Shown here: positions 1 to 64,000 of the stretch, piece after piece
Layout of the letters: each line of letters begins with the position of its first letter
Numbering within the stretch: position 1 is the stretch's first letter
From: Nitrospina sp.
GTDB lineage: Bacteria; Nitrospinota; Nitrospinia; Nitrospinales; JACRGP01
NCBI GenBank assembly: GCA_024648695.1
Contig: JACAVV010000009.1
Location: 40,843 to 104,842, forward strand
Reading direction: 5' to 3'
DNA: 64,000 bases
Program-made: the position numbers and the translations under genes
Notes under the pieces: model-generated
Database searches by the model: none
Seen by the model: the letters and a program-made list of their open reading frames with translations, nothing else
What the model was told of the DNA's origin: nothing

Positions 1-825
1 CTTAAAACTCATGGAGTTTTTTAATTGGAAAGGCCTAAACAAAATCAGAGATGGTCCCAGAAATTTGAACAGGATGTTAAGCTATAGCAATGGCCAAAAC
101 ACGAAAAACTTACTCTATCGGTCGTCACCGAGTACGACGGTTGATGAAGAAGATGGGTTTGCGTGCAATTTTTCAGGAACCCCGGACGGAGTCAGTCGCA
201 TCCTGGTCATAAAGTGTACCCTTATTTGCTACGTGATATGAGTGTGACAAAACCGAACCAGGTCTGGTGCACTGATATCACCTACATTCGGATCAAGCGC
301 GGCTTTTTGTATCTGGTGGCCATTATGGATTGGCATAGGAAAGTGCTTTCCTGGCGACTGTCGAATACCATGGACACTCGTTTTTGCATTGAGACTTTGG
401 ACGAGACCCTGGAAACGTATGGAACGCCTGAAATATTCAATACAGATCAAGGTTCCCAGTTTACCAGTTTTGACTTCACTAATGTATTGAAAGATCATGG
501 GATTAAAATCTCCATGGATGGTAAAGGCCATTGGATGGACAACGTATTTATCGAACGCCTCTGGCGCAGTCTGAAATATAAATGCGTGTACCTGAATGCT
601 TTTGAAAACGGAAACCAGGCACGAAATCAAATCGGCTCCTGGATCAGACATTACAATGAAACACGGCCTCATTCAACTTTTGCTGGGCAGACACCTGACG
701 AAGTGTATCGTGGGGCGAAAAATTTTGAGGGGCATGCCTCTCATATGGAAGAAAAAGCGGCGTAACATCTACTCACATTCTATAGCTTAAATTGACCGCA
801 AAACTGTCCAACAAACCAAGACCAC
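1..825 (+). mobile_element. Right-hand portion of an IS3-family (IS407-group-like) insertion sequence, cut by the left window edge
   Basis: Carries a DDE/rve integrase-core transposase OrfB (NQVWCTDITYI, NTDQGSQFTS, DNVFIERLWRSLKYKCVYL, YNETRPHS). The right boundary is inferred to lie between the transposase stop (765) and about 826-832, where an unrelated HD-GYP reading frame resumes. The terminal inverted repeat cannot be defined because the left end is outside the window. Confidence 0.8.
2..765 (+). pseudogene. IS3-family transposase OrfB, disrupted by frame changes near its 5' part
   Basis: The HTH-like segment YSIGRHRVRRLMKKMGLRAIFQEPRT is in one frame (81-209, stop at 210-212). The continuation SQSHPGHKVYPYLLRDM...NQVWCTDITYI is in another frame (163-765). 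Sequence upstream of 81 is open only in the third frame. The catalytic core itself (163-765) is intact. Confidence 0.75.
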
Positions 826-1059
826 CTCTGGAAGGGAGAAGAAATTCCCTTGTTTGGACGCATTGTTGCCATAGCAGATGTTTTTGACGCCCTAACCTCT
901 GAGCGGCCCTATAAAAAAGCCTGGACGGTAGACGAAGCTATTACTTACATAGAAGAGGAAAGCGGCAAACACTTCGATCCCCATCTTGTACCCATTTTTA
1001 AAAGCCTTCTTCCGGAAATTCTGAAGATCAAGGAAAAGTTTGCAGAACCTGAAAAATAG
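796..1059 (+). pseudogene. 3' fragment of an HD-GYP domain (c-di-GMP phosphodiesterase family) gene, truncated by the IS
   Basis: The translation ..WKGEEIPLFGRIVAIADVFDALTSERPYKKAW..FDPHLVPIF matches the distal part of the HD-GYP consensus (G-x-x-IP-x-x-x-RI-x-x-VAD-x-FDA-x-x-S-x-R-x-Y). The HD and GYP motifs themselves are missing. The frame is closed by a stop at 793-795 just inside the IS end. Confidence 0.75.
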
Positions 1060-1208
1060 GAACAAAATCGAATATGCCCAAAATGGCATTCTTTTATATC
1101 CCTCTAACCCTTTGTCAGCAATCATTGGATATTACCAGCTACCGAAAACCTTTCAAACCTGGATACTTCTTGGGCATTGGCAAAATTCTTTTATCCACAA
1201 ACAATTTC

Positions 1209-2309
1209 ATGTGGTTGGCAGGTTTATTCATTAGTCTATTTCTCTTTTCCTGCTCTTTGGATGGATCCAAACCCATCACACCCGAAATCATCGACTCCTT
1301 TGTGCAATCTAAAGGCCCAGAGGTAAGGAATTTCGATCAATTGTGGAGCCATTTCATAAAAAAATACCCTCATGCACAAAGGAAGCACTTCGACCAACTG
1401 GTAGAAAGTTACTGCATCCGAAACCCAAAAAAATCCATTAAACTATTAAAGGACCTGATCAAAGACCGGCCCAATCAGGCCCACTTTCATTATTTGCTGG
1501 GCTCCGGCTTAATAAAAAACAAAGCCTATCAAAATTCTCTCGCCCCCTTGAAAGAATCCATTCGCCAGAATAGCCAGCATTCCCAGTCGCACTTGCTACT
1601 TGGTTTGGTCTATGGAGAACTCAAACAATATTCAAGAAGCATAGGACACTTCGAAAAGTTTCTGGAGTTCGGGAAGGATGCTCATCTGGCTCTAGCCGGG
1701 TTGGGATTGGCTTATAAAAAATCGGGCCGTTTAACCGAAGCCCTATCGCAGTTTAAAAAGTTGAGTTCCAGGCATCCTGAAAAAGCCGCTCCTCACTTTG
1801 AAATTGCCGATGTCAATTTTCAATTAGGACGGTATTCGGATGCAATTGAGGAATATAAAATGGGACTGAAAATTCAGCCCAAAAATGCATCTGCCTTGAT
1901 TGCCCTGGGCAAATCCTATTCAACCAACAGCCATCATGAAAAAGCGGTGGAACCTTTAAAAAAAGCAATTACTCTCAATCCAGGAAAGCTCCAGGCCCAT
2001 TACTATTTGGCAAAAGCCTATGATCATTTGGATCAAAATGATCTGGCAATATCAGAATACAAAAAGGCACTGAAAATCAATCCAGAATATGCAGACGCCT
2101 ATTTTGATCTGGGATCACTTTACGCCAAAATGGAAAATGCAAATCCGGCGATCCAAAATACTTATCGGGCCAAACGATTGTACCAAAAACAAAATGATTC
2201 CCAAGGAACCCGAAAAGCAAACGACCGGTTGACAAATTTTTTTAAACATTTTGGAATCAAACCCGATGAAGTAAAGGAGGCAGAAAGAAAACCTTCAGGA
2301 AAAAATTGA
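1209..2309 (+). CDS. TPR-repeat lipoprotein
   Basis: Multiple 34-aa TPR-like units (e.g. AHFHYLLGSGLIKNKAYQNS, ALAGLGLAYKKSGRLTEAL, AHYYLAKAYDHLDQNDLAISEYKKALKINP, AYFDLGSLYAKM). The internal ATG at 1209 gives MWLAGLFISLFLFSC, a signal peptide with a lipobox-like LFSC. The ORF is open from 1074, so the start is uncertain. Confidence 0.7.
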   Translation: MWLAGLFISLFLFSCSLDGSKPITPEIIDSFVQSKGPEVRNFDQLWSHFIKKYPHAQRKHFDQLVESYCIRNPKKSIKLLKDLIKDRPNQAHFHYLLGSGLIKNKAYQNSLAPLKESIRQNSQHSQSHLLLGLVYGELKQYSRSIGHFEKFLEFGKDAHLALAGLGLAYKKSGRLTEALSQFKKLSSRHPEKAAPHFEIADVNFQLGRYSDAIEEYKMGLKIQPKNASALIALGKSYSTNSHHEKAVEPLKKAITLNPGKLQAHYYLAKAYDHLDQNDLAISEYKKALKINPEYADAYFDLGSLYAKMENANPAIQNTYRAKRLYQKQNDSQGTRKANDRLTNFFKHFGIKPDEVKEAERKPSGKN

Positions 2310-2806
2310 TGCAATTGACTCAAATTTGAGAAAATTCGTGACTTAAAATAAGAACACAAAAAGTGTAACTCCAGTCCAAAATTATTGTAAATTCACCCTG
2401 AAAGTCGGTATTTTCCCCTAAAATGTTAAAAGTAAAGGAATTACAAAAATTCAACATTTTTTAAATAAATGCCGGAAAATGGTTTATTTAGTAACAATTT
2501 TCTTTTAAAATGAAACCTTTGAAACTGGAGATGTGGTTTCAAGGAATTGTTTAACTTAAAAAAAATCAATTGTTTCTGAATCATTCACTGCATTTGTCCC
2601 ACCCAGTCCAAAAAGGGTCAAAAGAATTTTAAAAGGGAATCAATCCTTTGGGTTGTGGAATTGCTAAATTAATGGTAGCCTTTCAACGCTTTTTGTTTTT
2701 AAAATTGAAGACTTAAAACATTCCAAGCCGATGTTTTTATGAAAGCCTGTTAAATGATCAATTCGGCCTAGACCCTTAACTTTTAATCTAAATCCACAAG
2801 GTCCTA

Positions 2807-4141
2807 GTGAAACCCTCATATTTGCCTGTAAACAAAGAGAGTTTTGACGATACCAATTCCAATTTAAATTCCAAAAAAAATAAAATAATTTCCTTACTCA
2901 AGGAAAATTTTGATTTTGAGAATTCCCACCTGCGTACGTCAACAAAAAAAGGGGAAGGCATTTTATCGAAATGCAATAATTACGAAGCCCCGGACCAGGC
3001 TAAAAAGCTTGGCATTTATCCTTACTTCCGTGAAATCGAATCCAATAATGGATCCCAGGTTGTTATAGGTGGGAAAAAAGTTATCACCGTTTCCACGAAC
3101 AATTATCTTGGGATCACAAAAGATCCGCGGGTTCTGGAGGCAGGTAAGAACGCCCTGCAACAGTTTGGTTCCGGTTGTACCGGTAGCCGGTTTCTGAATG
3201 GTACACTCAGCCTGCACAAAACACTGGAACACGAAATATCTTCAGCTTTGAATCGTGAAGACACCATAGTGATGTCCACGGGATTTCAAGCCAACCAGGG
3301 CACCATCGCTTGTCTGTTAGGACGAAAAGATATTGCCTTTTCAGATCGCGAAAATCATGCCAGTATTTATGAAGGATGTGCTGTCGCTCCGGGAAAAACC
3401 GTGCGCTATCGTCACAACGACATGGATCATCTGGAATATTATTTGAAAAAATATTCCGATGTGGAAGGCAAGCTCATCATCACAGACAGTATTTTCAGCA
3501 TGAGCGGCGACATTGCCAATCTTCCCGGCATCGTCAAGCTGGCGAAGGATTATGGTGCAACCGTTCTGGTAGATGAAGCTCATGGACTGGGTGTGATCGG
3601 CGAATGCGGTAGAGGGGTTACGAATTACTTCAACCTGGAAAAAGAAATAGATATTTATGTGGGCACCTTCTCCAAAAGCCTGGGCTCGATTGGTGGGTTC
3701 GTATCTGCCAATGCCAAAGTTACCGAATACATTCGCCACAAAGCTTCAGCGTTCATCTTTACTGCCGCCCTGCCGCCTGCCTCTGTCGCAGGTGTCACTG
3801 CCGCACTAGATGTTATGTTAAGTGAACCGGAACGGCTGAAAAAGTTGCATGACAACACGGCTTACATCAAAAAAGGCTTTTTTGATATGGGATTTCAGAT
3901 CAACAACAATCAGGTTCCCATTGTTCCCATTAAAATTGGTGACGAGGCCTTGACCCTTTACCTGAATCAATTGTTATTCGATGACGGCATTTTTGCTGGT
4001 GTGGCTGTCTCGCCTGTAGTTCCCTCATTCAACGCCATGATCCGTACAAGCTATACCTGTGCGCATAAAAAAGAGGAACTAGACCAGGTGTTGACCTCCT
4101 TTAAAAAGCTTGGAAGGAAATTAGGAATCATCCCGCAATAA
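2807..4141 (+). CDS. PLP-dependent alpha-oxoamine synthase, serine-palmitoyltransferase-like
   Basis: Family motifs are present: NNYLG, GSGCTGSRFLNGT, STGFQANQG, HASI, VDEAHGLG, and GTFSKSLGSIGGF with the PLP lysine. YPYFREIES before the core resembles bacterial Spt rather than BioF. The GTG start at 2807 is the only start in the ORF upstream of the conserved core, so the exact start is uncertain. Confidence 0.8.
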   Translation: MKPSYLPVNKESFDDTNSNLNSKKNKIISLLKENFDFENSHLRTSTKKGEGILSKCNNYEAPDQAKKLGIYPYFREIESNNGSQVVIGGKKVITVSTNNYLGITKDPRVLEAGKNALQQFGSGCTGSRFLNGTLSLHKTLEHEISSALNREDTIVMSTGFQANQGTIACLLGRKDIAFSDRENHASIYEGCAVAPGKTVRYRHNDMDHLEYYLKKYSDVEGKLIITDSIFSMSGDIANLPGIVKLAKDYGATVLVDEAHGLGVIGECGRGVTNYFNLEKEIDIYVGTFSKSLGSIGGFVSANAKVTEYIRHKASAFIFTAALPPASVAGVTAALDVMLSEPERLKKLHDNTAYIKKGFFDMGFQINNNQVPIVPIKIGDEALTLYLNQLLFDDGIFAGVAVSPVVPSFNAMIRTSYTCAHKKEELDQVLTSFKKLGRKLGIIPQ

Positions 4142-5265
4142 TGAATCCGGGTATCAAAAAGGTACAATCCTCTGAGGATTTGAATCAATTTATCCGCTTA
4201 CCTTGGAACATCTATACGGACGACCCGAATTGGGTTCCTCCCCTCATTTTTGAACGAAAAAAGTTTCTAAACCCCCAAATAAATCCTTTTTTTGAACACG
4301 CGGAAATGGAATTGTTTATGGTTATTGACAATTCCAAACCCGTCGGCAGGATCGCCCTCATCCTGGATAAAAATTATAATGAATTCCATTCTGAAAAGAC
4401 GGGTTTTTTTGGAATGTTTGAATGCGTAAATGATAAAGAACCTGCGGCCCTTTTATTCGAAAAAGCTAAAGAATGGTGCCAGGAGAACCAACTGGATCGT
4501 TTACTCGGCCCAATGAATTTATCCACCAATCATGAATGCGGACTGATGCTGGAAGGTTTCGAAGATCCACCAATGGTGGGCATTCCTTACAATCCTCCTT
4601 ATTATTCAGAAATCCTTGAAAGAAACGGTTTCACTAAAGCCAAGGATTTACTTTCTTATAAACTCGATTACCCGAATAAAATTCCAGATTACATGGAACG
4701 GGCCAATAAACTGATTCAAAAAAGAAATCGCTTCACCTTGAAAAATCTTCAAATGGAAGATTATGCCAATGAGGTGAAAAAAATTTGGGACCTTTACAAT
4801 TCTGCCTGGAGCTATAACTGGGGTTTCGTTCCAATGAATTTTAAAGAGTTTGAGTATTTTGCACAGGAAATCGAACATTTTGTATTGCCCGAAATGTGCT
4901 TCATCGCCTATAAAGACGATGAGCCCGTTGGATTTTCCCTCACCCTTCCCGATATAAATCAGATTTTAAAGACCATGAACGGACGACTGTTTCCTTCAGG
5001 TTTTTTCAAGTTTATTCTGAACCGCAAAAAGGTAGACACGTATCGCGTTTTAACTTTAGGCGTTAAGAAGAAATACCAACGGACGGGAATCGATGTGGTT
5101 TTTTATTACGAAACTTATAAACAATGCATCGAGAAACATGTTCGTATAATAGAAATGTCCTGGGTTCTGGAAGATAACCTGGCTATGGTAGGTCCCCTGG
5201 AACGAATGGGAGCTATATTATACAAGCGGCACCGTATTTATGAACACCCAATCAGCAATGCCTGA
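4141..5265 (+). CDS. Large GNAT-fold N-acyltransferase (candidate bacterial ceramide synthase, bCerS-like)
   Basis: 374 aa with a C-terminal GNAT-like segment (VGFSLTLPD..., LGVKKKYQRTGIDVVFYYE as the Q/R-x-x-G-x-G/A-type motif). The ATG overlaps the upstream stop (ATGA at 4139-4142), which indicates translational coupling. Confidence 0.6.
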   Translation: MNPGIKKVQSSEDLNQFIRLPWNIYTDDPNWVPPLIFERKKFLNPQINPFFEHAEMELFMVIDNSKPVGRIALILDKNYNEFHSEKTGFFGMFECVNDKEPAALLFEKAKEWCQENQLDRLLGPMNLSTNHECGLMLEGFEDPPMVGIPYNPPYYSEILERNGFTKAKDLLSYKLDYPNKIPDYMERANKLIQKRNRFTLKNLQMEDYANEVKKIWDLYNSAWSYNWGFVPMNFKEFEYFAQEIEHFVLPEMCFIAYKDDEPVGFSLTLPDINQILKTMNGRLFPSGFFKFILNRKKVDTYRVLTLGVKKKYQRTGIDVVFYYETYKQCIEKHVRIIEMSWVLEDNLAMVGPLERMGAILYKRHRIYEHPISNA

Positions 5266-6244
5266 CTCGCGGGTTCTGGTTACAGGCGCCAGTGGATTTA
5301 TAGGCAGTCATCTTGTAGACGCTCTTCTGGAATTGGGGTGCGAGGTTCACGTCCAGATAAGAGAAACCAGCAACCGCCGTTGGCTTTCTTCCCCAGAAAT
5401 ACAATTTCACAATGCAGACCTCAGCGATCCGGGTCCACTGGAAAATACAATTGCATCGATGGACTACATTTTCCATTGTGCCGGCGTCACAAAGGCCAAA
5501 ACCCGTTCTGGCTACTTCTCAGTAAACGCGGAGTACTGTGAACCGTTTTACCAGTTGTGCCTGGATACTGGTAAAAACCTCAAGTCTATCGTCCATTTAA
5601 GCAGTTTGGCGGCGGTTGGCCCCTGTCTTCCTGGTGAGGAGGTGAATGAAAAAACACCTTGCAACCCTCTCACCCTGTATGGCAAATCCAAGCTGGCGGG
5701 GGAGGAAGTCGCAAGGCATTTCGCAAGTAAAATTCCGATTCTGATTCTCAGGCCTCCGGTGGTGTATGGTCCCAGAGAAGAGAATTTTTATTCATTTATC
5801 AAACTCCTTAATAACGGATGGGCTCTGCAAGTAGGTCGCACGGAACGAAAGTTATCATTGATTTATGTAAGTGACATGGTAAATGCCATGCTGAAAGGAA
5901 TGACACCCGATCTTTCCGGCGGCTGTTACTTTACTACAGATGGTGAAGAGTATTCCTGGGGCCAGGTTTATCAAACCGCAGAAAAACTGTTGGGCATCCA
6001 ATCACGTACTTTAAGGCTTCCCGAATCGCTGTTTCATTTGGGAGCAGTACTTTCCGAAGGGTTTTCCTGGTTTGCAGGAACAGTCCCCTTGCTCGATAAA
6101 CAACGCGTTAAAGAAATCCGTCAAAGCGCATGGACAGCGTCTACTAAAAAGTTTATGGAAGACTATGGATATCAACCTCAGTACGACCTCCATTCAGGTT
6201 TGAAACAGACGCTGGAATGGTACAAAAGCAATCAATGGTTATAA
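5240..6244 (+). CDS. NAD(P)-dependent epimerase/dehydratase-family SDR (candidate ceramide reductase, CerR-like)
   Basis: N-terminal Rossmann motif VLVTGASGFIGSHLV and the extended-SDR catalytic Y-x-x-x-K (LYGKSK). It overlaps the upstream gene by 26 nt. Confidence 0.75.
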   Translation: MNTQSAMPDSRVLVTGASGFIGSHLVDALLELGCEVHVQIRETSNRRWLSSPEIQFHNADLSDPGPLENTIASMDYIFHCAGVTKAKTRSGYFSVNAEYCEPFYQLCLDTGKNLKSIVHLSSLAAVGPCLPGEEVNEKTPCNPLTLYGKSKLAGEEVARHFASKIPILILRPPVVYGPREENFYSFIKLLNNGWALQVGRTERKLSLIYVSDMVNAMLKGMTPDLSGGCYFTTDGEEYSWGQVYQTAEKLLGIQSRTLRLPESLFHLGAVLSEGFSWFAGTVPLLDKQRVKEIRQSAWTASTKKFMEDYGYQPQYDLHSGLKQTLEWYKSNQWL

Positions 6245-6247
6245 ACC

Positions 6248-7105
6248 ATGTCATCTTCATCCATTGAAGCTCCCGTCCTTCAAGACCTGACAGAACCTTT
6301 AAATAGCTATATTCACAATCCCGTGGCTGGAAAGATTGTGGATAAACTTATAACCACCCGAGTCACTCCCAATCAAATAACGTACTGTTCGGTCATGTCG
6401 GGCCTGGCTTCTGCGTATATTTATAGCCTTGGGAATACGAGTCTCTTTTTTTTCGCAGGATTATTACTTGAGGTATCGCTAATCCTGGATTGTGTGGATG
6501 GCCAATTGGCAAGAGCTCGGAACAGCATCAGTGAGTGGGGACGATTGATAGATGGCATTGGTGGATACATCGCCAACTTAGCGGTTGTTTTCGGGATCAT
6601 GGCAGGCGTCAAAAGCCAATCGGGAGCTTTAATCATGATCGCCGTGATCACTATTTTGAAAGCCATCACTTATGACTACAGCAAGCTGATCTTCACATCC
6701 ATCTGTCGTCATGGTTACGATGGTAATCGCAAGGAAATCGTAGAGACCTTTAACAAATTCCTTGAATCACCATCCATCCTGATAAAAGTTTATTATTATT
6801 ATCTGCAGGTTCAGCAATGGATATTCAGGGGGCAATGGGAAACGTTGCAGGAAATAAAGTCCAGCCCTCCCCAGTTGACGGAGATAAATAATGATCACCG
6901 GTCCCGATTTTACGAAACTAACAAAAACCTGATTCTGTTATGGAGATGGAACGGATCTGATCTGGTTCTGTTTTGTTTAGTTTTATTTTCTATTTTTGGC
7001 ATACTGGAACAATGTTTAAGTCCCCTTGCCTGGGTCATTGGACTTCAATTGGCTGGGACTCTTTTATTTCACCGAAAGTTTTTTAAAGATGCGCGCTCTT
7101 CTTGA
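6248..7105 (+). CDS. CDP-alcohol phosphatidyltransferase-family membrane protein
   Basis: Signature LDCVDGQLARARNSISEWGRLIDGIGG matches D-x2-D-G-x2-A-R-x8-G-x3-D. The final conserved Asp position reads Gly. Multiple hydrophobic helices. It starts 4 nt after the upstream stop. Confidence 0.75.
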   Translation: MSSSSIEAPVLQDLTEPLNSYIHNPVAGKIVDKLITTRVTPNQITYCSVMSGLASAYIYSLGNTSLFFFAGLLLEVSLILDCVDGQLARARNSISEWGRLIDGIGGYIANLAVVFGIMAGVKSQSGALIMIAVITILKAITYDYSKLIFTSICRHGYDGNRKEIVETFNKFLESPSILIKVYYYYLQVQQWIFRGQWETLQEIKSSPPQLTEINNDHRSRFYETNKNLILLWRWNGSDLVLFCLVLFSIFGILEQCLSPLAWVIGLQLAGTLLFHRKFFKDARSS

Positions 7106-9518
7106 AACTTGTTATAAAAATATAACCCGCAAGCATCCCGGCAAGGTGCTGATCGGAGCCCTTCTTCTGGGGACCGTTTCGCTTTATATAGCTTCTGGAT
7201 TGGTTTACGACCCGAGAATGGACAACCTGCTCCCCGACGACTTGCCTTTGGTGCAGGAATTCAATGAGGTGGTAGATAAAACCGGGGGATCCGGTCCCCT
7301 GGTAGTGGTATTGGAAAACGCGCAACCGGAGCAGGCCAGGGTAGTCATTGAAGGACTGACCAAACAATTCCATAAAATCCCAGGAATCATGTACGTGGAT
7401 TCCAAACTCCCTATGGAATTTTTAAAAAACCGCCAGCTTCTGCTTGCCTCCAAACCGGATTTACTGGAACTCGAAAAGGAGCTTAAAATTGCAGTAAAAA
7501 AAGCGGAAGAACAAGCCGACGACCTCTTTGGCGATCCCTACGATTTCCTCAGTTCTAAAAAATTAAAATCCGTTGTCGAGGATTTTCATATATTTGATGA
7601 AATGTCGCCTTATTACCAGGGAAGCCGCCAAAAGAATTATTATATTTTCCTACAGCCAAAAGGAACCGTCACCAACACCGATTTCACGGCTGAATTTGTG
7701 GAGTCCGTGAAGAAGGGGATCGCCTCAACAAGTTTTGAAGAACAGTTTCCGGAATTAAAAATTAAGTTGAGCGGATCCTTCATGGTCCGTCTGGAAGAGA
7801 ATAACAGGATCATTCAGGACTTGTTAAAATCTGCCGTTCTGGCCGCTATATTAACCACCTCCATCATTTTAATTTACACCCGGTCCCTGTTTTCAATTCC
7901 CCTGGTCATATTTCCTCTGTTTTTGTCCATCACCTACACCTTTGCTTTGGCCAGAATGATTATCGGCCATATCAATATCGTTTCCGGGTTTTTGATCGCT
8001 ATTCTAATGGGACTGGGAATCGATTACGGAATCCACCTTTACATTCGATTCAAGCAAGAACTCTTAAAAGGAAAACCTATAGCCGCATCGGTGGAGTTGG
8101 TTGTCACGCAAGTGGGTCGTTCCGGCGTCATGGCCATGTTCACGACGCTGAGCGTATTTTCTTTATTAATATTTTCCGAATTCAAGGGATTTTCTGAGTT
8201 TGGGAAAATCGCCAGCCTGGGAATCGTGTGTTCATTTTTGACCTACTTTTTTGTGTTTCCCGCTCAGGTATTGTATTACGACACCTTACACTGGATCCGG
8301 AAACCCAAACCGCGATTGTTTCGCTTCAAAATTTCCAGGCTCTATTCCAATACACCTTATTTCTTGACCATCCTGTTTTTGCTTTTGATGATCACAAGCC
8401 TGTTTTTGGTAACGAGAATCGAATTTGAACAGGATTTCAAAAAACTGAGAGGAGTTTCTCCAGCGGCAGATTACGAAACCCAAACGACTGAAGATTTTGG
8501 ATTCGCGTTTTCGCCAACACTAATCCTGGTCGACAGAGAAGAAGATCTTTTTCCCATTCATAAGACCCTCGAAACCCTAAGGGTCAGAAATGGCGACAAA
8601 ACAACCATAGGGATGGTGCAATCCTTAAACCTGTTTTCCCAACAGGAATATAATCATAAAAAAGAAGTTATTGATCGAATTCGCGACTTATTCGAGGAAA
8701 ACTCCGACACCATTTTATTTTCCATAGGGATGCCAAAGTTCTTAAAATTGAAGGCTATTTTAAACAGCGGCCCCTTTGATGAGTCCAAATTTCCGGATAT
8801 CCTGAAAAAGAAATTTAATGCCAAAGGGAGCCATATCATCCTGCTGTATTCCCCAGCGGACAAAAACTTTTTCGATGCGCGCAATCTCTACCAACTCAAA
8901 TATGAAATCAATGAGTTGAAAAAAATGCTGGAGGATAAGAAAATTGACACCTCCATCATGAATGAAAACCTCCTCGCCGCGACTATTCTTGATTGGGTGA
9001 TCAAGAAAGGTCCCATCGCTATGTTCATGGCCATGGCTATGGTGATGGTTATCCTGTTGATTGATCTAAAAAGCATTAAGCTCGCCTTAAAAATGTTCCT
9101 GCCCTTGTTCACCGGGTTGGCCATGAGTGGTGCCATTATGGGCGCATTCGACGTAAAGCTTAATTTCATCAATATCGTGATGTTACCTTCTATTGTCGGG
9201 ATTATGATCGATCATTGTATCTATTTGGGCCACCATATTCTGGATCATTCGCATCGCGAATCCGTGGAATCCATTCGTGAGACCGGAAGCGCTGTGTTGT
9301 TATCTTCGCTGACCAGCCTTGCGGGATACGCCAGTTTAAACATTGCGGATCACGGTGGCGTTCAATCCATTGCCCATGTTGTCGAGATCGGGATTATAAC
9401 CTGCACCGTCTGTGCTCTGTTTATGCTCCCGGCTCTTTTCGAGCTTTCAAATCACAAGTTGGCATTTATCAAATCCCGTGATCGATTAAAGTTGAGAAGC
9501 GAAAAGGACGACTCCTAA
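7089..9518 (+). CDS. MMPL/RND-superfamily membrane transporter (HpnN/MmpL-like lipid exporter)
   Basis: Two-fold architecture: a TM helix, a large soluble loop and a 5-TM bundle, repeated twice. The RND-like bundles include GFLIAILMGLGIDYGIHLY and SIVGIMIDHCIYLGHH. The ORF is open from 7026. ATG 7089 (MRALLETCYKN...) is the likelier start and still overlaps the upstream gene. Confidence 0.75.
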   Translation: MRALLETCYKNITRKHPGKVLIGALLLGTVSLYIASGLVYDPRMDNLLPDDLPLVQEFNEVVDKTGGSGPLVVVLENAQPEQARVVIEGLTKQFHKIPGIMYVDSKLPMEFLKNRQLLLASKPDLLELEKELKIAVKKAEEQADDLFGDPYDFLSSKKLKSVVEDFHIFDEMSPYYQGSRQKNYYIFLQPKGTVTNTDFTAEFVESVKKGIASTSFEEQFPELKIKLSGSFMVRLEENNRIIQDLLKSAVLAAILTTSIILIYTRSLFSIPLVIFPLFLSITYTFALARMIIGHINIVSGFLIAILMGLGIDYGIHLYIRFKQELLKGKPIAASVELVVTQVGRSGVMAMFTTLSVFSLLIFSEFKGFSEFGKIASLGIVCSFLTYFFVFPAQVLYYDTLHWIRKPKPRLFRFKISRLYSNTPYFLTILFLLLMITSLFLVTRIEFEQDFKKLRGVSPAADYETQTTEDFGFAFSPTLILVDREEDLFPIHKTLETLRVRNGDKTTIGMVQSLNLFSQQEYNHKKEVIDRIRDLFEENSDTILFSIGMPKFLKLKAILNSGPFDESKFPDILKKKFNAKGSHIILLYSPADKNFFDARNLYQLKYEINELKKMLEDKKIDTSIMNENLLAATILDWVIKKGPIAMFMAMAMVMVILLIDLKSIKLALKMFLPLFTGLAMSGAIMGAFDVKLNFINIVMLPSIVGIMIDHCIYLGHHILDHSHRESVESIRETGSAVLLSSLTSLAGYASLNIADHGGVQSIAHVVEIGIITCTVCALFMLPALFELSNHKLAFIKSRDRLKLRSEKDDS

Positions 9519-9704
9519 AAAATCAAAGGTTTATAACGATTTTCAAAGCAAATTAAAAACACAATTACAAAATTATCCAGATTTTGCTAGAATTAAAAGA
9601 ATTAGTGTGGTTCTATTTTTTGGCGCTTTCAAACCATAGAGACCCGCCAAGGCTTAACCAAACCAGGCAAACTGGAACCCCCGTCACCTTTTAGGAAACC
9701 GAAC

Positions 9705-10322
9705 ATGTCTACAAAATCAGATTCCAATTTTGAAATCGTCAATATCCAGCCCACTCCCAATCCCCATGCATTAAAATTTATTCTGAATCAGCCGGTCATC
9801 AGTGGAGGCACCAAATTTATTACGGGAGAAGACGATTTCGAAAACGACGAATTTGTGCAGGCATTGTTTGCCTCGGTCCCTGGAGTCGAGTCAGTTTATA
9901 TCAACGAAAATTTTGTAACAGTAACGAAATCCTTCAACGAAGACTGGTCCGAATTGGAAGATGAGGTTCAACAATTACTCCATTCGCGCCTGCAGTTTTA
10001 CAATGTTCCAAAGCAAAACCAAACCAACATTCCCGAAAACAAGAACAGTATTGCCAACTCGATCACTCCCGAAGAATACCACTCCAGAAATGATGCTGAA
10101 AAGCTACTCATTGTGGAAGCCATATTTGACGAGCAAATCCGGCCCGCTCTCGCGGCTGACGGCGGAGGCCTGTCTGTAGCTACGGTGGAAGGAAAAATTG
10201 TTCGAATCAATTATGAAGGGGCATGCGGAAGTTGCCCCAGTTCCCTTTCAGGAACCCTTCGTGCCATTGAATCAATTTTAAGAAATGCTCTCGGGCCGGA
10301 AATTGAAGTTTTTGCCAACTGA
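9705..10322 (+). CDS. Nfu/NifU-like Fe-S cluster scaffold/carrier protein
   Basis: N-terminal Nfu_N-like domain (IQPTPNPHALKFILNQ...) and C-terminal NifU domain (IRPALAADGGGL...YEGACGSCPSS with the CxxC motif). Confidence 0.85.
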   Translation: MSTKSDSNFEIVNIQPTPNPHALKFILNQPVISGGTKFITGEDDFENDEFVQALFASVPGVESVYINENFVTVTKSFNEDWSELEDEVQQLLHSRLQFYNVPKQNQTNIPENKNSIANSITPEEYHSRNDAEKLLIVEAIFDEQIRPALAADGGGLSVATVEGKIVRINYEGACGSCPSSLSGTLRAIESILRNALGPEIEVFAN

Positions 10323-10353
10323 TTTTATTTTGGTCCCTGCCCAATTAATTTTT

Positions 10354-10620
10354 TCAGTGTGATGCCAGGGGAACAAGATCCTCAGTTTCAGTTTTTCCTT
10401 GAACTTTAATTCCAAATAATATTGCATAGGTTACCGGTGCCACGACCAGGGTTAAAAATGTAGATACCAGCAAACCACCCATGATTGCCACCACCAGAGG
10501 CCCCCAAAACAATCCGCTGACAGCCAATGTAAACAAGCCCGCGATAGTGGTTACTGTCGTCAGGAATATAGGATAAGCCCTGCGCAGACCTAAAATGTTC
10601 CCTTGCTGGACCAGTCTGGA
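10354..10620 (-). pseudogene. Orphan C-terminal fragment of an AcrB/CzcA-type RND efflux pump
   Basis: LRRAYPIFLTTVTTIAGLFTLAVSGLFWGPLVVAIMGGLLVSTFLTLVVAPVTYAILF matches TM11-TM12 at the extreme C-terminus of HAE/HME RND pumps. About 1000 codons are missing, and the upstream sequence has no RND similarity. Confidence 0.7.
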
Positions 10621-10880
10621 AAGAAAAACGGATAAATTGGTGTGGAAGACGAAGAAAGGAAAGGATCTTGTTTTTATATTGAAATCCCTGTTTACAAACC
10701 TGAAAAAGGGCATCCTGAAAAAGAAAACCTAATACAGCCTCTAAAAAACCAAAAAACTACCAGGTCGTTGGTTCCAGCCTTTCCCACCTGAAAATTTTTT
10801 AGCCTCAGCCCCGCTTCCCTTTTATAATATCCAAAAGCGTTCCCGAATTTTTTGTAAGTAATCTGTAAAAGGAGAGTCTC

Positions 10881-11192
10881 ATGCCCGTAATCATGACTGC
10901 CCGGTACCAGGTTCGTCCGCAATCAGTCCAAATATGCAAACAAGCTATTGAACAGTTGGTCGAACATATTCGAAAAAATGAACCCCGAACGAAATTTTAT
11001 ATCGCTCTCCAGGAAAACCTCAATCCCACGCGATTTTTACACACTCTTATTTTTGAGAGCGAAGCGGCCATGGCCTTGCACCGGAATTCCAAAGCGGCGG
11101 AGCAATTCGTTAAACAATTGTATCCGGAAACTTTGGAACCCATCGAGTTTACCGAATATCAGATAACGGGATGCAATCTGGATTTGTTATAG
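10881..11192 (+). CDS. ABM-domain (antibiotic biosynthesis monooxygenase-like) small protein
   Basis: About 100 aa with a ferredoxin-like ABM pattern (VIMTARYQVRP...FYIALQENLNPTRFLHTLIFESEAAMALHRNS...). A GGAG is upstream of the ATG. Confidence 0.55.
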   Translation: MPVIMTARYQVRPQSVQICKQAIEQLVEHIRKNEPRTKFYIALQENLNPTRFLHTLIFESEAAMALHRNSKAAEQFVKQLYPETLEPIEFTEYQITGCNLDLL

Positions 11193-11201
11193 AATCCGGT
11201 A

Positions 11202-11510
11202 TCAGGTGTTGATTTCCTTCAAGAGGTCTGCAAGTTCGGAAAGTTGACGGTTCACTTGTGAGTTTGGCAATGGGGTGGGTGATTCTGATTCAGTATCCTG
11301 TTCGTGGGAAACATCGAAATATGATTTTAACTGATGGTGGCTTCCCAAATGGATCCATTTTTTTCCATCTTGAGAAAATTCATCATCGGCCTGCAATTTA
11401 TTTTTTTTGATCAGAGTGACCAGCATATTTGCAGGAATATCCCCCAGCTTTTTCGAACCCCGCCGAATATAAACTCGAGGGGATTGGGCTTTTTGTGGAG
11501 AAATCAACAT
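11202..11510 (-). CDS. Hypothetical protein, possible GYF_2-like domain
   Basis: 102-aa ORF. VYIRRGSKKLGDIPANMLVTLIKKNKLQADDEFSQDGKKWIHLG resembles the bacterial GYF_2/DUF4339 pattern. The support is weak. Confidence 0.4.
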   Translation of the reverse strand: MLISPQKAQSPRVYIRRGSKKLGDIPANMLVTLIKKNKLQADDEFSQDGKKWIHLGSHHQLKSYFDVSHEQDTESESPTPLPNSQVNRQLSELADLLKEINT

Positions 11511-11542
11511 GACTTTTCCTCCTTTTTAAAAAGTTTGCAAGG

Positions 11543-12283
11543 TTATCCGAGGTAGATGGTCCGGGTTCGCAATTCCTCATTGTCGGCATTCCAGAGGATT
11601 TCCCGAAACCCGGGGTTCCTGTGGTTAACAAATACCTTGTCCTCATAGGATGCGAATTCCACAGCCGTGGAGGGCGAAACATAGAAATTTAAACCGTTTG
11701 TTTCACTATAAAAACTTTTGTGTGCATGACCACAAAAGATATGATGTTCTCCTTCACTATGCAAAAGAGTTTCCAATAGATGTTGCCTGTCTTTGAGAAA
11801 ACAAATTTCATCCATAAAAGGATGCTCACAATCCACCAAAGGATGATGAATAAAAATCAAGGGGGTTTTTCCTTGAAAATGGTCGAGTGCTGATTTCAAA
11901 AATTCGCTGTCTTCGCTTTCGACCTTTTCTGTCGAGGAATCCATGAAAACCATTGGCACAGGAGATTCCACAATCCGGTTCAAGGAGTTGTGTCGAAGCT
12001 CAAGGTCGAAGGTTTCCGCCAACATAGCTGGATCATCGTGGTTTCCTGGCAAAATATGATAAGGTTTCCCTAAGGTATCCAGGCGTCGTTTTAAATAAGA
12101 ATAAACACTAGGTTCACCCTCCATAGCGGCGATATCTCCTGTCACCACCATGAAATCGCATGATGCCACTTCTTCGGTTTTTAGAACCCTGTCCAATTGG
12201 TCTCGCGAATCCACTCTGTGAAACAATTCTTCTTCATCCGGGGTTATATGCAAATCGCTAATCTGGATACAACGGTAAATCAT
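11543..12283 (-). CDS. Calcineurin-like metallophosphoesterase
   Basis: Motifs ISDLHI, VVTGDI, GNHD and CGHAH appear in the canonical order. The start overlaps the lgt stop by 4 nt. Confidence 0.85.
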   Translation of the reverse strand: MIYRCIQISDLHITPDEEELFHRVDSRDQLDRVLKTEEVASCDFMVVTGDIAAMEGEPSVYSYLKRRLDTLGKPYHILPGNHDDPAMLAETFDLELRHNSLNRIVESPVPMVFMDSSTEKVESEDSEFLKSALDHFQGKTPLIFIHHPLVDCEHPFMDEICFLKDRQHLLETLLHSEGEHHIFCGHAHKSFYSETNGLNFYVSPSTAVEFASYEDKVFVNHRNPGFREILWNADNEELRTRTIYLG

Positions 12284-13044
12284 GTAGCCTGTTTGGATCG
12301 CAAAGAGTAAAACATGAAAAGGGACAGCCCCAGGGTAAACACACCGATCAACTGGGAAGTCGATAAAATTTCCGGGACAAAAAAGCCTCTATCGTCACCA
12401 CGTAAAAACTCGATCAGGAATCGGCCGATCGAATACAAAATGCCATAAAGCCAAAACACCTGACCGTCAAACTGTTTCCGCTTACGAAACCAGACTAAAA
12501 AGAAAAAAATCACAAGAGCATTTAAGGAAAGATACACTTGTGTGGGATGCAGTCCAATATTCAAAGGAGCCAGAGACTTGGAATCGGTGAAGGTGATTGC
12601 CCAGGGAAGATCTGTGGGTTTTCCATAACAACATCCCGCAAAAAAACAGCCCCAACGCCCTAAGACCTGGCCGATGGCTATGGACGGGGCCATAATGTCT
12701 CCTACCTTACTGATAGGCATTTGATGTTTTTTCAGAAACAGGATGGATACCACTACCGCCAATATCAGCCCACCGTAAAACACCAGTCCGCCTTTCCAGA
12801 ACTTGATCATTTCTGTGGGATTCTTAATAAAATAATCAAACTCCACCACAACATAAAGAAGTCGGGCTCCAATTAAAGCCGACAAAATAATGTAAAAGCA
12901 CAGATCAAGAATCTTTTGGGGATCGACACCCTCCTTCTTTGCCTGCCGGGATGCGAGAATAATGGCGGTAAAAAATCCCGAAGCGACAAAAAAGCCGTAG
13001 GTGAAAACCTTGAAAAAACCTAATTCTATAAGGACAGGATACAT
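12280..13044 (-). CDS. lgt: Prolipoprotein diacylglyceryl transferase
   Basis: Typical Lgt sequence: FKVFTYGFFVASGF, IGARLLYV, GGLVFYGGL, GRWGCFFAGCCYGKPTDLPWAITF, HPTQVY, RGDDRG. Confidence 0.93.
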   Translation of the reverse strand: MYPVLIELGFFKVFTYGFFVASGFFTAIILASRQAKKEGVDPQKILDLCFYIILSALIGARLLYVVVEFDYFIKNPTEMIKFWKGGLVFYGGLILAVVVSILFLKKHQMPISKVGDIMAPSIAIGQVLGRWGCFFAGCCYGKPTDLPWAITFTDSKSLAPLNIGLHPTQVYLSLNALVIFFFLVWFRKRKQFDGQVFWLYGILYSIGRFLIEFLRGDDRGFFVPEILSTSQLIGVFTLGLSLFMFYSLRSKQAT

Positions 13045-13093
13045 GGAAGGCTATGGTTAAATGCTGGAGCGCGCTATAAGAACAAACGCAGTT

Positions 13094-13648
13094 TCAGGAA
13101 TTGGGTTCGGGAGTGCCTGTGTCCGGATCTTTTGCAAACAGATCGATAATCATCAAACCCACTCCTATTGTAATACAAGAATCCGCAATATTGAAAGCGG
13201 GCCAGTGGATATTCTTGTAGAAAAAGTCGAGGAAGTCGATAACTTCCTTATACATAACCCGGTCAATCACATTGCCAATTGCTCCGCTAAAAATAAGAAT
13301 CAGTCCATTCTGGGCGATTTTTTTATTGTCGGGTGTGTGATGAAAAAACACCAGAATGGCTATGATTGCGATCACAGAAACTGAAATGAATATAAAGGGT
13401 TTCATTTCGGAACCTTGACGCGCAAACATTCCAAAAGCAACGCCGGAATTGCGAATGTGCGTCAGGCTGAAGAAGTTCTTGATCACCTCGACTGAATGGT
13501 ACTTGGGTATATGGGCAATCACCATGTATTTGGTGACCTGATCCAGGACAACCAGAACATTTGAGATCAAAAGCAAATGCAGGTATTTATTCTTTAAAAA
13601 GTCTTTCAAGCTTTTGCCTCTTGAAGGTGGCCCGCACATCTTGAACAT
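13094..13648 (-). CDS. lspA: Lipoprotein signal peptidase II
   Basis: [34 protein letters not shown] (here [10 protein letters not shown]), WPAFNIADS. The start is uncertain. ATG 13648 overlaps ileS by 43 nt. A TTG at 13609 overlapping the ileS TGA is an alternative. Confidence 0.9.
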
Positions 13649-16404
13649 AAAAGAGAATCGTCTTCGGATGAAGTGTCACCTTCAAAGAAATTCCAGCATC
13701 GCTCGCATTTCAATCCTTCCATAGCTCGAACCGACACTTTCAAGCCTTCCAGGGTTTCACTGCAATACACGTTCTCGGCGCCATTCATACTTTCCACCAC
13801 ACTCACTTTGGAGACGATGAAAATAAACCTCAATTCATCCAGGTCATCTTTTAGCAGATCCTTTAATGATTGCGGAAGTTCCAGACTCACCCAGGCATCC
13901 AGAGAATGGCCAATCGTTTTACTCGCCCGAACAGGTTCAATGGCTTTACTCACTTCTGCCCTCAACTCTACAATGCGGTCCCATTTCTCAACCAAAGCGG
14001 GATCGGATGGCATTCCATCCAGTGGAGCGAAGTGGCTGAGATGAACACTATCTTCCTTTTCGGAGCCCTCGGGAAAGTAGTTCCAGATTTCCTCCGCAGT
14101 GAAACTGAGAATTGGCGCCATAAGCCGGGTCATGGTGGTCAGCAATTGATACAAGGCGGTTTGACCGGACCGGCGTCCTCTGGAGTTTTTAGGATAGGTA
14201 TACAGCCGGTCCTTTAATATATCCAGATAGAAGGAGCTTAAGTCGACAACACAGAAATTATAAAACGCGTGAAAAAATGTATGGAATTCAAAGTTTTCAT
14301 ACGCCTTCAAAACGCGGTCTTGCAAATCTCTCAAACGGAACAAAATGTACCGATCGATTTCCAACATGTCCTCAAAAGGAACACGATGGGATTTTGGATC
14401 GAAGTCATTCAGGTTCCCCACAAGATAACGAAAGGTGTTGCGAATTTTCCGGTACGCTTCCGTGAGGCGTTTCAGAATTTCGTGGGAGATACGGATATCC
14501 TCGCGATAGTTTTCGGACGCTACCCACAAGCGTAAAATTTCGGCACCGTATTGATCGATAATTTTCTGCGGCGCGATCACATTGCCCGCCGACTTGGACA
14601 TTTTTTTCCCTTTGCCATCGACTACATAGCCATGCGTCAAAACGGTCTTGTAAGGAGCCTGACCACGTGTTCCCACCGACTCCAACAGCGAACTGTGGAA
14701 CCAGCCGCGATGCTGGTCGCTCCCTTCCAGATATAAATCTGCCGGCCATTGTACTTTTGCATTCGACTCGAGAACCGCCGCATGGCTGACCCCGGAATCG
14801 AACCACACATCGAGAATATCGTTTTCCTTGGTGAACTCCCGACTCCCACAGGCACATTGAACTCCCTCCGGAAGCAAATCCCGCACATCATTTTCAAACC
14901 AGTAATCGGCACCGTGTTCTTCAATCAAACTAACCAGATGATCAAACACTTCTGCAGAAACCAGAATTTCTTCGCATTCCTTGCAGGAAAAAATAGCTAT
15001 CGGAACGCCCCAGGCTCTTTGTCTCGAAATACACCAGTCCGGCCGATTTTCGATCATCGAATAAATTCGGTCTCGGCCCCAATGTGGTACCCATTGGGTG
15101 GAATCAATCGCTTGCAGTGCTTTTTTCCTCAGATCGTCGTGATCCACCGCAATGAACCATTGCGGCGTCGCGCGAAAAATAATCGGCTGATGACATCGCC
15201 AGCAATGCGGATAAGAGTGGTTGATTTTGGCCTGGGCCACCAATTGACCCAACTCTTCAAGTTTTTCGATAATCACCGGGTTGGCCTTGGAAACAAACAT
15301 CCCCTCAACAAATTCGACACCGGCTTTGAAAATTCCCGCATTGTCCACAGGGTTATAAGCTTCCAAACCATATTTCAATCCAACCGCATAGTCCTCCTGT
15401 CCGTGCCCAGGAGCCGTGTGCACACATCCAGTACCCTGCTCCAAAGTCACGTGATCTCCCACAATGGTTTGCGACTCGCGATCTATAAAAGGATGGCGAC
15501 AAACCAGGCCTTCCAGGTCTTTTCCGGAACAGGAACCCAAAACCTCATAGTCTTTCAAATCCCATTCCAGCACCAAAGCGGAAAGTCGGTCTTCGGCAAT
15601 TATATATTCGTGACCATCCGCCTTCACACCCACATACCTGAATTCAGGATGCACACACACCGCCAGATTGGCGGGCAGGGTCCAGGGCGTTGTGGTCCAG
15701 ATGACCATCGAAGCCTTTTCGGGATCCAATCCATCAATCTGTCCGTTCCAGCCCGACTTGATGGGAAACTTAACATAAATGGAAGCGGACTGGTGATCGG
15801 CATATTCCACTTCGGCTTCGGCCAAAGCCGTCATACAACTCGTGCACCAGTGAACCGGTTTTGAACCCTTATATACCATGCCCGCCTGGGCAAATTTTCC
15901 CAGCTCGCGGACAATCGTGGCCTGGTAAGAAGTGTTCATCGTGAGATAAGGCTCCTCCCAATCGGCAAAGACACCCAGGCGTTTGAACTCTTCCTTCTGG
16001 ATTTCCACAAATCCCGCCGCATATTCACGGCATAATTTGCGAATTTGATTTTTGTCGACCGCCTGCTTCTTTTTCCTTTGTTCCTTGACCACCTGATGTT
16101 CGATAGGTAAACCATGACAATCCCAACCGGGGATAAAGGTCGCGTCGAAACCTTTCATGCTCATGATTTTTACGATGAAGTCCTTCAGCAGTTTGTTCAA
16201 GGCATGGCCCATATGAATGTGGCCATTGGCATAAGGTGGACCGTCGTGGAACACGTATTTGGGTTTGCCCCTGGCCTGCTCCCTGATTTTTTCATAGAGC
16301 TTGTTCTCTTCCCATTGCTTTAACCATTTGGGTTCCCTTTGCACCAAATTGGCTTTCATCGGGAAATCGGTTTGCGGTAAATTGAGCGTTTCTTTATATT
16401 CCAT
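13606..16404 (-). CDS. ileS: Isoleucyl-tRNA synthetase
   Basis: 932 aa with class I motifs [11 protein letters not shown] (HIGH) and KMSKS, and a C-terminal zinc-binding CxxC pair (CERCWNF...CSRCAGH). The classical ileS-lspA linkage is present. Confidence 0.97.
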
Positions 16405-16435
16405 GATTTCTTTTATATTTTATATCGTTCGCGAT

Positions 16436-17428
16436 TCATTTGGTTTTATCCATCACCGATTTTGCTTCTTCCAAAGTGCGTTCGGCCACTTGACACGCAC
16501 GTTTACGTCCTTCAGCAAGGATTTCATACACTTCTTTGGGCTTGTTCAAATACTCACGCCGTTTTTCCATATGGGGACGCATCCCACTCAGCATCGTTTC
16601 CGCCAACTTATTTTTGCAATCCCCACAACCAATGGCGGCCGTTCTGCAATCGCGGTCAATTTCTTCCTGCATCGATTTGGGAGAATAAATCTTATGAAAC
16701 GGAAACAGGTTACACACATCCGGATCACCCGGATCTTCCCTCATTTTGCGTTGCGGGTCGGTGAACATCGACTTCACTTTTTTAGTGACCTGTTTTTCCG
16801 TATCTGACAAATAGATTGCATTGTCGTAACTCTTGCTCATTTTGCGTCCATCGATGCCGTTCAGTTTGGGGATGTCCGAAATCTTGGCCGCGGGCTCTAT
16901 AAACACTTTCTTCTTATAAAGATTATGAAAGCGCCGCACAATCTCACGAGACAATTCCAAATGCGGTGCCTGATCAATCCCCACAGGAACATAATTGGCT
17001 TTATAAAGAACGATATCTGCTGTTTGCAAAACCGGGTAACCCAAAAACCCGTAGGAACTCATGTCTACATTCTTAACTTCATCCTGCTTTTCTTTATAAG
17101 TGGGATTGCGTTCGAGCCAGGGAACGGGAACCATCATCGATAACATCAAATGCAGTTCCGCATGCTGGGGAACCTCGGATTGAATGAACAAAGTGCATTT
17201 TTCCGGATCCAAACCAGAGCTTAACCAATCAACCGCCACCTCAAACACATAGTTCTTTATTTTCGACGGAGATTCGTAAAGCGAGGTGAGCGCATGCCAG
17301 TCCGCGATGAAATAAAAACATTCGAACTCATCTTGCAATTCCACCCAGTTTTTCAAGGCCCCGAAGTAATTCCCCAAATGCAACTGGCCAGTCGGTTGCA
17401 TACCACTCAATATTCGTTTTTTCTTCAT
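16436..17428 (-). CDS. trpS: Tryptophanyl-tRNA synthetase with a Cys4 insertion
   Basis: SGMQPTGQLHLGNYFGA (HIGH-type), KMSKS, and the overall TrpRS length. It contains C239-x21-C261-x6-C268-x2-C271. Confidence 0.93.
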   Translation of the reverse strand: MKKKRILSGMQPTGQLHLGNYFGALKNWVELQDEFECFYFIADWHALTSLYESPSKIKNYVFEVAVDWLSSGLDPEKCTLFIQSEVPQHAELHLMLSMMVPVPWLERNPTYKEKQDEVKNVDMSSYGFLGYPVLQTADIVLYKANYVPVGIDQAPHLELSREIVRRFHNLYKKKVFIEPAAKISDIPKLNGIDGRKMSKSYDNAIYLSDTEKQVTKKVKSMFTDPQRKMREDPGDPDVCNLFPFHKIYSPKSMQEEIDRDCRTAAIGCGDCKNKLAETMLSGMRPHMEKRREYLNKPKEVYEILAEGRKRACQVAERTLEEAKSVMDKTK

Positions 17429-17446
17429 AAGGTAAGATTCACAAAA

Positions 17447-18211
17447 TCAGTTAAAACTTGCCATTAAAACTTGTTGAAGCAATGGAAAACTTTCCTGGGT
17501 CAGCATTTGCACCACAAAAATTATGGGAAAGCCAATTACGGTCCAGATGATTCCTGTATGCGCAAAATGGTCCAGCAAAAAAACTCCCAGAATCATGAGT
17601 CCACCAAACCGGTCAAAGGAACTCAACTTGTGCGCTATTTCCTGCGGCACCATGCCCTTCAATACACTGGATCCATCCAGGGGATACACTGGAAGCATAT
17701 TGAAAATAAACAAGGCAACATTTATATAAACCCCAAAACACAAAATAGGGAACAGAATCGGATGGTCAATAGGCGAAAAAAGCCTGATAAAAAAACTGCA
17801 TAGGAACGCCAGAACCACATTTGAAATGGGCCCTGCCATAGACACGTACATCATGTCTTTGCGTGGATTCTCAAAATTTCTCCAATCCACAGGAACCGGT
17901 TTGGCCCAACCAAAACCCAAAAAATAAAAGAACAACACCCCCATCAAATCCAGATGTTTCAGGGGATTAAAGGTCAAGCGCCCCAGACGTTTGGCAGTAT
18001 CGTCTCCCAAAACCAGGGCCATTCGGCCATGAGAATATTCGTGAACGGTCAGGGAAAACAATATGACCGGGGTCATTAAAACTAATAACTGGGATTTATT
18101 CAACAAAAACCTCTGGATTCGATTTATTTGCTGTTGGGAAGTCTTGTGGGAAGAATGGATTCCGAGGCAACATTCTATCCTAATTCTAAGGACTGTCCTG
18201 ATCCCTGTCAA
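17447..18211 (-). CDS. Site-2 protease family (peptidase M50) membrane metalloprotease
   Basis: HEYSHG zinc motif (HExxH), GRLTFNPLKHLD, WAKPVPV, PVYPLDGS. The start codon is uncertain; the N-terminal roughly 40 codons may not be translated. Confidence 0.85.
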   Translation of the reverse strand: MTGIRTVLRIRIECCLGIHSSHKTSQQQINRIQRFLLNKSQLLVLMTPVILFSLTVHEYSHGRMALVLGDDTAKRLGRLTFNPLKHLDLMGVLFFYFLGFGWAKPVPVDWRNFENPRKDMMYVSMAGPISNVVLAFLCSFFIRLFSPIDHPILFPILCFGVYINVALFIFNMLPVYPLDGSSVLKGMVPQEIAHKLSSFDRFGGLMILGVFLLDHFAHTGIIWTVIGFPIIFVVQMLTQESFPLLQQVLMASFN

Positions 18212-18245
18212 TTAATATCCGGGACCTAATGAAGAATTTAGCAGT

Positions 18246-19013
18246 TCATTTCTGTCTGGACGAATCCAATGCGGGATCACGGGTTTTGATATATTTAAGG
18301 TGAGTGTAATAAAAACTTGCCCCTGCCAGAAAAAGACCCAGCCAGCCTTCCCGAAACCCCTGTTTAAAAATGTAGGATTTTAAAAAGGCAAAACCAGGAC
18401 GAAAGGTCCAGTCCCACCACCTTGCCTCCATTCCTTTATTGAGGCACTCTCTGGCAAATAATGTGGAATAGTGGTTCTGCCTCTTTACATAATCATCGGT
18501 TCCCTGATAGGAGTAATGCAGGATCGGATTATGAAATAACCCCGAGACTGCATCTGGAACAAGTTTTTCATGCACGGCAACCTCGGAAAAACTCACAAGC
18601 GTTTTGTCATACAAACGGCTGATCCTATCGGGATACCATCCTGCATATTGCACCCAGCGATCACCGAAATAGTTCTTTCGCGGAAAACGGTAACAGGCTT
18701 GGGAAGGATTCTCCGCCAATATCTGCAATATCTCCTTCGAACATTCGGGGGTCACTACTTCATCCGCATCCAAATTGAGAATCCATTGATAGCTGGCTTT
18801 GTCCGCACACAAGTTTTTTTGCTTGCCGTAGCCATTCCAATCTTCAACAAACACCTTGTCCGTAAACTGTCGGCAAATTTCAACTGTGTTGTCAGTACTG
18901 TGACTGTCCATCACAACAATTTCATCCGCCCAATCCAGACTCTCCAGACATCTCCGGATGGATTTTGATTCATTGAAGGTAATAATAGTTACCGAAACCT
19001 GTAATCTCGCCAT
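18246..19013 (-). CDS. Family 2 glycosyltransferase
   Basis: VSVTIITFNESKSIRRCLESL, VVMDSHSTDNT and NLDADE (DxD) are typical GT2 motifs. The ORF is open to 19100, but ATG 19013 (MARLQVSV) fits the family N-terminus. Confidence 0.8.
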   Translation of the reverse strand: MARLQVSVTIITFNESKSIRRCLESLDWADEIVVMDSHSTDNTVEICRQFTDKVFVEDWNGYGKQKNLCADKASYQWILNLDADEVVTPECSKEILQILAENPSQACYRFPRKNYFGDRWVQYAGWYPDRISRLYDKTLVSFSEVAVHEKLVPDAVSGLFHNPILHYSYQGTDDYVKRQNHYSTLFARECLNKGMEARWWDWTFRPGFAFLKSYIFKQGFREGWLGLFLAGASFYYTHLKYIKTRDPALDSSRQK

Positions 19014-19243
19014 ACGGGATTCCTTAAAAATTACCCAATCAGATTGCCAAAATGACAGTATCACGGTTGGGATTGATCCAGCAAAAAACCTGCAAGTCAT
19101 TTAATTTCCGACATTTGCACAAGAATATGGTAATATAAACCGTCAAAAATTAAAAATACTTCATGGTTTTTATTTAAAGTATCAAATATTTAATCTGGAA
19201 CCAGCGCCAAATTCAGTAAGGTCCTTTTTGGCATAATAAAGGT

Positions 19244-20833
19244 ATGTACCAAACAATTTTGGAAAAATTCAGTCAGTTTGCCAAGGCTTTGAATGCCTGG
19301 TTCGATAGCATCTTTTCCTCTGACGGGTTCCTTGGAAGCGGTAATCAATATGACTTTTTCGGGATTGCCATCGATCAAAACATCCTGCTCACCTTTTTAT
19401 TTGGTTCGGTGGGTATTCTGCTTTTTCTATTCCTCAAGGTAACGAGCCTTAAGAAAAAGAGACGCCTGAGGGATGAATTTGAAGAAGCATTAAACGAAGA
19501 TGATTTCGATGCATTTGAAAACTTTGAGTTTGGCAAAGACAATCCGCTGATTATCTATCCGGGGAATAAGGCGTTTCAGGAGTCCGCCCGCCAAAGTGAA
19601 AATTATGACGCCGCATTTGAAGATTCTGAGGACGAAGGTCCTATTCCTCTGTTTCCGGACGAAACCCGCTCCAACAATTCAAAAATTCATACGGCCAAAG
19701 ACAGCACACAAATGGATTCGGCCTCCGAGGAAGTCCAGAGCGAAGATTCGTCCGATAAAGAAAAGTTATCTGTAGATATTCAACAAATTTCTTTTAAACC
19801 TGAAGATACGGACACTATTGAACCTTCCTCAAAAACCGAAGGTGAGGGGGTCGATGTTTCTGTAACAAAGGAAGCACAAGATGAAGATCGTGTTCTGGCG
19901 CAAATAGAAAAAGAGTTCGAGCAAATCGAAAAAGAACTAAATCTGATCAGTTCCCGGGATAAAGCTCTGGGTGAAGAATCCTTTCCTCAATTCGAAGATG
20001 CTCCCTCTGAGGAAATTGAAACTTCGGAAAACATTGAAGAAGATCTCGAAACAGAATTCAAGAAAACCTTGCCCGAGGATATGATTCAAACCGAGATTGA
20101 TGATAACGTCCTGACGGAGAGCCCCTCAAACCCTGCAACAGATGACTCCGATGAAACTGAAGAGTCTCATGATGCGGAAACATCGGATCCCGTCGAAGAT
20201 GAAATTCAGGCTCTTGAATCCGAAATGGAAAATACGATCCATGAAATTTCTCAACACATTTCATCGGGTGACGAGGACCTCTTCTCAATCGAAAACCCAG
20301 AGACTTCAGAAGATTCGATAATTGAGGATAACTCCTTTGCTGGCTTTAAGGAAAATGAAAGTCCGGGACCGGACTCTGAATTGTTTCCTGTCGAAATTCA
20401 CCTTGAAGATTTTGACCTTCCCGAACCGGATCTGGAATTGGATGATATCTTAACGGCAAATGATGAAGATCTTGAGTTGGATGAAATTTTGAATTCAGTT
20501 GATGAGGAACAGGCACCGGAAATCTCATTGGGCAGTGATGTGCTAGAAGAATTCGATGAACCCGAAGCCGTTCCCTTGCACTCGGTTCAGGACAATGGAT
20601 CCACTTCGCACGACCTGGAAGGTATCCTGCGCCACCTGGAGAAATTCCAGAAAGACCTGGATGACCGCTTTGGCCTATTAAAACAGGCGGGTGAAGAATC
20701 AAACCATTCCATCCCCAGTTTGTTTCCCGACAAAAGGCCCAAGAATATTTCACGCCCTATCAGGCGTTATAACTTTTACAAAGTTCTGGAGTCCCTGGTA
20801 TTCACAAAAAATCAAAAAAAGAAAATACCGTGA
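19244..20833 (+). CDS. Single-pass membrane protein with a very long acidic, low-complexity cytoplasmic region
   Basis: One hydrophobic helix (ILLTFLFGSVGILLFLFL) is followed by KKKRRLR, which by the positive-inside rule places the C-terminus in the cytoplasm. About 450 residues follow that are dominated by D/E/S/P, with short reiterated DLELD(D/E)IL units. I recognise no family. Confidence 0.6.
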   Translation: MYQTILEKFSQFAKALNAWFDSIFSSDGFLGSGNQYDFFGIAIDQNILLTFLFGSVGILLFLFLKVTSLKKKRRLRDEFEEALNEDDFDAFENFEFGKDNPLIIYPGNKAFQESARQSENYDAAFEDSEDEGPIPLFPDETRSNNSKIHTAKDSTQMDSASEEVQSEDSSDKEKLSVDIQQISFKPEDTDTIEPSSKTEGEGVDVSVTKEAQDEDRVLAQIEKEFEQIEKELNLISSRDKALGEESFPQFEDAPSEEIETSENIEEDLETEFKKTLPEDMIQTEIDDNVLTESPSNPATDDSDETEESHDAETSDPVEDEIQALESEMENTIHEISQHISSGDEDLFSIENPETSEDSIIEDNSFAGFKENESPGPDSELFPVEIHLEDFDLPEPDLELDDILTANDEDLELDEILNSVDEEQAPEISLGSDVLEEFDEPEAVPLHSVQDNGSTSHDLEGILRHLEKFQKDLDDRFGLLKQAGEESNHSIPSLFPDKRPKNISRPIRRYNFYKVLESLVFTKNQKKKIP

Positions 20834-20874
20834 TCGGTATTCAATACGAATGAACTTTTTAAACGCGTTGATCG

Positions 20875-21852
20875 ATGGCAGAAACAAATAACATAATAGC
20901 GGTGGGAGGTGGTAAAGGCGGTATTGGCAAAAGCGTTCTTTCCACCAATTTGGCTGTCGGATTAGCTTTAAGCGGACAAAAGGTGATTTTGGTCGACACC
21001 GATTTTGGTTCCTCCAACCTCCATGCCCTGCTGGGAATAAGCGATCCTAAATTCGGTTTTCACGAACTGTTTCTCAAGGAAGGGGGCGATGTATCCTCTT
21101 TGCTCCTGGACACCGGCATCAGCAATCTTAAGTTCTTGAGTGGTGCGGGAGACTTGGTTGGAAGCGCAAACATCAGTCGGAAACATATTGAAAAGATTCT
21201 GAAATCAATAAAGGCTCTGAAGGCCGATAACATCATTCTTGACCTCGGTCCGGGAACAGCATTTAATGTGATCGACTATTTCAATATCAGTGACCAGGGT
21301 GTCGTCTTGACCTTGCCTGAGATGCCTTCCTTCATGAACACCTTCAGCTTTCTGAAAGCCGCCCTCTTTCAGAGAATCAGCAAAGAGTTGTCCGAGCGGG
21401 AGGAACTGCAACCTTATCTGGACCTTTCGTATGCCTCCGAAATGCCGGATGAAGTGTATTCCATTCATCACCTGAAACAAAAGTTCGAGGAAATCGCTCC
21501 AGAATGCATTCCCATTGTCGACCAAGCCATTCAAACCTTCAAGCCGGGCTTGGTGGTAAACCGCGTGCGCAAGAAAAAACACCTGGAACTGGGAGACAAC
21601 CTTGTCAAATTAAGTAAGAAGTACCTGGATATTGATCTTCTTTACCACGGTTACATTGTGGAGAGTGACCGGGTACGGGATTCCATCGACAACATGGTTC
21701 CATTCCTGATCGAAGATCCGCAAAGCAACCCTTCCGAAAACCTTCAGAAAATCATAGGATCCATTACCCATTCGGACCTGCATTTCCAGAAAAAAGACGG
21801 AATGATTTTCGTTTCCAAACAAGTGCAACTGTCCCAGGATTGGGGTCATTGA
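20875..21852 (+). CDS. ParA/MinD-family P-loop ATPase
   Basis: Deviant Walker A with signature lysine (AVGGGKGGIGKS), VDTDFGSSNLH, and Walker B-like IILDLGPG. There is a C-terminal extension of about 80 aa beyond the MinD core. Confidence 0.85.
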   Translation: MAETNNIIAVGGGKGGIGKSVLSTNLAVGLALSGQKVILVDTDFGSSNLHALLGISDPKFGFHELFLKEGGDVSSLLLDTGISNLKFLSGAGDLVGSANISRKHIEKILKSIKALKADNIILDLGPGTAFNVIDYFNISDQGVVLTLPEMPSFMNTFSFLKAALFQRISKELSEREELQPYLDLSYASEMPDEVYSIHHLKQKFEEIAPECIPIVDQAIQTFKPGLVVNRVRKKKHLELGDNLVKLSKKYLDIDLLYHGYIVESDRVRDSIDNMVPFLIEDPQSNPSENLQKIIGSITHSDLHFQKKDGMIFVSKQVQLSQDWGH

Positions 21853-21857
21853 TCGAG

Positions 21858-22922
21858 ATGGAACCGGTTTCAAGAAAAAAGCGGGTGCTGTTTTTTTCCA
21901 GCACCAAAATTCCCTTTATCATTAAAGACGAACTGGTTTTACGTAAACATTTCGATGTCGAAGCGTTTCATCTTGCGCCCTATGATTCCAGGTTTACGGC
22001 AATAGCTACCTATATTAAAGTCATCTTGTGGCTTACTAAAAACATTGGTAAGAGCGATATGCTGTGCGTCTGGTTTGCAGACGTGTATGCGTTTATCTTT
22101 TCAATTTTCGCGCGGCTATACCGAAAAAAGCTGTACATTTTCGTCGGCGGATTCGATGGCACCTGGGTTCCTGAATTAAAACATGGCACATACCACAATC
22201 CAAGAAGCCGTTTCTTTTCCAAATTCAGTTACAAGACAGCTACCCGGATTCTGCCCTGCAGTCAATCCCTCGTCGAAAGCCATGACAGCACATTCGGCTT
22301 CAAAGAACGGGTCGAAGGCATTAAACTTCTTTACCCGCAGATAAGGGATGAAAAAATACGCGTCGTTCCCTTCACTTATGAAACCGAATTGTTCAAGCCG
22401 GATCCCAAGATCAGGAAGACGAAGGAAATCATCACGGTAGGCAACATTCTCAATCCCAAAACGTTTCGTTTGAAGGGACTGGACGTTTATGTAAAAACCG
22501 CAAAGCACTGTCCGGAATATCAGTTCCTTATCGTCGGCGGAGACCCGGACAAACTGGAAGACTGGAGCGATATTCCTTCCAACCTGACGGTCATTCCATT
22601 CACTCAGCATGAAGACCTGGTAAAAATTTACCAGCGCTGTAAAATTTTCATGTGCTTGTCTTTAACAGGAGGCATGCCCAACGTCCTCCAGGAAGCAATG
22701 CTCTGCGAATGTGTACCGGTCGGGTATAAAGTCAGTGCCATCGGACAGGTGATCTGCAGTACGGGAGTGCTCCTGAAGGACAACGATTTGAACACCATCA
22801 AAAACGGCCTGCAACGTGCTTTTGAAATGGATGGTGCCAAAGCCCGGCAACGAATTCTGGAAAAATTCCCACTCGAACGCCGCGAACAAGAATTGCTCGA
22901 AATCTTTAACGAATCGGATTGA
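21858..22922 (+). CDS. Family 1 (GT4-like, GT-B fold) glycosyltransferase
   Basis: C-terminal GT1 pattern (FLIVGGDPD..., IFMCLSLTGGMPNVLQEAMLCECVPVG with the E-x7-E region). The ORF is open from a TTG at 21840. ATG 21858 is preferred. Confidence 0.7.
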   Translation: MEPVSRKKRVLFFSSTKIPFIIKDELVLRKHFDVEAFHLAPYDSRFTAIATYIKVILWLTKNIGKSDMLCVWFADVYAFIFSIFARLYRKKLYIFVGGFDGTWVPELKHGTYHNPRSRFFSKFSYKTATRILPCSQSLVESHDSTFGFKERVEGIKLLYPQIRDEKIRVVPFTYETELFKPDPKIRKTKEIITVGNILNPKTFRLKGLDVYVKTAKHCPEYQFLIVGGDPDKLEDWSDIPSNLTVIPFTQHEDLVKIYQRCKIFMCLSLTGGMPNVLQEAMLCECVPVGYKVSAIGQVICSTGVLLKDNDLNTIKNGLQRAFEMDGAKARQRILEKFPLERREQELLEIFNESD

Positions 22923-22936
22923 ACGGATAGCAGACA

Positions 22937-23743
22937 ATGGGATCCCAAAGCCGGTCGGGTTCACTCAAACCGTTGTTGAAAAATTTTCTTAAAGGATGGT
23001 TCACCTGGGTTGGTGGGACTTCCCCACTTTGCAATATTTTAAATCCCAATTATTTGCATAGCCGTTGTTTGAATCGCGAAATACGCACCCTGCCCTCGCT
23101 TTTCCAAAAGTCCGATTCTATCCTGGATGTGGGCTGTGGCATTCAACCTTATCGAACCTTGTTTACAAGGAATCAGATAAGATACATGGGAATGGATTTC
23201 ATTCCGAATTTTCATTCACGCGGTGGAACCGAAGCTCCCAATTTCATGGGAGACGCCCACGCGATTCCATTAAAAAGTGACGCATTCAACGGAATACTTC
23301 TTACCGAAATCCTGGAGCATATTCAGGATCCTAAGAAAGTATTGCAAGAGGCATTTCGTGTGGTGCGATCCGACGGACTGGTCATGGTATCCATTCCTTT
23401 CATGTTTTACGAACATCAGGACCCGGTAGATTACCGCCGCTTCACGCCCCTGGGACTGGAATCTTGCTTAAACCAAACGGGCCAGGAATTCGAAACATTG
23501 AAAGTCAAAAAAATGGGCGGACCCGGAACCGTAATGATGCAAACTCTGCAAAAGCTAACTTACTGGAAACTGCAGTCGAATCCATTAGGCGTTCTATTCC
23601 ATTATTCCATTGGACTCATTCTATTGCCTATTTTCAGTCTTTTGCTAAATCTGGCAGGAATTGCTCTCGATGCAATCTATGGCAGTGAAGTGTCATATTC
23701 AGGGATTTTTATGGTATTTAAAAAACTGAAACAGGCATTCTAA
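22937..23743 (+). CDS. Class I SAM-dependent methyltransferase with C-terminal hydrophobic segment
   Basis: Motif I ILDVGCGIQPY, an acidic loop at MGMDF, motif post-II GILLTEILEHI. A C-terminal TM-like stretch is present (IGLILLPIFSLLLNLAGIAL). Confidence 0.75.
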   Translation: MGSQSRSGSLKPLLKNFLKGWFTWVGGTSPLCNILNPNYLHSRCLNREIRTLPSLFQKSDSILDVGCGIQPYRTLFTRNQIRYMGMDFIPNFHSRGGTEAPNFMGDAHAIPLKSDAFNGILLTEILEHIQDPKKVLQEAFRVVRSDGLVMVSIPFMFYEHQDPVDYRRFTPLGLESCLNQTGQEFETLKVKKMGGPGTVMMQTLQKLTYWKLQSNPLGVLFHYSIGLILLPIFSLLLNLAGIALDAIYGSEVSYSGIFMVFKKLKQAF

Positions 23744-24004
23744 AATTTTTTTCGAACAGGATTAATCCTACCTAAAGATAGTACTCGTTGCTTTCAAAGC
23801 ATCGAAATATTTCAGTAATTGCATAAATATAACTTATAATTTGAGCTCTAAACATCAATGTTCAATTTTTATTTTTGGACTAAATAATACCGCTAATCCT
23901 TAAAAACTCTTTAGTAAGCAACTCCACAAAAGCCTTAATTTTCTTAAGTGTATTTGCTACTCTAGACCCCTGATAAATTTGATTCTTTCGAAAAGGTTGC
24001 CTGA

Positions 24005-25420
24005 ATGAATGACTCTGTAAAAGTTCGTTTTGCCCCCAGTCCAACGGGTTTTTTGCATATTGGCGGTGTGCGTACCGCTTTATTCAATTGGCTCTATGCC
24101 CGCCATCATGGCGGAAAATTCGTGATCCGTATCGAAGACACTGACCTCTCTCGCTCTACGGAGGAATCGATTCAGGAAATTCTAGAATCCATGCGCTGGC
24201 TGGGGCTTGACTGGGATGAAGGGCCGTTTCGTCAAATGGAGCGGCAGGATCGTCATAAGGAAGTGGTCCAGCACCTGCTGGATCAAGACAAGGCATATCC
24301 CTGTTTTTGCACTCCGGAAGAGTTGGAGGAGCGCAAAAAGGAACAACAGAAAAAAGGCGAAAAGCCCAAATACAATGGCAAATGCCGAAACCGTAGCGAC
24401 CGACCAGACGCGCCGCACGTGATTCGTTTTAAGTCGCCTCTCGAAGGAACAGTTCGGGTGCATGACCTGCTTCGCGGCAATGTCGATTTTGATATCGCGG
24501 AGTTGGACGATCTCATCATTCAGCGAACAGACGGAACTCCTACATACAACTTCGTTGTTGTTGTGGACGATGCTGATATGGGGATCACTCAGGTTATTCG
24601 CGGAGACGACCATCTTTCCAATACACCGCGTCAAGCGCTTCTTTACGACAGCCTGGACTACCCCCGCCCGCAATTCGCGCATATTTCTATGATACTGGGA
24701 GAGGACAAGACCCGTCTCAGCAAACGTCATGGGGCCACGTCCACGCTGGCTTACCGGGAAATGGGATACCTGCCCGATGCTTTGATAAACTATCTCGTGC
24801 GTCTCGGTTGGTCACACGGCGATCAGGAAATTTTCAGCCGTGAGGAAATGATAAAGCATTTTGACTTGAGTTCCATCACCACTTCAGCGGCGGTGTTCAA
24901 TCCGGAAAAACTACAGTGGTTGAATGCACAATACATTAAATCGACCCCACCTTTGGAGTTGGCCCAGCACTTTGAACCCATCCTGGTTCAGGAAGGAGTT
25001 TTGAAGGAAAGCCACGGACTTCGCCCTGAGGAAATTGCCAAACCCATTCCCTATCTGGCTGAGAGAAGCAAAACGCTTGTAGAAATGGCGCAGGGTGCGG
25101 AGTTTTATTTTTGCGACGAATTGGTCTTTGATGAAAAAGCCAAGACCAAATTCCTGAAACCGGAAGCCGCCCCGCTTTTGGGAAAGGTGGCCGAAGGTTT
25201 GCAGGCTTTGGCGGACTTTTCATCTGAAGCGATAGAAACGTTTTTAAAGTCCATTGTAGAAGCAGAAGGCATCAAGTTTGGAAAGCTCGCCCAACCCACT
25301 CGAGTGGCTTTAACCGGAAAGACGGTCAGTCCCGGAATTTATGATGTGATCCTTTTACTCGGAAAGGATCGATCCATCCAGCGATTGAGATCGGCTTGCG
25401 AATGGATAGAAACGCTCTAA
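24005..25420 (+). CDS. gltX: Glutamyl-tRNA synthetase
   Basis: RFAPSPTGFLHIGGVRTALFNW (HIGH-type), IEDTD, RLSKRHG (KMSKS equivalent), length 471 aa. Confidence 0.96.
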   Translation: MNDSVKVRFAPSPTGFLHIGGVRTALFNWLYARHHGGKFVIRIEDTDLSRSTEESIQEILESMRWLGLDWDEGPFRQMERQDRHKEVVQHLLDQDKAYPCFCTPEELEERKKEQQKKGEKPKYNGKCRNRSDRPDAPHVIRFKSPLEGTVRVHDLLRGNVDFDIAELDDLIIQRTDGTPTYNFVVVVDDADMGITQVIRGDDHLSNTPRQALLYDSLDYPRPQFAHISMILGEDKTRLSKRHGATSTLAYREMGYLPDALINYLVRLGWSHGDQEIFSREEMIKHFDLSSITTSAAVFNPEKLQWLNAQYIKSTPPLELAQHFEPILVQEGVLKESHGLRPEEIAKPIPYLAERSKTLVEMAQGAEFYFCDELVFDEKAKTKFLKPEAAPLLGKVAEGLQALADFSSEAIETFLKSIVEAEGIKFGKLAQPTRVALTGKTVSPGIYDVILLLGKDRSIQRLRSACEWIETL

Positions 25421-25494
25421 AAAAATGTTCAATTTTGCCGGCCTGCATCGATTTGACAAAAAATGTTTTGTCCGGATTTTTTTAAAAATTTCCC

Positions 25495-27462
25495 ATGGAT
25501 AAAAACAAAAGCAAGCAAGGGATTCGTCTTTGGAGCAAGGCCATATACAGGGATACCGCCTGCATAGTGTTTTCTCCCCGGGACCACTGGACCGCTTTGG
25601 GTTTTGAAAACGGCGAAGTTCAGCTTCTCGATGGAACAGGCAAACAAACCTGGAGTAAAGTCATGAAAGCTCCGGTTGTCGATTTGGGTATTTCAGAGTT
25701 CACTAAAACTTTCACCCTTTTGACTTCCGGGGGCGAACTGGTTTCCCATAACTTTTCGGGATCACCTGCCTTCGATAAAAACATGACAGTCACCAATCAG
25801 GGTATCCAGATCGGTTCGCGGTGGACGAATTTTGAAACCTTGAAAGATGGCTTTCTATTATGGAGTTGGAATTCCATTGTTCTTCAACTCAACACCCTTG
25901 GGAAAAAAGTTCGTGTCATTGGCCTTCCCACACCTTTAAAGGAAGTCAAGTTCATCCCAAAATCGTCGCAGTTTTTTGTCATTCACGACACCATCACGGT
26001 GGCGGTTTATGATTCAATCGGTACTCATTTGTGGGAAACCACCCATCCTTCGCCGATTGAAACTTCGGGGCGATTCGCCTGCGATGTGTCTGCCAGCGAT
26101 TCTGGAAATATGGTGGCAATTGGTGGCTACGAAAAAGGAGTGTTCCTTTATAATCTCCTGGACCGAACCTTAAAAAATATCGAACTGGAAAAACCGGTCG
26201 CCCGTGTGTCTGTCAGCCGTGACGGCAAATTTCTGTTGCTGGCGGATGTGGACGGCGAAATTTTTCTGGTATCGAGAGACGTTGAAATATTGTGGAGGGG
26301 CCGTCTGGATTCCGAAATCGTCGCTTGCCGATTGGACCACAATGGCCATCGAGCTTTAGTCATGGACAAATCGGGCAACCTTGCCTGCTTCGAATTTACG
26401 GAAGATGATGTTGAACGAACCAAATTTCTGGAACTGCAACATCTAGAAGAAACGCAGGAAAAAAGGGCACTCTGGAAAAAACCGCGATTTAAATCTGACC
26501 AGGCTTGTGGAGAAATGTTGCAAGTATCCCACGACGGCAACGCTTTCCTTTATGGAACATTTAAGGATTTTTATGTTTTTGACTCGCAGGGCAACCCGAA
26601 ATTCATGAAAGGGTTTCTCACTCTGATGGATGGCGGCAACTTATCTGACGACGGCAAGTTTGCTTTCATTCACAATCCGGAAGAGGTGTTTATTGTTGAT
26701 GTAGAAAACTCGCAAGAAAACCACCTCACCTTTTACAAGTCTGTTTTACGCGAATTGGCTTTTGATCCGGGAGGAAACGGTTTTTTAACATACGACAAGG
26801 GGAGCAACCTGTCGCTCTATTCCCGAAAAGGGGAATTGCGCTGGAAACGATTTTTAAAATCCAGAATCACCAATATCCAATTGCAGTTTGAGAATCAACA
26901 GGCGGTCTTTCAGGATGACAAAGGGACCTTTTATTTTTTGAACTTCAAGGATTTCAGTTTGAAGAAAATCGCCCTGGAAGAGCCCGTTATTAAAGTGAAG
27001 CCATTCGGAACGGGATTTCTTTTAGGCGGTGCCCAGGGCGGATGTTTCCTTCTGGATGAAAATGGATCGATTGTATGGAAGGAACACTTGAAAACCCGAA
27101 TTATAAATATCTGGCCTTTGCAAGATAAAATGGGTTTTCAATTAAGTGGTGGGAATTTATTCTTGTATGATTCAAAAGGAACCCCGCTGGGACAAGCCAA
27201 ACTTCAGAAATCCAGGTCTATCCTGTGCGACAGCTTTGAGGGGATCATGGAAGTGGTACCAGACGGTACCGCTTTGAAATGTTTTGATGTACTATCAGAG
27301 AATCTGGCATGGAAAATAGACTTTCCAGGCAAAATTCAAGAGGTGGACGTCAGCCGATCCGGAAATCGTATCATTGTCCTTGATGATTCTTATTTCTATT
27401 GCCATTCAGTGGTAGATGCCACCGACCCTCTGGACGAACGTACTTCGTTCCTGGAGTTTTGA
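25495..27462 (+). CDS. Cytoplasmic PQQ/WD40-like beta-propeller repeat protein
   Basis: A strand pattern recurs many times, about every 40 aa: hydrophobic-x-hydrophobic-D-x-x-G-x-x-x-W. Examples are GEVQLLDGTGKQTWSKV, GEIFLVSRDVEILWRGRL, SNLSLYSRKGELRWKRFL, GCFLLDENGSIVWKEHL and TALKCFDVLSENLAWKIDF. No signal peptide is visible. Confidence 0.7.
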   Translation: MDKNKSKQGIRLWSKAIYRDTACIVFSPRDHWTALGFENGEVQLLDGTGKQTWSKVMKAPVVDLGISEFTKTFTLLTSGGELVSHNFSGSPAFDKNMTVTNQGIQIGSRWTNFETLKDGFLLWSWNSIVLQLNTLGKKVRVIGLPTPLKEVKFIPKSSQFFVIHDTITVAVYDSIGTHLWETTHPSPIETSGRFACDVSASDSGNMVAIGGYEKGVFLYNLLDRTLKNIELEKPVARVSVSRDGKFLLLADVDGEIFLVSRDVEILWRGRLDSEIVACRLDHNGHRALVMDKSGNLACFEFTEDDVERTKFLELQHLEETQEKRALWKKPRFKSDQACGEMLQVSHDGNAFLYGTFKDFYVFDSQGNPKFMKGFLTLMDGGNLSDDGKFAFIHNPEEVFIVDVENSQENHLTFYKSVLRELAFDPGGNGFLTYDKGSNLSLYSRKGELRWKRFLKSRITNIQLQFENQQAVFQDDKGTFYFLNFKDFSLKKIALEEPVIKVKPFGTGFLLGGAQGGCFLLDENGSIVWKEHLKTRIINIWPLQDKMGFQLSGGNLFLYDSKGTPLGQAKLQKSRSILCDSFEGIMEVVPDGTALKCFDVLSENLAWKIDFPGKIQEVDVSRSGNRIIVLDDSYFYCHSVVDATDPLDERTSFLEF

Positions 27463-27484
27463 CTATCGGGAAATCATAGAAACC

Positions 27485-28966
27485 ATGCAAAATTTCTCTG
27501 AAAACCTTTCGCTCTGTATCCGAGCCCGCTACCCGATTATTTACATGTTGTCCTGGGAAGAAAACCGGGTAGAAACCTTGGTCCAGGAAATCGCCCAAAA
27601 AACAAAAAAACAATTGATCACCTGGAGCCTCACGCAAGGATTCAATCCCTCTCCAGGGGACACCGGACAAACCAACAAGCCGGAAGAAGCTCTACTGGCG
27701 ATTGGTGAGTCGAACCTGAAAGCCATATTCCTGCTGAAAGATTTTCATCCTTTTCTTGAAAAGGAATTGGTAGTAAGGATGTTGCGGGATTTGGTGTTCA
27801 AGCTCAAGCGAAGTTACAAAACCGTAATTCTGATTTCGCCAATTCTTAAGATTCCTCCTGAACTGGAAAAGGATCTTACTGTATTCGATTTTCCCTTACC
27901 CGAGGCTCCCGAACTGGGTACTTTACTTACCAATATTCTGGGGCCTTATATGAATTCCAGGGACATCAATATCGAACTGTCTCCAGAATTGAAGGAAAAG
28001 GTCATTCAGGCAACCCTGGGCCTCACGCTCAATGAGGCTGAAAATGTTTTTTCGAAAGCATTGTTAAAGGACCGGGGATTCACAGAAAAAGATTTACCGG
28101 ATATCATTCAGGAGAAACAACAACTCATTCGCAAATCGGGGATCCTCGACTTTATCGGGTTTTCTACCAAGCTTGGGCATGTGGGCGGATTGGCAAAACT
28201 TAAGCAATGGCTACGCAAGCGGTCTCTATCCTTCAGCGAAAAAGCGAGAAAGTATGGCCTTCCGGAACCCAAAGGATTATTAATGGTGGGTGTGCAGGGC
28301 TGTGGAAAAAGTCTGGCGGCCAAAGCCATTGCCGCAGAATGGAACCTTCCTTTACTAAGGCTCGACGTTGGACAAATTTTCGATTCTTTTATCGGCAATT
28401 CAGAAGCCAATATGAGAAAGGCCATTGGACTGGCAGAAACCATGAGTCCCACCATCCTGTGGCTGGACGAAATTGAAAAAGGGTTTTCCGGAATCAATGC
28501 TTCCGGCTCCGGCGACACGGGGGTGACGGCCCGGGTGTTTGGAACCTTTCTCACCTGGATGCAGGAAAAAACCAAACCGGTGTTTGTGATCGCGACCGCC
28601 AACAATATTGAACAGTTGCCCCCGGAGCTACTCCGCAAAGGCCGTTTCGATGAGATTTTTTTCATTGACCTGCCCAATCAGGAAGAACGCAAAAACATTT
28701 TTCAAATCCACATCGCTCTTAAAAAACGCAATGTCCAGAAATTTGATCTGGATCAATTGGCCGAAAGTACCCATGATTTTAGCGGCGCAGAGATAGAAGA
28801 GGCCGTCATTTCTGCTATGTATCAGAGCTTTTCGGAGAACAGGGACTTTAACACAGAGGATGTACTGTCGGCTGTAGCCGAAACGGTTCCCTTGGCAGTC
28901 ACCGCCCGTGAAAAGGTGGAAGCCCTGAGGAACTGGGCCAAGGAACGGGCACGGTGCGCATCCTGA
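27485..28966 (+). CDS. Ycf46-like AAA+ ATPase
   Basis: Walker A GVQGCGKS, Walker B ILWLDEIEK, sensor/Arg-finger region VFVIATANNIEQLPPELLRKGRFDEIFFIDLP. N-terminal ARYPIIYMLSWEENR resembles Ycf46. The ORF is open from 27416. ATG 27485 avoids overlap with the upstream gene. Confidence 0.8.
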   Translation: MQNFSENLSLCIRARYPIIYMLSWEENRVETLVQEIAQKTKKQLITWSLTQGFNPSPGDTGQTNKPEEALLAIGESNLKAIFLLKDFHPFLEKELVVRMLRDLVFKLKRSYKTVILISPILKIPPELEKDLTVFDFPLPEAPELGTLLTNILGPYMNSRDINIELSPELKEKVIQATLGLTLNEAENVFSKALLKDRGFTEKDLPDIIQEKQQLIRKSGILDFIGFSTKLGHVGGLAKLKQWLRKRSLSFSEKARKYGLPEPKGLLMVGVQGCGKSLAAKAIAAEWNLPLLRLDVGQIFDSFIGNSEANMRKAIGLAETMSPTILWLDEIEKGFSGINASGSGDTGVTARVFGTFLTWMQEKTKPVFVIATANNIEQLPPELLRKGRFDEIFFIDLPNQEERKNIFQIHIALKKRNVQKFDLDQLAESTHDFSGAEIEEAVISAMYQSFSENRDFNTEDVLSAVAETVPLAVTAREKVEALRNWAKERARCAS

Positions 28967-29117
28967 AAAAAACCAGTTAAACGCTTAAGGCATTTCCCTA
29001 TCAGCGGAAAAAAGGTATACTAGGGAATTCAATATCAGAACAAATTGGGGTGTTCCCTGAAAAAATAATGAAATGCGGTTCTCGATAACCGTTTGATTGA
29101 ACGATTTGGAGGTTCTA

Positions 29118-30026
29118 ATGGTGGTCACAGGTGAATGCAGGCTGAACCATACCTGCGAGATGTGTGAATACAATAATGATACCGATTGCAAGGCCGATCA
29201 AAACGAGCACAATCGCTGGCTGGTCAACTTTCGGATGAACAACATCAAGTACAAAATCATTGTTGGTAGTAATAAGGGGGGTGTTGGAAAAAGTACCGTC
29301 ACCACCAATCTGGCTGTGGCTTTAGCTGAAAAAGGTTTTAAAGTGGGTTTGGCAGATGCGGATTTACACGGACCCAATGTTCCTAAATTGGTGGATGCCG
29401 ATAATGTCCGCCTGCGCTCTAAGGATGAAGGTGGTATCGTGCCATACGAAACCCGCAATGGACTTAAAGTCGCTTCTCTGGGATTCCTGATTGAGGATCC
29501 CAACATGCACATAGCCTGGCGTGACGCAGTGAAATATGATTTCATCATTGAGTTGCTGGGAAATATTGATTGGGGTGAACTGGATTATTTGCTGATCGAT
29601 CTGCCTCCGGGTACCGGAAATGAGCAGATCACAATCATCGATTTCATAGGCGATGTCGATGGCGCGATAGTAGTAACGACCCCGCAGGATCTCGCACTGC
29701 TTGATGCAAGAAAAATGATTTCTTTTGCCCGCGACAGTAACGTACCGATCGTCGGTATCATTGAAAACATGAGCACACTCACTTGTCCGCATTGTGAAAA
29801 AGAAGTGGATGTTTTCAAACAGGGCGGAGGGAAAAGTTTGGCCGAAGAATTGGTTATCCCCTATCTCGGCAGTATTCCACTGGATGGAGAAATCACACGC
29901 CGATCGGATAGTGGTGAACCGGTTGTGTTGTCTCGTCCCGACTCCATCGCGGCAAAAGCTTTTATGGAATTGGCCGAGAATACGCATAAGTTTTTGAATC
30001 CTCAGGAAACCTTAAAAGCCGGCTGA
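29118..30026 (+). CDS. Mrp/NBP35 (ApbC)-family Fe-S cluster carrier ATPase with N-terminal Cys4 segment
   Basis: Deviant Walker A GSNKGGVGKST, DLPPGTGN, and conserved CPHC (LTCPHCEKE). The N-terminus carries C-x5-C-x2-C-x7-C. A GGAGG lies 6 nt upstream of ATG 29118. Confidence 0.85.
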   Translation: MVVTGECRLNHTCEMCEYNNDTDCKADQNEHNRWLVNFRMNNIKYKIIVGSNKGGVGKSTVTTNLAVALAEKGFKVGLADADLHGPNVPKLVDADNVRLRSKDEGGIVPYETRNGLKVASLGFLIEDPNMHIAWRDAVKYDFIIELLGNIDWGELDYLLIDLPPGTGNEQITIIDFIGDVDGAIVVTTPQDLALLDARKMISFARDSNVPIVGIIENMSTLTCPHCEKEVDVFKQGGGKSLAEELVIPYLGSIPLDGEITRRSDSGEPVVLSRPDSIAAKAFMELAENTHKFLNPQETLKAG

Positions 30027-30273
30027 CCGGTTATTTCAAGGTTTGATTTTTTGGGAAAGAACGTTCCTCCTCGGAATTAGGGATTGCATGAAAAAAAATC
30101 CTTTCCAAGGGGGACCGTAGTCAAATATCGTCCTTCCCTGATCATTGGAATCAATTTCGCTTTACAAATTCCTTTCACCTGTGAATGAGTGCTATAATAG
30201 AATTAGAAGCATGAACATTTACGTTCGTGCCGACTCATGGTATTGGCAACACTCAGAAAGATTTTTTTTAAAT

Positions 30274-31374
30274 ATGTTTTCCTCCAAAGTTTCAAAACCC
30301 GGGTTTCTGGGGTGGCTTCTCGCTTTTTTCCTGGTTGTTCCCTCATTCAGTTTTTCTCCGGTATGGGCTGAAGATTCATCTAAAATATACAGCAACAATC
30401 CAGTGGTCGCCGTAGTGGATGGGGAACCCATTAAATTAGACCAGTTGAAGAATGCGAAAATTCAGGAAGAAATGGTCCGACTTTTCGAACTACAAAAAAG
30501 GATCCTCAAGCAAAAAATCCTGAAAAAGCTTGAAAAAAGTCATCCGGAAATGGCTAGGATCAAAATGCCGCAAGCCTCCAGAAAGGATGTCATTCAGTTT
30601 TACAACCAGACTCCAGGGGTCAAGGAACTGGGTCCCATTGAAAAAACTCAGGATGAAATTCGGCAATACCTGAATGAAATGTACAAGGATTCTTTTTATG
30701 AGACGCAATACCAGACAGCAGTGGACAAAGGCTGGGTGGTCGATTATTTCGAGGCCCCTAATGAATTCCAGTTGGTAGCTTCCTTGGGAAAAGCGAACCT
30801 CTGGTTTAAGGAAAATTCCAAACAACCCCGAAAAGTTTACGTTCTGGAATTCTCTGATTTTCAGTGTCCTTTTTGCAAACGGGTTCAAGCAACTTTATCC
30901 AAGTTGCGGGAACGGTATCAATCTCGAGTACAGTTTGGGTACCGGCATTTTCCCCTTCCCTTTCATAAAGAAGCGCAGATGCTGGCAGAAGCCTCCGAAT
31001 GTGCAAGGGACCAGGGAAAATTCTGGGAATTGCAATCATTATTGTATAAGCTAACGCTGACCACCATCCAGATGGAGCAGATCACTAATTTGGCCAAGAA
31101 TGCTGGGGTCAGGAATATCGGCAAATTTGAGAAATGCGTTCAATCCAGAAGATACATGGCCCGTGTTAATAAGGATTTGCAAGATGGGGTTGCTTTGGGA
31201 ATTCAGGGGACGCCCACTTTCATTATTGGAATGTTGCAACCGGACTCAAAATCGGTGCGGGGAGAAATGTTTTCAGGAGCTGTCTCGGAAGAAATGTTTG
31301 TAGACAAAATCGAGAAATACTTAAACAAGTTAAAAAATGGGAAACAAGTATCTGCCCTTGCCGCCAATCCTTGA
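30274..31374 (+). CDS. Exported DsbA-family thiol:disulfide oxidoreductase with N-terminal SurA-like chaperone segment
   Basis: Signal peptide from ATG 30274 (MFSSKVSKPGFLGWLLAFFLVVPSFSFSPVWA). Thioredoxin-fold active site FSDFQCPFCKR, then GIQGTPTFIIG (cis-Pro loop region). Confidence 0.8.
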   Translation: MFSSKVSKPGFLGWLLAFFLVVPSFSFSPVWAEDSSKIYSNNPVVAVVDGEPIKLDQLKNAKIQEEMVRLFELQKRILKQKILKKLEKSHPEMARIKMPQASRKDVIQFYNQTPGVKELGPIEKTQDEIRQYLNEMYKDSFYETQYQTAVDKGWVVDYFEAPNEFQLVASLGKANLWFKENSKQPRKVYVLEFSDFQCPFCKRVQATLSKLRERYQSRVQFGYRHFPLPFHKEAQMLAEASECARDQGKFWELQSLLYKLTLTTIQMEQITNLAKNAGVRNIGKFEKCVQSRRYMARVNKDLQDGVALGIQGTPTFIIGMLQPDSKSVRGEMFSGAVSEEMFVDKIEKYLNKLKNGKQVSALAANP

Positions 31375-31957
31375 GCGTTTAATATTTGCAGGTACCTGTT
31401 TGAAATTTTCCCTCAAACGTGTTTGGACCTGGTGGCTTCTCGGTGTCCTTTTTTTCGGGGCCCCTGCGGTTTTAAATGCCGAACCACTGAGAAACTTTAA
31501 GTCGTTTCAAGATTTCTTTTACCAACAACTCAACCCGGTAAGTATCGAGGCGGTAGCTCTTTTTGAAAACGACTTTCTTCGCCCTGGAGAAACATTTGAT
31601 TTATGGATCCGACTGGACATTCAGGAAGGTTGGCATGTTTATTCCCTTGAAGTTTTAGGCCACCCGCAATTATCAACACAAATCCGAATCCACTCCAATG
31701 CATTTATTCCGGTTTCCAATTGGCAAGAATCGACCCCTCAAATGCGCTATGATAAATTGTTGCAGAAGACGGTGAAATCTCATGTCAAAAAAGCTGAATT
31801 CAACTCTTCCCAAATCGTTCCCGAATCAACACCGTCAGGAAACTACACCATTGCTGGCTCTTTGACCTACAGCGCATGCAATAATACCATTTGCACATTA
31901 CCCAAAGTTTCGCCGTTCCATACCAGGGTTGTGGTTGAAGCTGATCCCAAACCCTAA
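31337..31957 (+). CDS. Exported protein with DsbD-N-terminal-like (DsbC/DsbD alpha) domain
   Basis: Signal-like WTWWLLGVLFFGAPAVLNA and a family-typical C-terminal LTYSACNNTICTLP. The start is uncertain: ATG 31337 overlaps the upstream gene, and a TTG at 31400 is an alternative. Confidence 0.6.
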   Translation: MGNKYLPLPPILERLIFAGTCLKFSLKRVWTWWLLGVLFFGAPAVLNAEPLRNFKSFQDFFYQQLNPVSIEAVALFENDFLRPGETFDLWIRLDIQEGWHVYSLEVLGHPQLSTQIRIHSNAFIPVSNWQESTPQMRYDKLLQKTVKSHVKKAEFNSSQIVPESTPSGNYTIAGSLTYSACNNTICTLPKVSPFHTRVVVEADPKP

Positions 31958-31997
31958 ATATTTAGAAGGCTCATTTATTTATTGATTGGTCTCTGAT

Positions 31998-34658
31998 ATG
32001 CAGGTCATAACCACTCATCAAAGTGCCGATTTCGACTGCCTGGCCTCAATGGTTGCGGCGCAAAAACTATATCCACAAGCCAGAATGGTGTTTTCGGGTT
32101 CTGTCGAAACTCCGGTTCAAGCCTACCTGCAACATTTTAATTTTCCTTTTCAGTTGGCGCGAATAAAAGAAATCGATCTGAACGCAGTCGATTTGTTGAT
32201 CGTTGTGGATACACATGACCCTCAACGTATCGGAAAATTTGAAAGCTTGTTGAATCAACCAGCAGTTTCGGTTCACCTGTTTGATCATCATGTCGATTCG
32301 GATTCTTCTCTGTCATCTGAGAAAACCTGGATAGAAAATCGTGGTGCCTGCGCCACTCTTCTTTTCGAGCATCTAAGAAAGCAGAACATTGCGTTGACTC
32401 CTCAGGAAGCCACCCTCCTGTTGCTCGGAATTTATCAGGACACACATTCCCTGATTTCTCCATCCACCACTCCCGAAGATTTCAGGGCCGTAGCCGATCT
32501 GGTAACGATGGGAGGCGATTTAAACACAGTGGCGGATTTTGTTCAGCCTCGGTTGAATCCTGAACAGGTGGAGGTGTTGAATGATTTAATCGCCAGCCTG
32601 GAAACTACGTCTATTAATGGATTCGAAATTGCCATTGCAACAGCCGTGGTCGAAAACTATGTGGGCGACCTGGCCATGGTAGCTTCCAAAATAATGGAGT
32701 TAGAAAACCTCAACGCCCTGTTCACCATTGTGGGTCTCGACCAAAGGATGTATTTGATCGGCAGAAGCCGTACCGAACATATCAACGTGGGCTCCATCAT
32801 GCGTGAACTGGGTGGTGGTGGACATCCCCAGGCCGCATCGGCGAGCATGAACGGGCAAACTCTCGTTCAAGTGCGGGAGCGTCTGATCACTCAATTGAAT
32901 GAAAGCATTGAATCGCCCACACGAGTGGAATATTTTATGCACACTCCGCCAGTTTCTGTGAATGCCGGAGATTCCATTAAACAGGTGGAACAAGTGCTCA
33001 CACGTTGCAATTTAAACACCCTTCCCGTATTGCAAGATGATGTGCCCGTAGGTTTGATCACCAGGCAAATTGTAGAAAAAGCCATTCACCATAAAATGCA
33101 AATGGAGCCGGCCAGCGACTTGATGATTCGTGAATTTTCCGTATGCCATCCCGACAGCTTTTTTAAAGATTTGATCCCCATCATCGTGGAGGAAAAACAA
33201 AAACTGGTTCCAGTGGTCGAACCGCAAACAGAAACATTGATCGGTGTGGTCAGTCGCGGCGACCTTTTGCGTGTCCTGTATGGCGATTTTTCAAAATACG
33301 CCACCCTCGCACCGAACCTTTTTTTCAATGAGTCTCCGGTCCCTTTCAAAAATATTAAAAGCCTGATGAAAGAACGCCTTCCAAAAAAGATAATGGATTT
33401 GATCCAGTCGATCATTGCCGCCGGTGACGCGACCGGTGTTTCGGTTTTTGTGGTGGGTGGGTTCGTGCGGGATCTTTTACTGGGTATCGAAAATTTGGAC
33501 CTGGATGTGGTGGTCGAAGGAGACGGTATTCAATTTGCCCAGGCACTGAAAGGGAAATTGGGTGGCAGGGTGCGGAGCCATCAAAAGTTTGTCACAGCGG
33601 TTTTGATTCTTGAAGATGGTTTTAAAATCGATATTGCATCAGCCCGCATGGAATATTATGAACGGCCCGCGGCCTTGCCCACGGTTCGAATGAGTTCCAT
33701 CAAATCCGATTTGTTTCGCAGGGATTTTTCATTCAACAGTTTGGCCATTCAATTAAATGGAGCCGATGCGTACAAACTGATCGATTACTTTAACGGTCAG
33801 CGGGATCTGAAAAACAAGGCGGTCCGCGTCCTGCACAACCTTAGCTTTATTGAAGACCCCTGCCGAGCATTCCGGGCGGTGCGTTTTGAACAGAGATTCC
33901 AGTTTACCATTGGAAAGCAGACGGAAGCCTTTCTGAAAAACGCTGTTCAAAAAGGCTTGATCCATCAACTGAGCGGATCCCGATTGATGAATGAGTTCAC
34001 TTTGTTGCTAAAGGAAACCAGACCCGCTCATTGTCTTCTGCGGATGAAGGACTTGGGTCTTTTGCAGGTGATTCATCCCGAGTTTTTGCAAACTCCGGAG
34101 AGCCAGGAAGCTCTCGCCAAAATAGAAGAAACCCTATCCTGGTCGGACATCGTAGTCATGCCCAAGCCACCGGATCCTTGGAAAGTGTATTTGCTGGGAC
34201 TGGTTTATTTTCTTGGACCCAACGATTTTGAAATCTGGCTAAAACAAATGCACGCCCCGATGAAATTGGCAAAACAACTGAAGGAAGATTGCCTGGGAGT
34301 GTGTTCCGGATTGAAGACATTTGAAGGGAAAAAACAATTTTTAGCCAGCGAAGTTTACGAAGTATTTTCCGGCTTATCCCCGGAGGCCATTATCTTTTTA
34401 ATGGTCCTGACAAAAAACCCGGAAGTCCCGCGGCAGGTTCTGCTTTATTTAACGCAATATCAGGCCAGGGGAAAGATTGCACTTTCTGGCGAAGATTTAA
34501 TTAATATAGGGATTTCCACTGGCCCCATCTTCAGCAAAATTTTCAAAGCCTTGCGAACCGCACGGCTGGAGGGTGAAATCACCACTCGGGAAGAAGAGAA
34601 AGCTTTCGTCGAAAAATACTTTAAAAGCAAAATTCATACAGCCGAAAAGGCAGATTGA
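31998..34658 (+). CDS. DHH/DHHA1 phosphoesterase - tandem CBS - tRNA nucleotidyltransferase/poly(A) polymerase fusion protein
   Basis: N-terminus HQSADFDCLASM...VVDTHD...DHH (DHH motifs) and GGGGHPQAASA (DHHA1). Two CBS-like units follow. The nucleotidyltransferase head is VFVVGGFVRDLLLG..NLDLDVVVEGD...RRDFSFNSLA. Confidence 0.85.
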   Translation: MQVITTHQSADFDCLASMVAAQKLYPQARMVFSGSVETPVQAYLQHFNFPFQLARIKEIDLNAVDLLIVVDTHDPQRIGKFESLLNQPAVSVHLFDHHVDSDSSLSSEKTWIENRGACATLLFEHLRKQNIALTPQEATLLLLGIYQDTHSLISPSTTPEDFRAVADLVTMGGDLNTVADFVQPRLNPEQVEVLNDLIASLETTSINGFEIAIATAVVENYVGDLAMVASKIMELENLNALFTIVGLDQRMYLIGRSRTEHINVGSIMRELGGGGHPQAASASMNGQTLVQVRERLITQLNESIESPTRVEYFMHTPPVSVNAGDSIKQVEQVLTRCNLNTLPVLQDDVPVGLITRQIVEKAIHHKMQMEPASDLMIREFSVCHPDSFFKDLIPIIVEEKQKLVPVVEPQTETLIGVVSRGDLLRVLYGDFSKYATLAPNLFFNESPVPFKNIKSLMKERLPKKIMDLIQSIIAAGDATGVSVFVVGGFVRDLLLGIENLDLDVVVEGDGIQFAQALKGKLGGRVRSHQKFVTAVLILEDGFKIDIASARMEYYERPAALPTVRMSSIKSDLFRRDFSFNSLAIQLNGADAYKLIDYFNGQRDLKNKAVRVLHNLSFIEDPCRAFRAVRFEQRFQFTIGKQTEAFLKNAVQKGLIHQLSGSRLMNEFTLLLKETRPAHCLLRMKDLGLLQVIHPEFLQTPESQEALAKIEETLSWSDIVVMPKPPDPWKVYLLGLVYFLGPNDFEIWLKQMHAPMKLAKQLKEDCLGVCSGLKTFEGKKQFLASEVYEVFSGLSPEAIIFLMVLTKNPEVPRQVLLYLTQYQARGKIALSGEDLINIGISTGPIFSKIFKALRTARLEGEITTREEEKAFVEKYFKSKIHTAEKAD

Positions 34659-34917
34659 GAAGAAGTAAAAAAATTGGAATGACCACTTTTCAAACTAGTT
34701 TTTCTCAAACTAGTACTCCTGAGGAATATTTAAAGGCAACTAAGGATCTCCGGATATACTTTTACTTGAGGTTTTTCGTCGCTGTCATTCCTCCCAGGAC
34801 AAAACAGCTTCTTTCCCAACTTTCACAAGTAGCCAAAACCAAGGGGCGAAGTTATGATATACTTTCCCATTAATCCCAACCTTAGCGAAAAAATCAAATT
34901 TATAAACAGGATGATTC

Positions 34918-35415
34918 ATGGCCAGTGTTGAATTTTTAATAAAGCAATTTTTAAGTCCGGACAAAAAGAAACTCGATTTGAGTAATCAAAAACTTGGCGA
35001 CAAAGGCATCGCCAATCTTGTGAAGTCGAAAAGTTTATCCCGGGTTCAAAGGTTGTGCCTCCCGAATAATGATATCAGCGACGAGGGAGCCACCGCCATT
35101 GCCGAATGTGAAAGCTTTAAAAACATCAAAGAGTTGGATCTGTACAACAATGTGATCAGTGATGACGGAGTGAAAGCCTTAATGGACTCCACCTATTTGT
35201 CCAACCTCCGTCGGCTGAACCTGTACGGAAACCTGATAGAAGATGAAGGCGCTATCGCTATTGCAGAATCGCCCAACAACAAAAAACTGACTCATATATT
35301 TCTCACTTCCAACCGCATTCGCAGGGAAGGCATCGAAGCTTTGAAAAAGGCAAAAACACGTACGCGCTTATGCCACCTTCACGTGGATGATATCGAGGAA
35401 TTCGAATACGAATGA
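34918..35415 (+). CDS. Ribonuclease-inhibitor-type (RNI-like) leucine-rich repeat protein, cytoplasmic
   Basis: Repeats of about 28 aa: L-x-L-x-x-N-x-I/L-g-D-e-G-a-x-a-I/L-a. Examples are LDLSNQKLGDKGIANLVKS, LCLPNNDISDEGATAIAEC, LDLYNNVISDDGVKALMDS and LNLYGNLIEDEGAIAIAES. Confidence 0.8.
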   Translation: MASVEFLIKQFLSPDKKKLDLSNQKLGDKGIANLVKSKSLSRVQRLCLPNNDISDEGATAIAECESFKNIKELDLYNNVISDDGVKALMDSTYLSNLRRLNLYGNLIEDEGAIAIAESPNNKKLTHIFLTSNRIRREGIEALKKAKTRTRLCHLHVDDIEEFEYE

Positions 35416-35444
35416 TTGTGGGAAGATTGTGGGAAGATTGAAGG
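35414..35444. repeat. 11-bp tandem direct repeat (gattgtgggaa x2 plus a partial third copy) in the spacer between the two LRR genes
   Basis: Read directly: gattgtgggaa gattgtgggaa gattgaagg. Confidence 0.9.
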
Positions 35445-35492
35445 TTCTTGATAATTTCTGGTATGTTGCCACACTATTATGAGGAAATCTCC

Positions 35493-36047
35493 ATGAAACG
35501 AATTCTGATCCCGATCCTGTTAGGACTCTTTTTCTTTTCCGGAACGCCCCCCGTCAAAGCCCAGTTTTTTGATGAGAAAGTAGATTATGAAAGCCTGCTC
35601 AAACAAGGGTTGAAACGAAATGGAAAGATGCTGAATTTGGGGGGGAAAAAAATTGGAGACGAAGGATTAAAGTTTATCCTCAATCACGAGAAAATCAAAA
35701 AGGTGACTCACCTGGATTTAAGGTATAACGAGATCACCGCTGAGGGGGGCAAACTCATTGCACAGTCAAAAAACCTGCAAAAGTTGAAATCCCTGGAATT
35801 GCGTCACAATGATTTGGGGGACAGTGGATCGCAGGCATTGGCCGAATCGGAAAACCTGCCGAAGTTGCAAAACTTGAAACTTGGATGGAATGAAGTCCAC
35901 GATCCCGGTGGTCTCGCCATAGCCCATTCCAAGACTCTCACCAAAACGTTAAAAAAGTTGGATCTGAGAGAAAATTTTCTAGCCGACTCCACAAAAGAAG
36001 AATTGAAAAAAGCCTACGCTCATATTAAATCTCTCAAACTTTTTTAA
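35493..36047 (+). CDS. RNI-like leucine-rich repeat protein with signal peptide (exported)
   Basis: MKRILIPILLGLFFFSGTPPVKA signal, then RNI-type repeats (LNLGGKKIGDEGLKFIL, LDLRYNEITAEGGKLIAQS, LELRHNDLGDSGSQALAES, LKLGWNEVHDPGGLAIAHS). Confidence 0.8.
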   Translation: MKRILIPILLGLFFFSGTPPVKAQFFDEKVDYESLLKQGLKRNGKMLNLGGKKIGDEGLKFILNHEKIKKVTHLDLRYNEITAEGGKLIAQSKNLQKLKSLELRHNDLGDSGSQALAESENLPKLQNLKLGWNEVHDPGGLAIAHSKTLTKTLKKLDLRENFLADSTKEELKKAYAHIKSLKLF

Positions 36048-36055
36048 CTACCCTA

Positions 36056-37711
36056 TTATTCTTCTTCCCCTTCCTTTTTCTTATGGGTCGAGATATCCGA
36101 TTCGGTCATGGGTTTATGCAAATCCAAACCCTGAATGGTTAGCTCCAGCCCATTTTCTTTATATTCCTTTTCCCAGTCACTGATATTCGACATGACCGTA
36201 TGGTCTACAAGTTTCGTTTGAGTGAGATCCAGAGTCACCTGCCTGCCTTCTTTCAAGTAACCATGAAGTTGTTTACGAAGAGGGATCCATGTGCAAAATA
36301 TCGCTGAATCTTTTATATGGATCGTTGCCGACTTGTCATCGTCGATCTCGACCTCTGCGTTCAGGCTAAAGAAGGAACGAAAGGGAACTCCGTTGATAAC
36401 ATGGATAATAAGGTTGACGACTATTCCTATAGCGATTCCCTTTAAAAGGTCTGTGGCCAACACACCGATTATTGTAGATATAAAAATAATGAACTGGTCT
36501 TTTCCCAAGTGCCAAATATGTAAAAATTCCTTAGGGGACGCCAGGCGGTACCCCGTAAAAACCAAAAGCGCTCCCAGAGATGCCAGGGGAATGTGATTAA
36601 TAACCGATGGAATCAGGGCAACACAAACAAGCAAAAACAGGCCATGAAAAAAATTGGCGAACCGTGTTCTTGCCCCGTTATCGATATTGGCTTTACTGCG
36701 AACGATTTCAGAAATCATAGGTAGACCACCAATGAAAGCCGAAAGAGTATTACCCAGTCCAACTGCCAGCATGTCCCGGTCCATATCTGTTTTTCGACGC
36801 CAGGGGTCAATCTCATCAACTGCTTTGGCACTGAGCAAACTTTCCAAACTTCCAATCAGGGCAAACAATACCACATACCTGATTCCAGTATCGGAGGTCA
36901 GGCCTGAAAAATCCGGAAAGGTCACTGCGTTCAACATATTTTTAGGTACGTTGACCAAAAACTTTTCGCCCAAATCGAAAACCTGGCTACCAAACGTATA
37001 GGTCCCCGCTTCGCCGATTCCCAAAAACATTCCCAGCGGCACCGTTATAAACAACATCATCATAGGAGCTGGAATTCTTTTTAATTTTGGATTTTTTATC
37101 CAGACATAACTGACTACAATGAGCAGGCTCACGACCCCGATCAGGCCAACCCTGGGGTTCATATTTATAATAAATGAGGGAATTCTCGCAAGCAGTTCCA
37201 GGGGAGCACCATCCGGATGCAAACCCATCATAATCGGAAACTGTTTTGAGATTATGATGATACCTATGGATGCAAGTAATCCGTGAATCGCTGAATTGGG
37301 AAAAAGCTCGCCCAGGACTCCTGTACGAAACACACCAAATAATATCTGCACAACTCCGGCGGCAACCCCAACACCCAACGCCAATCGATAGGCTTGAAAA
37401 TCCTTCTCTGGATCCTGCCCCCCTGTATACCCGAATTCAGTGACGCAGGCCAGTGCGATGACGATCAAACCCGCGGCAGGGCCTTTAATTGTCAGTTCCG
37501 AATTACTTAGGAAAGTGGCAACTAGGCCTCCGATCATAGCTGTAAAAATGCCGGCAATTGCAGGATACCCGGAAGCCAGGGAAATACCCAGGCACAGAGG
37601 CAAAGCAATAAGGAAAACCAGAAAACCCGAGAGAATATCATGTTTCGCATAGGCCTTGAATCCTGCCAGATTCCCTACAGGACATTCGTTAGTTTCAGAT
37701 GGCGTACTCAT
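36056..37711 (-). CDS. SulP-family inorganic anion transporter with C-terminal STAS domain
   Basis: 551 aa with a polytopic N-terminal domain carrying SulP-type glycine-rich helices (GYPAIAGIFTAMIGGLV, GLGNTLSAFIGGLPMISEIVRSKANIDNGARTR) and a soluble C-terminal STAS-like domain. Confidence 0.85.
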   Translation of the reverse strand: MSTPSETNECPVGNLAGFKAYAKHDILSGFLVFLIALPLCLGISLASGYPAIAGIFTAMIGGLVATFLSNSELTIKGPAAGLIVIALACVTEFGYTGGQDPEKDFQAYRLALGVGVAAGVVQILFGVFRTGVLGELFPNSAIHGLLASIGIIIISKQFPIMMGLHPDGAPLELLARIPSFIINMNPRVGLIGVVSLLIVVSYVWIKNPKLKRIPAPMMMLFITVPLGMFLGIGEAGTYTFGSQVFDLGEKFLVNVPKNMLNAVTFPDFSGLTSDTGIRYVVLFALIGSLESLLSAKAVDEIDPWRRKTDMDRDMLAVGLGNTLSAFIGGLPMISEIVRSKANIDNGARTRFANFFHGLFLLVCVALIPSVINHIPLASLGALLVFTGYRLASPKEFLHIWHLGKDQFIIFISTIIGVLATDLLKGIAIGIVVNLIIHVINGVPFRSFFSLNAEVEIDDDKSATIHIKDSAIFCTWIPLRKQLHGYLKEGRQVTLDLTQTKLVDHTVMSNISDWEKEYKENGLELTIQGLDLHKPMTESDISTHKKKEGEEE

Positions 37712-38510
37712 GGATACTGTTATCTTTGATGAAGGTTTTAAAAGGATTTATTAAAAGAAATTGTTTTGGGTTGAAAGCTTGAGGCGTGAACATACTGATA
37801 AGTTTTCTGCAAAACATTATTAAAAAAGCTGGAAGAAAAACGTTGATATAACCTGGTCAGCCGACCAATTATTGAAGGGAAAAGGCAGTGAAAAAAATAG
37901 GCTATTGGGGGAGTTTCCATTCTCCTAAATCTCATATTTCCCAACTAAAGGTGATATCGCCTTTTAGGGTTTGATCGGATTAGAATCTTTTTGTATTAAA
38001 GGCGATCATTTAGTTATTAATGGCAACAAAAGCCAATCAGTAAAACCACATTTCGTTATGGAACCATATCAGACTTTAATTTAATACAAATAAAATTTTG
38101 CGGCTATTATAACTCATTGAATGAAACACAATCCATTCTAAAGATAAATTTATAAAAATGATTTTTCATTCAAATAATAGTAACAGAATTAGATTTGATT
38201 CTGATTTGTAGGTTAAAAAAAGCCACATCATCCCTCTCTCATACACCCATGCCGGATTAGAACGGGCAAACCTGGTTATGCACCCCACCCATTGATCCGA
38301 AAAAAACTACACACTCAATTTCAACCTGACAGCAAACCCCAGGTTAGACATCACCGCCCCAAAAAAAAGGAGTTTCCTTGCCGCATTCGGGTTCGCCGCT
38401 GCAACAAAAAAACTCCTCTCTGTTTGGTACTATCCATCAATGATATTATCAGGTACGATTGATTAACTGTTCGGCCTATTCACAACTTAAGAATGAAAAC
38501 TGACTCCAAA

Positions 38511-38530
38511 TCCGCATCCGATGATGCGGT
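38511..38530 (-). terminator. Possible weak intrinsic terminator after the PepSY-like lipoprotein gene
   Basis: CCGCATC-cgat-GATGCGG forms a perfect 7-bp stem directly downstream of the stop at 38539. The following U-tract on the minus strand is poor. Confidence 0.35.
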
Positions 38531-38538
38531 TAATTGGA

Positions 38539-39060
38539 TTATTCTACATAGCTGTAATTCGGTTTATTGGGCACATCATCTTTTTCCAATATTTTGCCAT
38601 CTGAAGACATTTTAATTTCGTGCTCTTCATCATTGATTACAAATTCAACTTCGTAGAAGGTTTTCCCATCGTCTTCCATTTCGCGTGCCAGTTCTGTGAT
38701 TTTGGCGCCTTTGGTTTCTTTTTTCACAGTGGTTTGAACCGCCATTGGCAACTCTTCCATTTCTAAAATTTCTTCAAACTCCAGCACCTTTCCCGCTTCG
38801 TCAAGGGTCAATTCATAATCACGTCCTTTTGTCTTGAAGGCAACGTGGTATTCGGTCTTTTTGTCCTCGTCTTTAATACAGATTTTTTCGATATCGCCTT
38901 GTTGAGTGTGGTGCAAAATGGTAGCTTTGGCGGCTGGAGACACATCGTCAAGGGTCGTCTTCCTTTTTTCGGTCGAGGCACATCCAGAAATTAACGCAAT
39001 TGAAAAAACAATCAATAATACAATGGGGTACGAACGTGTCATATCCAATCTCCTTATCAA
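38539..39060 (-). CDS. Small lipoprotein with two PepSY-like repeats
   Basis: Lipobox LISGCAS. Two similar half-domains end in TEYHVAFKTKGRDYELTLDEAGKVLE and TFYEVEFVINDEEHEIKMSSDGKILE. The start is either 39060 or ATG 39042. Confidence 0.6.
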   Translation of the reverse strand: MIRRLDMTRSYPIVLLIVFSIALISGCASTEKRKTTLDDVSPAAKATILHHTQQGDIEKICIKDEDKKTEYHVAFKTKGRDYELTLDEAGKVLEFEEILEMEELPMAVQTTVKKETKGAKITELAREMEDDGKTFYEVEFVINDEEHEIKMSSDGKILEKDDVPNKPNYSYVE

Positions 39061-39137
39061 GAAAGTTCGAAATGCACTGATAGCTACAAAGATAATGCAA
39101 GGACACCGATTATTCCATCATTATTTTCCCGGAGCCC

Positions 39138-40151
39138 TTATCCCACAAGCAATTCGGCAATCTGGATAGCATTGAGGGCGGCTCCTTTTCTCAAGTTATC
39201 GGCTACCACCCAAAAATGAAACGCTTTGGGACCAGAAAGGTCGGCTCGAATGCGACCCACCATCACTGCGTCTTTGTGAGCGGCATTAATGGCCTGGGGG
39301 TATGTATTCGACGCCGGATCGTCCACCACCTGAAGGCCCGGAGACTCCGCCAGCAGGGTTTTCAATTCCCGAATGGCAACGTCGTTTTCAGTTTCTACAT
39401 AGATGGCCTCGGAGTGCGAATAAAACACTGGCACACGCACGGTGGTCGGGCATACCTGAATGCTGGAGTCTTCAAGGATTTTATGAGTCTCGTTCACCAT
39501 TTTCATTTCTTCTTTAGTAAACCCGTTTTCCAGAAATGCGTCGATATGCGGCAGGCAGTTGAATGCAATAGGATGGGGATATACCTTGCATTCCAGTTCC
39601 TCGCCCTGCAGTTGGCTTCGTGTTTGTTGCTCCAGTTCATTGATCGCCTTTTGCCCGGAACCGGACACCGATTGATAAGTGGACACGACTACCTTCTTTA
39701 TTTTATAGCGCTCATGCACCGGTTTCAACGCTACGACCATCTGGATGGTCGAACAATTGGGATTGGCGATGATCCCGGAATGCTCCTTTAAAGCGTGCGG
39801 GTTGACTTCCGGCACCACAAGGGGAACATCCGCCTCCATACGAAACGCACTGCTGTTATCGACCACAACACATCCCGATTTAGCCGCAATGGGACTGAAC
39901 TGTTTGCTGATTCCACCGCCCGCAGAAAACAAGGCAATATCCACTCCCTCAAAAGAGTCCTCTTTCAATTCACGCACCGATAAATCTTTCTCCTGGAACC
40001 TCAGAGTCTTGCCAACCGATTTTGCCGATGCCAGAGGTATCAGTTCAGATACGGGAAATTTGCGCTCCTCCAGAATCGACAACATACAGTTGCCCACCGC
40101 ACCGGTAGCGCCGACGACCGCCACCTTATAAGAATTCTTTTTCTTCAACAT
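39138..40151 (-). CDS. asd: Aspartate-semialdehyde dehydrogenase
   Basis: [23 protein letters not shown] (active-site Cys), SGSGQKA, and the C-terminus [16 protein letters not shown]. Confidence 0.95.
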
Positions 40152-41236
40152 TGTTTCGCTTCCAGTTCTTCGGCCACCAAATCGCCCATTTGCACAGTCC
40201 CCACTTGCTTTTTGCCATCAGACATAATATCGCCGGTACGATAACCCTTTGCCAGCACAGCTTCCACAGCCTCTTCGATCCAGGTATTCACCTGTTCGTT
40301 ATCGAGGGAGTATTTAAACATCATGCCCACAGACAAAATTGTTGCCAAAGGATTCGCCTTATCCTGTCCCGCAATGTCCGGTGCGCTTCCATGAATAGGT
40401 TCGTACATGCCATTGCTTCCGCCAACGCTTGCCGAGGGAAGCATGCCGATGGAGCCTGTCAACATGGAAGCCTCATCGCTTAAGATATCACCGAACATGT
40501 TGGTGGTGAGCACCACATCGAATTGTTTCGGATTTCGAACCAACTGCATAGCGCAATTATCCACATACATATGTTCCAAAGTCACGTCACTATATTCTTT
40601 ATGCAGATCGGTAACCACCTCGCGCCAGAAGCCCGTGCACTGAAGCACGTTGGCTTTGTCGATGGAATGAACTTTGTTATTTCGCTTGCGAGCCACATCG
40701 AACGCTACTCGGGCGATACGCTTGATTTCATCTTCCGTATAAACCAGGGTATTGAATCCACGACGGGTTCCATCTTCCAGAGTTTCCACTCCCGCAGGCT
40801 TGCCAAAATAGATACCCCCGGTCAACTCCCGGACCACAAGAATATCGAGTCCGTTCACCACGTCGAACTTGAGGGTGGAGGCCTCAACAAGGGCATCAAA
40901 TACCTTCGCAGGACGCAGATTGGCGAATAAACCCAACGAAGACCGCAACCCCAGCAAAGCACGTTCGGGTCTCAGAGCAAAATCAATGGATTCCCATTTG
41001 GGTCCGCCAACGGCCCCCAGTAAAACTGCATTCGCTTCCTTCGCGGCTTTCAAAGTAGTTTCGGGCAAAGGATGGCCCTCGACCTCATAGGCGGCCCCAC
41101 CTACAGGGTACTCCTGCATTTCCAGTTCGAGTCCCAGTTTGGACTCCAGAATTTTTATTATTTTAACGGCTTGCCGGACCACTTCCGGTCCAATACCGTC
41201 ACCAGGCAATAAGGTAATTTTGGTGTTTTCGCTCAT
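40145..41236 (-). CDS. leuB: 3-isopropylmalate dehydrogenase
   Basis: [62 protein letters not shown]. Confidence 0.95.
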
Positions 41237-41369
41237 TGGACTTTCTTACAATATTATTTTAAATGGTTGTGAGTTTAAGCTTGAAAGAATACCCAGCCTT
41301 GGTAATAAAGTAAACTGTTTTTCAAACACTTTTCTTTAAGAATGTTACAAATTTGGATAGAAAGGCATT

Positions 41370-42119
41370 TTATTGGCAATCATCAGGATAAATAACCTTA
41401 ACCAGACAAAGGCCCTGAGGTTGGGCGGTGGGACCTGCCAATCTACGGTTTTTCAAATCCAGGATTTCTTTCATCCGACTTGCAGGCATTTTGCCTTTTC
41501 CTATCCAGGCCAGAGTTCCGACTATATTTCGCACCATGTGTTTAAGGAATCCATTTCCCTCAAACGTCATGTAGATGAAATCATCCTTACAGGAAATGTC
41601 GATCCGGTAAATTTCCCGCACCGAGGTTTTGGTCTCGGCGTTGCGGCCCTGAAACGCCAAAAAATCGTGGCGACCGATCAAGCATTCTTTTGCTTCCATG
41701 ATGGCACTCATATCCAGAGGAAAAGGAATAAACCAAACCCGTCGATACATCAAAGCAGAGGGATAATCGCGGTTTAAAATTATATAGCGGTAGATTTTTC
41801 TGATTGCACTTTTACGGGCGTCAAAACTTTCAGAAACATCTTCGACCTGTTTCACCGAAATATCATGAGGAAGCAAACTGTTGAAAGCTCTAACCATTTC
41901 CAGTTCAGTCATTCTGGAATCGGTCGTAAAATGAGCCACCTGAGCTTCAGCATGAACCCCGGAATCCGTTCGGCCCGAAGCATAAACTTTCATTTTTATT
42001 TTCAAAACTTTAGATAATACTTTTTCAACTACTTCCTGAATAGAAATACCATTAGGTTGAATTTGCCAACCCATGTAATTACCGCCATCATACTCCAGAA
42101 CCATTTTAATCTTTCGCAT
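41370..42119 (-). CDS. truA: tRNA pseudouridine(38-40) synthase
   Basis: LEYDGGNYMGWQIQP, ASGRTDSGVHA (catalytic Asp), GRHDFLAF, FLKHMVRNIVG. Confidence 0.93.
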   Translation of the reverse strand: MRKIKMVLEYDGGNYMGWQIQPNGISIQEVVEKVLSKVLKIKMKVYASGRTDSGVHAEAQVAHFTTDSRMTELEMVRAFNSLLPHDISVKQVEDVSESFDARKSAIRKIYRYIILNRDYPSALMYRRVWFIPFPLDMSAIMEAKECLIGRHDFLAFQGRNAETKTSVREIYRIDISCKDDFIYMTFEGNGFLKHMVRNIVGTLAWIGKGKMPASRMKEILDLKNRRLAGPTAQPQGLCLVKVIYPDDCQ

Positions 42120-42174
42120 CGATACGAATCACTCAAACGTTAAACAATGCGAAGATTATTTCAAAATACGAGCG

Positions 42175-42210
42175 AAAAAAAAAGCGCGTTGTTCGAAAAC
42201 AACGCGCTTT
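42175..42210 (-). terminator. Strong Rho-independent terminator (minus-strand orientation favoured) with no assignable upstream gene
   Basis: Perfect 13-bp stem AAAGCGCGTTGTT / AACAACGCGCTTT (42181-42193 and 42198-42210) with a 4-nt loop. It is flanked by a run of 9 A on the plus strand, equivalent to 9 U after the hairpin on the minus strand. Confidence 0.7.
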
Positions 42211-42523
42211 TCAATCTTTTCGACCCATTTTAACAGGGCATGTTCATAATTAGATACGAACTTTAACTTGGGACCAACTAAAAATAAAAAGGTGGATTCA
42301 TGCTCCTCATTGCCCCCCTTGAAGGGATTATTCATTGACAATATTAATATAGTCCTGTCCACCATTTTCGCAAGTCCTGGATTCATTATTTTTCAAATTT
42401 TCTTCCATTTGATGAGAAATATCCGTCAACCTTCCTATTAATCCCTTTCAAACCACCTCAATTTTATATATTATTAGGGTTACAATACATTATAAAGGGT
42501 TTGAAACATTTTGGAGTCGATCT

Positions 42524-43408
42524 ATGAAAACCTATGAAGATCTCGCCGGGGACGGTGGGTCTAATATTGTCGACCAGGTGGTCAGCCAAAGGGAAAAACT
42601 GCGTGGCCGTCTGGACAAAATCAAGCACAAGATTTCCATAATGAGTGGAAAAGGGGGCGTGGGCAAAAGCTCCATGACCGCCAATATTGCCGGTTGTCTG
42701 GCCGACCGCGGATTCAAGGTGGGTATCCTGGATGCAGATCTTAACGGACCCAGTATGTGCCAGCTTTTGGGAATCGACAATAAAGAAAAGCTCAATATTG
42801 ATAAAGAAGGAGTCGATCCTTCGATTGGCGCACTCGATATCAAAGTGATGTCTATGGATTCCCTGCTTCCCAGTCCCGATTCCCCGGTGATGTGGACAGA
42901 CGATGGTGCAAGCGCGGTATGGGTAAGCACCATGGAATGCACGGCGCTTCGCGAACTGCTCGCAGATACCAATTGGGGAGAACTGGATTACCTGCTCATC
43001 GACATGCCACCGGGCAGTGACCGCATCGATAATATTCGCGACTTGATTCCCGAACTGGAAGGTGTCGTAGAGGTCACAATACCTTCAGCACTTTCTCAGC
43101 ATATTGTATCTAAGTCTATAACAAAAAACAACAATTTGGGCGTCAAGATCATTGGTCTTATTGAAAATATGGCCAGTTATATCTGCCCTCATTGCGATGA
43201 AGAAGGCGCTTTGTTTGAGGGCGACGATGTCAAAGAATTATCCGAAAAAAAGGAAATTCCTTTTATTGGCAGAATCCCGTTTGATCCAAGGATTTCGAAG
43301 AAGTCCCAGTCCGGAAAATTATTTTTCAACGATTTTAAAGATTCCATCACAGGAAAGGCCATCTCGCAGGCGGTCGACAATATCTTGAAATCAATTCCAA
43401 ATACCTAG
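42524..43408 (+). CDS. Mrp/NBP35 (ApbC)-family Fe-S cluster carrier ATPase (second paralog)
   Basis: MSGKGGVGKSS (deviant Walker A), DMPPGSDR, and the conserved CPHC (ICPHCDEEG). Confidence 0.85.
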   Translation: MKTYEDLAGDGGSNIVDQVVSQREKLRGRLDKIKHKISIMSGKGGVGKSSMTANIAGCLADRGFKVGILDADLNGPSMCQLLGIDNKEKLNIDKEGVDPSIGALDIKVMSMDSLLPSPDSPVMWTDDGASAVWVSTMECTALRELLADTNWGELDYLLIDMPPGSDRIDNIRDLIPELEGVVEVTIPSALSQHIVSKSITKNNNLGVKIIGLIENMASYICPHCDEEGALFEGDDVKELSEKKEIPFIGRIPFDPRISKKSQSGKLFFNDFKDSITGKAISQAVDNILKSIPNT

Positions 43409-43420
43409 GAAGGAGCCACC

Positions 43421-43858
43421 ATGAAATTCCTTTGCATACCCTGTGATGAGCAGATGCAAACTCAAACCGACGGCATCATGCCCGCGGAATCCAAGAACAT
43501 TTCGCTAAAATTCAAATGCCCCAAATGTGACCATTCCATTGCCATGCTCACCAACAAATTCGAAACCGAATTCGTGAGTAAAATTGGAGTAGAAATGGGT
43601 GGAAAGTCAGAAGTGGGAAGTGGTCCCATGAGCGTCGTGGGAACCCAGTTGGCTGAAGGCAAGGAAGAACTGAAAAACGCCGCCCCTACAGAAAGCGATC
43701 TTGAGTGGACCGATGAGGCCAAAGCCCGCATTCAGAAGGTGCCCTTTTTCGTAAGAAACATGGCCAAGAAAACAGTGATCAACTACGCCCTAGAAAAAGG
43801 CATCACCACCATCGACGCCAAATTGATGGACGAAGTGAGAGAAAAAGTAGGGATGTAA
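43421..43858 (+). CDS. Small protein: N-terminal CxxC...CxxC zinc-ribbon plus C-terminal PCP_red (protochlorophyllide-reductase ChlB/BchB C-terminal-like) domain
   Basis: CIPCDEQ...CPKCDH at the N-terminus. The C-terminal LEWTDEAKARIQKVPFFVRNMAKKTVINYALEKGITTIDAKLMDEV closely follows the PCP_red pattern (W-T-x-E-A-x-x-x-L-x-K-I/V-P-F-F-V-R). It begins 12 nt after the mrp stop. Confidence 0.75.
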   Translation: MKFLCIPCDEQMQTQTDGIMPAESKNISLKFKCPKCDHSIAMLTNKFETEFVSKIGVEMGGKSEVGSGPMSVVGTQLAEGKEELKNAAPTESDLEWTDEAKARIQKVPFFVRNMAKKTVINYALEKGITTIDAKLMDEVREKVGM

Positions 43859-43877
43859 GAGGCCAAGATTCAAGGCT

Positions 43878-43920
43878 ACCGGGATTATTATTTGCCAAAA
43901 ATTTTAATCCCGGTTTGTTT
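43878..43920 (+). terminator. Probable intrinsic terminator of the mrp / PCP_red operon
   Basis: 10-bp perfect stem ACCGGGATTA / TAATCCCGGT (43878-43887 and 43905-43914) followed by TTGTTT. The loop is long (17 nt), so confidence is only moderate. Confidence 0.5.
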
Positions 43921-44072
43921 AAACTATCCCCATAATATATTCCCTATAAATTCATGAATTAAAAGGATTTTTTGGAATATTTTCTTACCCCCCTAAAGCA
44001 CGCTCTTTTAAGAAATTGATCCCACCTCAAAATCACATTATTTTAAAATTAATAATGCAAAGGAGTTTGAAT

Positions 44073-44300
44073 ATGCTTGAATCCAGAATCAGAAAAATCG
44101 GAACTTCTTCCGGCCTCATTCTCCCAAAAGAGATTTTAAAGAAGTTGCATTTTTAAGATGGCGACTAGATATTAATATCAGAAGATTCGGGCGGGACTTG
44201 TAAAATCACCCCATACGATCCGGATTTTAAAAAGCATCTGGAAGCCATTGAAGAGGGCATATCCCGCTACAAGAATACGTTGCGGGAATTGGCTAAATGA
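44073..44300 (+). pseudogene. AbrB/SpoVT-fold antitoxin (Phd/MazE-like) with two in-frame stop codons
   Basis: The single frame reads MLESRIRKIGTSSGLILPKEILKKLHF*DGD*ILISEDSGGTCKITPYDPDF...RELAK*. An AGGAG lies 8 nt upstream. IGTSSGLILPKEIL..L....GD is the swapped-hairpin AbrB-type motif. Confidence 0.75.
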
Positions 44301-44685
44301 AAGAACCCTTTTGGATAACCAAACCCATTGTTCTTTCCCTTCACACCAAACTTGTCATAGAATTTGGGGAACGGCCGGGTATCAGTGATGAAGATTTGCT
44401 GGACTCTGCCCTAGCCCGTCCCCGTCAAATTTATTCTTACGACACCCTGACTTGTTTGTTTTAGCCTCGGCAAACATTTCCAGAATTATCAGAAATCACC
44501 CATTTCTGGATGGCAACAAGCGCACCGGATTTATGGTCGGTTTCGATTTTCTCTACCAGAACAAAATATTACTGGATTCCCCGGAGCCCTTGGCGGTAAA
44601 AATAGTCATTGACCTCACCGCAAAAGATATAAATGAAGACCAATTAGCCATTTTGTTACGGGAAAACTCTAACAGCTTAACCTGA
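44297..44685 (+). pseudogene. Doc/Fic-family toxin (death-on-curing) with a frameshift
   Basis: The first frame reads MKEPFWITKPIVLSLHTKLVIEFGERPGISDEDLLDSALARPRQIYSY and ends at TAG 44462-44464. The continuation in another frame (44452-44685) carries the Fic motif HPFLDGNKRTG. The ATG overlaps the antitoxin TGA (ATGA). Confidence 0.8.
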
Positions 44686-44730
44686 GTAAAACTCAACAAA
44701 GCTGGCCCATCCGATACATCTAAAAACACT

Positions 44731-46779
44731 TTAGGCGACCACCCGGTTGCGGCCTTCTTTCTTAGCTTGATACAGGTATTGATCCGCCTTGTTAAGGAGC
44801 TGTTCTAGTGATTCAACCCCTTGGTTGACGCTGACCAATCCCATACTAAAAGTAATGTTAATGGATATCTCGCCGGATTTGAAACAGGATTTCTGGATGG
44901 ATTCAAGCAGTTTGCTTGTGAAGCTCAATCCTCCTTCTTTTTGGGTTTGCACGAGAAGAATCAAAAATTCTTCTCCCCCCCAACGGGCTACGGAATCCTG
45001 TTCCCGACAGTTGGATTTTAATATTTCTGATACAAATTTCAGAACTTCATCACCTTTTAAATGCCCGTAGGTATCGTTCACTCTTTTGAAAAAATCAATA
45101 TCTGCCAGGACCAGGGAGTAAACGACTCCAAACCTCCGATATCGGGTATGCTCGTACTCCAGGCGTTGCACCATCCCTCGCCGGTTGAGAAGGTTGGTCA
45201 AAGGGTCTATGAGCGAAACACATTCCAGTTGATGGATCAAGTCCTCTTTTTCTTTTAGCAGAAAAACATGATCGGATATATCCCGAGCAATAGTCGAGGC
45301 ACCTATAATTTCACCTTTTCCATCGTAAATGGGCGAAACGGTGAGAGAGACATGAATACCTTTCCCATCCTTTTTTTGCATCTGGGTCTCGAAACTATTC
45401 AGGGTTTCTCCCCGCTTGATTTTTTCAAGAATATAGCTGTATTCAGCCTGTCGATCCTTCGGAACAAGAATGTGGGTCCCTTTTCCCATAATTTCAAAAT
45501 CTGAATAACCAAAAATTTTTTTCGCCGCGTTGTTCCAAAATGTGATGGTTCCATCCATTTGCTGACCCCAAATGGCATCCTCGGTATTTTCCACAATGGA
45601 AGCCAATTGTTCGCGGGCGTCGACTGCCATCTTTTGGTCTGAAATATCACGGGTTATTCCGATAAACATAGGCTGACCTTCAGACTCCATTACCGAAATG
45701 CCAAGTTCCAGAGGAAAGGTGGTTCCATTGCGACGCAGTCCAATAACCTCCCTGCCGATACCTATGATTTTCGCATGGCCTGTTTCCAGATAATTTTTCA
45801 AATAACTGTCATGTTGAGATGAATAAGGCTCCGGCATCAACATCTTGACGTTTCGACCGATCACCTCCTCAGCCAGATAACCAAAGATTCTCTCGGCGGC
45901 CGGATTAAAATCCTTGATTTTTCCCCTTTTATCAATGGTTATTATTCCGTCTATGGTATTATTTAATACCGCTTCAATGCGGGTTTGTTTTTCCAGAAGT
46001 TTGTTTTCAAATATTTTTCGCTCACTGATATCCTTCACTATCCCGGTAAACATGGTTTTATCTTCCAGGTGAGCTTCACCGATGGAGAGCTCGAGTGGAA
46101 ACTGGGCACCATTTTTTTTAAGACCCACCACTTCCCGACCAATGCCAATGATCTTTGCTTTTCCCGTTTTCAAATAATTTTGCAAATAATTGTCATGTTC
46201 CGCCTGAAAAGGTTCAGGCATCAGCATTTTTACGTTCTGGCCAATCACCTCATTCGCCTGATATCCGAATATTTGTTCGGCGGCTGGATTAAAGGTCTGG
46301 ATTATCCCGGAGATATCAATGGTGATGATTCCATCAATCACATTATCGATGACGACTTTTGCAAGTTCCTTTTCATCATTTAATTTTCTTTTATATTGAT
46401 CAAGAACATTTATATTACATGAAATGGTTGAAGCTCCGATAATCTCTCCTTCTCCAGATTTAATAGGGGAAACTCTCAAGAACACTTCTGTCCGCGCACC
46501 ATCCTTATTAACCCGAATGGTCTCCAATTCCTCTATGGTTTCTCCATTCCTGATTTTCCTTAAATATTGTTCAGCCTCCTGTTTGCGGTCGTCAGGAAGA
46601 AGAAAGGCGCAGTTTTTTCCGAGAACTTCCTCGGCAGAATACCCGTAAATTTTTTCTGCCGCCTTGTTCCAACTGATAATTTCTCCCGTTAAGCTCTTCC
46701 CAATCACAGCATATTCGGCCCCATCCACAATGGATGCTAAAATATGTTGATAGTCTATCTGTTTGTGGATCATTTGCAA
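44731..46779 (-). CDS. Four-PAS diguanylate cyclase (PAS-PAS-PAS-PAS-GGDEF); the two central PAS domains are FixL-type heme-PAS-like
   Basis: C-terminal GGDEF domain (DPLTNLLNRRG, DIDFFKRVNDTYGH, RWGGEEFLILL). Four PAS units are visible. Units 2 and 3 contain GQNVKMLMPEP..(E/Q)HD(N/S)YL.NYL.TG.AKIIGIGREV.GL(K/R)(K/R)NG..FPLEL. Confidence 0.88.
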   Translation of the reverse strand: MQMIHKQIDYQHILASIVDGAEYAVIGKSLTGEIISWNKAAEKIYGYSAEEVLGKNCAFLLPDDRKQEAEQYLRKIRNGETIEELETIRVNKDGARTEVFLRVSPIKSGEGEIIGASTISCNINVLDQYKRKLNDEKELAKVVIDNVIDGIITIDISGIIQTFNPAAEQIFGYQANEVIGQNVKMLMPEPFQAEHDNYLQNYLKTGKAKIIGIGREVVGLKKNGAQFPLELSIGEAHLEDKTMFTGIVKDISERKIFENKLLEKQTRIEAVLNNTIDGIITIDKRGKIKDFNPAAERIFGYLAEEVIGRNVKMLMPEPYSSQHDSYLKNYLETGHAKIIGIGREVIGLRRNGTTFPLELGISVMESEGQPMFIGITRDISDQKMAVDAREQLASIVENTEDAIWGQQMDGTITFWNNAAKKIFGYSDFEIMGKGTHILVPKDRQAEYSYILEKIKRGETLNSFETQMQKKDGKGIHVSLTVSPIYDGKGEIIGASTIARDISDHVFLLKEKEDLIHQLECVSLIDPLTNLLNRRGMVQRLEYEHTRYRRFGVVYSLVLADIDFFKRVNDTYGHLKGDEVLKFVSEILKSNCREQDSVARWGGEEFLILLVQTQKEGGLSFTSKLLESIQKSCFKSGEISINITFSMGLVSVNQGVESLEQLLNKADQYLYQAKKEGRNRVVA

Positions 46780-47214
46780 AACTTGTTTCCCTTAAGCAAA
46801 TCACTAAACCAGTTTTCTAGTGGTTATATTTTAACCTGAAGATGGAACAAACATTGGGCCAATAAATGCTTTTTGGTAAAAAGGTTTGTTTACGATAACT
46901 TCACCCAAGAATAAGTGGATCTGTCAGCTAAATTTTTTTATCATCAAAGCCCTAAAGTTATGAATTGCTTATCCAAACTAATGTTTGCAGTTACTCTATT
47001 ATCCAAAATAATTTTTAATTCTTCAAAAACCGGATAAATAACATTTTCTCATATTACACTATTAAAGAATTCCACACCCATTAAAACACAATTAATGAAA
47101 ATGTAAAGATATAATAATAAAAAAATGTCTTTTACCTTCATCGCCAACAAGTTTTCTTATTCCCAATCCTGGTTTTATTAGAAGAACTACATTGGTTGAC
47201 GAAAAGTATTTTTA

Positions 47215-47448
47215 ATGCAAAAATCAGGATTCTTGATATTTTTTAAGGACTATCAGATGCTCTACATCATAGGTGGCATACTAACCGTCCCCTTGGCTAT
47301 TTACTTTTATTGCCGTGCGGTTGCTTCTCGAAAATTGTACCAGTGTGCGAAATGCGGCGACCGGTTTAAGGTAGAACTGGAAGACCTGGAATGTTGCATC
47401 ACTTGCGGTGCCCCCCTTGATCACTCTTCAGTCAGCCGTCTGCAATGA
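47215..47448 (+). CDS. Small membrane protein with C-terminal zinc-ribbon (CxxC...CxxC)
   Basis: TM helix (LYIIGGILTVPLAIYFY) followed by CAKCGDRFKVELEDLECCITCGAPL. The start is either 47215 or ATG 47257. Hypothetical. Confidence 0.45.
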   Translation: MQKSGFLIFFKDYQMLYIIGGILTVPLAIYFYCRAVASRKLYQCAKCGDRFKVELEDLECCITCGAPLDHSSVSRLQ

Positions 47449-48059
47449 AATCAGCGGCAGGATTCTCCAGATTTTTTTTCCTGCAAAGTTTTTTTATTCA
47501 CCTCAGGCATTATTTTCCGTTTTACTTTGTTCACAAACCCCTTTGTACTCGACACAAAAAGGATTCTTTACAATGGAGCCAGGTTTTCTTTTGCCGGGGT
47601 TGTTTTTTTCTTTATGCTGGAGTCGTTACGAGCCTTAGCTCTCTCATGCTGGAATGGAATGAGGTTCCACCTGCCATCCTAAACAGGGTCGCGCCCATCG
47701 GATTCCTTTTGATTATTTCAGCCAGCATTCCGGATATTTATCAACACTGGCCGCGACCGGTAAAAGATGGTTTGAGGTTTGCCACTGGGTTTCTCCCTGT
47801 TTTCCTGCTGATTCTATCCGTACAAAGCGGATGGCTGATGGGACTCACCACCACGATGTTAATCGTTCTAGTCTGGAAAATTTTCAACATGAGGCGTGCA
47901 CCTCTTTCTGCAAGTGGGTGCGAAGGTTGTGAGGAACTGGATGGTGGAAAAGTTTGTTCCGGTTATCGCCTTCAGGCAGAACGGATCATGAAAGTCGAAA
48001 ACATTTTGAGCGAACGCGCAATGTATCACCTAAAACCGAACACGAGGACCGAAACATGA
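47445..48059 (+). CDS. Hypothetical polytopic membrane protein with cysteine pairs
   Basis: 204-aa ORF whose ATG overlaps the upstream stop (ATGA). Several hydrophobic helices, with CRGC and CEGCEELDGGKVC motifs. I recognise no family. Confidence 0.45.
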   Translation: MKSAAGFSRFFFLQSFFIHLRHYFPFYFVHKPLCTRHKKDSLQWSQVFFCRGCFFLYAGVVTSLSSLMLEWNEVPPAILNRVAPIGFLLIISASIPDIYQHWPRPVKDGLRFATGFLPVFLLILSVQSGWLMGLTTTMLIVLVWKIFNMRRAPLSASGCEGCEELDGGKVCSGYRLQAERIMKVENILSERAMYHLKPNTRTET

Positions 48060-48763
48060 TCGATCCAAAAGATTTGGGCGGCGGAACCCGTCCCGACCTG
48101 GGAGATAAAATCCTGATCACTCCAAATGACGGATTTGAGGGCTATGCAATTCAGGACCATAAAGGCATCGTATGGGGCGTTTCGATGCGGTCCAAAGATG
48201 TGGCGCAGGATTGCACCATGTCCTGCAAGCAATTGACGGGAGGGGAACTGACATCATTCACAGAACTGGAAGACGAATCGCGTCAAAAAGCCATCGAGCG
48301 GATGATGAAAATGACGCGGCGGATCAAGGGCAACGCGATCACTAATTTCCACTTTGAAACCCAGGGCGGATCAGGCATGGGGGTGATCATTGTCCAGGGC
48401 ACTGCCGTGGTGATAGAGCCCATCAAGGATTATGTTCCCCGTGAAGCATGGCCAAACTTAATGCTATCTGCTGTGAATGTCCAATTGGCCGGACAACAGG
48501 AAAAGGGCAACCCTCAACCGGAACCCGGACCAGATTCTGTAAAAGGAACAGGACAAACACCCGAGAAAGTGTTTACCCTGGCCAAGGTGAAAGTGGTCGA
48601 TCAAAACCTGTTCGCATTTTGCCCGAGTTGCCATACTCGTTACGAAGTTTCAAAAATAATTGGCGATGCCCGGTTCGATGCCCACCCGGACGTTCCCGGC
48701 CAGCAGGTCCGGTGCAAAAAATGCGAAACGGAGTTCACACTTCCTGAGCTGGACGACTCGTAA
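48056..48763 (+). CDS. YbjQ/UPF0145-like domain fused to a C-terminal MJ0042-type zinc finger
   Basis: The ATG at 48056 overlaps the upstream TGA (ATGA). EGYAIQDHKGIVWGVS...LTGGELTSF...RQKAIERMMKMTRRIKGNAITNFHFET...VIIVQGTAVV follows the YbjQ pattern. The C-terminus is CPSCHTRYEV...VRCKKCETEFTLPE. Confidence 0.65.
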   Translation: MIDPKDLGGGTRPDLGDKILITPNDGFEGYAIQDHKGIVWGVSMRSKDVAQDCTMSCKQLTGGELTSFTELEDESRQKAIERMMKMTRRIKGNAITNFHFETQGGSGMGVIIVQGTAVVIEPIKDYVPREAWPNLMLSAVNVQLAGQQEKGNPQPEPGPDSVKGTGQTPEKVFTLAKVKVVDQNLFAFCPSCHTRYEVSKIIGDARFDAHPDVPGQQVRCKKCETEFTLPELDDS

Positions 48764-48890
48764 TATATCCCAGGCTCTTCCTTTGCCTTCGGCTCCAACC
48801 TTACTTGAATCTAATGAAAATACTCAAAGCGATCGTAAGAAAAATTCTGGGCTTCACGGATTCTCCTGAATACATTTAAATAATACCCAC

Positions 48891-49166
48891 CTATGAAATC
48901 CCATTAAAGTCCAGAGTACCGGCAATCAATTGTTCTTTTTTTGATCGCGATAACTTCTTAACGGCTTGTTCGGCTTTAAGCGCTAAAGATTTGTCTCCGA
49001 TGGTTTTTTGAAACACCAGAGTCAGGGGTCCCTTGCCTCGAACGCTTTTGGCGGCTTTTTTGCCACCTTCTGAATGAATCTGAAATCTGCGTTCTACATC
49101 CTGTGTGATTCCAGTATACAAATATCCGTTTTTGAGCCGAATAATATAGAGGTGCCATGAATCCAT
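48891..49166 (-). CDS. GIY-YIG domain small nuclease-family protein (UPF0213-like)
   Basis: WHLYIIRLKNGYLYTGITQDVERRFQIHSEG is the GIY-YIG core pattern. Length 91 aa. Confidence 0.8.
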   Translation of the reverse strand: MDSWHLYIIRLKNGYLYTGITQDVERRFQIHSEGGKKAAKSVRGKGPLTLVFQKTIGDKSLALKAEQAVKKLSRSKKEQLIAGTLDFNGIS

Positions 49167-49210
49167 GGAATGACCCGGTAAACAAGAAAGAGAAAGGGGA
49201 AATCTAAAGG

Positions 49211-49888
49211 CTACCAGTAACCTTCCTGTGGCGAGTCATTAAGAAGCGAACCGTATTCCCATTGGCCGGAGAACACTTCCCCTGCTTTAATAAACACGCC
49301 GTGGCCATGATATCGGTCTTCAGAAAAACTGCCGAAATAGTGGTCGCCGTTGGAATAATACATCTTTCCCTGGCCATGGAAACGTCCATTGCGAAACTCT
49401 CCAGAATAGGTATCGCCATTAGAGAATACCATTTTGCCATGACCCTCAATTTTTCCGTACAGGAATTGCCCGGTGTAAATACTTCCATTGGCAAAATTGA
49501 ACATGCCCTGGCCGTGCATTTGGTCGTTCATAACCATACCTTCATACTTGTCGCCATTAGGCCAGGTGCGGGTGATGAACTGGGGTAAATCCGAGGTAGA
49601 TTCATCTTCCCAATTCCCCTCAGAAGTTTCGGGATAATGGTCGAAAGGAGAATAGTCCGGCTGGTTTTCAGCATATTTACCGCCGGCACGATTGCTGTAA
49701 AAGGTTTCCAGGCGTTTGTAGGCTTCGGTGATTTTATGAAACCTGGCGCTGGCTTGTTTTTGAAGGTCTTCCTCATCTGCAGGGAATCGGTCGGGATGCC
49801 ATTTTTTGACCAGTGTTTTGTAAGCCTGCTTTATTTCATCGAAAGTTGCATCACGCTTGATTTCAAGAATTTCAAAATCTGTGGGCAT
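49211..49888 (-). CDS. J-domain protein with C-terminal MORN repeats
   Basis: The N-terminus DFEILEIKRDATFDEIKQAYKTLVKKWHPDRF contains the HPD motif. The C-terminus has at least five Y-x-G-x-x-x-x-x-x-x-H-G-x-G MORN units (e.g. YEGMVMNDQMHGQG, YTGQFLYGKIEGHG, YSGEFRNGRFHGQG, YFGSFSEDRYHGHG). Confidence 0.85.
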   Translation of the reverse strand: MPTDFEILEIKRDATFDEIKQAYKTLVKKWHPDRFPADEEDLQKQASARFHKITEAYKRLETFYSNRAGGKYAENQPDYSPFDHYPETSEGNWEDESTSDLPQFITRTWPNGDKYEGMVMNDQMHGQGMFNFANGSIYTGQFLYGKIEGHGKMVFSNGDTYSGEFRNGRFHGQGKMYYSNGDHYFGSFSEDRYHGHGVFIKAGEVFSGQWEYGSLLNDSPQEGYW

Positions 49889-49920
49889 TTATATTGTGAC
49901 TTTCCAGGGAACCTGAATGC

Positions 49921-50388
49921 CTAGTGGCAATTTCGCAGTCCCTTTTTTTCGAGGTATTTTTGGTGGTATTCCTCAGCGCGATAAAACTCCGACGCTGGAA
50001 CGATTTCGGTAACAATTTTATTTGAAAACCGGCCCGACTGGTCCATGGCCTTGCGTGAAGCACGCGCCAGCTCCGCTTGTTCCTCATTGTGAGCCATTAT
50101 GATCGAGCGGTACTGAGTGCCGACATCGGGTCCTTGCCGGTTGAGCGTTGTGGGATCATGAACCGACCAAAACAAAGCAAGTAGTTGTTCGTAAGCAATA
50201 ATCGACGGATCGTACTTAACTTCCACCACTTCAGCGTGACCGGTTTGACCGCCACACACCATTTCATAGGTAGGGTTTGGCGCTTGGCCGCCACTGTAAC
50301 CTACAGCCGTCTCCACAACACCTTCCTGTTGACTGAATGCCAGTTCTACTCCCCAAAAACAACCGGCGCCAAAAGTCGCTGTTTTCAT
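49921..50388 (-). CDS. msrA: Peptide-methionine (S)-S-oxide reductase
   Basis: [12 protein letters not shown] active-site motif, [28 protein letters not shown]. The ORF is open to 50418. ATG 50388 (MKTATF) fits the family N-terminus. Confidence 0.92.
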
Positions 50389-50569
50389 TCCGTCATCTCC
50401 AATGTACAAATCCATCATGATGCGCCCAAATTTTATTAAAGTTTTATAGGCACTATTTTGTTTTAACCATTGTAAACCAAAAAAGAAATTTTAATAGATT
50501 CCATTATCCATTTTCTTGCTATAAGCTGACCTTTTTGAGAAAAGCTAAGAACTAATAAATGCATTCTTT

Positions 50570-51769
50570 ATGAGTTCAGCAGATTACTTAATTGCAGGAG
50601 GCGGTGTTATCGGCCTGACCACCGCCCTGGAACTAAAGCGTCAATTTCCGAATTCCAGCATTCTCCTTCTGGAAAAAGAAGAGCGTTGTGGAAAGCACGC
50701 CAGCGGCCGCAATAGTGGCGTATTGCACGCAGGGTTCTATTACACTCCCGACAGTTTCAAGGCTCAGTTCACGCGCAAAGGTAACGTTCGTTTAACCCGA
50801 TATTGCCACGACAAGAATATCCCCTTGAACAAATGCGGCAAGTTGGTGGTCGCTAAAAATGGGCAGGATTTAACACAACTGGAGGTTCTGCTAAACCGCG
50901 CTCAAAAAAACGGTGTGCCATTGGAATCGGTCGACGAACAGGATGCGGCAAAAATCGAACCCAAGGCCAAAACCTTCGAACGTGCCTTGTTTTCACCCAC
51001 CACTTCTTCGGTCGATCCGGCTCTGGTGATGAATGCCTTGATTGATGACGCACTGTCTCAAGGAATCCAAATAAAAACCGGGGTTCGCTATACAGGACGG
51101 ACGTTGAGAGGGGTTCAAACTTCTTCCGGAGAAATGGAATGTGGGTACTTTATCAATGCAGGTGGGTTACACGCTGACCGAATTGCACGCGATTTCGGAT
51201 TTTCGCGGAACTACCGGATCCTTCCCTTTAAAGGACTTTACCTCTACTCCACCGAAACACAGGGGCCCCTGAAAACGCACGTGTATCCTGTTCCCGATTT
51301 ACGTAATCCCTTTCTGGGAGTGCATTTTACGGTGACGCCCAAGGGCCAGGTGAAAATTGGACCTACAGCCATTCCAGCATTCTGGAGAGAGCAATACAAG
51401 GGTGGGGAAGGATTCGGATGGAAAGAATTCGGGGAAATCCTGTGCAGGCATCTGTCCCTGGTGATTTCATCCAACTTCGATTTCAAACGGCTGGCGTATG
51501 AAGAACTGAAAAAATACTCGAAAACGCATTTGGTCCATTTGGCATCGGAACTGGTTCAAGGCATTCCGCTTAACCACTTCACTCGTTGGGGTCCTGCAGG
51601 CATACGCGCCCAACTGGTCAACATTAAATCGAAGGCGCTTGAAATGGATTTTGTTCTGGAAGGAGATAAGCATTCACTCCACATACTGAACGCAGTTTCG
51701 CCAGCATTCACATGCGCGTTTCCGTTTGCGGAGCATGTGGTGGAAAAAATTCTTGCCTTAACGGGTTAA
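50570..51769 (+). CDS. lhgO: FAD-dependent oxidoreductase, L-2-hydroxyglutarate oxidase-like
   Basis: DYLIAGGGVIGLTTA dinucleotide-binding motif. HASGRNSGVLHAGFYYTPDSFKAQF and LHILNAVSPAFT are typical of the LhgO/DAO subfamily. The symbol is tentative. Confidence 0.7.
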   Translation: MSSADYLIAGGGVIGLTTALELKRQFPNSSILLLEKEERCGKHASGRNSGVLHAGFYYTPDSFKAQFTRKGNVRLTRYCHDKNIPLNKCGKLVVAKNGQDLTQLEVLLNRAQKNGVPLESVDEQDAAKIEPKAKTFERALFSPTTSSVDPALVMNALIDDALSQGIQIKTGVRYTGRTLRGVQTSSGEMECGYFINAGGLHADRIARDFGFSRNYRILPFKGLYLYSTETQGPLKTHVYPVPDLRNPFLGVHFTVTPKGQVKIGPTAIPAFWREQYKGGEGFGWKEFGEILCRHLSLVISSNFDFKRLAYEELKKYSKTHLVHLASELVQGIPLNHFTRWGPAGIRAQLVNIKSKALEMDFVLEGDKHSLHILNAVSPAFTCAFPFAEHVVEKILALTG

Positions 51770-51775
51770 ACAGGA

Positions 51776-52858
51776 TCACACCTTGCTGAAGCTCAATTCT
51801 CTTTTGGCCTTTTTGATATCAGACTCAACCATCATTTCGACCAACTTTTCAAATCCGACTTTGGGAGTCCAGCCCAGCTTTTCCTTGGCTTTTGTGGGAT
51901 CGCCGATCAGTTGATCGACTTCGGTGGGACGAAAAAACCTGGGATCCACACGAACCACCACGTCGCCCGGTTGCAATACTTCTTTCAATTCATGGAAGAA
52001 TACTTCCTTGACCCGACCCACCTCGTTCAAGCCCGATCCCGACCACTCAATTTCCACGCCACCATACTTGAATGCCCGCTCACAGAATTCCCGCACCGAC
52101 CTGGTAACTCCTGTAGCAATAACGTAGTCACTCGCCGTCTCCTGTTGAAGCATCAACCACATCGCTTCTACATAATCACCCGCATAGCCCCAATCGCGTT
52201 TCGCTTCCAGGTTTCCCAGAGTGATGCATTTTTGCAGGCCGTGCAAAATGCGGGCGACTCCCAAAGTGATCTTGCGAGTCAGAAAACTTTCTCCCCGGCG
52301 CGGCGATTCGTGATTAAACAAAATTCCATTGCAGGCATACAGATCATAACCGTCACGATAATTGACGGTAAGCCAATAACTCAAAACCTTAGCGGCGGCA
52401 TAGGGACTGCGGGGGGAAAAAGGTGTGGTTTCGGTTTGAGGGACTTCCCTAACCTTGCCAAACATTTCACTGCTGGAGGCCTGGTAAAATTTAATGTTGG
52501 AGTCAATGTCGCGAATCGCATCCAGAAGGCGCACGGTTCCTGTACCGGTCACGTCAACAGTGTATTCAGGAATTTCGAAACTGACCTTCACATGGCTCTG
52601 TGCGGCCAGATTATAAACCTCGTTCGGTTGAATTTTCGTAAGTGCCGAGCGCAGGGAATTGGAATCTCCAAGGTCTCCGTAAATCAGGTTCAGTTTGGAT
52701 TCCATTCCTGCAAATTCACCGTGCAAGTGGTCGATCCGCTCACGGGTGATGGAACTGCTTCTACGAATCAGGCCATAAACCTCATAACCTTTAGACAACA
52801 GAAACTCTGCCAGATAAGAGCCATCCTGGCCGGTAATGCCTGTGATTAAAGCTTTCAT
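51776..52858 (-). CDS. gmd: GDP-mannose 4,6-dehydratase
   Basis: [65 protein letters not shown]. Confidence 0.95.
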
Positions 52859-52928
52859 GGGAATAATATTTCTGTAAAGTTGGGTGCTTGTGACCGGATG
52901 TTTACCAATTCAAGTGAGCGTTCAAAGC

Positions 52929-54374
52929 TTAACTGCTATTTTTTACCGGTCGACCATAAGCGTCTTCGTAGCGAATGATGTCTTCCTCTTTCAGGATGTC
53001 GCCCAGTTGAACTTCCAGAATAGAAAGGACCGAATCACCAGGATTGCTAATCCGGTGTTTGCTTCCTTTAGGAATAAAAATGGATTCCGATTTATTCAGG
53101 TTAAGAATTTCCTTATCCTTCTGTACCCGAGCGGTTCCACTGAGGACGGTCCAGTTTTCGGAGCGGTGTTCATGAGATTGCAAACTCAACATTTCTCCAG
53201 GGTTCACATCTATTCGTTTGACCAAATGCTCTGTCCCTGCCTCAAGAACCGTATAGGATCCCCAGGGTTTATGCACGGTGGGGTGCAGAGTCGCTTGCGG
53301 TTTTCCTTCTTTTTTTATAGTTTCCACGATTTTTTTAACATCCTGTGCCTGGTTTTTATCACAAATTAACAGGGCATCCGGAGTATCAACAATGATCATA
53401 TTTTCGATGCCCACCGTTGCAATCAAGCGCCCTTCTCCCTGAATGATGGACCCTTTGCTGTTGAGCGAAACAACGTTACTGGAAAAAACATTTCCATTTT
53501 CGTCTTTTTCATAAAGGTCTTCCAGCGTGGTCCAGCTTCCCACATCATTCCATTCCATGGAGCAGGGAATCATAGCCACTTTTTCGGCCTTTTCCATTAT
53601 CCCGAAATCCACCGACTCGTTTGGAAGCCTTTCAAAAATACCAGCACCCTCGGGATCCAGCAAACGAAACGGATACCTGCCCTTTTGGGCAACCAGATGA
53701 AAATACAAATTGTCCAAATGCTCAAACAAATCGGGTAACAATTGCCGAATGTGTTCCAGAATAGTAGAGACCTTCCAGAAAAAGACCCCGCAATTCCAGA
53801 AATAATTACCATCATCAACAAAGCGTTGGGCGGAAATCAAATCGGGCTTTTCGGTAAAACGCTCTGCCATGAAAACCTGATCGAACCCGCTCAATGGTAG
53901 ACCTTGCTTGATGTAACCGTAACCGGTTTCCGGCCTGTGGGGCTGAGCACCAAGGGTCACCAGATAACCTTGTCTCGCGACTTCCACAGCTTTCTTGACG
54001 GTCCTTTCAAAAACTTCGGTGTTGTTGATGATATGGTCCGCTGGATAAATTCCCATCACCTCCTGCGGATCTGACTCAGCCAACACCCGTGCCGCCAGGC
54101 CAATTGCCGCGGCAGTGTTTCGGGCGACAGGTTCTGCGATCAGGTTTTCTGAATGGAAACCAAAAGGAACCAACTGCCGGCAAGTCTCCAAGGCATGAGA
54201 TTCATTGGTCACCAGAAACAGGTTCTCCACAGGCGAAAGAGCAAGTAAGCGTTCTGCGGTCGCTTGCACCATGGTTTTTGATCCAACAATCCGGATCAAC
54301 TGCTTTGGAAACAACTCTCTGCTTTTGGGCCAAAACCGGGTTCCACTTCCTCCGGCCAATATGACATTGAACAT
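52929..54374 (-). CDS. manC: Bifunctional mannose-1-phosphate guanylyltransferase / mannose-6-phosphate isomerase (type II PMI)
   Basis: N-terminus ILAGGSGTRFWPKSR (nucleotidyltransferase). C-terminal cupin KPWGSYTVL...VNPGEMLSLQSHEHRSENWTVLSGTA. Confidence 0.92.
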   Translation of the reverse strand: MFNVILAGGSGTRFWPKSRELFPKQLIRIVGSKTMVQATAERLLALSPVENLFLVTNESHALETCRQLVPFGFHSENLIAEPVARNTAAAIGLAARVLAESDPQEVMGIYPADHIINNTEVFERTVKKAVEVARQGYLVTLGAQPHRPETGYGYIKQGLPLSGFDQVFMAERFTEKPDLISAQRFVDDGNYFWNCGVFFWKVSTILEHIRQLLPDLFEHLDNLYFHLVAQKGRYPFRLLDPEGAGIFERLPNESVDFGIMEKAEKVAMIPCSMEWNDVGSWTTLEDLYEKDENGNVFSSNVVSLNSKGSIIQGEGRLIATVGIENMIIVDTPDALLICDKNQAQDVKKIVETIKKEGKPQATLHPTVHKPWGSYTVLEAGTEHLVKRIDVNPGEMLSLQSHEHRSENWTVLSGTARVQKDKEILNLNKSESIFIPKGSKHRISNPGDSVLSILEVQLGDILKEEDIIRYEDAYGRPVKNSS

Positions 54375-54472
54375 GTTGCTAATAGCTTGGAGTGAGGGTT
54401 TTCGAGGACGCTTCAGGCAAGTCAGGGCGATTCCCTGATGACACTATTGGTACCTTATTCTTTTACAATCAA

Positions 54473-56287
54473 TTAATCAAGTTCAAATTCTTCTTTCCAA
54501 TCGGTTTTTTCTTCCCAGGCAGGCTGCTGTTTTTTATCCAATACGAGGTTTTCCAAAACCAAGAAATCCATTTCCGTACGCATGAAACAACGATACGCAT
54601 CTTCCGGCGTGCATACAATGGGTTCGCCTCGCACATTGAAAGAGGTGTTGATAAGCACAGGACAATCCGTTTCCTTATTGAATCCATCAATCAATTCATA
54701 ATACAAAGGATTGGTTTCCCGCTCCACAGTTTGAACGCGGGCCGAGTAATCCACATGCGTGATAGCAGGAATTTTGGACCGGGGAATGTTCAGCAAGTCA
54801 ATACCAAACAGCTTCTTCTGCTCATCGGTCATCTCAATTTTTATCTCATCCCTAACCGAAGCTACCAAAAGCATGTAGGGGCTGTCTGCATCCATATCGA
54901 ACCATTCGCTCACCTTTTCCCGAAGGACCGAGGGCGCGAAAGGCCGAAACGATTCCCGATACTTGATCTTAAGGTTCATGGTCGACTGCATTTTCGAGCT
55001 TCTTGGGTCACCTAGAATACTGCGTCCTCCCAAAGCTCGCGGCCCGAACTCCATCCTCCCCTGAAACCAGCCGAGAACTTTGTCCTCAGACAAATTTTTT
55101 ACGAGTGTAGATATCAGTTCGCTTTGCGAATATTCCTGGTAGCTCGCGCCTATGCCGTCCAAATAGGATTTTATTTCTGCTGTTTTAAATGAAGGGCCGA
55201 GATAAGCTCCCTGCATCTGGTCCCTCCCATTGACATCACGCGGTTTATCCAATACCTGGTTCCAGGTGTAGAGAGCAATCCCCAGGGCGCTACCCGCATC
55301 GCCTGCGGCGGGTTGAATCCATAAGCGATCGAAGATTCCTTCCTTCAGGATTTTGCCGTTACCAACACAATTCAAGGCAACACCGCCAGACAAGCACAGG
55401 TGGTTTTTCCCGGTCATTTCTCTGACGTACCGGGACATGCGAAGCATGATCTCTTCAGTAACTGCCTGCAAAGAAGCGGCGATATCCATTTCTTTTTGAG
55501 TGAGTTTCGTTTCCGGTTGGCGCGCCGGCGTTTCGAACAATTCATCGAATTTACTATTCGTCATTGTCAGCCCGCCCAGATAATTGAAATAATCCATATT
55601 CATCCGAAAGGAACCATCCTCCTTCAAGTCGATGAGATGATCCTTTATCAACGAAACGTATTTGGGCTCTCCATAAGGAGCCAGTCCCATGACCTTGTAC
55701 TCTCCGCTATTGACCTTGAATCCCAGGTAATATGTAAAAGCGGAATAAAACAATCCCAGCGAGTGCGGAAAGCTCAGTTCTTTGAGCATTCGAATTTTGT
55801 TGCCCTCGCCCACACCAATACTGGAGGTAGCCCATTCCCCTACTCCATCCATAGTAAGGATGGCCGCTTCCTGAAAGGGCGAAGGGAAAAACGCGCTGGC
55901 GGCATGAGACTCATGATGCTCGGCAAAAATAACGGGTCCTGCAAAATTCAAGTGCTCTCGAATATTTTTTCGGGTCCAGAGCTTTTCTTTCAGCCAAACG
56001 GGAATGGCCTTCAAATAGGAAGACAAACCACTGGGAGCAACTCCCAAATAGGTTTCCAGAATCCGTTCAAACTTGATAAACGGCTTGTCGTAAAATCCCA
56101 CATAATCCAGATCCCTGGTGGTGATACTTCCGGCCTCAAGGCAGTACTCAATGGCTTTTGCGGGAAAGCCGGAATCGTGTTTCTTTCGTGTGAAGCGTTC
56201 TTCCTGTGCCGCGGCAATGATTTTACCATCCTGGACAAGACAAGCGGCAGAGTCGTGGTAAAACGCGGAGATGCCTAGAATATTCAT
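54473..56287 (-). CDS. NodU/CmcH-family carbamoyltransferase
   Basis: MNILGISAFYHDSAACLV..G.IIAAAQEERFTR, HHESHAASAF, LSGGVALNCV, FRPFAPSV, TSFNVRGEPIVCTPEDA. Confidence 0.9.
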   Translation of the reverse strand: MNILGISAFYHDSAACLVQDGKIIAAAQEERFTRKKHDSGFPAKAIEYCLEAGSITTRDLDYVGFYDKPFIKFERILETYLGVAPSGLSSYLKAIPVWLKEKLWTRKNIREHLNFAGPVIFAEHHESHAASAFFPSPFQEAAILTMDGVGEWATSSIGVGEGNKIRMLKELSFPHSLGLFYSAFTYYLGFKVNSGEYKVMGLAPYGEPKYVSLIKDHLIDLKEDGSFRMNMDYFNYLGGLTMTNSKFDELFETPARQPETKLTQKEMDIAASLQAVTEEIMLRMSRYVREMTGKNHLCLSGGVALNCVGNGKILKEGIFDRLWIQPAAGDAGSALGIALYTWNQVLDKPRDVNGRDQMQGAYLGPSFKTAEIKSYLDGIGASYQEYSQSELISTLVKNLSEDKVLGWFQGRMEFGPRALGGRSILGDPRSSKMQSTMNLKIKYRESFRPFAPSVLREKVSEWFDMDADSPYMLLVASVRDEIKIEMTDEQKKLFGIDLLNIPRSKIPAITHVDYSARVQTVERETNPLYYELIDGFNKETDCPVLINTSFNVRGEPIVCTPEDAYRCFMRTEMDFLVLENLVLDKKQQPAWEEKTDWKEEFELD

Positions 56288-56352
56288 TTAGTAAACCTGT
56301 TATTATTTTGGTTTGGAATAATTCTGGATAAATAGAGGATTGGTATTTTAGC

Positions 56353-57867
56353 TTATGGAACCTTTAATAGTTTATACAGTTCCTGTCCTTGAGCCAATAG
56401 AACTTGCCAAGGCCCGCCATAATCCGGATGATCTATAAAGGTCGGAGATTCCATCAGGTATACATTATTCAAATGGAATAGTTCATCAAGTTCCGCTTTG
56501 GCAGATTCCCCATTTTTCTCCTTTAAAAACCTTTTGCTTTCCTCAATATGACGTTTCGCGGTTGAAGACGCTAATTCAAATGCCTTTCCCAAATTTTCAT
56601 TTTGGTATCGGGTAAGAATTTGATGCAATTGCCGGGCATGCAAGCGATTGTTGTTAATTCTGTCAAATTTTTCTCCCGGATCCGCATACAAATTATACAG
56701 ATGATGCTGAACAATGCCATCAATCCTTCTTTGCACCAGTTTCCAGTTTCCGGTCCTCACTGCATACAAGCGATTTTTCTTCTCGTCTTCCGGACATTGC
56801 CAGCCACAAAAGCTGGTTTCCACAAAGGCAAATTTATTTTGCCTTTCCTTTTCACCAAATACAAGAGGCAAAAGTGATTCACCCTGCACGTGTCCTGAAG
56901 GGGTCCGTCCCAAAATTTCAAAAAGAGTCGGCATGATGTCCACCTGCTGGACCTGATCCTTAATGTCGATTTTTTGTTGAATTCCCGGTATTTTGATCAA
57001 AAGAGGGACTCGGATGACTTCATCATAAACCGTAGCTTTCATGGAGGTGGAAGCGTGACCGATGAACCCGTGTTCCATCAACTCCTCACCATGATCGGCT
57101 GTAAGCACGACAATTGTTTTCTTCTCCAATCCGCTGGACTTCAAATATTCGAACACCGGTGCGAGCAGGCTGTCCTGATAAAGCACGTCTTCATCATACA
57201 AATCGGTGACAGGTTCTTTATCCTTTTCTTTCAGCGTGATTTTCTCTCGCGTCAGTTTTTCGTTGCCGGATAATAACTCCAAAACCGTTTTAGATAAAAC
57301 CGACGGATCCTTAAAAAACGACCCCTTAAAGGGTCTGGGCGCATTGTAAGGTAAATGCGGTTCGCGATAATGGTACCAGGCGAAGAATTTCTTATCACGG
57401 TACTTTTGTAAGGTTTGGATCAGCGCCCCTTTTTTTAACCCGTCCGTCCACCCCTGGTTTCCATAGTTTTGTTGCGTGTCGTATCCCAGGGTGATGTAAC
57501 CGTTTTGTTGAAGTTGCTTAATCGGTGTCCAGTTATACTTGTCGAAATACTTTCCTTTGGCATCCATTCCATGAACCGCTGGATACAATCCGGTAAAGAT
57601 GGAAATTATGGAAGGGCTGGTCCATGATGCCTGGCTGATGACTTGTGAAAACCTGGGTGAGTTAGAAAAAAATTTATCAATATTGGGAGTGGTCGGACGC
57701 GAATAGCCGTAAATTCCCATATGATCGGGGCGCAGGCAATCTACGGTGATCAGCAAAATATTGTAGTTCTGAATCTGTTCAGCAGAATGCGCGGCGGTGT
57801 GTCTGGGTCCCAACAGACCCAAAATACAAATCATCAAAGTCAGGACAAAGGGCAGGAGGCGAACCAT
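56353..57867 (-). CDS. Exported sulfatase-like hydrolase/transferase (alkaline-phosphatase superfamily)
   Basis: Signal peptide MVRLLPFVLTLMICILGLLG. ITVDCLRPDHMGIYGY is the metal-binding region. SWTSPSIISIFTGLYPAVHG occupies the position where FGly sulfatases carry C/S-x-P-x-R. ADHGE is present. The C/S-x-P-x-R motif is absent, so a Thr-nucleophile phospho/sulfo-transferase type is more likely than a true arylsulfatase. Confidence 0.75.
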   Translation of the reverse strand: MVRLLPFVLTLMICILGLLGPRHTAAHSAEQIQNYNILLITVDCLRPDHMGIYGYSRPTTPNIDKFFSNSPRFSQVISQASWTSPSIISIFTGLYPAVHGMDAKGKYFDKYNWTPIKQLQQNGYITLGYDTQQNYGNQGWTDGLKKGALIQTLQKYRDKKFFAWYHYREPHLPYNAPRPFKGSFFKDPSVLSKTVLELLSGNEKLTREKITLKEKDKEPVTDLYDEDVLYQDSLLAPVFEYLKSSGLEKKTIVVLTADHGEELMEHGFIGHASTSMKATVYDEVIRVPLLIKIPGIQQKIDIKDQVQQVDIMPTLFEILGRTPSGHVQGESLLPLVFGEKERQNKFAFVETSFCGWQCPEDEKKNRLYAVRTGNWKLVQRRIDGIVQHHLYNLYADPGEKFDRINNNRLHARQLHQILTRYQNENLGKAFELASSTAKRHIEESKRFLKEKNGESAKAELDELFHLNNVYLMESPTFIDHPDYGGPWQVLLAQGQELYKLLKVP

Positions 57868-57870
57868 GCG

Positions 57871-58923
57871 TTATAAACGTTTCATTTCTTCAAGGTCTGC
57901 ACGGATTTCAGGAAGTGATAACAGTAACCTTTCAATTTCTTCCATATTTAACTGGCGAGTGTTACTGGAAGTGTAATCTTCTAACATGGCTTCTTCTACC
58001 CTTCCCGTATCCAGGTATTTGCTGTAATTCAAATCACGGTCGTCCATTTTTATACGATAATAATCTCCCAGGTCCTCAGCCTTTCGAAGTTCCTCCGTGG
58101 TAGCTAGAGTTTCGTGGATTTTTTCTCCGTGGCGAATCCCTATAGTATTTAACTCCACGCTGGAATTGAAGATTTTTTTCAGAGCCAGAGCCAGATCGTG
58201 CACTGTGCAGGCCGGTGATTTCCGGATAAACAAATCTCCCTGCCGCGCATTCACCAGGGTGAACAAAAGCAAATCTATGGCGTTTTGAAGCGGGAGCAAA
58301 AACCGCGTCATGTGGGGAACCGTGATGGTGATAGGTTTTTTCTTTTTGATCTGGTTAACAAATAAAGGAATCACAGAGCCTCGGGAATACATCACGTTTC
58401 CGTACCTTAAGGTCGAGACCACCGTTTCATCCGGACCCAGTTTTCGTGCGAAAGATTGTGAGGTCCGTTCCATCAAGCCTTTGGTCATACCCATAGTGTT
58501 GACCGGATAAACGGCTTTGTCCGTACTCAGGCAAACCACACGCACCACCTTGTGATTTACAGCCGATTCCACCACATTTTGACTGCCCACCACGTTCGTG
58601 AGAACGGCTTCCATGGGGAAAAACTCACAGGACGGCACCTGCTTCAATGCGGCGGCGTGGAAAACCAGATCGACGTTTTTCATGGCGTTGTCGACGCTGT
58701 CGCGCGAACGCACATCGCCAAGATAGAATTTCACTTTGGGATTGCCCAACTGAATGCGCATCATCTCCTGCTTGAGCTCATCGCGGCTGAAAATGCGCAC
58801 TTCTTTAAAATCTGTATCTTTCAGAAAGCTCATCAAAGCGTTACCGAAGGACCCGGTGCCGCCGGTGATCAGTATCGTTTTTCCTTTAAATGCGTCCACG
58901 AAACGCCCTTTCCCGGTTTTCAC
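57871..58923 (-). CDS. UDP-N-acetylglucosamine 4,6-dehydratase family (CapE/FnlA/WbjB-like, CapD-type short form)
   Basis: KTILITGGTGSFGNA, RIFSRDELKQ, HAAALKQVPSCEFFPMEAV.TNV.G, VCLSTDKAVYPVN.MG, RYGNVM.SRGSVIPLF, MTRFL. Confidence 0.88.
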   Translation of the reverse strand: MKTGKGRFVDAFKGKTILITGGTGSFGNALMSFLKDTDFKEVRIFSRDELKQEMMRIQLGNPKVKFYLGDVRSRDSVDNAMKNVDLVFHAAALKQVPSCEFFPMEAVLTNVVGSQNVVESAVNHKVVRVVCLSTDKAVYPVNTMGMTKGLMERTSQSFARKLGPDETVVSTLRYGNVMYSRGSVIPLFVNQIKKKKPITITVPHMTRFLLPLQNAIDLLLFTLVNARQGDLFIRKSPACTVHDLALALKKIFNSSVELNTIGIRHGEKIHETLATTEELRKAEDLGDYYRIKMDDRDLNYSKYLDTGRVEEAMLEDYTSSNTRQLNMEEIERLLLSLPEIRADLEEMKRL

Positions 58924-59022
58924 TTGAGGTGGATGGATTTGAAACCGCTACTTCGCAACCTATAATAAACGGGAATCTGCAATGCAGACAAGCAAATATT
59001 CCCTCAACAATCTCAATGGATA

Positions 59023-60141
59023 TTACTGATTCGTTTTGATAAAAGAGAGAACATGATTAGGTATCCAGCCAACAAGAAAGCTGAACACGACAACGATAAC
59101 CGTGAAAATCCAGAAGGAGGCAGGTGAAAAGGTCACAAGCACATCATCCCGAGACACCGGGCTTTCATAGAAATGGCCTTCCGCTTTGGGTAACTCCGAC
59201 GCTATTTTTTTGACTTTATTTTCTGGCCATTTAAATCCGGCAAGGTGCAGAATTCCAGGAAAGTATTTTTCCAAAATGAGATTCTCTTTATATGCAACCA
59301 GCAATTTGCCCTTTTCTTTATAACGGTCGCGGCGAAACACATGAACCAGCACTTCCATCTTGTATTTATCCAGTGTTCTTTGATTTTTTAGATAGGAATG
59401 CATCTTTACCGGATACAATTCTTTTACACTTTGAACGTAGGAGTCGGTTAAATTCTGATTTTTGTAAATCAACTCTTCTATGGAATAATGCGAGTAAAAA
59501 TTTCCTGTTTCGTCATCTTTATGGAGGAAACCAAAATCTGAAACCGTCAAAATAAACGCGGCTAAAATGATGCTTCCCATTCCAACTCCAGCCCCCAATA
59601 GCCGCAAACCTGATCTATCCAGGGGGCATAGTTTAGGGCGAATGGTTTTGGCTATCAGGATAAGAGCTAGTGCGGAACTGCTTAAATTCAGATAAATATC
59701 CGGGAGCACCCCCACTCTCGATGGCAAATAAAACTGGACCCATTCGTCCAGGATTCCAATGACTCCCACCAATAGCCAGGTTAAAATATAAGCCGCCACA
59801 TTATTTATGCGTTTATTTATGGGCCGAAAATACAGCCAAGTAAGGATTCCGTATTCTGCCAGATGAATTTGCTCTACAACATTACTAATGATTGAAAGGA
59901 AATAAATATAAATTCCGACGATAACGATCAACCAAACCAGGCGTGAAAGCTTATGGCTTTTTTTGTCTGTTCCAATTTTGACAACCCATAAAAGAAAGGC
60001 CATTCCCAAAACGAACAAAAAACCCAGTTTCAATTTTTCCGATCCCAAAACATCGAAAACGGTTTTCCACCACCCGGAAACCACATTAAGGGTTGCAAAA
60101 ATAAAAACTGTAAAGGCCAGCGGCGGCCACCATAATTTCAT
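59023..60141 (-). CDS. Polytopic membrane protein with VanZ-like N-terminal region
   Basis: Multiple TM helices. GILDEWVQFYLPSRVGVLPDIYLNLSS resembles the VanZ motif (DE-x-x-Q-x-x-x-P-x-R-x-x-x-x-x-D-x-x-x-N). The C-terminal half is unassigned. Confidence 0.5.
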   Translation of the reverse strand: MKLWWPPLAFTVFIFATLNVVSGWWKTVFDVLGSEKLKLGFLFVLGMAFLLWVVKIGTDKKSHKLSRLVWLIVIVGIYIYFLSIISNVVEQIHLAEYGILTWLYFRPINKRINNVAAYILTWLLVGVIGILDEWVQFYLPSRVGVLPDIYLNLSSSALALILIAKTIRPKLCPLDRSGLRLLGAGVGMGSIILAAFILTVSDFGFLHKDDETGNFYSHYSIEELIYKNQNLTDSYVQSVKELYPVKMHSYLKNQRTLDKYKMEVLVHVFRRDRYKEKGKLLVAYKENLILEKYFPGILHLAGFKWPENKVKKIASELPKAEGHFYESPVSRDDVLVTFSPASFWIFTVIVVVFSFLVGWIPNHVLSFIKTNQ

Positions 60142-60256
60142 AAACTTATTTAATTACGTTTTGAGGTAACCTGCATAATTTGCAAGTTAATTTTTTGTTT
60201 CGGGAAGGTAATAATAAAACGTTTATCCCATTACCCTTCATTTAGGTGAGCCCCTT

Positions 60257-61108
60257 GTGAACCTGTCTATCCTAATAGTAAATTTTTACAGCAGTGCTTT
60301 CCTGAACACCTGTCTGGAATCGATTCAACAGAATGTCAAAAAAGGCACCTTGGAAATCATTGTGGTCAATAATAGTGTAGGCGATACCGGTTTTCCAGCA
60401 TTGATCGAAAGGTTTCCCCAGGCTCGATTTTTAAATAATGGCCACAATGTTGGGTTTGCTAAAGCCTGCAATCAAGCGGCAAGGTTAGCTAACGGGGACC
60501 ATTTTCTATTCCTCAATCCGGATATCGTGCTCACTCCAAACACGATTGAGCTAATGAGCGAATACCTGGCAAACCATCCTGAAGCAGGCGCTATCGGACC
60601 CAAAGTATTAAACACCGACGGGTCTTTGCAATTTTCCTGCAGAGGATTTCCGACATTTTGGACCGGACTGTTCAATCGCTATTCCCTTCTAACAAAATGG
60701 TTCCCGGAAAACCCATACTCCAGGCAATATCTGATGTTGGATTACGATCATGCTTATCTAAAGGAGGTGGACTGGATTTCTGGATGTTGTTTGATGATCG
60801 ACCGTAAAGTTTTTTTCGATATCGGCCAATTTGATGAAAACTATTTTCTATTCAATGAAGACGTGGATCTTTGTAAAACCTTAAAAAAATCGGGTTACAA
60901 AATCGTTTATTTTCCTGAAGGCCAGGTGACACATCATATTGGTTCCAGCGATAAAAGTTTAAATCCGGCGACCACAATAAAGCGCCACCTGGGAATGAGT
61001 TATTATTTTCGCAAACATCATAATAGTCCATTCCTCATTTCCGCTTTTGTTGATCTCATGATTGGACTACGCTGTTTGGCACAATTGGGCTACAGCTTGT
61101 TCCGGTAG
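60257..61108 (+). CDS. Family 2 glycosyltransferase
   Basis: LSILIVNFYSSAFLNTCLESI, VVNNSVGD, FLNPDIVL (DxD-like), GCCLMIDRKVF, FNEDVDLC. The ORF begins at a non-ATG start (GTG 60257). Confidence 0.8.
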   Translation: MNLSILIVNFYSSAFLNTCLESIQQNVKKGTLEIIVVNNSVGDTGFPALIERFPQARFLNNGHNVGFAKACNQAARLANGDHFLFLNPDIVLTPNTIELMSEYLANHPEAGAIGPKVLNTDGSLQFSCRGFPTFWTGLFNRYSLLTKWFPENPYSRQYLMLDYDHAYLKEVDWISGCCLMIDRKVFFDIGQFDENYFLFNEDVDLCKTLKKSGYKIVYFPEGQVTHHIGSSDKSLNPATTIKRHLGMSYYFRKHHNSPFLISAFVDLMIGLRCLAQLGYSLFR

Positions 61109-62061
61109 GGATCCAGCCATCCTTTTCCCATCACCCTCAAAAGATCCTGGTTGGATACCGTTCGACAAGCTTGGATCGTTTTTCTCGCTCTAACAAATTT
61201 TGGAAGATTTATTAGAGCGTCCCACTTGGCTTTCCAGATAGCCCCCGCTTTTCCCTGCAAGGAAAACCACAGGAGTGAGGCGATACAAGACAACAAAAGT
61301 TGGGGAAGGTATTTTAACAACATCCTGGCAGGCATGTTTTTAAAGTAGGTCCAAATCCGGTTACGGTGTCCGTGATAAATTGAAAACGGACTCCTTTTGC
61401 CTGAATATGCCGACCCCACATGCGAAACCACCGCATTGGCAATGTACATGCAACGATGCCCTTTCAACCTTAAGCGGAAAGCCAGATCCACATCCTCAAA
61501 ATACATAAAGAATGACTCGTCGAATCCTCCGGCCTCAAGATAGTCCTTTCGACGATATAAAGCGGAGGCACCGCAGGGTCCAAAAACTTCGCGATCCTTT
61601 AAGCCGAAATCCGCAGAAGGTTTCCCATGATGTTCTCTCCAGGCCAAACCGCAAACATGATAAACATCACCAGTCCCATCCAGTTTTGATGGATCGTGGA
61701 AATCCAACATGCGGGTTCCAAAAAAACTGAATTCAGTATTCTGTTCAGCCGCCCGCATAAGGGTTTCCAACCAGGTGGGTTCGGGAACCGCATCCGGATT
61801 CAGTAAAGCGATCCAGACACATCCTTCACTTTTTTCCACTCCGATATTGCTCGCACGGGCGAAGCCTGTATTGCTTCCCAATTTTACAAGCTCTATTTCT
61901 GGCCATTCGGTTTCGAAATGGGCCAAGGATCCATCGGTACTGTGGTTATCCACCAAAATCACTTTAAAATCCTTGCAAGTTTGATTTTTTAATCCCAATA
62001 GGCATTGAGATAAATAGTGGCCGGGATTCCAGGTGACGATAATGACAGCAACTTTACTCAA
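61090..62061 (-). CDS. Family 2 glycosyltransferase (rhamnosyltransferase-like)
   Basis: VAVIIVTWNPGHYLSQCLLGL, VDNHSTDGS, LLNPDAV, GASALYRRKDY, YFEDVDLAFR. It converges on and overlaps the neighbouring GT2 gene by 19 nt. Confidence 0.82.
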   Translation of the reverse strand: MSKVAVIIVTWNPGHYLSQCLLGLKNQTCKDFKVILVDNHSTDGSLAHFETEWPEIELVKLGSNTGFARASNIGVEKSEGCVWIALLNPDAVPEPTWLETLMRAAEQNTEFSFFGTRMLDFHDPSKLDGTGDVYHVCGLAWREHHGKPSADFGLKDREVFGPCGASALYRRKDYLEAGGFDESFFMYFEDVDLAFRLRLKGHRCMYIANAVVSHVGSAYSGKRSPFSIYHGHRNRIWTYFKNMPARMLLKYLPQLLLSCIASLLWFSLQGKAGAIWKAKWDALINLPKFVRARKTIQACRTVSNQDLLRVMGKGWLDPYRNKL

Positions 62062-62326
62062 TGAAACGATCCAAAAAAACAGGGTTGAATTGAATACCCA
62101 TTGAAAAAGAAAACATTATTAAAATTTTACCATTCGAAAGTTTACCCGGAAATCAGCGATGCCTTGACCTGAACAAGGAGAAAGTACTTGTTTCCCAAAG
62201 GGATAACCGATAGTATCTTCTTCAACATGACTCATCCATTTTACGATTTCGAGAGACTATCCAGTCGTTTATAATAAAACAGTCCATCTATCTTAAACCA
62301 GAAAACGCTCCTCACCCATTAATTTT

Positions 62327-62920
62327 ATGAATAACATCGATAAATCTCCTAATGCAAATTATTCCAATCGCGAAGAATTATTTAAACAAAAGGGAACTAT
62401 CATCTGGTTTACCGGATTGTCAGGAGCAGGCAAGACTACCTTGTCTTTGGCGCTTGAGAAAGAGTTATTGAATCAAGGGGCTATTGTTTATGTTCTAGAT
62501 GGCGATTTGATTCGGAATGGATTGAACTCGGATTTGGGTTTTTCTGAAGAAGACAGACAGGAAAACATTCGAAGGATCGGAGAAGTGGCAAAATTGTTCG
62601 CGGATGCGGCGTTTATAGTTATAGTCGCGTTTATATCTCCATTCAGGGAGGGCCGGGACAGAATTCGCAACACCTTGGAACCGGGTAGATTCGTTGAAGT
62701 TTTTGTAGATTGCCCTTTGGAAATTTGTGAGGAAAGAGATACCAAAGGACTGTATAAAAAAGCTCGAAAAGGAGAAATCAAGGATTTTACCGGAATTTCA
62801 TCGCCCTACAATCCCCCCTATAAACCCGAAGTTCATTTACATACGGAAAGAGAATCTGTGGATGAAAGTTTACAAAAAATCCTGCAACATTTACACGAAT
62901 CCGGAATGTTTCTGAGTTAA
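62327..62920 (+). CDS. cysC: Adenylyl-sulfate (APS) kinase
   Basis: GTIIWFTGLSGAGKTT (P-loop), LDGD.IR.GLN.DLGFS..DR.ENIRR, FISP, VDCPLE.CE.RD.KGLYKKAR.GEI..FTGI. Confidence 0.93.
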   Translation: MNNIDKSPNANYSNREELFKQKGTIIWFTGLSGAGKTTLSLALEKELLNQGAIVYVLDGDLIRNGLNSDLGFSEEDRQENIRRIGEVAKLFADAAFIVIVAFISPFREGRDRIRNTLEPGRFVEVFVDCPLEICEERDTKGLYKKARKGEIKDFTGISSPYNPPYKPEVHLHTERESVDESLQKILQHLHESGMFLS

Positions 62921-62962
62921 AAAAGTAAAGGATAATCACATACTTATTTTCACAGCACCTTT

Positions 62963-63526
62963 ATGGAAAACTTAATAGAATCCGTATTTAGTGAAAGCCA
63001 GAGGATTTTGAAAGCCACCCTGGAAGCACACCAGGAGACGATCAAAGTATCCCTTAGTCGGTGCATTAAAAGTTTGAAAGAAGGGGGTACCATATTTTGG
63101 GCTGGAAACGGAGGAAGCGCCGCAGACGCACAACATATGGCTGCAGAACTTGTAGGCCGATACAAGAAAAACAGAAAATCCCTTCGCAGTATCGCTCTGA
63201 CGGTTGACACCTCGGCTTTAACGGCCATCGGCAATGATTTTGGGTTTGATAAAGTTTTTTCTAGGCAGTTGGAGGGATTGGGGGAAAAGGGAGATATCCT
63301 GATCGCCATTTCAACCAGCGGAAATTCGGCTAACATTCTTGAAGTTGCAAAGAAAGCAAACGAGTTAGGCCTACATGTCATCGCTTTAACGGGAGAAACA
63401 GGAGGCAAGTTGCGAGATGTGTGTCATACCTTAATCAATGTCCCCAGTTTAAATACTCCCAGAATTCAGGAAACTCATTTAATCATCGAACACACGCTCT
63501 GCGAAGGAATCGATTCGGCTTTTTAA
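62963..63526 (+). CDS. gmhA: D-sedoheptulose-7-phosphate isomerase (SIS domain)
   Basis: AGNGGSAADAQHMAAELVGRY, ALT.D.S.LTAIGND.GF..VF.RQ, ISTSGNS.N, IALTG..GG.L, and a conserved H near the C-terminus (IQETHL). Confidence 0.9.
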   Translation: MENLIESVFSESQRILKATLEAHQETIKVSLSRCIKSLKEGGTIFWAGNGGSAADAQHMAAELVGRYKKNRKSLRSIALTVDTSALTAIGNDFGFDKVFSRQLEGLGEKGDILIAISTSGNSANILEVAKKANELGLHVIALTGETGGKLRDVCHTLINVPSLNTPRIQETHLIIEHTLCEGIDSAF

Positions 63527-63624
63527 CTCTGTCCAAACCTGAAAGTCCCTTTCTTTTTAAGAAAAAGTTTCTATTTCTCAAAAATGAAATCATATCTGAT
63601 ATTCCAATTCAAACTTCAGCAAGA

Positions 63625-64000
63625 ATGCTAATTTCAAACCAACACATTTCCACCAGCCTATACTTTTGGAATTTCATTATTTCATTCAGTCTATCCCTGA
63701 TTTTGTGTAAAGGAATTATCCTTGGATTCGAAAAATATTCATTTATCAGGCGATTCATAGACCGGTTACCCAGTCACCACGAGGATGGGGTTATGAGCTT
63801 TGGAGGAATCGGAGTCATCCTCTCATTTTTTCTGACCCTTTGGGGTTTTTATTTATTCAATAACCTGAGCACATCTTACCTGACACTTTTGTCCACTTTA
63901 ACCATTTCCGTCGGATTGATGTTTACTCTCGGCATATTTGATGATGTTTTTGATTTTACCGCCCGAATAAAATTTCCGGTTCAAATAGTTATCGTTGTAA
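63625..64000 (+). CDS. Glycosyltransferase family 4 (WecA/MraY-like polyprenyl-phosphate sugar-1-phosphate transferase), 5' part only
   Basis: The frame is open from ATG 63625 to the window end (my own translation; not in the ORF track because it has no stop). It is hydrophobic. SFGGIGVILSFF and LGIFDDVFDFTARIKFPVQ match the family G-x-x-D-D-x-x-x-L-x-x-x-x-K motif. Confidence 0.65.
   Translation, partial: MLISNQHISTSLYFWNFIISFSLSLILCKGIILGFEKYSFIRRFIDRLPSHHEDGVMSFGGIGVILSFFLTLWGFYLFNNLSTSYLTLLSTLTISVGLMFTLGIFDDVFDFTARIKFPVQIVIVV

Follow-up and report, generated by a model that had tools for sequence, protein, structure and literature searches.

Heme-PAS domains of the FixL/DosP type, which carry their histidine on helix F-alpha, make up PAS cluster 3 (PMC10468136). 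In FixL, Arg220 hydrogen-bonds O2, Ile215, Leu236 and Ile238 form the distal pocket, and Arg206 and His214 bind the heme propionates; Arg206/Arg200 variants still bind heme and ligands but autoxidise and lose O2 control of the kinase (PMC10765370). A helix-linked relay is established for DosP (PMC11543664), and in the Aer2 receptors signals are transmitted by the distal PAS-heme domain and modulated by those upstream of it (PMC10107281). Among enzymes of c-di-GMP turnover under heme-PAS control, only the phosphodiesterases DosP and AxPDEA1 have been studied in depth. The O2-sensing cyclases in a 2022 census have globin or hemerythrin domains (PMC8846402 Table 3), and a single PAS cyclase that binds hemin was described in 2026 (PMC13141831).

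The gene analysed here is located in a 64,000-nucleotide stretch of Nitrospina DNA (the window) and encodes four PAS domains followed by a GGDEF domain (Table 1). Two of the four, PAS2 and PAS3, are FixL-type heme-PAS domains by homology.

Architecture, output domain and genomic setting

The product is a soluble protein without a membrane segment. An alternative ATG at 46773, two codons past the TTG, gives a protein of 680 residues and is the start used in the public copy (P0001). Pfam recognises four PAS stretches and a GGDEF domain in the 682-residue protein, with neither kinase domains nor an EAL domain. The protein reaches 309.9 bits with the NCBIfam FixL equivalog NF041777 (heme-PAS, then HisKA/HATPase), below its cut-off of 850, and 228.6 bits with the DosP equivalog NF008467, below its cut-off of 857; EAL is absent and Ile stands in the place of the DosP Met95. 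The gene product would be a cytoplasmic sensor diguanylate cyclase, probably in the form of a dimer.

Table 1. Positions of the gene and of its predicted features within the window
Feature	Residues	Position	Strand	Basis
Whole gene, PAS1-PAS2-PAS3-PAS4-GGDEF, from TTG	682 aa	44731..46779	minus	
PAS1, A-type generic PAS	9-122	46414..46755	minus	PDB matches, HMM, PAS fold
PAS2, first FixL-type heme-PAS unit (by homology)	140-257	46009..46362	minus	alignment, HMM, pocket columns
Predicted proximal heme ligand of PAS2 (BjFixL H200 column, predicted helix 191-205)	H195	46195..46197	minus	
PAS2 distal Arg equivalent (BjFixL R220, DosP R97)	R215	46135..46137	minus	
PAS3, second FixL-type heme-PAS unit (by homology)	267-385	45625..45981	minus	alignment, HMM, fold
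Predicted proximal heme ligand of PAS3 (predicted helix 319-333)	H323	45811..45813	minus	
PAS3 distal Arg equivalent	R343	45751..45753	minus	
PAS4, A-type PAS without His	392-504	45268..45606	minus	nearest relatives, DosP model
Helical linker, PAS4 DIS motif to DPLTNLLNRR of GGDEF	502-522	45214..45276	minus	predicted helix
GGDEF diguanylate cyclase domain	523-679	44743..45213	minus	PF00990
RxxD inhibitory (I) site REQD, five residues ahead of GGEEF		44995..45006	minus	
GGEEF active-site motif	601-605	44965..44979	minus	

The output domain scores 145.5 bits with PF00990 (cut-off 23.8) and 167.2 bits with TIGR00254 (cut-off 37.4), and it matches GGDEF structures at E values down to 1.8e-38 (3ign). 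It starts with DPLTNLLNRR, carries the metal/substrate-binding block DIDFFKRVNDTYGHLKGD at residue 560 and, as had been predicted, has an intact GGEEF site. The DIDFFKRVNDTYGHLKGD and REQD blocks are the counterparts of PleD residues. By its motifs, the GGDEF domain looks catalytically competent and product-inhibited.

The neighbouring genes comprise asd, leuB, truA, msrA and genes for a Mrp/NUBPL ATPase, a PCP_red protein, a YbjQ protein and a DnaJ-MORN protein; no operon or partner clue was found among them and they suggest no pathway. The non-coding flanks of the gene are long, at about 660 and 870 bp. An Rfam scan of the window returned no RNA elements, promoter and terminator scans stayed at or under shuffle expectation, and no conserved neighbourhood surrounds the relatives P0108 or P0025. 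Nitrospina and its relatives are nitrite oxidisers which are common in low-oxygen seawater, and O2-dependent control of c-di-GMP is plausible in such a host.

The four PAS domains and the predicted heme pockets

The resemblance of PAS2 and PAS3 to the FixL heme domains, which the original prediction had pointed out, is borne out by alignments at E 1e-29 to 1e-32 without gaps and by TM scores of 0.92-0.94. PAS2 aligns with RmFixL (1d06) at E 1.2e-29 and with BjFixL (1dp6) at E 2.5e-29, and PAS3 with 1dp6 at E 6.6e-32; these ungapped alignments span about 110-118 residues and the similarity is far above chance. The structural matches were obtained by Foldseek with the AlphaFold model and are to the BjFixL heme domains 1drm, 1dp6, 1lsv and 2cmn, superimposed with an rmsd of 1.3-1.6 A at 48-50% identity. 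The DosP hPAS also matches the two units, at E about 1e-17 and in an alignment without gaps, and a heme-PAS HMM scores PAS2 at 207.8 bits and PAS3 at 207.9 bits. The BjFixL string cited in the earlier work agrees with the PDB sequence, and the ranges assigned there to the two units, 46015-46359 and 45631-45975, correspond to residues 141-255 and 269-383. The sequence motif ascribed to the pair is found in both, except that PAS3 starts with GRNV and not GQNV. PAS2 and PAS3 share about 63-64% identity (74/116), and the view that they are close paralogues of one another is not supported: the 63% is no higher than the 62-68% that they share with units of unrelated proteins, so the heme-PAS family is simply well conserved and a recent duplication within the gene is ruled out.

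The predicted proximal histidines lie at exactly the codons given for them, exactly 128 residues apart, and both occupy the F-alpha proximal position, in the column of BjFixL H200, RmFixL H194 and DosP H77 and inside a predicted F-alpha helix. The other pocket residues follow FixL in part. The distal Arg is kept, as are the hydrophobic residues of the distal pocket, with Ile, Leu and Ile in both units at the columns of BjFixL Ile215, Leu236 and Ile238, whereas the propionate-binding residues are replaced, Arg206 by Asn (N201, N329) and His214 by Lys (K209, K337). As a result, coupling may differ from that of FixL, or the heme may serve as a redox sensor. In a survey of 384 FixL-type units taken from 120 relatives, His200 is conserved in 380/384, Arg220 in 381/384 and Leu236 in 380/384, and Ile215/Ile216, Gly217 and Gly219 are near-invariant; PAS2 and PAS3 agree with the family at all of these columns. 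The two replacements are likewise the family's own, with Asn at the Arg206 column in 289 of the 384 units and Lys at the His214 column in 346. There is no distal Met, as the place of DosP Met95 is taken by I213 in PAS2, two residues before R215, and by I341 in PAS3.

PAS1 and PAS4 are of a different class. They are 49.5% identical to each other (55/111), and identity between the A-type and heme-type PAS domains is 28-31%. PAS1 has a predicted PAS fold, its best PDB matches are generic PAS/LOV domains (E 3e-9), it scores 42 bits with the heme-PAS HMM, it has Ala in the RmFixL His column and it carries no cofactor signature. The string GKNCAFL had raised the prospect that PAS1 is a LOV flavin photosensor, but the flavin-binding residues are absent: PAS1 reads NCAFLL against the LOV GxNCRFLQ, without the Arg, the Gln or the I-beta Gln, and its scores of 123.9 with YtvA_fam (cut-off 250) and 95.1 with the LOV-HK model (cut-off 450) fall short. 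The nearest relatives of PAS4 are the PAS domains directly ahead of GGDEF in the proteins P0088, P0108 and P0073 (50-54%). Positions 17-233 of the DosP model match residues 271-486, so that PAS3-PAS4-GGDEF is collinear with DosP. Both results speak against the mirrored A-B-B'-A' layout that had been put forward, and rule it out as a functional unit. Going by its relatives, PAS4 is instead part of a heme-PAS/PAS/GGDEF module common to other proteins, and PAS1 is an additional N-terminal PAS of the PAS4 class. PAS4 takes the position of the cofactor-less PAS of DosP and is predicted to be a relay or dimerisation domain.

Four inter-domain helices are predicted in the AlphaFold model, which has a mean pLDDT of 83.9; its single-chain pTM is 0.34, which makes the relative placement of the domains unreliable. 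The best overall Foldseek match of the model is full-length DosP, over about 585 aligned columns, and the LOV-DGC structure 8c05 matches residues 468-682. DIS motifs close PAS2, PAS3 and PAS4, and the sequence of the linker between PAS4 and GGDEF is conserved in P0073, P0088 and P0108. In LOV-DGCs, GGDEF dimers are known to be controlled by a coiled coil (PMC12805367). A coiled-coil heptad test of the four linker helices was not significant, being equalled by 180 to 1621 of 2000 shuffles.

Proposed mechanism and its alternatives

The best overall explanation, to which a probability of about 0.7 is attached, is that the protein would be a two-heme, O2-binding, FixL-like sensor that controls its GGDEF cyclase. 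It is proposed that PAS2 and PAS3 each hold a single b-type heme, with H195 and H323 of helix F-alpha as the respective ligands, and that, since a DosP-type distal Met is absent, the heme in its ferrous form is five-coordinate like that of FixL. O2 would then bind with R215 and R343 forming hydrogen bonds to the ligand, and a ligand-dependent shift at the FG loop and beta-sheet would be passed to the helices that join PAS2, PAS3, PAS4 and GGDEF, altering how the GGDEF domains of the dimer are arranged, and with it the rate of c-di-GMP synthesis. PAS3, which is nearer the output, may be the main transmitter, acting through the cofactor-less PAS4, and the upstream PAS2 may tune or sharpen the response in a manner comparable to the multi-PAS-heme Aer2 receptors. 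The sign of the regulation (O2 on or O2 off) is not readable from the sequence.

For the identity of the ligand, we infer only that PAS2 and PAS3 may respond to O2, NO or CO, and NO is a live alternative given the CO/NO binding of FixL-type hemes and the nitrogen metabolism of the host. The signal read by the hemes might be NO, CO or the oxidation state of the iron and not O2; the replacement of the propionate-binding Arg by Asn would lead to ready autoxidation, and the cyclase would be set by whether the iron is Fe(II) or Fe(III). The Asn is present in PAS2, in PAS3 and in 289/384 family units. In SmFixL, R200 variants undergo autoxidation in air and show impaired signalling (PMC10765370), crystal structures of FixL heme domains include complexes with NO, CO and CN (PDB titles), and the host is a Nitrospinota bacterium. 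Such a sensor is nonetheless considered unlikely, as the O2-stabilising distal Arg is strictly kept (381/384 and both units) together with the distal hydrophobic residues, and each of the characterised homologues, FixL, DosP and AxPDEA1, senses O2 (PMC8846402 Table 3).

The number of working sensors also bears on the two-heme reading. All scored pocket residues are kept in both units without any sign of relaxed constraint, and each scores about 208 bits with the heme-PAS HMM, which weighs against a protein of single-heme behaviour in which one FixL-type unit senses and the other, heme-bound or heme-free, is a spacer or dimerisation element. There is precedent for such a division in VvAer2, where PAS3 on its own suffices for signalling that is reversible, PAS1 can largely be dispensed with and PAS2 has no more than a modulating role (PMC10107281), and P0088, P0108 and P0073 have a single FixL-type unit on the same PAS-GGDEF module; on balance, sensing by one unit only seems somewhat improbable. 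Far less credible is that PAS2 and PAS3 are both heme-free FixL look-alikes, with another ligand or none, in an ordinary PAS-GGDEF cyclase of unspecified signal. Membership of the FixL/DosP cluster is by itself no proof of heme binding, since in about 40% of its sequences the His is missing, and a small number bind Fe-S (PMC10468136), but conservation of the whole pocket, His and distal Arg included, reaches 98-99% in the 384 units, and PAS2 and PAS3 share about 50% identity with heme domains of known crystal structure.

If two hemes are bound and an active GGDEF domain is regulated, the protein would offer a clean, soluble model for how a FixL-type signal reaches a cyclase, and could show what is gained from tandem heme units, be it tuning, cooperativity or redundancy. 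On the same condition, it would connect the lifestyle decisions of a Nitrospinota lineage with the availability of O2. What tandem units add is also a question for the multi-heme-PAS kinases with 2-6 units, a large group that seems not to have been studied. A further and doubtful suggestion is that the hemes differ in O2 affinity, or that the four hemes of a dimer cooperate, which would give a band-pass or switch-like cyclase response at the very low O2 of the oxygen-minimum waters where Nitrospinota live. This would make it the first sensor with several FixL-type hemes, defined at the biochemical level, to drive c-di-GMP synthesis, and would give a handle on the 2-6-unit kinases with their fixed 128-residue spacing. 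Current understanding would not be overturned, as the parts and their logic are all known already.

Comparison with relatives and characterised systems

The combination of two heme units had been called unusual, a view which the relatives do not support: arrays of 2-6 FixL-type units with a 128-residue period are the rule among them, mostly on histidine kinases, and the spacing holds in 221 of 265 adjacent pairs. Multi-heme PAS sensors have moreover been characterised in the Aer2 family (PMC10107281). What is rare is a cyclase output on a multi-heme array. The searches made found no orthologue of the same architecture, a scan of species-representative genomes and of metagenomes gave GGDEF-level matches only (28-41%), and GGDEF output occurs in 0/60 FixL-type representatives of an exhaustive search. 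The counts of that search, 70,847 at E<=1e-10 and 7,856 at E<=1e-30, are upper bounds only because FixL-type units are mixed with generic giant multi-PAS proteins.

The multi-unit FixL-type kinases include P0002 (six units), P0014, P0101 ('Sensor protein FixL' of Paludibacterium paludis) and Bradyrhizobium hybrid kinases. Their units are 62-68% identical to PAS2 and PAS3 and share the Asn at Bj206, the Lys at Bj214 and the 128-residue spacing, but these proteins terminate in HisKA/HATPase, some with a receiver domain as well, where the protein described here ends in PAS-GGDEF. FixL itself (Bradyrhizobium japonicum PAS-B and Sinorhizobium meliloti; 1drm, 1dp6, 1d06, 8js5) has the same fold at 48-50% identity, and has in common with PAS2 and PAS3 the proximal His, Arg220, Ile215/Ile216, Leu236, Ile238 and the FG-loop glycines, as well as the absence of a distal Met. 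It differs in its HisKA/HATPase output, its single heme unit and the presence of Arg206 and His214 in place of Asn and Lys; no FixJ partner is found among the neighbours of the gene. A hybrid FixL of R. etli reportedly has two heme-PAS domains.

The Aer2 chemoreceptors (PaAer2, VcAer2 and VvAer2), with 1-3 PAS-heme domains, resemble the protein in having tandem b-heme PAS domains joined by helices (PMC10107281), but belong to an unrelated PAS-heme cluster with an E-eta His ligand, an I-beta Trp for O2 and a HAMP/MCP output (PMC10107281, PMC10468136). KoBdcA of Kosakonia oryzendophytica, likened here by its published description, is a PAS-GGDEF cyclase with His-bound hemin, the binding being shown by hemin reconstitution, whose activity follows O2 (PMC13141831). 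Unlike the present protein, it sits in the membrane, has only one PAS and works with a partner cyclase and phosphodiesterase at cellulose synthase. DosP (PdeO) of E. coli, with the order hPAS-PAS-silent GGDEF-EAL (9cdr, 9cmf), and AxPDEA1 are c-di-GMP enzymes. DosP has a single heme-PAS with a six-coordinate heme via Met95, where the present protein has Ile, and its EAL domain breaks down c-di-GMP next to a silent cyclase (EGTQF), whereas the protein described here has GGEEF and is without EAL. In DosP a heme-PAS governs a c-di-GMP enzyme through helix-linked domains (PMC11543664), and this likeness extends to the collinear order of PAS3, PAS4 and GGDEF.

The cyclase gene and its surroundings

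The cyclase gene encodes a protein that is identical to an entry in the public collection (P0001), except that the latter is two residues shorter and starts at the next ATG. Pfam recognises four PAS stretches followed by a C-terminal GGDEF domain (aa 523-679, scoring 145.5 bits where 23.8 are required). The ranges originally proposed for PAS2 and PAS3 are exact and translate to aa 141-255 and 269-383, and the codons of H195 (46195-46197) and H323 (45811-45813) as well as the intact GGEEF site (aa 601-605) are found as predicted. The sequence motif ascribed to both FixL-type units is present in each of them, although PAS3 opens with GRNV rather than GQNV. Identity is 64% between PAS2 and PAS3 and 49.5% between PAS1 and PAS4, compared with 28-31% for cross-type pairs. 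The GGDEF domain contains the blocks DIDFFKRVNDTYGHLKGD, DPLTNLLNRR at its start and, five residues before GGEEF, an RxxD inhibitory site (REQD). The active cyclase structures that it matches include 3ign (E 1.8e-38), PleD, WspR and the LOV-activated cyclase 8c05, and the domain is predicted to have cyclase activity and to be inhibited by its product.

The gene stands alone, with ORF-free stretches of about 660 bp upstream and 870 bp downstream, and lies among housekeeping genes (asd, leuB, truA, Mrp/NUBPL ATPase, PCP_red, YbjQ, DnaJ-MORN proteins and msrA). No RNA families were detected in the window. The Fic-like ORF of the probable decayed toxin gene bears a HPFLDGNKR motif, the upstream part of this gene seemingly lies in other frames, and the 46-aa ORF could be its antitoxin partner. 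The 204-aa ORF, which looks hydrophobic and contains a Cys-rich stretch (CEGCEELDGGKVC), overlaps the start of the 269-aa ORF. Some 5 kb separate the cyclase gene from a sugar-nucleotide/polysaccharide cluster. Exopolysaccharide production is often under c-di-GMP control; no link between the cyclase gene and this cluster was seen. Relatives of the 890-aa tRNA nucleotidyltransferase homologue, which is encoded on the same public contig as P0001, are 49-61% identical and nearly all from Nitrospinota, and its named matches are all Nitrospinae, Nitrospinaceae or Nitrospina. The host is, judging by sequence, a divergent Nitrospinota bacterium.

Positions in the window of the cyclase gene and other features
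Feature	Position	Strand	Description
Cyclase ORF	44731..46779	-	682 aa, TTG start
Probable decayed Fic/Doc toxin gene	44016-44690	+	downstream of cyclase gene
46-aa ORF	44016-44156		
Short ORFs	44248-44388, 44297-44464		seemingly upstream part of Fic gene
Fic-like ORF	44452-44685	+	77 aa; Pfam Fic positions 61-92 of 93 (C-terminal third only), E 2e-7
204-aa ORF	47445-48059	+	divergent from cyclase gene; no Pfam match
269-aa ORF	47954-48763	+	YbjQ domain, weak zinc-ribbon match
Sugar-nucleotide/polysaccharide cluster	51776-60141	-	GDP-mannose 4,6-dehydratase, ManC-type mannose-1-phosphate guanylyltransferase/isomerase, carbamoyltransferase, sulfatase, CapD-like Polysacc_synt_2
A-adding tRNA nucleotidyltransferase/poly(A) polymerase homologue	31986-34658	+	890 aa, fused to DHH, DHHA1 and CBS domains

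PAS2 and PAS3 as FixL-type heme-PAS domains

Taken alone, PAS2 matches the heme domains of Sinorhizobium meliloti FixL (1d06, E 1.2e-29) and Bradyrhizobium japonicum FixL (BjFixL, 1dp6, 2.5e-29) and PAS3 matches the latter (6.6e-32), in gap-free alignments of 110-118 residues which bear out the predicted likeness to FixL; the heme-PAS of DosP follows at about 1e-17. For PAS1 and PAS4 the best structure matches are generic PAS and LOV domains, at no better than 1e-7 to 1e-9, and PAS1 has Ala in the His column of S. meliloti FixL. By homology, PAS2 and PAS3 are classed as FixL-type heme-PAS domains and PAS1 and PAS4 as cofactor-less PAS domains. At aa 49-55 (window 46615-46635, minus strand) PAS1 has the sequence GKNCAFL, similar to the LOV motif GRNCRFLQ and sharing its Cys. 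A LOV identity was rejected because PAS1 lacks the flavin-binding Arg and Gln as well as the I-beta Gln, and LOV models score far below their cut-offs.

An AlphaFold model of the full-length protein, built from an input alignment of 47 sequences, has a mean pLDDT of 83.9 and contains four PAS cores, which are connected by helices 123-146, 252-274, 380-398 and 502-522; its pTM of 0.34 means that the domain packing is not to be trusted. The predicted proximal histidines occupy the F-alpha position, each on the long helix of its core (H195 on helix 191-205, H323 on helix 319-333). A His away from this position had been named as a refuting outcome and was not observed. Foldseek superposes BjFixL heme domains with a TM of 0.92-0.94 (rmsd 1.3-1.6 Å, 48-50% identity), and overall it matches full-length DosP best, across about 585 columns.

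With columns anchored on His200 (the PDB SEQRES index is one below canonical FixL numbering), both units keep His200, Asp201, Tyr203, Ile215, Ile216, Gly217, Gly219, Arg220, Phe232, Pro233, Leu236 and Ile238. A PAS survey identifies the F-alpha His as the feature that chiefly decides heme binding in the FixL/DosP PAS cluster (PMC10468136). In FixL, Arg220 hydrogen-bonds to bound O2, the distal pocket is made up of Ile215, Leu236 and Ile238, and Arg206 and His214 hold the propionates (PMC10765370). Unlike FixL, the cyclase protein has Asn in place of Arg206 (N201, N329) and Lys in place of His214 (K209, K337). Ile (I213, I341) stands in place of Met95, the distal ligand of DosP, and both units would accordingly be expected to hold a five-coordinate heme like that of FixL.

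Tandem arrays, domain order and the cyclase output

In the whole-protein search most matches were histidine kinases, which owed their scores to repeated FixL-type units. A heme-PAS HMM built from two FixL domains, PAS2 and PAS3 parts the PAS units of the 120 matches cleanly (384 at 120 bits or more, 74 below 80 bits). The strong units number one to six per protein (three in 75 proteins, four in 20, five in nine, two in nine, one in four and six in two), in a ranking biased toward many-unit proteins. The tandem arrangement is not the unusual feature it was taken for. The pocket is near-invariant among these units (His in 380/384, Arg220 in 381, Leu236 in 380); Asn at 206 (289/384) and Lys at 214 (346/384) are the norm of the family. 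Adjacent histidines are exactly 128 residues apart in 221 of 265 pairs, as in the cyclase protein. Among the relatives P0002-P0120 is a large histidine kinase family with two to six FixL-type units at this fixed spacing, exemplified by P0002 (units at aa 83, 211, 339, 467, 595 and 723). Literature searches turned up no open-access discussion of such tandem FixL-type arrays. When 1.84 billion representatives were searched exhaustively with PAS3 alone, 70,847 proteins passed E<=1e-10 and 7,856 passed E<=1e-30; these are upper bounds since generic multi-PAS giants are included.

The proposal that PAS2 and PAS3 are close paralogs of each other is not supported, as their mutual identity of 63-64% is equalled by that to units of unrelated proteins such as P0014 (62-68%). 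Their likeness reflects family-wide conservation, and a recent duplication within the gene finds no support. Nor was a reason seen to regard the mirrored A-B-B'-A' layout as a unit. PAS4 is closest to the pre-GGDEF PAS of P0088 and P0108 (53-54%) and P0073 (49.5%), relatives with the order PAS/heme-PAS/PAS/GGDEF or PAS/GAF/heme-PAS/PAS/GGDEF which share the sequence of the linker into GGDEF, and positions 17-233 of the NCBIfam DosP model (heme-PAS and PAS) align to aa 271-486. These affinities point to heme-PAS/PAS/GGDEF as the conserved module, as in DosP; the cyclase protein extends this module by a further heme unit and, N-terminally, by a PAS of the PAS4 class.

It is the GGDEF output on a multi-heme array that is rare. 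Five of the 120 whole-protein matches carry GGDEF, with two heme units in the cyclase protein itself, three in P0025 and one each in P0073, P0088 and P0108. A His-bearing FixL-type unit occurs in just one, P0165, of 120 relatives of the PAS4-GGDEF module; this word-indexed search (aa 386-682) omitted P0001 itself and also P0073, P0088 and P0108, the PAS units of the latter three being 50-54% identical to PAS4, so that absence from it is weak evidence of absence. None of the 60 FixL-type representatives of the exhaustive list has a GGDEF motif, and scans of species-representative genomes and metagenome contigs found no orthologue, with matches at the GGDEF level only (28-41%). The cyclase protein is a new, rare combination of well-known parts, without annotation but already public.

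Proposed mechanism and comparison with known systems

In the proposed mechanism, H195 and H323 would each ligate a b-type heme, and O2 would bind the heme and be held by R215 or R343; NO, CO or the redox state of the iron are possible alternative signals. Ligand binding would change the FG loop and sheet, and this change would be relayed by way of the DIS motifs and the connecting helices as far as PAS4 and linker 502-522, and would thereby alter how two GGDEF domains meet in the dimer. Signalling via linkers is accepted for coiled-coil-regulated cyclases (PMC12805367) and, by the same logic, for the helix-linked domains of DosP (PMC11543664); a heptad test on the linkers of the cyclase protein was not significant. 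Aer2 receptors (PMC10107281) suggest by analogy that transmission probably falls to the unit nearer the output and modulation to the upstream one. Tandem PAS-heme sensors have been characterised in the Aer2 family (PMC10107281), which is unrelated to the cyclase protein.

By sequence, PAS2 and PAS3 belong to the FixL/DosP kind of heme-PAS, whereas the whole protein is neither: it scores 309.9 against the FixL cut-off of 850 and lacks a kinase domain, and 228.6 against the DosP cut-off of 857 and lacks an EAL domain. A 2022 census of c-di-GMP sensors lists heme-PAS on phosphodiesterases only, and O2-sensing cyclases with globin or hemerythrin domains (PMC8846402 Table 3). KoBdcA, described in 2026, is a hemin-binding PAS cyclase whose activity follows O2 (PMC13141831).
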